DNA of 32,000 bases from Candidatus Saccharimonadota bacterium (GTDB lineage: Bacteria > Patescibacteriota > Patescibacteriia > 2-12-FULL-60-25): the NCBI GenBank assembly GCA_963718585.1, contig OY970357.1:870001-902000 (forward strand). The letters are read 5' to 3'. Made by a program: the position numbers and the translations under genes. How positions within the stretch are numbered: the stretch's first letter is position 1; every line of letters begins with the position of its first letter. Shown here one piece after another: positions 1-32,000 of this stretch. The notes beneath the pieces were generated by a model. That model was given only the letters and a program-made list of their open reading frames with translations. It made no database searches and was not told the DNA's origin.

Positions 1-700
1 AATAGCTCGTGACGAGCACGGCACTGAAAGATCCCGTCGCAAGGCTCCACACAAGTGCTGCATACTTCGATCTCGCACGGGTGACACATTCCAACGCCGC
101 GAGCATCCCCGCCGCCATCCATGCACCGAGGATGTTCGGATGCGGAAACCCACCATATGCGCGGAGGATCCGAACATCGTCATGCTGGACCACGGACGCC
201 CCAAGGTCTTTTGCGGCATGCGCCGCCATCCCGAGCCATGTCGATCCCATGACTGTTCCCGTCAGGTATTGCCGCACCGCAAGGACCGCATGCGGAAGTA
301 AACTCCCTGCAAACCAAGCAAGGACAGAGGTGCGAGAGACGTTCCGGCGCCACAGGGTCACGACGAACGCGCCGAGGAGGATCACCTGGATCCACCACTG
401 CGCGGTCGCGACACGGGAGAGCGTCGTGACGAGCGTGAGGACGATGAGGAGCACGATCGGAAGGGCCGTCCGGACCTTCGGTATCTGGCGCTCAGCTTTC
501 CACCCCGTGAGTATGGCGGCCAAAAGGACCATCCAGCTTGCATAGATCGCCCACCTCCCCTGTTCCCATGGCCACCCCGCAAGCGACGCGTCCGCGAACC
601 ATCGCGTCTGCCAGGGGAGCACCAAAAGCGCGAGGCGCCACGAGACACCGAAGGCGCGTAGACGCCATGTATTCAGGGTGTGATGCTTCTCTTCTGACAT
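1..700 (-). CDS. O-antigen ligase / Wzy_C-family polytopic membrane protein, N-terminal 233 codons (3' end runs off the window start)
   Basis: This ORF is absent from the supplied track because it has no in-window stop. Hand translation of the minus strand from the ATG at 700-698 stays open to position 2: MSEEKHHTLNTWRLRAFGVSWRLALLVLPWQTRWFADASLAGWPWEQGRWAIYASWMVLLAAILTGWK...VRILRAYGGFPHPNILGAWMAAGMLAALE... It has several hydrophobic helices and an R-x-Y-G-x-F-x-H-P-N-x-L motif like the Wzy_C/O-antigen-ligase loop. The listed + ORF 9..545 is its antisense shadow. Confidence 0.6.
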   Translation of the reverse strand, partial: MSEEKHHTLNTWRLRAFGVSWRLALLVLPWQTRWFADASLAGWPWEQGRWAIYASWMVLLAAILTGWKAERQIPKVRTALPIVLLIVLTLVTTLSRVATAQWWIQVILLGAFVVTLWRRNVSRTSVLAWFAGSLLPHAVLAVRQYLTGTVMGSTWLGMAAHAAKDLGASVVQHDDVRILRAYGGFPHPNILGAWMAAGMLAALECVTRARSKYAALVWSLATGSFSAVLVTSY

Positions 701-1596
701 ATTCCTTCGTACGCACGCCGATATGCGTCCCGGTTGTCGGTCACATGGAACTTCAACGCCTGATCCGACACGATCACGGTCGTGTCCCGATCCATCCGTT
801 CACGGATGGAGGGTGGAAACCACCGTCGCTGAAATGCACGGGCAAGCGGTTCGAAAATGGAAGTGGGAAGCCGGAAAATGGGAGACGGGATACGCAGATC
901 CGGTGGAACGATCCATTTCAATGCGAACGGATGTCGCGCGCGGAGCGATGCATTCACCTCCCAAAGCTCCTCAGAGACCCCATCATCAAAGATAGGCAGT
1001 AGGGAAAGGAACCAATGACGAAAATACGGATCATGCGGGACCAGCTGATGCGAGGTGAGATCAAGCCCATCATCCGCAATGAAATAGGACAAGCAGACCG
1101 CATCCTGCTCATGTCCTGGGGACGGTGTCCATCGCAAAAGACGGAACGGCGCTCCCCCGAGGAGGCGGGTAGACCAGATCGTGCCCTTTTTCACGATGAC
1201 GAAAAAGTCGATATCTCCGCCGTCACGCGCATTCCCAAGCGCCGTCGTATTTGCCAACGCGACCATCCGGACCCCGCTCAAAGACGCGAGCCATCGTGCG
1301 ACGCGCCGAGCGCGCCGACGCTTGCGTGGCTGCAATGGATCCCGTCGTCGCATCTCCGCGACGATCCCTGCAAGGGTGTCGGGAAATCCGATGCGCCCTT
1401 CACGTTCTGCGAGCGTCGCATCGTCAAGGAGACCGTCCAGCTGAGCCTTCACGATATCAAAAGACGGAACAGGCAACAGGGAACGTCCTTCTCCCACGTC
1501 TGCGGAACCGATCAGCTCCGCCCGTGTCGGCGCATACGCCCACGCTTCGTGAAAACACGACGCACGAATGAGCGCGTCCCGTACATCAACGTTCAT
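673..1596 (-). CDS. hypothetical protein with Pol-beta-type nucleotidyltransferase-like motif
   Basis: This is a 307-aa ORF. LGNARDGGDIDFFVIV resembles the G-x(n)-D-x-D core of nucleotidyltransferase folds. It has a 4-nt ATGA overlap with the upstream PRC-barrel gene and a 28-nt overlap with the downstream ligase-like gene. The family call is motif-level only. Confidence 0.55.
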   Translation of the reverse strand: MNVDVRDALIRASCFHEAWAYAPTRAELIGSADVGEGRSLLPVPSFDIVKAQLDGLLDDATLAEREGRIGFPDTLAGIVAEMRRRDPLQPRKRRRARRVARWLASLSGVRMVALANTTALGNARDGGDIDFFVIVKKGTIWSTRLLGGAPFRLLRWTPSPGHEQDAVCLSYFIADDGLDLTSHQLVPHDPYFRHWFLSLLPIFDDGVSEELWEVNASLRARHPFALKWIVPPDLRIPSPIFRLPTSIFEPLARAFQRRWFPPSIRERMDRDTTVIVSDQALKFHVTDNRDAYRRAYEGICQKRSITP

Positions 1597-1898
1597 GACT
1601 CCGTCTGGCTCAGGTGCGCCGGCGGTGCGGCCATGCGCGGATTGGCCTTGGCCGCGGCCATTTCCCGCACCACGGCATCCACGACCACGACCTCCTGATC
1701 AGACATGGACACGATCTGAGACCATGAGATCATCGCCTCCTGATCCAGCAGGGCTGGAACCGCACCCGGGATCCGGACCCGGAATACCGTCAATTTTCCG
1801 GTATCACCATCCAAGTCGAAACTGACGACTTTCCCGACCGAAAACCCGGCTTCTGTTCGGACGGGCACACCGGCCATTTTCTTGCTGTTCACGATCAT
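1593..1898 (-). CDS. PRC-barrel domain small protein (YlmC/YmxH-like)
   Basis: This is a 101-aa ORF. VPVRTEAGFSVGKVVSFDLDGDTGKLTVFRV matches the PRC-barrel pattern (G-x-x-V-x-x-x-x-G-x-x-x-G-x-V-x-D-x-x-x-D). A TACGCT hexamer (1905-1910) lies 6 nt upstream of the ATG. Confidence 0.7.
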   Translation of the reverse strand: MIVNSKKMAGVPVRTEAGFSVGKVVSFDLDGDTGKLTVFRVRIPGAVPALLDQEAMISWSQIVSMSDQEVVVVDAVVREMAAAKANPRMAAPPAHLSQTES

Positions 1899-1922
1899 GA
1901 GGTCAGCGTAGCGCAGAGGCGG

Positions 1923-1957
1923 AAAAAAAAGGAGAGGTGGGTTCCCTCTCCTTTTTT
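1923..1957 (-). terminator. rho-independent terminator downstream of yidC
   Basis: The minus strand reads GGAGAGG-GAACCCA-CCTCTCC followed by T8. The stem arms are at 1931-1937 and 1945-1951, and the T-run is the complement of A8 at 1923-1930. It starts 8 nt after the yidC stop. Confidence 0.7.
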
Positions 1958-1964
1958 CGGTCTT

Positions 1965-2744
1965 TTATCCTTGAGATGGCGTCGGTGGCGCGATCTGTGG
2001 CGTGGTCGGCGGCGTTGGCTTGCGCAGGAAGAGCGTCTGCTGGACGACCATGAGCAATGACATGGTGAGCCAGTAGAGCGTCAAGCCTCCTGGAAGCGAG
2101 ATCCCGATGAAGACCGTGACGATCGGCATGATGTACATCATCTGCTTATTCATGATCGCCGACATATCCTCGTCCTTCGCCCCCTTCTTATCGCGCAATT
2201 CCTTCGGCGGCTCAGTGGTCAGCGCTGGACGTCGCATGATCTGCCATGACTGCACGAACTGGATAGCACCGGCGAGCACGGCCAAGATGTAATTCGGTTT
2301 CGACAGATCCATGAGTCCCAGGAATATGGGATTGACCGCAGCCGGATGGGCGACGAATGGGTAGAGCAACTGAAGACTTCGTCCCGCCAAACCGTCCCGC
2401 AATGCACGGAACAACCCCCAGAACACCGGCAACTGGATCAGGAGCGGAAGACAGGACGATGCCGGATTCACCTTATCCTTCTTATATAGCTCCATGAGCT
2501 CCTTCGCCTGCGCATCCTTGTCGTCCTTCAACCGTTTGCGGATCTCGTCGACCTTCGGCTGAAGGAGCTGCATCGCGCGCTGCTGCTTGATCTGTTGGGC
2601 GGTGAACGGCCACAGGATCCCCTTCACGATGAAGGTCAACGCGATGATCGCGATGCCGATGTCATTCCCCGGCAGGACGTTATACAGCCAGATGAGGACG
2701 TTGAGGATCGGCTGGTAAAAGAGGATTTGAAAGATCTGTGCCAT
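1965..2744 (-). CDS. yidC: membrane protein insertase YidC (short, Oxa1-like form without large periplasmic domain)
   Basis: 259 aa. The translation MAQIFQILFYQPILNVLIWLYN...GIAIIALTFIVKGILWPFTAQQIKQQRAMQLLQPKVDEIRKRLKDDKDAQAKELMELYKKDKVNPASSCLPLLIQLPVFWGLFRAL is a clear YidC/Oxa1 signature. Confidence 0.93.
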   Translation of the reverse strand: MAQIFQILFYQPILNVLIWLYNVLPGNDIGIAIIALTFIVKGILWPFTAQQIKQQRAMQLLQPKVDEIRKRLKDDKDAQAKELMELYKKDKVNPASSCLPLLIQLPVFWGLFRALRDGLAGRSLQLLYPFVAHPAAVNPIFLGLMDLSKPNYILAVLAGAIQFVQSWQIMRRPALTTEPPKELRDKKGAKDEDMSAIMNKQMMYIMPIVTVFIGISLPGGLTLYWLTMSLLMVVQQTLFLRKPTPPTTPQIAPPTPSQG

Positions 2745-2761
2745 ACGTTCTGCTCGTGCGA

Positions 2762-4249
2762 TTAGGATTTATCTGACGGCTCTGATCCCTCTGTCGCTTC
2801 GGGGGAAGGAGCGGGCGTCGTGTCATCGGACTCTGTTTCGTTCGCGACATCCGCGTCATCCGCAGGTTTCGTGTCGTCCGCGGGCGCCGTGATCTCCTCC
2901 GCCTTTTCCTCAGCTTTGATCTGCGCACCCTCGAGCGGTTCATGCGAGGCTTCCGCGACAGACTCCTTTGCTTCAGCTTCTGCGACCGTCTCCGGCGCAT
3001 CCGGCTTCTCCGTCACCCCTTCGATCGGTTCAAACGCACCCTTCTCCGAATCAGCGACCTTCTTCCCGCCCTCTTCAGCGATCGTGATCTTCCAGTTCGT
3101 GAGTTTCGCCGCCAGACGGACGTTCTGTCCGCCTTTGCCGATCGCGAGCGACAGCTGGTCCGCGGGCACGTCGACCGTGGCCAGGTGGTCATCCGCATTC
3201 AACTTCACGCTATTGACCTTTGCCGGCGACAGGGACGCGGCGATGTACTCCGACTCCTCGCCGGACCAACTGATGACATCAACCTTTTCGCCGCCGAGCT
3301 CGCGGATGATCGTCTGGATGCGTGTTCCGCGTTGGCCGATGCACGATCCGATCGGATCGATCGCCTCGTCATGCGCGGTCACGGCCACCTTCGTGCGCGA
3401 ACCGGCCTCGCGTGCGATGTTCTTGATCTCGACCGTCCCGTTGGCGACCTCCGGGATCTCCTGTGCGAAGATCGCGGCGACCAATCCCGGGGACGAACGA
3501 GACAAACGGATCTCCGGACCCTTCGGCGTCATCGCGACCTCACGAAGCAACGCTTTGATGCGCGTCCCGGGGTAATAGCGTTCGGATTCGATCTGATCTT
3601 CCGGCAGGAGGATCCCCGTTGCGCGGCCAAGGTCGATCAGGACGATACGTCCTTCACGGCGCTGGACCGTCACGTTCATGAGCTCGCCTTCGCGATCCTT
3701 GAAGTCCGTATAAATGACGTTGCGCTCCGCCTCACGGAGCTTCTGCATGATGACCTGCTTCGCAGTCTGCGCCGCCATGCGACCGAACGCGGCCGGCACG
3801 GTCAACTCGACGCGGATCTCATCTCCGATCTGTGCATCGGGTTTGAGATCCTTGGCGTCCGAAAGCATGATCATCGTCTTCTGATTGAACGCGAACTCTT
3901 CCTCGGAGGGTGCTTCACCGAGCTGTTCGGGCGGGATCGTCTCACCGGCCTTGCGGGCGACCTTCTGTGCCTCGCGCTTGGCCGTCGCCGCCTCTTCGAA
4001 CCGTTCAAAGTAGTCCTCCGGGAGCTCCATGTCCTGGACAACGGTCTTTACATCAAAGACCCGGATGCCTTCGGTGGCTCCGTCGTAGGTCTCAGGGTCG
4101 AATTGGACCTTGATGTTCTGGTTTTTGGTACCGAAGTCTTTCCGATACGCCGCCGCGAGGGCCGCTTCGACCGCTTCGATCACCGCTTCGGGCGCGAGGT
4201 TCTTTTCCTCGCAGATCTGACGGATCGCCTGGGAAATGGGTGATGCCAT
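2762..4249 (-). CDS. nusA: transcription termination/antitermination factor NusA with ~90-aa acidic C-terminal tail
   Basis: 495 aa. It has a NusA N-terminal region (ICEEKNLAPEAVIEAVEAALAAAYRK), an S1-like segment (GELMNVTVQRREGRIVLIDLG) and two KH-like segments (DPIGSCIGQRGTRIQTIIRELGGEKVDVI; LSLAIGKGGQNVRLAAKLTNWKITI). The tail after about aa 400 is E/D/A/T/P-rich. Confidence 0.95.
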   Translation of the reverse strand: MASPISQAIRQICEEKNLAPEAVIEAVEAALAAAYRKDFGTKNQNIKVQFDPETYDGATEGIRVFDVKTVVQDMELPEDYFERFEEAATAKREAQKVARKAGETIPPEQLGEAPSEEEFAFNQKTMIMLSDAKDLKPDAQIGDEIRVELTVPAAFGRMAAQTAKQVIMQKLREAERNVIYTDFKDREGELMNVTVQRREGRIVLIDLGRATGILLPEDQIESERYYPGTRIKALLREVAMTPKGPEIRLSRSSPGLVAAIFAQEIPEVANGTVEIKNIAREAGSRTKVAVTAHDEAIDPIGSCIGQRGTRIQTIIRELGGEKVDVISWSGEESEYIAASLSPAKVNSVKLNADDHLATVDVPADQLSLAIGKGGQNVRLAAKLTNWKITIAEEGGKKVADSEKGAFEPIEGVTEKPDAPETVAEAEAKESVAEASHEPLEGAQIKAEEKAEEITAPADDTKPADDADVANETESDDTTPAPSPEATEGSEPSDKS

Positions 4250-4340
4250 AAGGGTGGGGACTAGGAAGATGGAGTTGAGATCGCGTGTGCGAGATCCGGG
4301 TAAAAAACGACCCGTTCATCCAGAACGAGTCAACGCGAGC

Positions 4341-4369
4341 ATGATAGCCAAAGAACCCATTTGCGTCAA
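4341..4369 (-). promoter_or_regulatory. candidate sigma70-type promoter for nusA (TTGACG-17-TATCAT)
   Basis: On the minus strand the -35 TTGACG is the complement of 4364-4369. A 17-nt spacer follows, and the -10 TATCAT is the complement of 4341-4346. It lies about 90 nt upstream of the nusA ATG. Confidence 0.45.
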
Positions 4370-4372
4370 GTA

Positions 4373-4401
4373 TTGACGGGGCGACAGATCTTCGATAGAT
4401 T
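4373..4401 (+). promoter_or_regulatory. candidate sigma70-type promoter for the 4447 gene (TTGACG-17-TAGATT)
   Basis: The -35 TTGACG is at 4373-4378, followed by a 17-nt spacer and the -10 TAGATT at 4396-4401. It sits back-to-back with the nusA -35, forming the palindrome CGTCAA-GTA-TTGACG (4364-4378). Confidence 0.4.
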
Positions 4402-4446
4402 GTAGAACGCTTTTCACAAGCGTTTGCCCTTTCCAGAGGAGGTTCC

Positions 4447-5193
4447 GTGAGCAAAGGTCCTGATAGCAATCCCCGCAGTTCCCGCCCCCCGTTCCCGCTG
4501 ATCCGCAACAGCAAGCCGATGAAGGCCTTCGTCCGTGCCGCCGTGCATGAAGCGCGCGAGCACTGCGTCGTCCCCCTCATCGTCGGTCCCAACCGACTCG
4601 AGCTTCGATCCTTCGCCGAGTCCGTCTCGCAAGAACGGGATCTCGGCGGTATACGGATCGTGGACAGCAACATGCCTCACCCCTACGAGCTCGAGTCCGA
4701 GGACGTGAAGACCGTCATCTTTCTCCACGGTGAGCGGATGACGAAGGTCCTGCAACGCGCGTTCGCGCGGAGTCAGCTCCATCATCTCCGCGGTGTCCTC
4801 GTCGCGTTTTCCAAGAACCCGCGGAGTTCGACCGGTCCGAGGAACAAGTGGGATGAGGCATTCCTCAAGATCTGGGGGAACGCGCTGGTCTGGCCGCACT
4901 GGAAACAGCGCCCGTCGGATCATCGTCCTCTCGTGCGGCAGATCCATAAACGGCTCTCCATGGGAGGTGGACGCAAGGCTCCACCGTTCGCGAAGAGCGC
5001 CGCCATGCTCCTGCACCAACTGCCGTTCAGGGGGACGGATGACGCGGAACGCGCGATCAAGCAAGCGCTCACCGTCTACATCCGGACACAGTCGACAGGT
5101 GATCTGAAGGCAGAACACTTCATCGCCTCGAACAGCCTCCCCTCGCTCCCCTCCGTACGCGCGATCCCGGACCTCGCGACCGCGTCGCGCTAA
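4447..5193 (+). CDS. hypothetical protein (248 aa, no family recognised)
   Basis: The GTG start is preceded by a strong SD, AGAGGAGG (4434-4441). A hand count of third positions in the first 60 codons gives 47/60 G/C. Codon choice (atc, ctc, gtc, ttc, aag, gac) matches clpP. A + strand terminator follows. The competing minus ORF 4414..5316 is judged to be its antisense shadow. Confidence 0.55.
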   Translation: MSKGPDSNPRSSRPPFPLIRNSKPMKAFVRAAVHEAREHCVVPLIVGPNRLELRSFAESVSQERDLGGIRIVDSNMPHPYELESEDVKTVIFLHGERMTKVLQRAFARSQLHHLRGVLVAFSKNPRSSTGPRNKWDEAFLKIWGNALVWPHWKQRPSDHRPLVRQIHKRLSMGGGRKAPPFAKSAAMLLHQLPFRGTDDAERAIKQALTVYIRTQSTGDLKAEHFIASNSLPSLPSVRAIPDLATASR

Positions 5194-5218
5194 AAAAAAA
5201 GGAGCGCGGATGCGCTCC
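5192..5218 (-). terminator. rho-independent terminator for the giant gene (second of two hairpins)
   Basis: The minus strand reads GGAGCGC-ATCC-GCGCTCC followed by T9. The stem is at 5201-5207/5212-5218, and the T-run is the complement of A9 at 5192-5200. Confidence 0.7.
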
Positions 5219-5227
5219 CTCTCTCTT

Positions 5228-5263
5228 CCCCCGCTTTGCCGACCGGCAGACGGGGGATTTTTT
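5228..5263 (+). terminator. rho-independent terminator for the 4447..5193 gene
   Basis: CCCCCG(C)TTTGCC-GACC-GGCAGACGGGGG forms a ~12-bp stem with one bulge (5228-5256), followed by ATTTTTT (5257-5263). The T-run overlaps the stop codon of the convergent giant gene. Confidence 0.65.
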
Positions 5264-8200
5264 ATGACTGAACACCGAGCTGCAAGGCGCCCGGATACAC
5301 GACCCATGGCCGCCACGGCGTCAAGTTCGGAAGCGTCGTGTCACAGGTATTGGTGACCGACTTCCCTTGTCCCGTCCCCAATGAGAACGGCACTTTCGAG
5401 TTATCGACGTTGTAGAGCCGCGTCGCATCATAACACCCGCCATTTTGATACAGGATCGTATTCGTATACCCACCGCCGCTGAAACCAGCACCTGGCTGAT
5501 TCCCACCGAGATCCTGGATCCGACATTCTCCCGTACACCAGCCCCAGGCGTCCTTCAGTTGCACCCGCGGCGTGAACCGGCACGCTGCATTCTGTGCGTC
5601 ATAACACCCACCCGGCGGCGCAAGATCCGAGAGACATGTGTCCCCCACCGCGCAATTCGCATCGCTCGTACATTTGCGATCTGTATCACGGGAGCATCGC
5701 TTTTCATTCCCACATGCCGGCAGACTCGCCTCCTGCTGCTTGGAGCAGGTGTAGGCATGCGAGTAATCGAAGTAGTTTTGCTCACATGCGGAATCGGTAT
5801 TCCCGAATGTCGTTCGGATCACGCATTTATCGGTGACTATGCCGACCGTACAATCGCTATCGGTCTGACATGTCACGTTCGGCCGCGCATTACAGAATCC
5901 GGTATTGATGCACTTCCCCCCTCCCGGCGGACAATCCGCATCCGAGGAACAGGTCAGTCCCGGCGTGAATTCACACTCCTTCGACACACCGCAGAACGGC
6001 TTTTTGTTCTTCATCTTCGCATCATGCGTTTCCGTCGTCTGGCCATCACCCCAATCCACGATCGCATCGGTCAACGGACCTTGATTGTCCGCGGCCCAAC
6101 CGTAGAAGCGGAGCGTCGCGATCGCTTGTCCGCCGACATACGCGACCTTGCCTTCGGTCTGATTCTCAAAGGTGAATGCATTCGTCCGTGCGACCCCGCA
6201 CTGCCCGGCCGCCTGGCAGGCGTGACCCGTATCCGGCGCCGCCATGGTCGGCGGACGCGGGGTGTAGTACGAGACGTAGCGCTGGTCGAGGGCGGCGAAC
6301 AGATTCGGGTTGTTATTGATCTGCGCGAGATAGTCCGGCGTGTAGTGTCCCGGCGTCACATCCGTCGGCGGACTCTGGAGCGAGAGATTGTTCGAGGTCT
6401 TCGACCCGATCGTCGACAGGTCGTTCTGCCTGATCGCGGTCAAGCATTCCTGACGATCCGGCATGTCGCCACAGAGATCAGCGCGTGCATAATACCCCGC
6501 ATTATGTGTACAGAGATTGTTATCCGTATCGAGATTCTGAGAATGCGAATCACCGCTCGCCTGATCACAATCAAAGCTGATGCGATATTGCGAAGGAACA
6601 GCACCCTGATAATCAGCACTTGCACTCGAGTTCGGTATAAGCGCGTTATTCGGCCCAGATGTGCTTACCGGCTGACAGAAGTAGCCGGATTTCGTGACAT
6701 CCGTCTGCGACAAGTCCGGCGGCGCACAATCCGCATTCTGCGTGCAGTTCGAGCCTTCGTATGCCCCGCCTTCGCAGATTCCCGGGGTCCAGCCTGGGCC
6801 GCGATATCGAGAACTGTCGTATGGAGCTGTATGTGGCACCTTATCCACCGGTGGGCGCTCGCAGTGTCCTGGAATGAATATCTGATAGTCATCGCCTGGC
6901 AGAGGCGTCTCGACGAAAACACCTGGAAATTTATGAAGTTCAGCTGCTTTCGAAGGAAATACAAGGTAACGACCTTTACGAAGATCTTTCCCGCCAATAT
7001 CATTTCCGTTTTTAACACCATCGCTACTATCGTTCCGATTTCCTGCACCCGCACTCGGAATCCACCAATCATTCGTACCTACGTCTCCAAGCGTAACATT
7101 GGTATAGGGTTTATTTACCGTCGAATCATCACCGCCGCCGTATGTCTCGAAGTATGGCGCATTGGCCCAGAAATAGTCCTTATGTCCCTCGATCGTGAAA
7201 TTTCCCTGGCCTGCTGGATATGGATTTGGATAATCTTTGCCATTGTTCCACCATTCGATCCATGTAAACTCACAATCAGAACTCTGAGTGCAAGCGGCGT
7301 GCTCATACCCATTCGTGCAATGATTATTTACGCACTGTGCGTGTTGCTCCCCGTCATTCGTATCAGGTCCCGATAAGACCTCGATCGGGCACTCTTGCGA
7401 GATCGACGCAACTTTCGTACACGAAACACTGACTGGATCTCCGTTTGGATCCGGTTTTCCATTCTTATATTTGACCGGGTAATGGACCGCGTTATTCGCA
7501 CAACGCATGGCGCCAAGGTCTGAAGCTGCTTGAGCTGTCTGACAGATAATAGTGTCACCCGCCTGACACGTGGAATGACCTGACGCTTGACAGTTGCAAG
7601 CCGTGTTCGCATTCGCGTTCTTTATCATCGTTGCATCCTGAACATTCTTAAAGGTATACGTCAGATTGTTCTGTTCCCATCCAGATTGCAGATCGCACGA
7701 TGTGTACTGCGGCTGAAGCTGACCTTGGACCAACTTCATTGGCGCGTTATGGCAGACACCATACCCTTCTAGCTGATTCCCAAGGTCGCCTGAACACGGC
7801 AAGCCTGAGTTCACGCCAGAAAGCGAGTTGCACAATGCTTGGCCCTTAGATGCGTCGATGAGTTTGGAGTTACACGTTCCGGCATAGCCACAGTAAGTAA
7901 TGGACGCATTGGTCATGTCCGTCGCTGTGGCACCCGAAGCCGGCGTGGGACACCAGGCGCCAAAGCGCGGACCATCGATACAGGCGTATGACGTCTTGCC
8001 GACCGGACGGTCATACCAGCGATAGACGCGGTAGACCCGTGCGAAGATGTTCGTCAGCCACGCCCAGTTTCCGGTCGGGACGACACTCCCCTTGTTCGCA
8101 TATTCCGCCCCGGCTGAAAGCCAGATCGGCGGACGGAGCTTGTTGTCCGAGCCCGGCATTGCGCCAGGGACCTGATACAACGGAGAGATGCCGATCGGAG

Positions 8201-11200
8201 CCGAATTCCTTGCCGAACCGAATGGGGCGTTCTTCGTCGAGTACGTGTCACCCAGCACGGGTACGGTGTAATTCGCGTCCTGCTGGATGCGATCCATGAA
8301 CGGTGTCGCATCTCTTGTATCCGGGGCCACGACCTGCGCGACCTGATGACAGATATCGCTGTGACCGACCACGAGACCCATATAGATCGCGCTCTCGCTT
8401 TGTCCGCCTGGCATGGATGCTGTGACCCAAAAGCCGACGAAACGGAACGGACCCGCGAGCTGCTGCGGATTCATCTCCTCCGTCGCAATGCCATTCTCGT
8501 CCTTGTTCGTGTCCTCGAACATCGCGCGGATCGAGAAGAACGGCTTGCTTGAATCGCTCTTTTGATAATAGACGTACGGCTCATCGAACTTCACCGGTCC
8601 GCCATATTCCGGCCACTGCATGCGGAACTCCTTTTGACCGGAGTTCTGGTACCCGATCTCCCAGTACCGATAGAAACAGTTCTCGTCATTCGGCGGCTTA
8701 TCACCATCATACTTACACGGAACCTTTTGAAGCGCCGTCCCATCGCTATTCATGAAATTCTGTGCCGAATCCGGCCCCATGGTCTGACTGAAATTCTGAT
8801 TGAAATGCTTCAGCCAGTCGTTCGTCCCCTTGTTGAGATCATCCGTGTTGTCGTAACTATCCACACTGACGCCGGCCCAGTTGCCGCTGAATCCGCATCC
8901 GATGATCCCGTTGCCCGGATTCGACATGGGTTTGAATGTGAAGTTCGAGAAATTCCGCTCGAGCATGGCATCGCACGCCGAGGAATCTGGATGAGTCAAA
9001 CAATAGTCCGGAGCTTTATCTAACTGATAGAGGAATTTCGCCCACTGCGGACCGTTGAAGCCGATGAAGTATTCATCATAACTCCTCCCGGAACCGCGAC
9101 CCGTCTGGATCCAGCGACCGTAGGCCTGTGAGGCCATATGACTCGAATTGATCAGGCCGAATCCCGAGGTGATACCGCCAGCAAAAGTATAAGACTCGAC
9201 CGTGCTCCACGCGCTCGGATTCCCGCCATTCTCCTGGTCATCCGCCTGCTCACACTGAGACCCCATGGACCCGCCATCTGCACTGTTCCCATCGATGAAC
9301 GTCCCGTCGTTCCCAGCGCAGGCGAAACAGCTTCCATCCGAAACATAATCTTCATCGAAGTTGAACTGACCCTTTCCTTTCATCTGCCCCGGCGCACCGA
9401 GCCAACTTTCGCTCGCGGGGATCGCCGTCGTCTTTGGCGGAAGCGCATTCGCGACGCAGTAGTATTCTCCGCTGTTCGCAGGCGGCAGATATCCGGCGGT
9501 CGGCTGATAGTGATAGATATCGCTCTGACCGAAGAGCACAGGCGTCGGATCCCACACGAGACACGGATTATGCTCCTGCGACCCGCCGATGACGCGCGAC
9601 GGATCACGCTGGAGGCACTGGCCGTATTGCCCACGAACCAACGCGATCGTATCGATCGGTGAACAGACACCAGACCCGCACTGATTGAACGTACCTGTAC
9701 TCGTCGCAACGGCACTGCCTTGCGTGCTCCCGTCTGTTTTTGGAACCTCTCCACCCGCATTGCCCGCTCCCGTATCGCAGGATACCCCGTCTTTCTGGCC
9801 CCCGACGCAGATCCCGCTCGGCGGTGTCTGCCCGTAGAGCTGGTAATATAACGTCTTTCCGCCATAACTGATCTTCCGATAGCTGCACGAACAATTCTCC
9901 CCATACTGACAAAAAGTCGCGCTATCATATCCATCCGCTACCTTGGAAGGTTGCGGCGGATCCTTGGTCAGATCCCAGTTCTTCACATACCACGTGGGGA
10001 ACGGCGAAGAAGATTCTGGATAAGCTTTGCACTCCGCCGGCGGAAACGCATCCGAGAGTGGTTGGAAAATGGCTGGGTCCTTCAACTGTTGGAACATGAC
10101 GGCCGCATTCTCCGCATTTCGCGGGTTGGTGTTCGACTGTCCGAATAGCTCTGCCGCACTCTGGACATACGGTGCATCGATCGCAAGATAACAATTCTTC
10201 GGTTCCGCAGGGATACGTGCAGGCGGCACCGCCTTGGATTGTTCTTCAGCACTGACGAGGTAGTACCCGACCTGTCCCGTCGCCACACTGCGGCACAGAT
10301 TCAGATAGGGATACTTCGGATCGACATAGAGTGCCGCAGCTCCTTTGCAGGTGCTCTTCAGTTGCGATGCCCCGCCTGACTGGAGAGCGTTCGCGCATGC
10401 GTTAACTGCCGCGTTGTAGTCACTGACTGTAGTGCCGTTAATTTGAGAAACGATCGGCAAGGCGGCGGTAAGCCGATAATCATGGATATATGTATCTTTC
10501 GTGTTGTCATTCAATCCGGCAAGAAGCTCATACCCAACGCGACGCGTCGAGTAATCGGCGATCTGATAATGGTTCGGCAATGCATACCCGCTGTAATCAG
10601 GGTCACTGAAGCCGGTCGGCCGATCCATGTATGTGGGAAGATCAAGGAAGACCCCCTGTCGCAAGACCGGCTCATAGAATCCTTCTCCCTGCTTCGGGAC
10701 GGGCGCGGTCGGAGAACGATCCACGTAATGCGCGCAGAAATTCTTCGACGTGGACCCACCTGGTTGATCGCACACCTTGAGGTCCGTGCAAATGTCCACG
10801 TATTTTTGCTGGGATGGATCATAGACCGTCTCCGCCGTGGCGCATCCGAGCCAGGTCTGACAGTCACGGTCAAGTTTGACCTTCACGACCGTATTCGCGT
10901 CATTGACCATACACGTCCCCTTGACGTCATAGCCATCTGGATCCGCGTATGCCGACGTATGCGAACAATCCGTATCGGTCGTACACGATGCCCCTGACTT
11001 TTGTGAGATGAAGTTCGGCGCGCTATCTGCTGCATTTGGATTGCATCCATTCCCTCCACAACCAAGTTGAACGAGATCCTGACACGTTCCGGCATTTTTA
11101 CACGCCGCATTCGAAGGATCCGTCACGCAGTTCACCGCCGCGACCGGGTTGTCATTTTCTTGTTTTAACTTGGCGTACGTCGCCTTCGATGAATATAACA

Positions 11201-14200
11201 ACTGGCTATTGCCCATGTCTCGGAAAAGCACGCATCCATTCAGCGGATCCGCGATGCCGTTGCAGGTCGAGAGATCAAGCTTATTGTTCGCGATGAAGAA
11301 ATAGGACTTTCCGCCCGGATGCGCCGGGTCCGTATGATCGTTCGGGTCGCGATATTCCGTGCACTCGGACTGATCCTGCGGACATAGCTCCGTCCATCCA
11401 CGATAATTCGGTGCCGCGGAGAAGGACATGAGGAAGTTGTTCCCGCTCGAAAGCAGATCCGGGTAACACGGTTCAGGAGGATCCACGCCTTGGACGAAGA
11501 ACCCGGAATATTCACCAGCGGGAAAGGTCGTCCCGTACTTGGTCACCGTGTCCGGCAAAAGGACACGCTCACGCCATTCGCATGCATGGTTCCCCATGGC
11601 CGCCGGGTCACGGAAATAAGCAGCCGTCTGTCCGCTCTGGAACGCATCGCAGAACAACGCACTCGGGCGACACAACATGTCGGGATTCCCATTCCCGTCG
11701 ACATACTTGGTGATGTCATCCTTCAGATAGACGGTCTTATATCCGCTCGGCTGACCATCTGCACTAAAGGTCGGTTTGCCAAAGGCGCGACATGACTCCT
11801 GTGAGGCATCACAATGCGCTGACGGTTCATCAATGAGGTAGGCATACCGATCTGCTGGCCGGGTGACCGTGTTGTCACCGGCATAATAGGAATCCCAATT
11901 CTTCGCATTCGGTCCGGACGGGGCCGAAAGACCTTTCATCGTGAAAGACTGCGCGGACGCATCGTCAGAATTGCGCGTGTCGACGAAGGCCGAACACCCG
12001 ATCGCCTGCTCTTTACAGAGTCGGGAGAACTGACGAACATCTACGGTATTCCCCAGGCGATCAGTGTATTCCCGACATCCAAGCATTGCTTGTGGCTGAG
12101 GCACTCCCTGCGCCGTCTGGTCACATTCGGCTGGAGTGGTCCACGAATCCTTCTTCACGTAGATCGCATCCTGCAGACGGGATACACGGATCTCGTCGAG
12201 ATACGTGACGTTCGTCAACGAATTGAACTCGAGGAAGACCTGGCCCGGTGCACTTGTGCGGAACGGACCGATCTCATACCGCGCCCAGTCCGTCCCGAGC
12301 GTGAATGAGCCAACGGTTGTCTTTCCGACCACGATCTTGCTGTTCGGATCGTGCGACGCATCAGTGGTCTTGGCCCAGAACGAGACCGTATACAGCGTGT
12401 CCGTCGTCGCCTCGAACGGAAGTTTGATCCCGACGTATTTTTGATTGGCCGTGGTCTCGAGTTTCAACGAATAATCTCCGACCAAGAGAGATTCTGTAGA
12501 GTAGGATACATTCGTCGAACCATCTCCGAAATACGGCGTCGTACTCGTCGCCCCTGCAAAACTCTCATGAAGGACCGTATAGGTATTCCGACCCGTCGTT
12601 CCGATATATCCGCGGCATCCGGCGTTATCCGCCTGACAGGTGTTGCTTGCCGATGGCAGGATCTTGTAGAGACAATCCTTCGTGCCCGCACCCCCCGACG
12701 TTCCGCCCGTCTTGGCACAATCAGCTGGCGTCGAATTGCTCTTCCGATAGTCCACACACGCATCGGAAGAGACCACGGTCTGCGAGAAGAATCGATAGAA
12801 GATCTTCCCGGCTTCATCATAGAACTGACGACAATCCGTATCTGCACCGCTCTGCCAGAACGTATCCGTACATAACTCCGGCTTCTTTAGGATCCCATCC
12901 GGGCCGGCTTTGTGCAGGATCTTCGGACCGCCCGCCGTCTCCGTCGGAGATCCAAGATCATCCTGCGGATTTGTCGGATCCTCCTTGATCAAACTCCACG
13001 TCCGCAGCTGATATCCCGTCGTATCAGAACCTTCCCAGGTGAAGTAGGTTCGGCTGTTATCGTTCGGCTTCTCACAGGCACGCGCGTACGTGTAGTACGC
13101 CTTCGCCTCCCCGCCGGCAGAGGACGTTTCGAGGTTCGTGAACTCCTCACATCCCGCCTGCGCCGCCGTACACTGCTGTGCCTGCTTGGGGATGAAGGTC
13201 GCGTTCGTATCATCCTGTGCATCGTCTAAGAACGTGTCGGGGCTGTGTGTCAGATCGAACGCGGAGGGCAACTTCTGATACTGAGCATATCCGACACAGG
13301 AGTTCGGGCAGTAATCGTTCGCGCTCAGGATGGCCGGCACTTCGGTCGGATCGCCTCCACTCGTATCGGTATACCCCTGACACCCCACATCGCCCTGACT
13401 GCAGACCCGCGCAAAATCTCCGCAATGCGGATTATCTTTGTTCGCATCGCCCGTACACGCAAGCTCCTCCGGAGCGATCTTGAGGTGATCCGCGCGGAGC
13501 CCACGATTCACCCCGTCGACATATGCGGTCGCCGCATTCCCCTCTTCCAACTGGACCGCATCGATCTTCGCATTGGCTCCCTGCACGATGACGTTCGCCT
13601 GTGCCGCGTCCTTATTCGTCACGAATTCGCACGTTGCGCGCACCCACGTGTCCGTCAAATTATTATTCGTAACTCCTGGAGAGGTCTGACTCTGACTCGA
13701 ACAATTCGAACTTCGGAAGTATCCCTGACCGACCGGCGGAGTCGCGACGACCTTCCCCGAAGCATCCAAAAGCTGAACGTTGACGGCCGAGCTGCCTCCC
13801 GCATTGAAATCACCGATCTTTGCATAAAAGGAAACGACGTAATTCCGCAATGGCGCGACGGCGACAGATTCCGTCAATGAATTCGCCGTATCCAAGACCG
13901 CTGCCTGATTCCCGTCTTCCGCATCCCCCTCACCTTCCGGATTCGCAACATAGGTATACGTTCCATTCGGAGTCCATATATCCAACGCATTCGGATCCGC
14001 GTCCGATGGGTTCTCAAACGAGCTGTTCTGCACCAGATTCAATGCCGGCTGACCGGGCTCGACATGATAGACCTTCGTGCATCCGTCACCGGACGCGTCA
14101 CATGGTTGAGCGGTCGCGTCGAAGTACACGCGTGGCATTGCCGCCCCTTTCGCAAGGTTCAGCGACGGATACGCCTTTGGAAGATTCAACTTGATGCTCG

Positions 14201-16148
14201 ACGGGTCTCCGGTCGATGTCGTACTCACCCACGCGACCGTCGAGGTGACCGACGGATCCTCGGTCGTCGCATAGAACATGCAGCCGACATTGTCCTGGTT
14301 GCACTGTCCGTAATCCAGCGTGTTCCGAACATACGAGACCTGCTGCCCGTTGCTCGCACTCCCCTGACGGGTCGTATACGTCCGACAGGATGCGTATTTC
14401 TCTTCACAGACATCTGCACTGAATCGCCAAACCGTTTTTTCAGAGAGACAATATCCGTATCCACCGACGCAGTTCCCCTTATCGTCCCGCTTGAGACAAG
14501 AGACGACGTCCTGACACTCCTGTTGTCGGCTCCCTGCGGCATCCACCGTATCGCTGTACCCCCGTGTCTGGCACTGGAATGGCGGTGCGGTCAAAACCCA
14601 TGACGGATCGATCAAATGACACCAGGGGTGCCCCGCATCCGCCTCGTCCTTGGCATTACAGACATTGAAACCGCGGATCACTTCGCCGAGCGTCACATAT
14701 CTTCCGTTCGCTTTCTTGTTGAACGGTGAATTCGCGGCCAGTTCCCAACCGATCGGGATGATACGGGCAAACCGCAGCTTCGCGAGGTTCGAGGAACAGT
14801 ACGCACGCTGATAACAGCTCGGATCCTGGTTGTCCTTTGCTTCAGACTCCGGGATCAACTCCCAGTCGGAATGCAGATATTGCTGACCCGAGACCCCCTG
14901 CGTATTCCCCAAGCCCGCGGCACGTGCGACCGTGTACGCCCCATTCTCCGTGGCACTTTGAAGCGCGCTCGCGAGACCGCTATCCATGGAACACCCCCAC
15001 GTCCCGCGCGGCGTCGGACATGATGAGAGCTCGAAGAGGAAATTCTGCTTGTCTGATGAAACAAGGTTCGGCGTGATGAAATCACTGATGATCGCCGCCT
15101 TCTGCTTTGCGGATTTATCCTGTGCGGATCGCTGAAGATCGACGTTCAACAGGTTCGTATTGTCGTTCCCGCTCCCGATCCAGTTGAAGAACTTTTGGAC
15201 CAGACCGACGGCGAGTGTATTCAGGAAGACCGCACCGGCGAATTCCGGCAACTGCGACAAGCCGGCATTGAACGCCATCAAGGCCTCGGTCGAGGCGAGG
15301 TTTTGTGCATTCTCCTTCGCGAGCTGGATCGGATTCGAAGCCTGCAACGCCTGCTGTGCAGCCAAAGCAGGGGTCGTGATGTTCCCCGCGGCATCCTGCA
15401 GAAGCTTGAACCCTTTCCCCTCCTGTCGATCGAAGGTATACGCCTCCTTCGTGTTCAGGAATTCATCGAGGAATTTCTGATTGCTCGAAAGCGCGAGGCT
15501 CGCGCCATTCTGACCCGGTGAGTTCGCGCGCAAAAGCGTGTCACGGAGTGCCTGCTCATTGAACGCCTGGTATGTGGTCTTGAAATTGGTCGCGATCGTC
15601 TCGAACGTACAATCAGGCTGCTGTAACGGAATGCGGGAAAGTCCCAACGACAACTTGAGATCCAGCGTGATCGGCTGACAGATGTCGATCCCCAGCTCGC
15701 TCTTCAGGTACTGATCATTGAACGAACTGATCATGACGTTGAACGAATTCGTCACGACATCTTTGAAGAACCCACCCCACCCTTTGCTATAGAAGGTCGG
15801 TTCCCCGTTGAACCCGGTCAACACCCAATCGGCCATGTCGGTCATGATCCGTTGGGTGAAGTAGCTGAGACCATTCAAGATGGACGTCGCGACCGCAAAC
15901 TGCCAGGTCTTCTGCAGCTGATCTTTGATCGCGGCGTTCATCTGATTGACGAACTCATAATAATGACACTCATTGATCACCCCGGTTCCGACAGAGAGGA
16001 ATGAGCAGGGATAGAATGGTGACCCAACAGGGAACTGCGTATCCGCCTTTGCCGGGGTCGGGATCCCTGATGTGACGATCACAAGCATGGTAAGCGCCAC
16101 CACGGTCGCACCCTTTGCCAAGTTCCGGTACCAATCACGTCCGATCAT
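5262..16148 (-). CDS. giant secreted/surface Cys-rich protein, 3,628 aa (signal peptide, two CBM/concanavalin-like jelly rolls, split PKD-like C-terminus); whole-protein family unknown
   Basis: It is a single uninterrupted 10,887-nt ORF. The N-terminus MIGRDWYRNLAKGATVVALTMLVIVTSGIPTPAKA/DT looks like a Sec signal with an A-x-A site. The first ~370 aa are Cys-poor (4 Cys by my count). Cys density then rises: 17 Cys in aa ~370-700 and 22 Cys in the last 293 aa. Module signatures are described in the findings. Terminators follow the stop codon. Confidence 0.9.
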   Translation of the reverse strand: MIGRDWYRNLAKGATVVALTMLVIVTSGIPTPAKADTQFPVGSPFYPCSFLSVGTGVINECHYYEFVNQMNAAIKDQLQKTWQFAVATSILNGLSYFTQRIMTDMADWVLTGFNGEPTFYSKGWGGFFKDVVTNSFNVMISSFNDQYLKSELGIDICQPITLDLKLSLGLSRIPLQQPDCTFETIATNFKTTYQAFNEQALRDTLLRANSPGQNGASLALSSNQKFLDEFLNTKEAYTFDRQEGKGFKLLQDAAGNITTPALAAQQALQASNPIQLAKENAQNLASTEALMAFNAGLSQLPEFAGAVFLNTLAVGLVQKFFNWIGSGNDNTNLLNVDLQRSAQDKSAKQKAAIISDFITPNLVSSDKQNFLFELSSCPTPRGTWGCSMDSGLASALQSATENGAYTVARAAGLGNTQGVSGQQYLHSDWELIPESEAKDNQDPSCYQRAYCSSNLAKLRFARIIPIGWELAANSPFNKKANGRYVTLGEVIRGFNVCNAKDEADAGHPWCHLIDPSWVLTAPPFQCQTRGYSDTVDAAGSRQQECQDVVSCLKRDDKGNCVGGYGYCLSEKTVWRFSADVCEEKYASCRTYTTRQGSASNGQQVSYVRNTLDYGQCNQDNVGCMFYATTEDPSVTSTVAWVSTTSTGDPSSIKLNLPKAYPSLNLAKGAAMPRVYFDATAQPCDASGDGCTKVYHVEPGQPALNLVQNSSFENPSDADPNALDIWTPNGTYTYVANPEGEGDAEDGNQAAVLDTANSLTESVAVAPLRNYVVSFYAKIGDFNAGGSSAVNVQLLDASGKVVATPPVGQGYFRSSNCSSQSQTSPGVTNNNLTDTWVRATCEFVTNKDAAQANVIVQGANAKIDAVQLEEGNAATAYVDGVNRGLRADHLKIAPEELACTGDANKDNPHCGDFARVCSQGDVGCQGYTDTSGGDPTEVPAILSANDYCPNSCVGYAQYQKLPSAFDLTHSPDTFLDDAQDDTNATFIPKQAQQCTAAQAGCEEFTNLETSSAGGEAKAYYTYARACEKPNDNSRTYFTWEGSDTTGYQLRTWSLIKEDPTNPQDDLGSPTETAGGPKILHKAGPDGILKKPELCTDTFWQSGADTDCRQFYDEAGKIFYRFFSQTVVSSDACVDYRKSNSTPADCAKTGGTSGGAGTKDCLYKILPSASNTCQADNAGCRGYIGTTGRNTYTVLHESFAGATSTTPYFGDGSTNVSYSTESLLVGDYSLKLETTANQKYVGIKLPFEATTDTLYTVSFWAKTTDASHDPNSKIVVGKTTVGSFTLGTDWARYEIGPFRTSAPGQVFLEFNSLTNVTYLDEIRVSRLQDAIYVKKDSWTTPAECDQTAQGVPQPQAMLGCREYTDRLGNTVDVRQFSRLCKEQAIGCSAFVDTRNSDDASAQSFTMKGLSAPSGPNAKNWDSYYAGDNTVTRPADRYAYLIDEPSAHCDASQESCRAFGKPTFSADGQPSGYKTVYLKDDITKYVDGNGNPDMLCRPSALFCDAFQSGQTAAYFRDPAAMGNHACEWRERVLLPDTVTKYGTTFPAGEYSGFFVQGVDPPEPCYPDLLSSGNNFLMSFSAAPNYRGWTELCPQDQSECTEYRDPNDHTDPAHPGGKSYFFIANNKLDLSTCNGIADPLNGCVLFRDMGNSQLLYSSKATYAKLKQENDNPVAAVNCVTDPSNAACKNAGTCQDLVQLGCGGNGCNPNAADSAPNFISQKSGASCTTDTDCSHTSAYADPDGYDVKGTCMVNDANTVVKVKLDRDCQTWLGCATAETVYDPSQQKYVDICTDLKVCDQPGGSTSKNFCAHYVDRSPTAPVPKQGEGFYEPVLRQGVFLDLPTYMDRPTGFSDPDYSGYALPNHYQIADYSTRRVGYELLAGLNDNTKDTYIHDYRLTAALPIVSQINGTTVSDYNAAVNACANALQSGGASQLKSTCKGAAALYVDPKYPYLNLCRSVATGQVGYYLVSAEEQSKAVPPARIPAEPKNCYLAIDAPYVQSAAELFGQSNTNPRNAENAAVMFQQLKDPAIFQPLSDAFPPAECKAYPESSSPFPTWYVKNWDLTKDPPQPSKVADGYDSATFCQYGENCSCSYRKISYGGKTLYYQLYGQTPPSGICVGGQKDGVSCDTGAGNAGGEVPKTDGSTQGSAVATSTGTFNQCGSGVCSPIDTIALVRGQYGQCLQRDPSRVIGGSQEHNPCLVWDPTPVLFGQSDIYHYQPTAGYLPPANSGEYYCVANALPPKTTAIPASESWLGAPGQMKGKGQFNFDEDYVSDGSCFACAGNDGTFIDGNSADGGSMGSQCEQADDQENGGNPSAWSTVESYTFAGGITSGFGLINSSHMASQAYGRWIQTGRGSGRSYDEYFIGFNGPQWAKFLYQLDKAPDYCLTHPDSSACDAMLERNFSNFTFKPMSNPGNGIIGCGFSGNWAGVSVDSYDNTDDLNKGTNDWLKHFNQNFSQTMGPDSAQNFMNSDGTALQKVPCKYDGDKPPNDENCFYRYWEIGYQNSGQKEFRMQWPEYGGPVKFDEPYVYYQKSDSSKPFFSIRAMFEDTNKDENGIATEEMNPQQLAGPFRFVGFWVTASMPGGQSESAIYMGLVVGHSDICHQVAQVVAPDTRDATPFMDRIQQDANYTVPVLGDTYSTKNAPFGSARNSAPIGISPLYQVPGAMPGSDNKLRPPIWLSAGAEYANKGSVVPTGNWAWLTNIFARVYRVYRWYDRPVGKTSYACIDGPRFGAWCPTPASGATATDMTNASITYCGYAGTCNSKLIDASKGQALCNSLSGVNSGLPCSGDLGNQLEGYGVCHNAPMKLVQGQLQPQYTSCDLQSGWEQNNLTYTFKNVQDATMIKNANANTACNCQASGHSTCQAGDTIICQTAQAASDLGAMRCANNAVHYPVKYKNGKPDPNGDPVSVSCTKVASISQECPIEVLSGPDTNDGEQHAQCVNNHCTNGYEHAACTQSSDCEFTWIEWWNNGKDYPNPYPAGQGNFTIEGHKDYFWANAPYFETYGGGDDSTVNKPYTNVTLGDVGTNDWWIPSAGAGNRNDSSDGVKNGNDIGGKDLRKGRYLVFPSKAAELHKFPGVFVETPLPGDDYQIFIPGHCERPPVDKVPHTAPYDSSRYRGPGWTPGICEGGAYEGSNCTQNADCAPPDLSQTDVTKSGYFCQPVSTSGPNNALIPNSSASADYQGAVPSQYRISFDCDQASGDSHSQNLDTDNNLCTHNAGYYARADLCGDMPDRQECLTAIRQNDLSTIGSKTSNNLSLQSPPTDVTPGHYTPDYLAQINNNPNLFAALDQRYVSYYTPRPPTMAAPDTGHACQAAGQCGVARTNAFTFENQTEGKVAYVGGQAIATLRFYGWAADNQGPLTDAIVDWGDGQTTETHDAKMKNKKPFCGVSKECEFTPGLTCSSDADCPPGGGKCINTGFCNARPNVTCQTDSDCTVGIVTDKCVIRTTFGNTDSACEQNYFDYSHAYTCSKQQEASLPACGNEKRCSRDTDRKCTSDANCAVGDTCLSDLAPPGGCYDAQNAACRFTPRVQLKDAWGWCTGECRIQDLGGNQPGAGFSGGGYTNTILYQNGGCYDATRLYNVDNSKVPFSLGTGQGKSVTNTCDTTLPNLTPWRPWVVYPGALQLGVQS

Positions 16149-16864
16149 AGGCCGCTTGCGCTCGTCCCCCCGGTCGACGTCTGACCGGCGGATTGAGAGT
16201 CATATTGGCTCATCGCCTGATCATAGGCGTCCAACAGTTGCTGGTCCGTCGCAGTATCCAGGATGGATTGATCCACCTTCCCCTGCAGAGCCTGCCGGAT
16301 GACCGTCGGATCGCGAGGAATGGAGGATAGATCTGGCGAACCGGATCCTGCGGTCGCTGCAGCCGTTCCGCTGAGGTCGGCCGCGCTCGGCACGGTCGGC
16401 GCAGTGGGAGCAGACGGTGTTGGAATGGTGGGGAGCGCGAACGGCGTCCCGGACGATGTCAGCGCCGCCGAGACATCCATGAGCCCACCAGGATTCCCGC
16501 CGCCGTTCAGACACGCGATATTCTTCCCGGTCACGACACGAACATTGTCTGGGATCCCGTCACCACAGGAATCTTTAAGGTTGGGATTCGTATGAAAGAC
16601 GTTTATCTCATCCCAATCCGAAAGTCCGTCACCATCTGTGTCGGTCCGCTTCTGCCGCGCTTCATCTTCCGCCGGCGTCGTCCCGATCAATTGCTTCGTG
16701 GCGATGAGGTCTTGCTTGTTGACGAGGAACGGAGCGTACACGCTTTGTTGGATATGATAGAGAGAAAGCACAACAGCAAAGATCCCACAGACGCCCAAAA
16801 CCCAAACAGAGAGCTTCTGTTCGAGGGAAAAGCTTTGCCAGCGTTCACGGACAGATTGCCACAT
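16145..16864 (-). CDS. single-pass membrane protein with thrombospondin-type-3-like Ca-binding repeat and P/T/S/A-rich linker
   Basis: 239 aa. The TM helix is KLSVWVLGVCGIFAVVLSLY (aa ~17-36). The repeat TDTDGDGLSDWDEINVFHTNPNLKDSCGDGIPD (aa 73-106, nt 16547-16648) matches the D-x-D-x-D-G-x-x-D-x-x-E type. A low-complexity PTIPTPSAPTAPTVPS linker follows. The stop overlaps the giant-gene start in ATGA (16145-16148). Confidence 0.8.
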   Translation of the reverse strand: MWQSVRERWQSFSLEQKLSVWVLGVCGIFAVVLSLYHIQQSVYAPFLVNKQDLIATKQLIGTTPAEDEARQKRTDTDGDGLSDWDEINVFHTNPNLKDSCGDGIPDNVRVVTGKNIACLNGGGNPGGLMDVSAALTSSGTPFALPTIPTPSAPTAPTVPSAADLSGTAAATAGSGSPDLSSIPRDPTVIRQALQGKVDQSILDTATDQQLLDAYDQAMSQYDSQSAGQTSTGGTSASGL

Positions 16865-16935
16865 GCTGGGTCGTGGAATAATCGCTTGGCCTACAGGTCA
16901 AAATCTACATCGCGACCTCGCAGCTAAGCGAAAAA

Positions 16936-16944
16936 AGTATAGCA
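16936..16944 (-). promoter_or_regulatory. candidate extended -10 promoter (TGCTATACT) for the two-gene giant cassette
   Basis: The minus strand reads caTGCTATACTttttt. It lies ~70 nt upstream of the ATG at 16864, and no good -35 was found. The identical 9-mer precedes hsp20. Confidence 0.35.
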
Positions 16945-17050
16945 TGTTCGGAAGGAAGACTGTAGGCGATAAAGTCCGAAGGTGAGAGGAATGGGCATCC
17001 TCCGATCAAATCGGGTGATCCGAGCGAAAAGAGAACACGATCGTATCAAA

Positions 17051-17072
17051 GATCCCCGCATTCACGGGGATC
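17051..17072 (-). terminator. hairpin downstream of hsp20 (probable terminator, possibly bidirectional)
   Basis: GATCCCCG-CATTCA-CGGGGATC is an 8-bp stem located 33 nt after the hsp20 stop. The T-rich flank is better on the + strand (CTTTTCTTTGTTT) than on the minus strand (TTTGAT), so function and orientation are uncertain. Confidence 0.4.
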
Positions 17073-17104
17073 CTTTTCTTTGTTTCGTATCTCTTTGTCC
17101 ACCC

Positions 17105-17473
17105 TCACTCTTCCCATTTCACCTTCACCTTTTTGCCATGTTCCCGGATAGGGATGCGGATCTCGAGGATCCCATTCTTCAACGACGCTTTTGCGGAATC
17201 TGCGGAAACCTCGAATGGGAGGACGATGGAACGGCTGAACGCGCCCCAATAACACTCTCGATAGTACCATTGATCCTCTGTGAGGTCGTCTGCCATGGCG
17301 CGCGTCCCGCGGACGGTCAGCAGGTCACCATGGATGGCGATGTCGAGATCCTCCGGCTTGACGCCTGCCACGGTCGAGCGGACCACGAGATCCGATCCGT
17401 CACGAAAGACATCGATGGACAACTGTCCTTCATTGGAAGACGCAGCCCAATCTGCAGAGAATGTCTGTGGCAT
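17105..17473 (-). CDS. Hsp20/alpha-crystallin family small heat-shock protein
   Basis: 122 aa. The translation LSIDVFRDGSDLVVRSTVAGVKPEDLDIAIHGDLLTVRGTR...YYRECYWGAFSRSIVLPFEVSADSAKASLKNGILEIRIP is a classic alpha-crystallin domain. Confidence 0.9.
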   Translation of the reverse strand: MPQTFSADWAASSNEGQLSIDVFRDGSDLVVRSTVAGVKPEDLDIAIHGDLLTVRGTRAMADDLTEDQWYYRECYWGAFSRSIVLPFEVSADSAKASLKNGILEIRIPIREHGKKVKVKWEE

Positions 17474-17479
17474 GACGCG

Positions 17480-17488
17480 AGTATAGCA
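17480..17488 (-). promoter_or_regulatory. extended -10 promoter (TGCTATACT) placed for a leaderless hsp20 mRNA
   Basis: The minus strand reads TGCTATACT-cgcgtc-ATG. The -10 ends 6 nt before the start codon, so the expected start site falls on or next to the A of the ATG. There is no SD. Confidence 0.45.
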
Positions 17489-17568
17489 GACGGTGGGACG
17501 GGAACAGAAGTGAGGAGCGAAAAAGGAGAAACGACGTCCTTGGAGATGATCCGATCTGGACGCATCTC

Positions 17569-19446
17569 CTATGGCGTTGCCATCGCCGTACTCGTCGCAT
17601 CCGGCGTCGATATTTTATCGACGCCAACAAGACAGACGGCCTGCCAGGGTTTGTAGTGGCTATGAAAATCCTGCGTCTTTACGGTCCCATCCGGATAGGT
17701 CACATCGTACGTGAAATCCGCGTCAGCGCCGGCATGCGCGCTCTCCGTGCACCTCTTCTTCCCTGGCGGAAGATCGAGCGTTTCAACGAGCCTCACCGGC
17801 GGCGGCTGGGTGACGTTGTACACGCGCGGGATCAGATCGCTGACGTTCGTGACGGTCTTGATACCGGAGTACGACTCCGTTCGACCGTCACGCGTTCCCC
17901 AAAATTCAAAGGTGACGATCGACCCCTTGATATACGCGTTGATGAAGACGGGATGTCCCGTATCGTTCGTAAAGCGCAGATCCGGCTGCGGGTCATAGAT
18001 CGTGGCATCCGTTCCCGCGGGTTCATAATAGACCACGCGATAACTGTGATTTTGACGTTCGGTGATCGGCAAACCTGAGGCCAATGCCGCACGGAACGTC
18101 GTGGTCCCGATCTGACACAATCCGCCACCGAACTCCGGAAGCGTCTCATTCCCTTTGATGACCAGCTCTGGGAGCCACCCGTGCGCTCCATCGATCTCCC
18201 CGAGCGTCTTGATCAGCGAAAACGTATCGCCTGGCTGAATGATCGTTCCATTCATGATCGCCACGCCGTGCTGAATGTTCTTGATCCGATTCGCCGGAGA
18301 ACGGAGGAAATTCGAAGTGCCGACGCCTAACAGATCCGTGATCCCCATCCGCTGCGGGTCATCACCGACCAGTGTTCCCTGTGTGGTATGCAAAATGATC
18401 GGAAACGTCGAGGAAGCGGGCCAATGCGCGTCCACATCCGCAAGCGTTGCCGCGGTATCGATCTCCCGCCCTTCCGTTCCGTGGGTGAACGAGACGATCT
18501 TCCCATCCTGGACGGTGAGTCCCCCGTTCTTCGCCGGAGTTTGAAGATCTCCGGTCAGGGCAACGATCCCGGTCGCGAATTTATCCGGATCGATGACCAC
18601 GTCCATAGCTCCCGGCGTCCCGGTGGCCGCCAACCAACTGACAAGCGTAGAGGTCGGGACCGGATAAGATACATCACCCGTCGTGAAGACCAACGGCGGA
18701 CGATGGAGGACCTCTTCGGCGCGGGATACGAGCGGCTCGATATCCGTCGCATGGATGCTCGCCGCAACATGCTTATCCGTCAGTGTGATCGGATCGAACT
18801 GCAGGACCTTCGCCTCTAGGCGAAGCCGTGCAAGTGCCGCGTCCGTGTCCAGGACCACGCCGTCCATCTCGTGCTGAACGCTGACGCTCGGCGGCGTGCT
18901 CGACGCATCAAAGATCAGATGGGCGTCCTGCGGCGGATGGAGATCCGTCGCAAAACTCGCATCTAGGGCGCTCATGACTCCCTGCGTATCGATCGTGATC
19001 GGTGTCTCGACATTGGTCGGCGAGATCCGAAGCCCAAGCTGTTGGAAGACGTCCTGCCCCCAACGACCGCTGCGTCCAAGGGCATACGCCCTCTGCACTG
19101 CGGTGTCGATGTCATAGTGGACGAGGTCATGCGAGACATCCGGATCCTCAGCCGTGGTCGAAGGACCGACACCGATCTCCTTCCCGTCATAGCGGAACCG
19201 GACCCCGTCCGCGAGGGATTGATCGATCGCGTGTTGGACGGCGGTCCGCGCCTCGGTCACGGTCATGCCATCGAGACGAACACTGAGAATGCGGGTTCCT
19301 GGGAAGATCCGATTCTCGTATAAGCGGGCATACGCCACCATCGCGCCGGAGAACATCAAGACCGATACGGCGATCACCCCGACGGTCGCCGAGGTCCAAA
19401 TAAGCAAGACGCGGACACTGAGGGTTCGCGACGTCGTTTTTGCCAT
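17569..19446 (-). CDS. VanW-family protein with N-terminal membrane anchor (YoaR-like)
   Basis: 625 aa. The N-terminal TM is LLIWTSATVGVIAVSVLMFSGAMVAY. The C-terminal VanW core is GGGLCQIGTTTFRAALASGLPITERQNHSYRVVYYEPAGTDATIYDPQPDLRFTNDTGHPVFI. Confidence 0.9.
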   Translation of the reverse strand: MAKTTSRTLSVRVLLIWTSATVGVIAVSVLMFSGAMVAYARLYENRIFPGTRILSVRLDGMTVTEARTAVQHAIDQSLADGVRFRYDGKEIGVGPSTTAEDPDVSHDLVHYDIDTAVQRAYALGRSGRWGQDVFQQLGLRISPTNVETPITIDTQGVMSALDASFATDLHPPQDAHLIFDASSTPPSVSVQHEMDGVVLDTDAALARLRLEAKVLQFDPITLTDKHVAASIHATDIEPLVSRAEEVLHRPPLVFTTGDVSYPVPTSTLVSWLAATGTPGAMDVVIDPDKFATGIVALTGDLQTPAKNGGLTVQDGKIVSFTHGTEGREIDTAATLADVDAHWPASSTFPIILHTTQGTLVGDDPQRMGITDLLGVGTSNFLRSPANRIKNIQHGVAIMNGTIIQPGDTFSLIKTLGEIDGAHGWLPELVIKGNETLPEFGGGLCQIGTTTFRAALASGLPITERQNHSYRVVYYEPAGTDATIYDPQPDLRFTNDTGHPVFINAYIKGSIVTFEFWGTRDGRTESYSGIKTVTNVSDLIPRVYNVTQPPPVRLVETLDLPPGKKRCTESAHAGADADFTYDVTYPDGTVKTQDFHSHYKPWQAVCLVGVDKISTPDATSTAMATP

Positions 19447-19455
19447 AGATACAGT

Positions 19456-19668
19456 TTACGCTGAAAGGAGCTCGTTGAGGAGGTCTCGAGCGAGCTGGGA
19501 CCGGCCGGCGTCTTCACCGCCGAGCGGAAATACGGCGAGTGCGACACGCGCACCTTCGACCGGTGATCCTCCAATCGCGGTAGCGGGAACGGTCAGGATC
19601 TGTCCGTCTTCGAATTCGAGCGTCACGCGCTCGTCAACGATGGACTGAATTGTGGCAATGAGTGGCAT
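19456..19668 (-). CDS. small DUF3006-like protein (70 aa)
   Basis: I take the internal ATG at 19668 of the listed 111-aa ORF. The upstream 41 codons look non-coding and overlap the RNA leader. MPLIATIQSIVDERVTLEFEDGQILTVPATAIGGSPVEGARVALAV...LARDLLNELLSA fits the DUF3006 pattern (I-x-D-x-x-x-V-L-E-x-x-D-G...EG-x-x-V). It ends 9 nt before the VanW start. Confidence 0.5.
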   Translation of the reverse strand: MPLIATIQSIVDERVTLEFEDGQILTVPATAIGGSPVEGARVALAVFPLGGEDAGRSQLARDLLNELLSA

Positions 19669-19801
19669 GATGGTCAGAATTCTTTGGAACGTCGATCTGG
19701 GATGAGATGCGACATGCTGGAGTGAAAAAGTGACGCAGACGTACGAAACGTACGGTGAGGAGCTTCTTCGCGATGCGCCAACAAACTGCACGGATCAACG
19801 T

Positions 19802-19971
19802 AAAAAGGCCCTAAAGAATCCGCATCCAAGAAACCTGATTATAGGGGAGAGCGAGTCCGAAGACCTGCGGCACCCTACGATGAGGTTCCATGCTTGTCGT
19901 GGACACGGATTCTCCAGAGCCTTACGTGGAACGTTTTCGAGCGTGGAAGGACCCTGCGCCTAAGCGGAGGA
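19802..19971 (-). ncRNA. candidate structured RNA: cis-regulatory leader of the DUF3006-like/VanW operon, or an sRNA (class unknown)
   Basis: It lies downstream of a near-consensus promoter. On the minus strand, GGCUCUGGAGAAUCCG (19921-19906) pairs over 16 bp with CGGAUUCUUUAGGGCC (19822-19807), followed by U5. The three non-Watson-Crick positions are G-U pairs only in the minus-strand RNA; they are C-A/A-C mismatches on the + strand. The enclosed 83 nt contain a UUCG-capped hairpin (GCAGGUC-UUCG-GACUCGC) nested in UAGGG/CCCUA. Confidence 0.4.
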
Positions 19972-19977
19972 TCGTAC

Positions 19978-20006
19978 GTTATATCATGTCCCACCCTTCC
20001 TGTCAA
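19978..20006 (-). promoter_or_regulatory. near-consensus sigma70 promoter (TTGACA-17-TATAAC)
   Basis: On the minus strand the -35 TTGACA is the complement of 20001-20006. A 17-nt spacer follows, and the -10 TATAAC is the complement of 19978-19983. Confidence 0.5.
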
Positions 20007-20033
20007 CCGACGAAGCGCCTGTCTTCGGGGACG

Positions 20034-20061
20034 AAAAAACGGCTTTTTCTCAAGGCCGTTT
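20034..20061 (-). terminator. rho-independent terminator downstream of smc
   Basis: The minus strand reads AACGGC-CTTGAGAAAAA-GCCGTT followed by T6. The stem is at 20055-20060/20038-20043. It lies ~70 nt after the smc stop. Confidence 0.5.
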
Positions 20062-20076
20062 CAAAGATCTATCCCT

Positions 20077-20105
20077 ATTAAACCAGCTCGCCAGCCTTTT
20101 GTCAA
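20077..20105 (-). promoter_or_regulatory. promoter-like element (TTGACA-17-TTTAAT) between the smc stop and its terminator
   Basis: On the minus strand the -35 is the complement of 20100-20105, followed by a 17-nt spacer. The -10 TTTAAT is the complement of 20077-20082. It would fire straight into the terminator at 20034-20061, so its function is doubtful. Confidence 0.3.
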
Positions 20106-20130
20106 GGCATGGATCCCGGCCCAAAAGAGG

Positions 20131-22350
20131 TCATTTCACCGCGAACGGGAGCCCCTCCAATTTGACGGACAGGATCTGCGAAACCCCATCCTCCCCCATG
20201 GTCACCCCATAGAGGACATTCGCCTTATTCATGGTCGCCCGGTTATGGGTGATGACGATGAATTGGGTCCGATCGACGAGTGAATCCACGATCTCCGCGA
20301 ACTTCCGTGAGTTCGCCTCATCAAGAGCCGCGTCCACCTCATCCAGCACGACGAACGGCGATGGGTTGATGGCCATGATCGCACAAATGAGGGCAATGGA
20401 CGTGAGCGCCCGTTCGCCGCCGGAAAGGAGGGCCGTCGCCTTCAGACGCTTCCCGGGCGGGGTCGCTTGGATGTCGATCCCCGCTTCCTGCTCCCTGTTC
20501 CCACTTCCGTTTCCATCTCCATCTTCCGCTTCTTCTTCTTCGACCTCCGGTTCCACCTTGATGATCCGCGCTTCCCCGCCACCAAACAATTTTTGGAAAT
20601 ATTGTCCGAACTCCCGGTCGAGCTGACGGAACGCGACGTCTGCCCGCTCCGCGATCGTCTTATCGAGTTCCGTAATGATGGTCTCCAGCGACCGCATCGC
20701 CTCTTTCAGATCATCCGTCTGTTGCTGCAGCTGTTCGAACCGCGCCTTTGTCTCCTCATATTCCTTCATCGTCTCCGGATCGATCCCACCGATCCATTCG
20801 AGCTGGGACCGCAGCTTCGTCATGCGTGCCTGGAGCTTGTCCGGCGCCTCGTCCCCGGACGGCTTGGCGTCCGCGAGGACGTCCAGCTCCGATTCCAGAT
20901 GCGACGCCAACGTCCGGACCTCGGAGAACAGACCATCTCGTCGCGTCTCAAGACGCGCCACATCCACCGACGCCTCGGACAGGGTACGTTCAGAGGCCTG
21001 TGCTTCATGCCGCCGCGCAGAGATGTCCCGCTGGAGCTGGAACAGATGCGCCCGGTTCTCGTCCTCTTTGGACGTGGCCTGCTTCAAACGCGCCTCCGCG
21101 TCGGCGATCCGATCCGCCAACGTGGCCGTCTCTTCGGCAAGCTCAGCGAACGCCGTTTCAAGCTTCGGATCCTTTGCCGCTGTCGTCTCCTCCGGCGCCG
21201 TGCGTTGGAGCTTGGAAAGGAGGTCCGTGTTCCGATCCCGTAATTTCGCGGCAAGCGTCTTCAATTTGGAGATGTCCGGCGTCTTCGCCTCAAGCGCCTC
21301 CAACAATTCCTTTTGCACCCCTCCCAATGACTCGATCTCGTTGATGATCTTGGAAAGCGGCAAGGGTGACCAGGGCTTTTGCGCTTTGACCTTGGCGACC
21401 TCGCGTTCGGACTCGAGCCGGATCTGCCGTTCGCGCAGCTTTCCGCGCTCCTCCCGCAACGCATCCAACTCCGCGCGGATCTTCCGAAGTTCATCCGACA
21501 CCGGCGTCGCCTTTTCCATGGCTGTAAGCTCCTGCTCCAGCTTGGCCGCTTCTGCATTCTTGCCCTCATACGCAGCACGGGCCGTCTCCACTTGCGTCCC
21601 CGCAGTCCGCAGCTTTGTCCGGATCTCCGCCCACATACCACCGAAATACGCACGTTCCACGGTCTTCAGTTCGGCTTCGAGCGTCTCACGTTCGCGTAGT
21701 CGTTTGACCTGCCGTTCCAAGGAAGAGAGACGTGGCGCGATCTCCCGCATGAGCGTGTCCGCCTGCGCCAGATTATCCCGTGTCCCGTCGAGTTTATTCA
21801 TGGACGAATGCCGTTTGAGCTGGAACGGCTTGAGTCCGGCCGCCTCGTCAAAGAACTCCCGACGCTCGGCCGGCGATGCAGAGAGGACGGCGTCTACCAT
21901 CCCCTGCCCGATCACACTGTAGGTCCGCTGCCCCACGCCGCATTGCGCGAGCAAAAGCGTGACGTCGGTCAAACGCGCCGCCTTCTTATTGATCTCATAT
22001 TCGGATTGCCCATCGCGATACAGCCGGCGCGTCACCACGATCTCCGGCAGCTCGATCTCGCTCGCGTGATCATCATTCACGAGCGTGAGCGAGACTTCCG
22101 CAAAACCCGATCGCGACTTCTTATCCGATCCGGAAAAGATCACGTCCTCTGACTTCTTGCTCCGCAGGAGCTTCATGCTCTGCTCGCCCATCACCCAGCG
22201 GATCGCGTCCGCGACATTGGACTTGCCGGACCCGTTCGGACCGACAACACCGGTAAGACCACGGCGACCGTTCGCGTCCGGATGGAATTCCAATGCGGTC
22301 TTCACCGCAAAGGTCTTGAACCCTTGGAGTTCGAGCTTGCGCAGATACAT
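20131..22350 (-). CDS. smc: SMC-family chromosome segregation ATPase, unusually short (739 aa) with no recognisable hinge domain
   Basis: I take the start at MYLRKLELQGFKTFA (ATG 22350), which is the canonical SMC N-terminus. The listed ORF extends 68 codons further upstream. It has Walker A GPNGSGKSN, the FDEAAGLKPFQLKR motif, signature LSGGERALTSIAL and Walker B FVVLDEVDAALD. Confidence 0.85.
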   Translation of the reverse strand: MYLRKLELQGFKTFAVKTALEFHPDANGRRGLTGVVGPNGSGKSNVADAIRWVMGEQSMKLLRSKKSEDVIFSGSDKKSRSGFAEVSLTLVNDDHASEIELPEIVVTRRLYRDGQSEYEINKKAARLTDVTLLLAQCGVGQRTYSVIGQGMVDAVLSASPAERREFFDEAAGLKPFQLKRHSSMNKLDGTRDNLAQADTLMREIAPRLSSLERQVKRLRERETLEAELKTVERAYFGGMWAEIRTKLRTAGTQVETARAAYEGKNAEAAKLEQELTAMEKATPVSDELRKIRAELDALREERGKLRERQIRLESEREVAKVKAQKPWSPLPLSKIINEIESLGGVQKELLEALEAKTPDISKLKTLAAKLRDRNTDLLSKLQRTAPEETTAAKDPKLETAFAELAEETATLADRIADAEARLKQATSKEDENRAHLFQLQRDISARRHEAQASERTLSEASVDVARLETRRDGLFSEVRTLASHLESELDVLADAKPSGDEAPDKLQARMTKLRSQLEWIGGIDPETMKEYEETKARFEQLQQQTDDLKEAMRSLETIITELDKTIAERADVAFRQLDREFGQYFQKLFGGGEARIIKVEPEVEEEEAEDGDGNGSGNREQEAGIDIQATPPGKRLKATALLSGGERALTSIALICAIMAINPSPFVVLDEVDAALDEANSRKFAEIVDSLVDRTQFIVITHNRATMNKANVLYGVTMGEDGVSQILSVKLEGLPFAVK

Positions 22351-22413
22351 ACGTCGAAGGCATAGCGTAACGGAATGGCGCTCGAATGGGTAGGGGGACG
22401 GCGCGAGAATGGG

Positions 22414-22442
22414 TTGACGGAAGCATCCATCTCGCGTATACA
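22414..22442 (+). promoter_or_regulatory. candidate sigma70 promoter (TTGACG-17-TATACA) for the 22479 gene
   Basis: The -35 is at 22414-22419, followed by a 17-nt spacer and the -10 at 22437-22442. An SD AGGAG (22469-22473) lies 5 nt before the ATG at 22479. Confidence 0.4.
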
Positions 22443-22478
22443 CCCATCGGTTCTTTTCCCCCTCACACAGGAGAACGA

Positions 22479-23165
22479 ATGTCCGAATTGGAATGTGCCC
22501 CCGCATCGCTCGAAGGGTCTCAGGCAGCATCGGAGAGACCCGAGGATGGTCCATTGATCCGCTCCCTCGAGGATCGCTACCCGTTCGCCATGCCGCTCAT
22601 CGAGCACGTCGCGCACCAGCGGCGCATCAAGCGCAAACCTGTCTATATACACGACCTGTCCATCGCGAAAGACCCGCAATATGCGGAAGTGGTCGAACTC
22701 CTCGCCGGAACCGCGGCAAAAGGCGCGATCCGCGCCGCATGCCGGTCGATGATCTTCCTGCTCGACGGACGACGCATCATCGCCATGCACGAATCATTCG
22801 CCGGGACCGAAGCGTTGCGCACGGCCCTCGAACAGGAGATGACGGTGAAGCGCGCTGGACGGATGGTGCATCTCCGGATCCATCACACACAAGCGCTCGA
22901 AGTGCTCGAAGACTTGGCGCATCGATCGCGGATACTCAAAGAGACCGCGGCCACCGACATCCCCGGTCCGGTATCGGTCCGCCATGCCATCCTCGAATTG
23001 CTCGCCATCACCCCGATCCGCCTCGATCTCGAAGAACGGTATCGGACGTGCTTCGAGGTCTGCTTGCCGGGACGCATCTTCGCGCACCGGCTCACTGGTG
23101 GCCGATCTTCCGGATACGCCTTCGTCCCACCCGAGCAACAGCTCCAACTGTTCAACGTCTCCTGA
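22479..23165 (+). CDS. hypothetical protein (228 aa, no family recognised)
   Basis: I take the internal ATG of the listed 259-aa ORF because of the SD AGGAG. Codon usage (atc, ctc, gcc, gaa, G/C-ending) matches housekeeping genes. A strong terminator follows. Confidence 0.6.
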   Translation: MSELECAPASLEGSQAASERPEDGPLIRSLEDRYPFAMPLIEHVAHQRRIKRKPVYIHDLSIAKDPQYAEVVELLAGTAAKGAIRAACRSMIFLLDGRRIIAMHESFAGTEALRTALEQEMTVKRAGRMVHLRIHHTQALEVLEDLAHRSRILKETAATDIPGPVSVRHAILELLAITPIRLDLEERYRTCFEVCLPGRIFAHRLTGGRSSGYAFVPPEQQLQLFNVS

Positions 23166-23174
23166 TCAGCTCCC

Positions 23175-23203
23175 CCGCCCTCCACACTGGAGGGCGGATT
23201 TGT
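23175..23203 (+). terminator. rho-independent terminator
   Basis: CCGCCCTCC-ACACT-GGAGGGCGG is a 9-bp GC-rich stem (23175-23197), followed by ATTTGTAT. Confidence 0.6.
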
Positions 23204-23253
23204 ATCTCCGAACATGGACGCCAGCGACGATCTTTGATAGCGTCGGTTCGAGT

Positions 23254-23607
23254 ATGACGCATCGATTCGAACAAAGCATGATCCATCTGCGCGAAGCCCT
23301 CGCACGCGTCCTGACGGAACGCGTGGAATTCCCCCGCGGGATCTTCGTGACCGTGCTGGAGGTGAAGATGACGCGGAACCAGACGCAGGCAAAGGTCGTC
23401 CTCTCCGTTCTCCCGGTTGACCAGGAGGAGACGGTGTTGAAGACCCTCAATGACAAGGATACGGCACACGAGATCAAGGATGGACTCGCCAATGCGGTCC
23501 GGCTCCGCCACATCCCGAGACTTCACTGGACCTTCGATGAGACCGAGGCCGCGGCCGCGGACATCGATGCGACGATCAACGAACTCAAGGCAAAGGGGGA
23601 GTTATAA
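23254..23607 (+). CDS. rbfA: ribosome-binding factor A
   Basis: 117 aa from the ATG at 23254. The translation LREALARVLTERVEFPRGIFVTVLEVKMTRNQTQAKVVLSVLP...IKDGLANAVRLRHIPRLHWTFDETEAAAADIDATINEL shows the RbfA pattern (R-x-x-P-x-L-x-F-x-x-D). Confidence 0.85.
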   Translation: MTHRFEQSMIHLREALARVLTERVEFPRGIFVTVLEVKMTRNQTQAKVVLSVLPVDQEETVLKTLNDKDTAHEIKDGLANAVRLRHIPRLHWTFDETEAAAADIDATINELKAKGEL

Positions 23608-23608
23608 A

Positions 23609-23710
23609 CTAGAAGCTAGAAGCTAGAAGCTAGAAGCTAGAAGCTAGAAGCTAGAAGCTAGAAGCTAGAAGCTAGAAGCTAGAAGCTAGAAGCTAGAAGC
23701 TAGAAGCTAG
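23609..23710 (+). repeat. perfect heptanucleotide tandem array (CTAGAAG) x14 plus a 4-nt partial unit
   Basis: The array starts 2 nt after the rbfA stop. The units are identical by direct reading (23609+7k). Each unit carries TAG on both strands, so stops occur in all six frames. Confidence 0.97.
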
Positions 23711-23714
23711 GGAG

Positions 23715-23742
23715 AGAATGGACCCGATCCGGTACCCATTCT
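23715..23742. other. hairpin between the direct and inverted heptamer arrays
   Basis: AGAATGG-ACC-[CGATCC]-GGT-(AC)-CCATTCT gives about 10 bp with a 2-nt bulge. Confidence 0.5.
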
Positions 23743-23772
23743 AGATTCTAGATTCCAGCTTCTAGATTCTCG
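23738..23772 (+). repeat. degenerate inverted copy of the heptamer array (ATTCTAG ATTCTAG ATTCCAG CTTCTAG ATTCTCG)
   Basis: Five 7-nt units are present. CTTCTAG is the exact reverse complement of CTAGAAG, and the others differ at 1-2 positions. Confidence 0.7.
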
Positions 23773-23787
23773 ATCCCGGACACCCCC

Positions 23788-23816
23788 TTGACCCCTCGCC
23801 CATTTTCCTCTACGTT
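23788..23816 (+). promoter_or_regulatory. weak promoter candidate (TTGACC-17-TACGTT) for the DHH gene
   Basis: The -35 is at 23788-23793, followed by a 17-nt spacer and the -10 at 23811-23816. The -10 ends 9 nt before the ATG at 23826, giving a near-leaderless geometry. Confidence 0.25.
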
Positions 23817-23825
23817 GTTCGATCC

Positions 23826-24791
23826 ATGAAAACCCCTCTCCCGGCGACGTTCGCCCACCTGCATCATGCGATCCGCACGTCGGACCGCATTTTGCTCGTG
23901 GCGCATAAAAAGCCGGATGGAGACACGCTTGGCTCGAGCTCAAGCGTCCTCAACTGGCTTCTGCGCGAAGGGAAGGATGTCACCGCGTTCTGTCTCGACA
24001 CGCCACCCGTCGTGTTCCGCTACCTCGATAACATCCATCAGTATACGAATGACCCGTCGGTCTTCGATCAGCCCTATGACCTGGTCATCATCTTCGATTC
24101 CGGGGATCTGAAATACTGCGGCGTGGACGCGTTCATCCCACGCCTGCCGCCCGGCTACCTCCTCGTGAATCTGGACCACCATCGGACCAATACGCATTTT
24201 GCGCATCTCAACATCGTCCTAACAGATGCGAGCTCCACGGCCGAGGTCGTCCATCGGTTCTACGAGGCGAATCGGATCCGTATCGACAGCGCGATGGCGA
24301 CATCACTCCTGACCGGCCTTTTCACCGACACCTCAAGCTTCACGAACGCGGCGACCAACCCGATCGCGGTCCGCGCCGCGTCGAAACTTCTCGCAGCCGG
24401 CGGACGCCAGCGCGACATCGAGATCCATCTCATGCATGACAAGACCGTCCCATCGCTCCGTATCTGGGGTACGATCCTCTCCCGCCTGCGGTACGACCGG
24501 ACGCACGACGTGGCCACCACTTATTTGATGCGATCAGATGCGAAAGAAGTCTCCACGGACATCATCGAAGGCGTCTCGAATTTCCTCGCTGCCATGCTGG
24601 GTGAGACCGACACGATCTGTTTCCTCCGAGAGCTTCCGGACAACAAAGTGAAGGGGTCGTTCCGCAGTCATACGCGCGACGTCAGCAAGGTCGCCATGCT
24701 CATGGGCGGGGGCGGCCACAAGCTCGCGGCCGGTTTCACGGTCGACGGACATATCGAAGAAACCTCAAACGGCCCGCGGATCGCGGTGTGA
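23826..24791 (+). CDS. DHH/DHHA1-family phosphoesterase (NrnA/CnpB-like nanoRNase or cyclic-dinucleotide phosphodiesterase)
   Basis: 321 aa. It has the motifs ILLVAHKKPDGDTLGSS, IIFDSGD and NLDHHRTN (DHH), plus the C-terminal GGGGHKLAAGF (DHHA1). An rbfA-DHH adjacency is also seen in actinobacterial nusA-infB-rbfA-cnpB clusters; this point is from memory. Confidence 0.85.
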   Translation: MKTPLPATFAHLHHAIRTSDRILLVAHKKPDGDTLGSSSSVLNWLLREGKDVTAFCLDTPPVVFRYLDNIHQYTNDPSVFDQPYDLVIIFDSGDLKYCGVDAFIPRLPPGYLLVNLDHHRTNTHFAHLNIVLTDASSTAEVVHRFYEANRIRIDSAMATSLLTGLFTDTSSFTNAATNPIAVRAASKLLAAGGRQRDIEIHLMHDKTVPSLRIWGTILSRLRYDRTHDVATTYLMRSDAKEVSTDIIEGVSNFLAAMLGETDTICFLRELPDNKVKGSFRSHTRDVSKVAMLMGGGGHKLAAGFTVDGHIEETSNGPRIAV

Positions 24792-24796
24792 TCTTA

Positions 24797-24823
24797 TTAG
24801 CAGTCGGTGCTTTTGACTGCTAA
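24797..24823. promoter_or_regulatory. CIRCE-architecture inverted repeat (TTAGCAGTC-N9-GACTGCTAA), putative HrcA-type operator overlapping the clpP promoter
   Basis: It is a perfect 9-bp inverted repeat with a 9-nt spacer. It differs from the CIRCE consensus TTAGCACTC-N9-GAGTGCTAA by one symmetric change per arm. The right arm overlaps the -35. Confidence 0.6.
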
Positions 24824-24841
24824 ATCAGGATAAGCTATGCT
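24813..24841 (+). promoter_or_regulatory. candidate clpP promoter (TTGACT-17-TATGCT)
   Basis: The -35 is at 24813-24818, followed by a 17-nt spacer and the -10 at 24836-24841. The -10 ends 9 nt before the ATG, with no SD. Confidence 0.45.
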
Positions 24842-24850
24842 GAGCCCATT

Positions 24851-25459
24851 ATGCGAAATCCCTACGAAATCAACGACAACTACCTGATCCCAACGGTCAT
24901 CGAAAAGACCAGCTATGGCGAACGCGCGTATGATATCTACTCGCGTCTGCTCAAGGACCGGATCATCATGCTCGGCTCCCCGATCGACGACGGCGTGTCC
25001 AATACGATCGTGGCCCAACTCCTCTTCCTTGAAAGCCAGGACAAGACCAAGGACATCAAGCTTTACATCAACTCCCCGGGTGGGAGCGTGACGGCCGGCC
25101 TCGCGATCTACGACACGATGCAGCACGTGGCGTGCGACGTGCAGACCATCTGCATCGGCATGGCCGCCTCCATGGGCGCGGTACTCCTCGCCGGCGGTGC
25201 ATCGAAAAAACGTTTCGCGCTCCCCAACTCCGAGATCATGATCCACCAGCCGCTGGGCGGCGTGGAGGGCCAGGCGACGGACATCAAGATCCGCGCAGAA
25301 CGCATCCTGAAGACCAAGGATCAGCTCAACAAGATCCTCGCCAAGCACACGGGACAAAGCCTGAAGAAAGTCGAGGTGGATACGGACCGCGATTATTTCA
25401 TGGATCCCAAACAAGCCCTCGATTACGGCCTCGTCGACAAGGTCATCACACAGAAATAA
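24851..25459 (+). CDS. clpP: ATP-dependent Clp protease proteolytic subunit
   Basis: 202 aa. The translation [35 protein letters not shown]...[19 protein letters not shown]...[14 protein letters not shown]...MIHQPLGG is unmistakably ClpP. Confidence 0.97.
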
Positions 25460-25466
25460 ATGGATC

Positions 25467-25497
25467 AAAAAAACGCTCCCGTCCGGGAGCGTTTTTC
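25467..25497. terminator. bidirectional rho-independent terminator between convergent clpP and gyrA
   Basis: A7-ACGCTCCC-GTCC-GGGAGCGT-T5. The stem is at 25473-25480/25485-25492 and abuts the gyrA stop at 25498. Confidence 0.8.
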
Positions 25498-27996
25498 TTA
25501 TTCCTCTTTGAGCCCTTCGCTGATCACTTTGCCGATGAAGGTGACGCCGGAGACGTGATCGCCCCCTTCTTTAAAGCGCATGATCCGCACGCCCTGCGTG
25601 TCACGCCCGATGGAGGAGATGCTCTTGAACGGCGTCCGGAGTACGATCCCCTTTTTGGACATGATCATGAGGTCCCGGTCATCATCTGCGGATGAGACAT
25701 ACGCCGCCACGACACCGCCGGTCTTGGCCGTCACGCGCATCGTTCGGATCCCGGATCCCCCGCGGCCTTGGACCTTGTATTCCGACAGGTTCGTCCGCTT
25801 CCCAAGCCCATTCTCCGCGATGGTGAAGATCTCGAGATGGCCCTTCTTCACGAGCGATGGAATGACGACATCCATCCCCACGACCACATCACCCTTCTTG
25901 AGGTTGATCCCACGCACGCCGGCGGCGGTCCGCCCCATCCCGCGCACGCCCGACTCCTTGAACCGGATAGACTGCCCGTTTTTGGTCACCAGGACGATCT
26001 CATCATTCCCGGACGAGGGCTTCACCCATAACAGATCGTCGCCGGTCTTGAGCGTGATCGCGATGAGGCCGGTGCGCCGCATGTTCTCGAACTCCTCGAG
26101 CGCTGTCTTCTTGATCGTCCCCTGCTTCGTGACCATGACGAGATATTTCGCTCCTTCCATGTCACCCAATGCGAGGACGGTCGCGACCTTTTCCCCCGGC
26201 GCAAGCTGGAGGAAGTTCACGATCGCCTGGCCTTTGGACGTCCGGCTGCCGACCGGCACGTCATACGCCTTCATCTGGAAGACGCGGCCACGCGTCGTGA
26301 AGAAGAGGATGTCTGCGTGCGTATTCGTCGAGAAGATATGCTCGACCTGATCCTCTTCCTTGGTCGTGAGGCCAGCCACGCCCCGTCCACCGCGTCCTTG
26401 GGAGCGGAATGTCTCTGGCGGCACACGCTTCACGTATCCGTCGGCCGTAAGCATGACGATCGTCGGTTCATCCGGCACCAGATCCTCCATGGAGAACTCG
26501 CCGACCGGAGACTTCACGACCTGCGTGCGCCGTTCATCGCCATACTTCTCCTTCATCTCGACGATCTCGGTCTTGATGAGGTCGAGGATCTTCTTCGCAG
26601 ACTTGAGGAGCGATTCCAGTTCCTTGATGATCTCCATCTTCTCATTGTATTCCTGCTCGATCCTGATCCGTTCGAGGCTCGCGAGAGATTGGAGCCGCAT
26701 CTCAAGGATGGCCTGCGCCTGGATCTCGGTCATCTTGAACTTCTTTACGAGATTGACCTTGGCCTCATCCTTGTCCTTGGACTTTTTGATCGTCGCGATC
26801 ACCTCGTCGATATTCGCGAGCGCGATGCGCAACCCTTCGAGGATATGCGCGCGTTCCTTAGCACGGGCGAGATCGTACTCTGCGCGGCGACGCACGACGG
26901 TCTGTCGATGTTTGACGTACTCCTCGAGGATGTTCTTGAGCGTGAGCACGCGCGGCTGGATCCCATCCACGAGCGCAAGCATGTTGACGTGGAAGGTCAC
27001 CTGCAATTGCGAATGCTTGAACAGCTGATTCAGGACCTTCTTGGGATAGGCGTCCTTTTTGAGTTCAATGACGACGCGGATCCCTTTCTTGTTCGACTCG
27101 TCGCGAATATCCCGGATCCCTTCGATCTTTTTCAACTGGACGAGTTCTGCGATCTTCTCAATGAGCGAGGACTTGTTCACCTGATACGGGATCTCGGTCA
27201 CGATGATCGCGAAGCCGGATTTCTGCTCTACGATCTCGGTCTTCGCGCGCGTCACGATCCCGCCTTTGCCCATGGCGTACGCGGATTTGATCTCGCTCTG
27301 GTTGTAGATGATGCCGCCGGTCGGAAAATCCGGGCCTTTGACGTATTTCAATAGGCCATCGACCGTGATCTCCGGATCATCGATATATGCGATCGTCGCG
27401 TCACAGATCTCGGTCAGGTTATGCGGCGGGATGTTCGTGGCCATGCCGACCGCGATGCCCAAGGTACCGTTCACGAGGAGATTCGGGAGCTTCGCCGGGA
27501 GCACGGTCGGTTCGTTGACCGAACCGTCGAAGTTCGGACGGAAATCCACAGTGTCACGGTCGATGTCCTGCAACATCTCCTCGGAGATCGCCTGGAGTTT
27601 GGATTCGGTATATCGATATGCCGCGGCGCTGTCACCGTCGATGGAACCGAAGTTCCCTTGCCCACGAATGAGCGGATAGCGCAGAGAAAAGTCCTGCGCC
27701 ATACGAACAAGCGATTCGTAGACCGCAGAATCGCCGTGCGGGTGATATTTACCGAGCACGTCTCCGACCACGGTCGCGCATTTCTTGAATTTGGATGTGG
27801 AGCGTAGTCCGCTCTGCCACATGGAGTACAGGATGCGGCGATGCACGGGCTTGAGCCCGTCGCGGACATCGGGGAGGGCGCGATCCACGATCACGCTCAT
27901 GGCGTAATCGAGGAACGAACTGCGCATCTCGGTGACGATGTCGTGCGATTCGATTTCGCCGGCCGTCTCAAATGAGGATCGTTGCTGTTCAGCCAT
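25498..27996 (-). CDS. gyrA: DNA gyrase subunit A
   Basis: 832 aa. It contains [55 protein letters not shown] and the active-site region [12 protein letters not shown]-terminal beta-pinwheel repeats are present. Confidence 0.97.
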
Positions 27997-28011
27997 AGAG
28001 AGATTTCAGGA

Positions 28012-28560
28012 TCACGGAGTGGTTGTCTTGGATGATGTTGATGGGGATCCGGGGGTAAAGATGTCACCACGGGTCGTGTCGGTCGCCGAGACGATCGCCG
28101 CCATCCGATCAAGGGCGGTCTGCTGTGCGTCCGTCTGCGTCTGAAGGGCTTCAAGTTTGGATTGCGCGGCGTTCAGGGTATCCGCGACATCATTGCTCTG
28201 CACGGTCACGTCCTGTGCCTGCGCCGCTTGGACGACGGATGCAACACTCCCATGCGCCGAAGACGATAGGTTCTTCAACGGATCGAAGACCGTCGAACCG
28301 ACGGTCCACCACCAGCCAAGTGCCACAACGAAAGCGGCGACCGCGACACCCGCCCAGACGGTCATCGCCTGTATGGGATCATGCGCATCGCGCATCGCTG
28401 CGTGCGCAAGGATCAACTGACGTTTCTCATCCCCACGCATGATATGCGGCCTCGACTCCTGCTTCGATTCGCTCCGTGTCTTGGTCGAGCGACGGCGCAC
28501 CGGCGCCCGCTTCATGGATTTGGCGGGTTTCGCTGTTGTGGAGCGTCGTTTGATCGGCAT
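28012..28560 (-). CDS. hypothetical single-pass membrane protein (basic N-terminus, one TM, Q/A-rich ectodomain)
   Basis: I take the start at MPIKRRSTTAKPAK (ATG 28560) to avoid a 35-nt overlap with the upstream gene; the longer start at 28638 remains possible. The TM is MTVWAGVAVAAFVVALGWWW. It ends 15 nt before gyrA. Confidence 0.55.
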   Translation of the reverse strand: MPIKRRSTTAKPAKSMKRAPVRRRSTKTRSESKQESRPHIMRGDEKRQLILAHAAMRDAHDPIQAMTVWAGVAVAAFVVALGWWWTVGSTVFDPLKNLSSSAHGSVASVVQAAQAQDVTVQSNDVADTLNAAQSKLEALQTQTDAQQTALDRMAAIVSATDTTRGDIFTPGSPSTSSKTTTP

Positions 28561-28603
28561 AAGTTGAAATGATTCTATCGTGAGATCTCGCGTTTCAGAA
28601 CGT

Positions 28604-29251
28604 TCATGCGCGTTCGAGGACCGCGACGACCAGCTCATCCGACGGCAGATCCTTCCGACTGATCTTCAGCCTGTTGGAATCCTGCCGCTGACAGACGCCG
28701 AGCGCCTTGCAGAAGTCATCGACACTTTCGAGCTTCGCTTTGATCCCCGGAATGCTGTAATTCAACGGAATGACGATCCGCGGTTCGATGCGGGAGATCG
28801 TCTCGCTCGCCTGTTTGGATCCGAGGACATCTCCGCCGCCCACGGGCAACAAAAGAATATCGACATCACCAAGCTCTTCGACCTCCATGTCTGAAAGCGG
28901 CCGATGGAGCTGACCGAGGAATCCGAGTGCCATCCCTTCAGCGACGAACCGGTAGACCACCGGACGAAGTTTCGTCCCCTTATCGATCTCTGGATCCTGC
29001 ACACCCTGGACGAACATGCCGCCGACCTCATACTCGCCCGGATCGCTGACCTGGAACGGCTCACCAGCCACGCCTTCGAGGTTGAACCGCTTCGGATCCT
29101 GATGGGACAGGACGAGCACATCCGGCTCGACCGTGCGCGGAAACCGCAATGAAGCCTCGTTCGGATACGGGTCGGTCAATAACGTAGCCTCTTTTTCTCC
29201 GTGCTTTGATTCGATCCGAACGGAGGAATATCCATGCCAGAAGATCTGCAT
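28604..29251 (-). CDS. MBL-fold (UPF0173-like) hydrolase homologue with an apparently degenerate metal motif
   Basis: I take the start at MQIFWHGYSSVRIES (ATG 29251), which is the typical N-terminus of this family. VLVLSHQDPKRF sits where H-x-H-x-D-H is expected. The LLLPVGGG segment is typical of the fold. Confidence 0.65.
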   Translation of the reverse strand: MQIFWHGYSSVRIESKHGEKEATLLTDPYPNEASLRFPRTVEPDVLVLSHQDPKRFNLEGVAGEPFQVSDPGEYEVGGMFVQGVQDPEIDKGTKLRPVVYRFVAEGMALGFLGQLHRPLSDMEVEELGDVDILLLPVGGGDVLGSKQASETISRIEPRIVIPLNYSIPGIKAKLESVDDFCKALGVCQRQDSNRLKISRKDLPSDELVVAVLERA

Positions 29252-29285
29252 AAGTGGGCGTTTTCGGGGGTCGCTAAGTGCCAAC

Positions 29286-29294
29286 ATATTAGCA
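29286..29294 (-). promoter_or_regulatory. candidate extended -10 promoter (TGCTAATAT) upstream of the MBL-fold gene
   Basis: The minus strand reads cTGCTAATATgttgg, 34 nt upstream of the ATG at 29251. A weak -35 TTGTTT lies at 17-nt spacing. Confidence 0.3.
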
Positions 29295-29338
29295 GAAATA
29301 GGCCATAAAAACAATGGAAAAATCAAGGGTCTATTCCT

Positions 29339-30313
29339 TCAGGAAAGCACCGCCAGGATGGCTGCGGCAAGGAGGTCTGGATCGTGGCGAAAGAGGCTCC
29401 GTTTGAGGGCATCGCCTTTGATCGCATCCTGGGTCACAGACGTGATGAGCGGGGTGCGCAGGACCCGTGGCGGACCATCACCGAGGTCATCGAGCACGGG
29501 CTGCTCCCCGGCGAGGACATAGCGGTCGTACACATCCGGTGGCGGAGCGATGGAATTGACGACGACGGCAGAGAGCTGTGCCGGCGCGAGATACGGCGCC
29601 AAGGCGTCACAGATACGCTGGGCCGTGAACCCGTCGGTCTGTCCTCGTTTCGTTGCGAGATTCAGGACGAAGACGACCTGTGCACCCGAGTCCGCGATGG
29701 CCTGTGCAACCCCTTCGACGAGCAAGACCGGCACCAGGCTCGTATACAAGTCGCCTGGTCCAAGCACGATCACATCCGCCGCGCGGATCGCCTCGAGCGC
29801 ATCCGGATTTGCCGCCACCGAAGGCGAAAGGAAGCATCGTGCGATCGCAGCCCGTTCTCCATCTGGCGCATCGATCGCATGCTCACCCACCACGACGGTC
29901 TGATCTTCGAGTTCCGCAAAGAGATCCGATGCCACAGCAGAGACCGGGATCACGCGACCGCGGACATTCAAAATACGATGTGCCTCACGCACGGCTCTCA
30001 ACGGATCTCCGGTCACTTTTTCCAATGCAGACAAAAAGAGATTGCCGAACGTGTGACCAGACAGGCCGCCTTCGTGGAACCGATAGGTGAAAAGACTGCG
30101 AAGTGACTCATCCCCATCCGCAAGCGCGACAAGGCATTGCCGGATATCGCCCGGCGGCAGGACCCCGAGCTCATCCCGAAGCACACCGGTCGATCCGCCG
30201 TTGTCTGCGATGCTCACGATCGCCGTGAGATCGACGGGATGATGCTTCAGTCCGGACAGGACCGTGAACGTCCCCGTCCCGCCTCCCAGCACGGCGATCT
30301 TCTTCTTCGACAT
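29339..30313 (-). CDS. yvcK: YvcK/CofD-family protein (gluconeogenesis factor-like, UPF0052)
   Basis: I take the start at MSKKKIAVLGGGTGTF (ATG 30313). KIAVLGGGTGTFTVLSGLKHHPVDLTAIVSIADNGGSTGVLRDELGVLPPGDIRQCLVALA closely follows the YvcK signature. It overlaps the galT-like stop by 12 nt. Confidence 0.85.
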   Translation of the reverse strand: MSKKKIAVLGGGTGTFTVLSGLKHHPVDLTAIVSIADNGGSTGVLRDELGVLPPGDIRQCLVALADGDESLRSLFTYRFHEGGLSGHTFGNLFLSALEKVTGDPLRAVREAHRILNVRGRVIPVSAVASDLFAELEDQTVVVGEHAIDAPDGERAAIARCFLSPSVAANPDALEAIRAADVIVLGPGDLYTSLVPVLLVEGVAQAIADSGAQVVFVLNLATKRGQTDGFTAQRICDALAPYLAPAQLSAVVVNSIAPPPDVYDRYVLAGEQPVLDDLGDGPPRVLRTPLITSVTQDAIKGDALKRSLFRHDPDLLAAAILAVLS

Positions 30314-30323
30314 GAGGGCCACC

Positions 30324-31277
30324 CTAAGAGGTGCGCTTCTTTTTTGCCAGGGTATACTCGTGCGCCGCACATTCGGCAGGAACGGCGTTCACGACGATAC
30401 CCGCATCAAGCTCAAACCCGCCCCACACATTCGCTCGTGGAACGAAATGGATCTCGAAGAATTCATCCTTCTGCCCGAAGACATCATGAAAATACAGATT
30501 GTACGGATACCCACGCTCCCGGACGAGCGGAAAGAGCGCATGAAGTGCCCGGGCAAAGGATCGCCGTTCCGCCGCCGTCGCCTCGGTCACATTATCGATC
30601 CGCCGCCGCGTCAGGATCCGGACCCCATACGCGAATCGGGAGACCGGGTCCGCAAATGCGACCACCAAGCGATCCGCGTAGATCGTCCGTGCTGGAGTCG
30701 CTTCGGCCAAGGCGAGCGCATGCGCGGTCTGATGATGTTTCATACGGATCCGTGTGCGCGCGCGGGCCATGCGTTTCAAACGTTCCGGGACGAACGGGAG
30801 CCCGAAGATCTGTGAATGCGGATGCGGTTGCGACGCACCGGCCGCCTTCCCTTCGTTCTTGAATACGACCATGAACTTCAACCGTGGATCCTGACGATAG
30901 ATACGACATCGCTCCGCCATCGCATCGATGGATGCCGTGATCCGTGCGACGGAGAATGCTGTGAACGGCGTCCGTGTCTGTCCTTCGACGAGGATCTCCT
31001 GCCGTCCTTCGATCGGTTTGGTTTGATGGAAGATGGGATACCTGTTCTCGACCACCGTCACCTGCCGATCCTTCGATCCATATGTCGCCAAGATGGTCTG
31101 TTCCTTCAACCCTGCAGGTGAAAAAGGGTCCTTCAAACGCTTTTGACCCAGTCCCTGCGGACGATACCGACGCGCCGGTGCAACGATGATGGTGTCGCCG
31201 GTCAACTCATCCGTGAACAGATGGGACGTATTCGGGTCTTTGAACGGATACGCGGGGCAAAGTGAGGATCGAGGCAT
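30324..31277 (-). CDS. galT: galactose-1-phosphate uridylyltransferase-like (GalT/HIT-superfamily) enzyme
   Basis: 317 aa. It has VVENRYPIF and NEGKAAGASQPHPHSQIFGLPFVP (the H-x-H-x-Q active-site motif). An SD GGAGGAG lies 3 nt upstream of the ATG. Confidence 0.8.
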   Translation of the reverse strand: MPRSSLCPAYPFKDPNTSHLFTDELTGDTIIVAPARRYRPQGLGQKRLKDPFSPAGLKEQTILATYGSKDRQVTVVENRYPIFHQTKPIEGRQEILVEGQTRTPFTAFSVARITASIDAMAERCRIYRQDPRLKFMVVFKNEGKAAGASQPHPHSQIFGLPFVPERLKRMARARTRIRMKHHQTAHALALAEATPARTIYADRLVVAFADPVSRFAYGVRILTRRRIDNVTEATAAERRSFARALHALFPLVRERGYPYNLYFHDVFGQKDEFFEIHFVPRANVWGGFELDAGIVVNAVPAECAAHEYTLAKKKRTS

Positions 31278-31330
31278 AGCTCCTCCATTCTACCGCATGG
31301 ATCGGATCACGTATGCTACGATGCCCTCAT

Positions 31331-31888
31331 ATGGCACTCATTCGACCTCTCGGCATCTTCAACGCCGGCGGTGGCGGCACAAAAAAGCCATCGAATACGC
31401 CTCCGTCCCAACCAGGGCGGACGCCCGTACCCGGACGAGGATTCCAGCATCCGACGGCAGGCGCCGGACACGGAACGGCGTCGACCCCGACCTTGGGTCG
31501 CGCAGAAAAGCGGCTTGCCGACATCAAAGCCTCGCTCCGCGCGAATCAGCAGACCGCCAAGAGTGCCGCACATCAAGGCGTGATCGCCCGACCGATGGAT
31601 CAAAATCTCTCGCGCTCGCTCGAACAGCGCCGTGCCGAAGTCCAGAGATCTGGCACCTCTGTCGCCCGCATCGGAAAAGGGACTGAAGGTTCGACGAGTG
31701 TCGAACGGCTTGGCGAGACCCCGGGAGGAGAACAGACCTCCGTTGCACGCCTCGGAAAGACGGAGTCGCCAGAAGCGGCACGCGGCTCCTCGGTCGCCCG
31801 TCTCCAGAACAAAGAACATCCGTCCTATCTCCCACCGCCTCCGCCACTTCCGCAAAACAAAAATACGAAATTCGGCGACATGTCCTGA
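31331..31888 (+). CDS. hypothetical low-complexity protein with four [ST]SV[AE]R[IL] repeats and a poly-Pro C-terminus
   Basis: The frame is supported because the repeat units are conserved as amino acids but use different codons (Ser tct/agt/tcc/tcg; Arg cgc/cgg/cgc/cgt). I take the start at 31331 (MALIRPLG...) because TGCTACGAT (31314-31322) is an extended -10 lying 8 nt upstream. The listed start at 31313 is the alternative. Confidence 0.5.
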   Translation: MALIRPLGIFNAGGGGTKKPSNTPPSQPGRTPVPGRGFQHPTAGAGHGTASTPTLGRAEKRLADIKASLRANQQTAKSAAHQGVIARPMDQNLSRSLEQRRAEVQRSGTSVARIGKGTEGSTSVERLGETPGGEQTSVARLGKTESPEAARGSSVARLQNKEHPSYLPPPPPLPQNKNTKFGDMS

Positions 31889-32000
31889 TCAAAGACGCTC
31901 GGCTATCGGCCGGGCGTCATGGTCTGTAGCGGATCAACGGTCAAATTCTGGCCAAGTCCGGAACCCGTGAAATCGCCTCCGCGAAAACTCCCCGGCATAG

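What the first reader, a model, noticed from the sequence alone, without database searches (positions are those of the whole stretch)
5262..16864. Two-gene surface cassette: a TSP3-repeat membrane protein translationally coupled to a 3,628-aa Cys-rich secreted giant of unknown family
One third of the window is a single intact 10,887-nt ORF, and the stop of the upstream gene overlaps its ATG (ATGA, 16145-16148). That upstream gene encodes a 239-aa single-pass membrane protein carrying a D-x-D-x-D-G-x-x-D Ca-binding repeat.

The giant protein has a Sec-type signal (…PTPAKA/DT) and a Cys-poor ~370-aa N-terminal region with amphipathic/hydrophobic helices. Roughly 3,200 aa at about 5-7% Cys follow, consistent with an extracellular disulfide-rich protein. 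It has no C-terminal anchor, no LPXTG and no obvious long tandem repeats.

I recognise only small modules (jelly rolls, a PKD-like piece), not the whole. The cassette has its own candidate promoter (16936-16944) and a double terminator (5192-5263), so it looks like an autonomous unit.

Hypothesis (inference): this is a cell-surface attachment or host-interaction apparatus, and the small Ca-binding membrane protein tethers or matures the giant.
Basis: partly seen in the sequence, partly recalled or inferred. Interest (0 to 1): 0.85.

Follow-up and report, generated by a model that had tools for sequence, protein, structure and literature searches.

The report
Conserved giant secreted protein with membrane partner
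A tiny-genome groundwater bacterium (Patescibacteria, Uhrbacteria-like) spends 1% of its DNA on one exported, disulfide-stapled 3,628-residue protein that is always encoded right behind a small calcium-binding membrane protein; the pair is conserved across hundreds of related species, matches almost nothing known, and is probably a cell-surface contact structure.

Summary
ORFs 16145-16864(-) (239 aa) and 5262-16148(-) (3,628 aa) overlap by ATGA. They have their own extended -10 promoter and an intrinsic terminator.

The pair is ancient, not an assembly artefact. All 78 related loci with enough upstream sequence carry the small gene directly upstream of the giant. About 48 complete orthologues (3,000-4,600 aa) are collinear. 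An exhaustive HMMER search finds 2,316 representative clusters. Named hosts are Patescibacteria, mostly Candidatus Uhrbacteria.

The giant has a cleavable Sec signal, no anchor, and 142 cysteines that are 87% conserved (other residues 32%). Only two CBM4/9-type jelly rolls are recognisable, inside an ancient ~450-aa duplication. Pfam, NCBIfam, PHROGs, PDB profiles and Foldseek on two AlphaFold models find nothing else.

The small protein is a TM helix, an invariant double TSP3 Ca loop, a flexible linker and a conserved helix.

Best reading (inference, ~0.45): a membrane-tethered, glycan-binding surface complex used for cell-cell or host contact. Rivals are an envelope scaffold and a secreted enzyme. 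I found no published description. This is a new protein family of a known general kind.

The parts
16936..16944 (-). Extended -10 promoter element TGCTATACT, 72 nt upstream of the small gene's ATG
   Evidence: Read directly. TGnTAnnnT occurs within 200 nt upstream of the small gene in 55/78 relatives against 27/390 control windows, often as the identical 9-mer. No two-hexamer sigma-70 match was found.
16145..16864 (-). Small gene: 239-aa single-pass membrane protein with a TSP3 Ca-binding double loop
   Evidence: ORF. Pfam TSP3_bac scores 28.4 bits, above the cut-off of 25. About 100 full-length homologues exist. A homologue lies directly upstream of the giant in 78/78 loci.
16745..16813 (-). 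Small protein TM helix (aa ~18-40)
   Evidence: Kyte-Doolittle 19-residue window maximum of 2.27, the only hydrophobic segment. Conserved in alignment A5.
16544..16648 (-). Small protein double Ca-loop (aa 73-107: DTDGDGLSDWDE...D-x-GDG-x-PDN)
   Evidence: Invariant D75 T76 D77 D79 S82 D83 E86 D102 G103 D106 in 26 homologues. TSP3_bac hit.
16319..16507 (-). Small protein variable low-complexity Pro/Thr/Ala/Ser linker (aa ~120-182)
   Evidence: Alignment A5 shows a region variable in length and sequence.
16199..16318 (-). Small protein conserved C-terminal helical motif (PRDPxAIRxAL...SDxQLLxxYDxA, aa ~183-222)
   Evidence: Conserved block in A5, with R190 invariant and L193, L202, D207, Y214 at 90% or more. 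The Arg_decarbox_C hit on it is sub-threshold and judged spurious.
16145..16148 (-). ATGA stop/start overlap (translational coupling)
   Evidence: In relatives the giant's ATG is mostly 0-20 nt after the small gene's stop.
5262..16148 (-). Giant gene: 3,628-aa secreted disulfide-rich protein
   Evidence: ORF. About 48 complete collinear orthologues of 3,000-4,600 aa. 2,316 representative clusters in the exhaustive search.
16044..16148 (-). Sec signal peptide (aa 1-35, ...PTPAKA/DT)
   Evidence: The only hydrophobic segment, aa 9-33. K/R n-region, h-region and A-x-A motif are seen family-wide. No dedicated predictor was available.
15039..16043 (-). Cys-poor N-terminal helical domain (aa 36-370), fastest-evolving conserved part
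   Evidence: AlphaFold predicts long helices at low to moderate confidence. 27% median identity across 41 loci. Present in 108/144 representatives. Foldseek gives only non-significant F-BAR-like matches.
14049..15038 (-). Most conserved core (aa 371-700; NQDPxCY...NLxKLRxARIxPxGWExAANS...HPWCHLIDPNW...GGYGYC)
   Evidence: 50% median identity. Present in 144/144 representatives. pLDDT 70-95 for aa ~370-525. No Pfam, PDB or Foldseek match.
13509..14048 (-). CBM4/9-like beta-jelly-roll 1 (aa ~701-880)
   Evidence: Pfam CBM_4_9 E 0.018, below cut-off. NCBIfam GTA_spike_fiber E 9e-4. PDB profile hits to CBMs, best E 3.3e-4. Homologous to module 2 by hhalign at 95% probability.
12582..13508 (-). Cys-hairpin region (aa 881-1189) with recurrent C-x6-C-x2-[FY] motif
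   Evidence: Nine motif copies between aa 581 and 1600, all with exact x6 spacing. These cysteines are invariant in A2.
12144..12581 (-). CBM4/9-like beta-jelly-roll 2 (aa ~1190-1335)
   Evidence: PDB profile hit to laminarinase 16A CBM4 (1gui), E 1e-5. PHROG tail-fibre family E 1.7e-4 at aa 1203-1293. The equivalent module in the distant member P0287 passes the Pfam cut-off, 35.9 against 25.9 bits.
8949..12143 (-). Conserved mid-body (aa 1336-2400), no recognisable fold
   Evidence: Found in 120-134 of 144 representatives. AlphaFold mean pLDDT 58 with about 380 residues at 70 or above, mixed beta-hairpins and short helices. Foldseek against PDB and BFVD finds nothing, best E 0.3-0.7.
6432..8948 (-). 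Lineage-specific and hypervariable zone (aa 2401-3239)
   Evidence: aa 2429-2800 is found in only 25/144 representatives. aa 2800-3200 has occupancy 0.46-0.66 and identity 0.11-0.19. Only 9/41 loci are alignable there, at 27% identity.
5265..6431 (-). Conserved C-terminal Cys-knot-rich module (aa 3240-3628) ending in RPW[IV]VYPGS[LV]QL
   Evidence: Alignment A10 has many invariant Cys, W and G residues. Present in 104/144 representatives. Terminal motif seen. No Pfam hit (PKD included) and no PDB match.
5192..5256 (-). Two hairpins after the stop; the second (5201-5218) plus T9 (5192-5200) is an intrinsic terminator, shared with the convergent gene 4447-5193(+)
   Evidence: Read directly. The stem was reported by the scan on the + strand. 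The convergent gene is conserved in 4 close relatives.

Best explanation
The two genes are one transcription unit with its own extended -10 promoter and an intrinsic terminator. They make two envelope proteins in coupled amounts.

The small product sits in the membrane by one N-terminal helix. Outside the cell it displays a Ca-binding TSP3 double loop, a flexible Pro/Thr/Ala-rich spacer and a short conserved helical end-piece.

The giant is exported by Sec and loses its signal peptide. It is locked by about 70 conserved disulfides. It carries two CBM4/9-type glycan-binding jelly rolls on an otherwise unrecognisable body.

The mature giant has no anchor of its own and is never found without the small gene. 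I therefore infer that the small protein holds it on the cell as a membrane tether across the wall. I further infer that the complex projects from the surface as a rigid glycan-binding structure, used for contact with another cell's surface (a host or partner of this presumed episymbiont) or with a polysaccharide.

Shown: the operon anatomy, the export signals, disulfide conservation, the CBM-like modules, universal pairing, and joint evolution.

Inferred: physical binding of the two proteins, surface retention, the ligand, and the role in attachment.
For: - Operon: ATGA overlap; stop-to-ATG spacers mostly 0-20 nt in relatives; conserved extended -10 in 55/78 loci against 27/390 controls; hairpin plus T9; upstream HSP20 orientation flips 33:33.
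- Pairing: 78/78 loci. It also holds in distant members in a different neighbourhood.
- Export without an anchor: Sec signal with A-x-A family-wide; a single hydrophobic segment; no LPXTG.
- Extracellular disulfide-stapled fold: Cys 87% conserved against 32% for other residues, 110/142 at 90% or more.
- Glycan-binding modules: CBM_4_9 / CBM4 hits.
- Small protein architecture: TM helix, invariant Ca loops, linker, conserved helix.
- Joint evolution: partial r 0.67-0.75 between small-protein and giant distances after removing VanW phylogeny, against 0.24 for HSP20. The small protein and the giant's N-terminal domain are the fastest-evolving conserved parts, at 35% and 27% identity.
- A hypervariable insert zone at aa 2800-3200 could carry specificity.
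- Cost: 1% of a 1.08-Mb genome.
Against:
- No ligand is known, and CBM-type jelly rolls can be purely structural.
- The window's own first CBM is below Pfam's cut-off.
- The giant's body evolves no faster than the neighbouring VanW. It sits at one conserved core-chromosome locus. Neither is typical of fast-evolving host-specificity adhesins.
- About 90% of the protein has no recognisable fold, so an unrecognised catalytic or other activity cannot be excluded.
- The mirror-tree signal is not specific to any region of the giant. It could reflect shared rate shifts among exported proteins.
- No expression or localisation data exist.
Confidence: 0.45

Rival explanations
1. A structural envelope component. 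The giant, held by the small protein, would be a wall-associated scaffold or surface-lattice protein that the lineage needs for envelope integrity or shape. It would not be a host-binding device.
For: - Universal and apparently single-copy. Each of the 80 loci comes from a different assembly.
- Fixed core-chromosome locus between SMC/VanW/HSP20 and NusA in many genomes.
- Moderate evolutionary rate, similar to VanW.
- Not on viral contigs.
- The conserved neighbour VanW carries a peptidoglycan-binding domain.
- CBM-like modules could bind the cell's own wall glycans.
Against: - No SLH or other wall-binding or self-assembly domain was detected.
- Known S-layer proteins are typically almost free of cysteine (my knowledge), whereas this one has 142.
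- The VanW neighbourhood is lost in distant members while the pair persists.
- The hypervariable zone at aa 2800-3200 is easier to explain by external ligands.
Confidence: 0.25
2. A secreted or surface-displayed enzyme for attacking or scavenging polymers. The highly conserved core (aa 371-700), or another unrecognised region, would be catalytic. The CBM modules would target it to a polysaccharide substrate, as in multidomain glycanases.
For: - CBM4/9 modules are usually appended to glycoside hydrolases; the PDB matches are CBMs of laminarinase, xylanase and endoglucanase.
- The core is the most conserved part, with invariant polar residues D442, N454, K457, R459, R462, E469 and D547.
- There are 15 cysteines, an odd number, between aa 445 and 690, including the invariant HPWCHLIDP stretch. 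One could therefore be free (my inference).
- Giant genes of other ultra-small bacteria have been linked to cell-wall degradation (bioRxiv 10.1101/2023.11.21.568195, title and abstract).
Against: - No catalytic family is detected by Pfam, NCBIfam, PDB profiles or Foldseek on the confidently modelled core.
- 3,600 residues and about 70 disulfides are far more than an enzyme needs.
- An obligatory membrane partner is not a feature of secreted glycanases.
Confidence: 0.15
3. A polymorphic toxin or effector-delivery protein (Rhs/Tc/CDI-like). The giant body would encapsulate or carry a C-terminal toxin.
For: Size, secretion, and a variable region near the C-terminal third.
Against: - The C-terminal ~390 aa are conserved, not polymorphic.
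- There are no RHS/YD, TPS or toxin domains.
- Foldseek on the mid-body gives no shell-like match.
- There is no downstream immunity-like gene. The next gene is convergent and found only in 4 close relatives.
Confidence: 0.03
4. Assembly chimera or non-coding open frame.
For: None found. Read-level data were not available.
Against: - About 48 independently assembled orthologues are collinear end to end.
- Cysteines are conserved at 87%.
- There are 2,316 representative clusters.
- The chance probability of the open frame is about 1e-58 (arithmetic).
Confidence: 0.01

Closest known systems
Very large extracellular surface proteins of small-genome symbionts, e.g. Giant1-5 of Apilactobacillus kunkeei (PMC12863079, abstract seen)
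   Same: Exported proteins of 3,000 residues or more that take up a percent-scale share of a small genome. They are thought to act in cell interaction.
   Different: The giant here is a single gene with an obligatory small membrane partner. It is Cys-rich and disulfide-stapled, orthologous across hundreds of species, and has no recognisable repeat architecture. No direct sequence comparison with Giant1-5 was made.
Giant genes of Omnitrophota and other putative predators (bioRxiv 10.1101/2023.11.21.568195)
   Same: Unusually long genes in ultra-small, presumably cell-associated bacteria, with a proposed role at another cell's envelope.
   Different: Those proteins are an order of magnitude longer and built from many recognisable domains. 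That paper mentions CPR only in passing and does not mention Uhrbacteria or cysteine. The protein here has only two recognisable modules.
CBM4/CBM9/CBM22-type carbohydrate-binding modules of glycanases (Pfam PF02018; PDB 1gui, 2zew, 1k42)
   Same: Two beta-jelly-roll modules match these profiles.
   Different: No catalytic glycoside-hydrolase domain accompanies them. The window's first module is below Pfam's cut-off. Ligand binding is untested.
Bacterial TSP3-repeat envelope proteins (Pfam PF18884; e.g. OmpA-family proteins with TSP3 linkers, MtsD)
   Same: The small protein has the D-x-D-x-D-G-x-x-D Ca-binding loops above Pfam's cut-off and a weak local match to MtsD.
   Different: It has no OmpA, beta-barrel or other domain. 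It is a 239-aa bitopic protein whose only other conserved element is a short C-terminal helix.
Anchor-plus-passenger surface systems (two-partner secretion TpsA/TpsB; LapA-type T1SS adhesins; Ca-dependent cohesin-dockerin docking)
   Same: Works-like analogy only: a large exported passenger depends on a dedicated small, adjacent gene product, and calcium-binding loops may mediate docking.
   Different: There is no TPS domain, no Omp85 partner, no RTX repeats or T1SS signal, and no cohesin or dockerin profile match. Export is by a classical Sec signal.

Membership tests
Pfam TSP3_bac (PF18884), small protein | Profile match above the curated cut-off, with the D-x-D-x-D-G-x-x-D loop | tested here: met
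   28.4 bits against a cut-off of 25, aa 75-95. The loop residues are invariant in 26 homologues.
Pfam CBM_4_9 (PF02018), giant module 1 (aa ~701-880) | Profile match above the curated cut-off (25.9 bits) | tested here: inconclusive
   Window copy scores 15.9 bits, E 0.018. The family profile hits PDB CBMs at E 3.3e-4. hhalign links it to module 2 at 95% probability.
Pfam CBM_4_9 / CBM4, giant module 2 (aa ~1190-1335) | Profile match to CBM4/9 jelly rolls | tested here: met
   The family profile hits laminarinase CBM4 (1gui) at E 1e-5. The orthologous module of P0287 scores 35.9 bits, above the 25.9 cut-off. Carbohydrate binding itself was not tested.
   No PKD hit at E up to 1 in any of 48 orthologous C-terminal modules. 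None in the PDB profile search at E up to 10.
Sortase-anchored (LPXTG) surface proteins | C-terminal LPXTG motif followed by a hydrophobic tail | tested here: not met
   No LPXT[GASN] anywhere in the giant. No C-terminal hydrophobic segment.
Rhs / YD-repeat / Tc-toxin shells | YD/RHS repeats and a shell-forming beta-sheet fold | tested here: not met
   No RHS/YD profile hit. Foldseek on the mid-body gives no such match, with the caveat that the model's mean pLDDT is 58.
Two-partner secretion (TpsA/TpsB) | TPS domain in the passenger and an Omp85/POTRA partner | tested here: not met
   No such domains in either protein. The partner is a 239-aa single-pass protein.
RTX / T1SS giant adhesins (LapA, SiiE type) | No Sec signal; C-terminal T1SS signal or RTX nonapeptides; Ig-like or cadherin-like tandem repeats | tested here: not met
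   A Sec signal is present. No D-x-D-x-D-G or RTX motif in the giant. No tandem repeats. No BIg or cadherin hits.
S-layer proteins | SLH or another wall-anchoring domain; self-assembling lattice | tested here: not met
   No SLH or related profile hit. Lattice formation cannot be tested here.
Polymorphic toxins | Hypervariable C-terminal toxin domain plus an adjacent immunity gene | tested here: not met
   The C-terminal module is conserved. The downstream gene is convergent and restricted to 4 close relatives.

The most novel reading that the evidence does not exclude
The pair would be the conserved, lineage-defining cell-contact organelle of a whole class-level branch of Patescibacteria (Uhrbacteria, Falkowbacteria and relatives). 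A Ca-dependent membrane tether would hold a giant built largely of previously unseen disulfide-stapled folds. Its conserved core would carry an unrecognised activity on the partner cell's envelope, and its hypervariable zone (aa ~2800-3200) would set partner specificity. That would give the first molecular handle on how non-Saccharibacteria CPR bacteria engage other cells.
Probability: 0.25. Interest if true: 0.85.

Novelty: new variant of a known kind. Interest (0 to 1): 0.6.

Why it matters
Most Patescibacteria are thought to live attached to other microbes. Outside the Saccharibacteria, where type IV pili are implicated, the molecules that make contact are unknown.

This pair is a concrete candidate:
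- It costs 1% of a ~1-Mb genome.
- It is kept intact and collinear in hundreds of species.
- It is exported.
- It carries glycan-binding modules.
- It is always co-encoded with a Ca-binding membrane partner.

It is also a large family (over 2,300 clusters at 50% identity) with no Pfam model, no solved relative and no literature found. About 90% of its length has no recognisable fold. It therefore marks both an annotation gap and a structural-biology target.

Tried and rejected
1. Homologue search with the whole 3,628-aa protein timed out. I replaced it with segment searches, which returned mostly contig-truncated fragments, and with the exhaustive profile search.
2. Exact look-up of the window's own small protein found no contig on record, so the source genome could not be read beyond the window.
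3. AlphaFold on aa 36-700 (25-sequence alignment) gave mean pLDDT 55. AlphaFold on aa 1336-2400 (23-sequence alignment) gave mean pLDDT 58.
4. Foldseek of both models gave no match below E 0.3. With models of this quality a negative result does not prove new folds, and no AlphaFold-DB library was available.
5. PDB profile searches over the entire length found only CBMs.
6. The PKD-like idea is rejected.
7. Rhs/Tc shell, TPS, RTX, LPXTG, S-layer (SLH) and polymorphic-toxin readings are rejected on their defining features (see membership tests).
8. A phage or mobile origin is rejected. There are no relatives on viral contigs and the neighbours are housekeeping genes. The PHROG tail-fibre hit is just the jelly roll.
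9. The mirror-tree analysis failed to single out an interacting region of the giant.
10. Literature searches found no description of the family.
11. Names such as Gallionella, Methylomirabilis, Edwardsbacteria, Baltobacteraceae and 'uncultured Gammaproteobacteria' on some hits sit on short contigs or carry placeholder labels. I treated them as mis-binning or mislabelling, not as evidence of wider distribution.

Full report
**Observation**

The window contains a 3,628-codon ORF at 5262-16148 on the minus strand. A 239-codon ORF at 16145-16864 lies immediately upstream, and its TGA overlaps the giant's ATG (ATGA, 16145-16148). At 57% GC the chance of such an open frame is about 1e-58 by my arithmetic.

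Cysteine makes up 3.9% of the giant (142 residues). It ranges from 1% to 9% per 200-residue block and is rare before residue 370.

There is no LPXTG motif and no hydrophobic segment beyond the N-terminal one. Neither DNA-level tandem repeats nor Ca-loop motifs occur in the giant.

**Transcription unit**

The two-hexamer scan missed it. However, the same element, often the identical 9-mer, lies just upstream of the small gene in 55 of 78 related loci, against 27 of 390 control windows.

After the giant's TAA there are two hairpins. The second, GGAGCGC-atcc-GCGCTCC, is followed by T9 (5192-5218), which makes a classical intrinsic terminator. It is shared with a convergent gene at 4447-5193(+) that is conserved in four close relatives. 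The overlapping minus-strand ORF 4414-5316 is spurious.

Its orientation relative to the pair flips 33:33 among relatives, so the pair must be transcribed on its own.

**Context and host**

The neighbours are housekeeping genes: YidC, NusA, HSP20, VanW, a short SMC, a DHH phosphoesterase, GyrA and CofD. The exact small protein is on record from a 1,084,458-bp contig. Homologues with a source name are Patescibacteria, mostly Candidatus Uhrbacteria, with some Falkowbacteria and Parcubacteria. No relative is found on viral contigs. The pair is a core chromosomal locus in a ~1-Mb genome and costs about 1% of it.

**Conservation of the pair**

A scan of species-representative genomes found 213 loci encoding the giant's core, and the best 80 were fetched.
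- In all 78 loci with enough upstream sequence, a homologue of the small protein lies directly upstream on the same strand.
- The giant's ATG is usually 0-20 nt after the small gene's stop.
- The pairing also holds in the most distant members examined (L006, L087, L088). There the neighbourhood is different, and in one case an IS200-like gene has been inserted between the two.
- About 48 complete orthologues are 3,000-4,600 aa long and collinear end to end. This disposes of the chimera worry.
- An exhaustive HMMER search with the N-terminal and core profile finds 2,316 representative clusters at 50% identity. Of these, 1,205 score at E 1e-30 or better, and nearly all complete ones are 2,500-4,400 aa.

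**Anatomy of the giant**

1. A Sec signal peptide with an A-x-A motif, seen family-wide.
2. A Cys-poor N-terminal region (aa 36-370) that AlphaFold draws as long helices at low confidence. It is the fastest-evolving conserved part, at 27% identity.
3. The most conserved core (aa 371-700, about 50% identity). It is confidently modelled for aa 370-525 (pLDDT 70-95) but has no structural or sequence match.
4. Two CBM4/9-type jelly rolls, at about aa 701-880 and 1190-1335. They lie inside an ancient ~450-aa duplication (hhalign up to 95%). They are flanked by nine copies of a C-x6-C-x2-[FY] hairpin motif.
5. A conserved mid-body (aa 1336-2400). About 380 of its residues were modelled at pLDDT 70 or above, with no Foldseek match in the PDB or BFVD.
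6. A lineage-specific and hypervariable zone (aa 2400-3240) that accounts for most of the length variation.
7. A conserved C-terminal module rich in C-x2-D-x-D-C knots. It ends in RPW[IV]VYPGS[LV]QL and has no PKD or other profile match.

Across 48 orthologues cysteines are 87% conserved, against 32% for other residues, and 110 of 142 are at least 90% conserved. This is the signature of an extracellular, disulfide-stapled protein.

**Anatomy of the small protein**

It has a short N-terminus and one TM helix. An invariant double TSP3 Ca loop follows (DTDGDGLSDWDE...D-x-GDG-x-PDN), then a low-complexity linker of variable length. A conserved helical motif (PRDPxAIRxAL...SDxQLLxxYDxA) and a Ser/Thr-rich tail complete it.

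**Evolutionary behaviour**

Across 41 genomes the giant's body is 40-50% identical, like the neighbouring VanW (48%). It is less conserved than SMC (61%), HSP20 (62.5%) and NusA (77%). The small protein (35%), the giant's N-terminal domain (27%) and the insert zone (27%) evolve fastest.

After regressing out VanW distances, small-protein distances correlate with every region of the giant (partial r 0.67-0.75). The correlation with HSP20 is weak (0.24). This fits one functional unit but does not locate an interface.

**Interpretation**

What is shown: an autonomous, translationally coupled operon for a bitopic Ca-binding membrane protein and an anchorless, Sec-exported, disulfide-rich giant with two glycan-binding-type modules, conserved as a pair across a large branch of Patescibacteria.

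What I infer (confidence about 0.45): the small protein tethers the giant at the cell surface, and the complex is a rigid glycan-binding contact structure for engaging another cell or polymer.

A structural envelope role (0.25) is favoured by the fixed locus, the universality and the moderate rate. An unrecognised enzymatic role (0.15) is favoured by the very conserved core and by the usual association of CBMs with glycanases. Toxin-delivery and artefact readings are effectively excluded.

**Comparison with the known, and novelty**

The pair is not a member of any characterised adhesin, toxin, S-layer or secretion-partner family. Each was tested on its defining features and failed (see membership tests). 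Only the small TSP3 repeat and the CBM4/9 modules are known parts.

In kind it resembles other giant exported surface proteins of small-genome symbionts (PMC12863079) and the giant genes of Omnitrophota (bioRxiv 10.1101/2023.11.21.568195). It differs in its obligatory small partner, its cysteine content, its lack of repeats and its strict orthology. Seven literature searches found no description of it.

I rate it a new variant of a known kind, with interest 0.6: a large, unannotated, structurally opaque family that is the best available candidate for the surface-contact machinery of this lineage. Its function is still inferred rather than demonstrated.

**Limits**

- Both AlphaFold models have low mean confidence.
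- No library of predicted cellular structures and no co-folding tool was available.
- No signal-peptide predictor, expression data or read-level data were available.

Noticed in passing
It is conserved next to the pair in 66 loci, but its orientation flips 33:33.
   Followed up: partly
junction small stop to giant ATG, L001-L086: In 45 of 78 loci the giant's reading frame opens immediately after the small gene's stop codon, with spacers of 3n nt and no further stop. That is well above the 1/3 expected, though the loci are not phylogenetically independent. This could reflect conserved short spacers, an ancestral fusion, or low-level read-through. In the window itself the genes are out of frame (ATGA).
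   Followed up: partly
window 20131-22554 (-): The SMC protein is short. The profile match starts at residue 70 of the 807-aa ORF, so the protein is probably ~739 aa, and relatives are 731-748 aa. The canonical SMC model has 1,181 positions, implying a much shortened coiled-coil arm in this lineage.
   Followed up: no
L088 10492-16339; L006 1-822 and 3285-4034: In one distant member the giant is followed by three unannotated genes and then PrgI and TraC-like (conjugative type-IV-secretion-like) genes. Another locus has a T4SS pilin gene and a DsbA-like oxidoreductase within 10 kb. Nothing comparable lies near the window's pair.
   Followed up: no
L006 10687-11948: An IS200-like (Y1 transposase, faint hit) gene and a 163-aa gene are inserted between the small gene and a shorter (2,611-aa) giant. 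This is the only case seen where the pair is split.
   Followed up: no
window 4414-5316 (-) vs 4447-5193 (+): Two long overlapping ORFs lie on opposite strands downstream of the giant. Only the + strand one (248 aa, no family hit) is conserved, in 4 close relatives. The minus-strand one, which overlaps the giant's stop, is spurious.
   Followed up: yes
giant aa 445-690 (window 14079-14816): This most conserved stretch holds 15 cysteines, an odd number. They include the invariant C497, C510 (in HPWCHLIDP) and C526, which do not fall into the obvious local pairs. One may be free or may pair at long range.
   Followed up: no
L022, L024-L027, L029, L030, L032, L033, L042, L069; L043, L068: A sub-clade has 4,250-4,600-aa versions with extra sequence, including Gly-rich extensions beyond the usual C-terminal RPWIVYPG motif. 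Two loci (L043, L068) show the giant split into shorter ORFs of 1,678 and 1,992 aa, which could be frameshifts or assembly errors.
   Followed up: no
hits P0075, P0121, P0134, P0141; many L0xx titles: Some family members are labelled Methylomirabilis, Gallionella, Baltobacteraceae, Edwardsbacteria or 'uncultured Gammaproteobacteria'. They sit on short contigs or carry placeholder names, and their neighbourhoods are Patescibacteria-like. This probably reflects mis-binning or mislabelling in public MAGs.
   Followed up: partly

Follow-up and report, generated by a model that had tools for sequence, protein, structure and literature searches.

The DNA between rbfA and the downstream gene for a DHH phosphoesterase carries a foldback element in which a long, perfect array of the heptamer CTAGAAG faces a short, degenerate array in inverted orientation. 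Weighing the evidence below, we consider that the long array is probably a heptanucleotide microsatellite prone to slippage, and that it makes up one arm of a lineage-specific foldback element placed behind the stop codon of rbfA and ahead of the promoter of the DHH gene. The array belongs to a known but poorly understood class, the 7-base microsatellites of bacteria, and is not a new system. Throughout, the window is the whole stretch of 32,000 nucleotides that was analysed.

Structure of the repeat element

The features that bear on the element are, in their order along the window:

23215 to 23243, plus strand: promoter-like site of rbfA, with TGGACG at 23215-23220, a 17-nt spacer and TAGCGT at 23238-23243, read from the sequence
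23254 to 23607, plus strand: rbfA, ribosome-binding factor A, 117 aa (Pfam RBFA, E = 9e-15)
23609 to 23710, no strand assigned: perfect (CTAGAAG)x14.6 heptanucleotide array (TRF: period 7, 100% matches, score 204)
23711 to 23737, no strand assigned: spacer of 27 nt with two decayed units and the central hairpin, read from the sequence
23738 to 23774, no strand assigned: degenerate inverted arm, composed of ATTCTAG, ATTCTAG, ATTCCAG, CTTCTAG, ATTCTCG and AT
23788 to 23816, plus strand: promoter of the DHH gene, with TTGACC at 23788-23793, a 17-nt spacer and TACGTT at 23811-23816
23826 to 24791, plus strand: DHH/DHHA1 phosphoesterase, NrnA-like, 321 aa (Pfam DHH and DHHA1)

The array begins directly behind rbfA. 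A single base, the A at 23608, separates it from the rbfA stop codon (TAA, 23605-23607), and the C-terminus encoded just before that codon (...ELKAKGEL) matches the ends of the gene in the relatives described below. The perfect repeat reported in the earlier note is real and extends far beyond chance: in addition to the TRF score, a two-unit probe allowing up to 2 mismatches matched 16 times in the window, always within the element, compared to the 0.06 matches expected from dinucleotide-preserving shuffles of the window. A microsatellite or LSSR is understood as a head-to-tail repeat of a 1-11-nt unit that is longer than chance allows in that genome. In the window the units run head to tail beyond chance length, and, the unit not being a multiple of 3, they occupy non-coding DNA, after the end of rbfA and before the promoter of the DHH gene. 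Stops do fall in all six frames of the array, as had been claimed, and a coding repeat was ruled out on this ground. A CRISPR array, in which repeats of ~24-48 nt are split by unique spacers of similar size, was also ruled out, the units here being 7 nt long, contiguous and without spacers.

The inverted arm is itself a tandem repeat. TRF assigned 23738-23774 a period of 7 with 5.3 copies, 83% matches and the consensus ATTCTAG, whose reverse complement is CTAGAAT, and its five units read exactly as they had been listed before. The arms of the element comprise 32-39 nt of tandem heptamers. At its inner edge the long array has decayed, the sequence from 23707 reading CTAGGGA GAGAATG G. The central hairpin pairs AGAATGG (23715-23721) with CCATTCT (23736-23742) and gains 3 pairs beyond a 2-nt bulge. 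An earlier estimate of about 28 nt containing a 10-bp hairpin was thus close for the spacer and for a stem of about 10 bp, but the stem is not a clean one of that length. Within the arm, the 32 nt at 23739-23770 are 88% complementary to the array in each of 11 successive registers, and the earlier term "slippery duplex", for two arrays able to pair in many registers, is apt.

The element also concentrates a tetranucleotide that is otherwise scarce, as the earlier note had remarked for bacteria in general. Outside the element CTAG was found 4 times against an expected 11.6, which is the lowest ratio among the 16 palindromic tetramers in the window; the 171 nt of the element hold 18 sites, compared to those 4 in the remaining 31.8 kb.

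A perfect repeat of 102 nt is hard to assemble at its correct copy number, and a collapsed or fabricated repeat has to be considered. An exact-protein look-up with the DHH protein returned one short unitig only, ending in the array; the same look-up with RbfA gave no record. This unitig (ERR11571143, from Logan; L121) derives from independent short reads and is identical to the window through the right arm, the flank and the DHH gene, and it ends within the pure array after 30 nt. A break at such a place is expected if the array exceeds the word length used in assembly. The unitig therefore backs the existence of the array, not its copy number. With the same junction, arm, flank and 30 nt of pure repeat present in independent data, clean junctions with rbfA and with the promoter, and similar arrays in many finished genomes, an assembly artefact is scarcely credible, even though the short-read unitig does break inside the repeat.

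The rbfA-DHH junction and its promoter

The element lies among housekeeping genes. Around it, rbfA, the DHH gene and clpP occupy the plus strand, with the gene for a short SMC-like ATPase before them and gyrA behind them, both on the minus strand. The DHH protein has NrnA as its best NCBIfam match, below the cut-off, and its homologues are labelled RecJ-like or NrnA depending on the source. Those with a named host belong to Uhrbacteria or to a "Patescibacteria group", which places the window among the Patescibacteria. The window further encodes YidC, NusA, a 3628-aa protein without a Pfam match and a VanW-domain protein; no tRNA or tmRNA genes were found in it. A replication origin was ruled out, as GC skew is monotonic across the window.

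We compared the locus with those of six relatives whose DHH proteins are 69-75% identical to that of the window. The gene order, with SMC on the minus strand and rbfA, DHH and clpP on the plus strand, is kept in all six, and gyrA on the minus strand is also shown in two. In five of them only 2-40 nt, of unrelated sequence, separate the rbfA stop from the TTGACG box. The sixth (L122) has an unrelated insert of ~270 nt, which contains a direct repeat of 33 nt and, on the minus strand, a small ORF. No heptamer array was found at the rbfA-DHH spacer in any of the six. Because the array is absent from the short spacers of the relatives, the comparison indicates that the ~180-nt element is a lineage-specific insertion into an ancestrally tight junction of stop codon and promoter. 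The earlier note had taken an invariant copy number together with absence from all relatives as a mark of a neutral microsatellite; the array is indeed missing from these six, but at this level of identity they are distant ones.

Alignment of the seven orthologous regions further showed that TTGAC, 17 nt, TAnnnT, 9-11 nt and ATG are invariant, with the remainder diverged. In the window this site stands 9 nt before the ATG. Judged by this conservation, the DHH promoter is real, conserved and near-leaderless; the site earlier called weak recurs as TTGAC-N17-TAnnnT-N9/11-ATG in all seven genomes compared. The promoter-like site of rbfA, 10 nt before its ATG, has a similar architecture and may likewise be a promoter; it was not flagged by a generic scan.

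The position of this promoter bears on the proposal that copy-number change acts in the manner of phase variation. In a classical contingency locus, the number of units would alter the context of the DHH promoter (its UP-element region, the distance of an activator, or topology) and so turn the gene on or off. The array does end only 78 nt, and the element only 13 nt, upstream of the -35 box, and hypermutability would be expected of so long and perfect a repeat. However, the array lies outside the -35/-10 region, outside the promoter-derived 5′ UTR and outside any ORF, and the invariant arm together with the 13 bases behind it keeps the bases adjoining the -35 box the same at any copy number. 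With the conserved promoter lying downstream of the whole element, the number of units cannot alter the -35/-10 spacing or the promoter-derived 5′ end, which makes a phase switch through promoter spacing unlikely on the sequence. In addition, the same promoter serves five of the six relatives with just 2-40 nt of unrelated sequence between it and the rbfA stop, so that it needs no upstream element. Contingency loci typically involve surface, host-interaction or restriction-modification genes. The genes flanking the array, rbfA, the NrnA-like phosphoesterase gene and clpP, are atypical of that kind, and a contingency locus is a highly improbable reading of the array. We note that the array would lie in a 5′ UTR only for transcripts that read through from rbfA.

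Predicted folding, transcription and slippage

A scan of 23600-23830 detected no terminator-like site between rbfA and the DHH gene. An intrinsic (Rho-independent) terminator is a G+C-rich stem-loop with a U-tract directly behind it; the hairpin itself was ruled out as one for lack of a U-tract, the sequence after it being AUCCCGGACACCCCC. Because no terminator intervenes, the array is probably transcribed together with rbfA, as its 3′ untranslated or intercistronic region, and in such a transcript the last 4-5 array units and the arm would form an imperfect, register-ambiguous hairpin. The DHH gene would be served by its own promoter downstream of the element.

Folding predictions gave different results for RNA and DNA. 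As RNA, the segment 23665-23785 reached -39.1 kcal/mol (z = -2.4), with a centroid that retains only the central 7-bp stem because the arms pair in many competing registers, and for the entire intergenic region z was -2.2 (plus strand) and -1.6 (minus strand). The RNA structure suggested in the earlier note is thus predicted, but it is only modestly better than shuffled sequence. As single-stranded DNA, the same segment reached -27.3 kcal/mol with z = -5.7; none of 200 shuffles was as stable, and the central stem was present. No match to Rfam 15 at the gathering threshold was obtained in the window or in 18 loci with heptamer hairpins, and a permissive scan returned only a likeness to generic miRNA-precursor hairpins, at 20-25 bits against cut-offs of 67-79.

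We propose the following account of the microsatellite. The foldback element, two facing heptamer arrays around a short hairpin, would have been inserted or have grown in this lineage, and its unit number would shift in steps of 7 through slipped-strand mispairing. The fixed degenerate arm could hold the array in any of its 11 registers as a hairpin of single-stranded DNA (or RNA), favouring misalignment; such an aid to slippage is plausible from the modelled pairing. Recurrent slippage would keep the array pure, while decay would proceed at its margins and in the facing arm. Turnover of one arm by slippage in this way fits what is seen: 14 units are pure, and both the inner edge of the array and the opposite arm have decayed. 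If the array has an effect, it is likely confined to the rbfA transcript (its read-through, processing or 3′-end stability) and would be modest at most; the array is probably close to neutral.

The main rival to the microsatellite reading comes from the hmw1A and hmw2A genes of Haemophilus influenzae, whose (ATCTTTC)n repeat forms a phase-variable hairpin in the 5′ UTR (PMC12721329). There the heptamer repeat supplies the left side of a long, imperfect hairpin whose fold is unchanged by additional repeats, and both RNase III and transcription are required for expression and for change in repeat number (PMC12721329). This is the closest studied analogue of the window array. In both, the 3′-proximal units pair with a downstream complementary stretch and additional units extend a single-stranded tail; the hmw repeat is transcribed and that of the window is, we infer, transcribed as well. 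They differ in position: the hmw repeat follows the promoter and belongs to the 5′ UTR of the adhesin gene under its control, whereas the window repeat precedes the conserved promoter of the next gene, in the 3′ region of rbfA and among housekeeping genes.

Applied to the window, a switch of this kind would have RNase III cut the hairpin of array and arm, with copy number tuning the stability or translation of rbfA or of a read-through rbfA-DHH-clpP mRNA, and the RNA structure itself might promote change in repeat number. The architecture matches that of the hmw 5′ UTR, no terminator separates rbfA from the array, a plus-strand hairpin is predicted, and across other genomes the combination of array and inverted arm recurs (26% of the arrays listed), with some arrays conserved between species. 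Yet with its own promoter downstream, the DHH gene would have main transcripts that lack the element. The RNA fold is modest (z = -2.2 to -2.4), none of the six relatives has the element, its neighbours here are housekeeping genes, and at 3′ ends arrays of the class are equally common in both orientations. On this analysis we consider an RNA switch of the hmw type unlikely.

Heptamer arrays in other genomes

A search for CTAGAAG arrays elsewhere, as proposed in the earlier note, was carried out over GTDB with one genome per species. Three perfect units were found at no fewer than 120 loci from many phyla. The loci listed come from Acidobacteriota (many), Vibrio, Flavobacteriia, Chryseobacterium, Xanthomonas, Stenotrophomonas, Pseudomonadales, Oceanospirillales, Alcanivorax, Planctomycetota, Armatimonadota and seven Patescibacteria. 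Scans of viral contigs served as a rough control for abundance. There, (CTAGAAG)3 was present in 8 loci, compared to 29 and 15 for two control heptamers of the same composition; since the controls are as frequent or commoner, the CTAGAAG sequence itself is not special. For any such 21-mer, far less than one occurrence would be expected by chance on a rough estimate. What stands out is the period. Among the 911 tandem repeats in the loci listed, 325 had a period of 7, against 48 with a period of 6 and 44 with a period of 8, and 194 of these 325 were not CTAGAAG. Arrays of at least 14 units made up 5 of 123 among the matches listed (maximum 17.9), which places the window array among the longest.

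This dominance of period 7 in the loci listed agrees with published work. Heptamers are the most abundant class of 5-11-nt SSRs in bacteria and are ascribed to polymerase slippage (Mrazek 2007 via PMC4679880; PMC4692102), and heptanucleotide LSSRs are exemplified there by GGGNATC of Xanthomonas and Nostoc and by the tandem heptanucleotides of the cyanobacterium Calothrix (PMC4679880, PMC4692102). GGGNATC repeats lie near stop codons between co-directional genes, and long repeat runs have been reported mainly from large genomes of high G+C content (PMC4692102). The window array shares with these LSSRs a tandem 7-nt unit far beyond chance length, a non-coding site by a stop codon between co-directional genes, and a period of 7 favoured over 6 or 8; for the class as a whole, slippage is the presumed origin. 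Unlike them, its unit is rich in CTAG and AGCT and not in G, so that a quadruplex cannot form, its host is a Patescibacteria genome of ~1 Mb, and it is paired with an inverted degenerate arm.

Inverted arms are not confined to the window. Scored as at most 5 mismatches in 21 nt within 150 nt, an inverted heptamer arm faced 31 of 119 arrays (26%) among the matches listed and none in shuffled flanks, and pairs of this kind are also made of other unit sequences. In Acidobacteriota, array and inverted arm form long hairpins just upstream of start codons, and one array (L094) lies between genes that read, by eye and with no family search, like those of ribosomal proteins L13 and S9.

One Pseudomonadales genome contains at least five dispersed copies (L012, L043, L050, L096, L111) with unrelated upstream flanks, each consisting of (CTAGAAG)n, a conserved spacer of ~14 nt and inverted degenerate heptamers. 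These copies of the same architecture, together with the form of the window element as a discrete insertion of ~165-180 nt with inverted ends, raise the question of whether it is one copy of a dispersed REP- or MITE-like foldback family with an expandable heptamer arm, delivered by transposition or recombination. Such an origin would be compatible with a microsatellite reading of the array's later behaviour. REPs are described as imperfect palindromes of 20-40 bp with a GTAG or CGTC tag (PMC3733652). Like REP and BIME sequences, the element is an imperfect palindrome situated between genes that are transcribed together, it might act as a hairpin at the 3′ end of an mRNA, and a dispersed family of its architecture is found in one other genome. 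REPs, however, occur in high copy number, and the window arms are tandem heptamers present once in 32 kb. The element ends in CTAGAAG and ATTCTCG, carries no GTAG or CGTC tag and was rejected as a REP/BIME palindrome. A MITE would show terminal inverted repeats, a target-site duplication and multiple copies; no target-site duplication is seen at the junctions, and no transposase or RAYT-type gene is encoded in the window. The central hairpin and the array-spacer-arm pattern each gave 0 matches in the JGI metagenome collection, which indicates that the source population and any sibling elements are absent from that collection. Overall, we regard a dispersed REP- or MITE-like origin as improbable.

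The placement and orientation of arrays relative to genes bear on a possible role in RNA. Arrays often adjoin the 3′ ends of genes: within 10 nt of an ORF end, the two orientations were found 23 and 26 times among the matches listed, which speaks against an RNA role tied to one strand at such ends. Loci of Vibrio and Halomonadaceae have arrays that adjoin hairpins resembling intrinsic terminators. Near start codons (≤21 nt), short CTAGAAG arrays among the matches listed were in sense orientation in 19 cases and antisense in 3 (Fisher p = 5e-4), a comparison that, like the other class statistics, uses crude ORF calls and ignores kinship. The sense-oriented arrays include six of the seven Patescibacteria loci among the matches listed, and at two Patescibacteria loci the downstream product reads, by eye, like ribosomal protein S2 or S3. 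Given this sense bias, the sequences suggest that the array class may have functions beyond pure slippage. Pairing of CUAGAAG with the 3′ tail of 16S rRNA, or its action as a pseudo-Shine-Dalgarno site, is speculation; a pseudo-Shine-Dalgarno site would adjoin a start codon, and the window array does not.

The short arrays near start codons recall the TAACTGA intergenic direct repeats of Beggiatoaceae, Cyanobacteria and Bacteroidetes, for which binders of the cold-shock, S1 and CsrA types have been proposed (PMC4679880). Like CTAGAAG, TAACTGA occurs as tandem arrays of one heptamer in distant phyla, and its short sets lie a few nt upstream of starts, as do short CTAGAAG arrays in Acidobacteriota and Patescibacteria. 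The window array, in contrast, is long, abuts a stop and not a start codon, and has a different unit. By analogy, the array could be a site for a protein, either a single-strand binder with a 7-nt footprint (for instance one with a cold-shock domain) or a CTAG-recognising methyltransferase, restriction enzyme or regulator. The crowding of CTAG into the element would suit such a binder, as would the non-random choice of units in the class, with AGCT and CTAG enriched, and the conservation of some arrays at orthologous positions. No candidate binder is encoded beside the array, however, and control heptamers form arrays as often or more. The absence of the element from the relatives and of an orientation preference at 3′ ends also weighs against a protein-binding array, which we regard as very doubtful.

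We also compared arrays at orthologous positions in other species. Two Vibrio species with flanks 80% identical have 7.1 perfect units in both, and two Acidobacteriota with flanks 75-82% identical have 3.6 units in both; in one Bacteroidota pair the numbers are 8.7 and 5.1. The chance that a neutral tract of 50 nt remains without substitution at the observed divergence is ~1e-5. The proposal that purity reflects recent expansion or homogenisation fits these orthologous arrays, which are perfect despite ~20% divergence of their flanks. Purity and equal length across such divergence are, at the sequence level, hints of maintenance or selection in some members of the class. Unit sequences are not random either: AGCT is contained in 30 of 146 other heptamer arrays in the loci listed (20%, compared to 2.7% expected), and CTAG is also enriched. 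Both the two pairs with equal copy number and purity and this non-random choice of units speak against the slippage reading.

Such observations lead to a broader possibility, in which facing heptamer arrays, with one pure arm and one decayed arm that pair in many registers, would constitute an undescribed cross-phylum class of functional intergenic hairpins. As RNA or single-stranded DNA these would be processed or bound, in the way that RNase III acts on the hmw hairpin, would drive change in their own repeat number and, in the window, would tune the coupling of rbfA to the NrnA-like gene and clpP. The hints for it are the 26% of inverted arms among the arrays listed against 0 in shuffled flanks, the recurrence of the pattern with other units, the two genera with perfect arrays of equal length, the AGCT preference and the sense orientation upstream of starts. 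As an analysis of these patterns stands, we find such a class quite unlikely. In the literature searched, no bacterial report of the repeat itself was found, nor any description of the regularities of the class (inverted arms, conserved arrays, non-random units).

What favours a unit of 7, and whether such arrays have any effect, are the questions posed by heptamers, the commonest long simple repeats of bacteria. The locus described here is a clean example: a long pure array and a fixed complementary arm, with a stop codon on one side and a conserved promoter on the other, in a minimal host genome (~1 Mb) that should contain little DNA without function. A neutral array would be of use mainly as a marker for strain typing and a warning for assemblers. 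The locus also resembles hmw, the only heptamer repeat with a dissected mechanism, and the question raised by our survey is whether what was recently demonstrated for hmw, slippage assisted by a hairpin or processing by RNase III, is general.

Promoters around rbfA and the DHH gene

From their sequences, rbfA and the DHH gene, which codes for an NrnA-like phosphoesterase, both appear to be served by promoters of the TTGAC(G)-N17-TAnnnT type.

23215-23243, rbfA promoter-like site of this type, from reading the sequence
23788-23816, DHH-gene promoter of this type, from the sequence and from alignment A1 of the orthologous regions before the DHH start codon

Both sites stop 9-11 nt upstream of the ATG and therefore, if used, would give near-leaderless mRNAs. 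The key positions of the DHH promoter are unchanged across the seven Patescibacteria genomes in A1 (the window and six relatives with the same gene order), and in several of the relatives the rbfA stop codon directly adjoins this promoter. TAGAAT hexamers that match the local -10 pattern TAnnnT are also found within 23745-23773 when the right arm, the degenerate inverted heptamers facing the CTAGAAG array, is read on the minus strand. A generic promoter scan joined one of these minus-strand hexamers to a poor -35 box, TCGAGA, and this minus-strand stretch could be an antisense promoter directed into the array and rbfA.

A second insertion and other genes

On the other side of rbfA, the window carries two further features.

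22590 (start), plus strand, ORF of ~190 aa by reading frame, from an internal start within the ORF at 22386-23165
23175-23197, clean intrinsic-terminator-like hairpin followed by a T-run, 3′ of the ~190-aa ORF

The ~190-aa ORF was without a match in Pfam, NCBIfam or PADLOC. Because the gap between the SMC-like gene and rbfA is only about 20-100 nt in the relatives, we consider 22590-23197 to be a lineage-specific insertion, the second one adjoining rbfA. In L122, one of the relatives, another kind of insert occupies the spacer between rbfA and the DHH gene (positions 2170-2500 of that locus), an 81-aa minus-strand ORF with a 33-nt direct repeat; at 5190-5960, about 1.7 kb downstream, bAvd and reverse-transcriptase genes form a DGR-like pair. 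Three more genes were read in the window, the first of which had no Pfam domain at E ≤ 0.001.

5262-16148, minus strand, ORF of 3628 aa by reading frame
16145-16864, minus strand, TSP3-repeat protein, next after the 3628-aa ORF
17569-19446, minus strand, VanW/PG_binding_4 protein, after the TSP3-repeat protein

Arrays and hairpins before start codons

Among the loci listed with at least three CTAGAAG units (L001-L120, one genome per GTDB species; at least 120 exist), arrays within 21 nt of a start codon were sense in 19 cases versus antisense in 3. Six Patescibacteria loci (L005, L076, L082, L085, L092 and L116) carry sense arrays of 3.3-4.4 units located 4-20 nt before start codons. Their putative downstream products, assigned by eye, are ribosomal proteins S2 and S3, a YqgF/RuvX-type resolvase, RecO, a response regulator and a NUDIX-like protein. 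We speculate that short sense arrays by starts could act as a pseudo-Shine-Dalgarno or standby site.

In Acidobacteriota, long hairpins were found with one heptamer array, (CTAGCTN)n, as the first stem and another, (AGCTAGA)n, as the second (L001, L006, L007, L022, L038, L049, L073, L075, L083, L089, L094, L100 and L110). Their loops are unique sequence of 4 to about 110 nt, and their 3′ edges lie 1-25 nt upstream of start codons; the L094 hairpin sits between genes putatively assigned, by eye, to ribosomal proteins L13 and S9. Inverted heptamer pairs with other units, such as TCAGTTC/AACTGAG, are also present. No Rfam family was matched by the heptamer-array hairpins.

Dispersal, unit choice and persistence

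One Pseudomonadales MAG contains at least five dispersed copies of an element (L012, L043, L050, L096 and L111) with unrelated upstream flanks, each laid out as (CTAGAAG)5-16, a conserved spacer, CAGATGGTTTTGCT, and inverted degenerate heptamers (CAGCTTC CGGCGTC AAGCTTC). By their layout, the copies resemble a REP- or MITE-like family in which one arm can expand.

Heptamer unit choice is non-random in the loci listed. In 146 period-7 arrays from these loci, each more than 100 nt from any CTAGAAG array, AGCT occurred in 30 and CTAG in 13, against 2.7% expected for either. Unrelated heptamer arrays, for example of CTTTGCC, GCGAGAA or GTCAGAA, often immediately adjoin the CTAGAAG arrays in the loci listed.

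Orthologous CTAGAAG arrays were kept between species in the pairs L071/L074, L001/L007 and L055/L106. Two of the three pairs share the same copy number and perfect purity, though their flanks have diverged by 18-25%; the remaining pair has 8.7 versus 5.1 units. Judged from these comparisons, such persistence between species would not be expected of a purely neutral, hypermutable tract.
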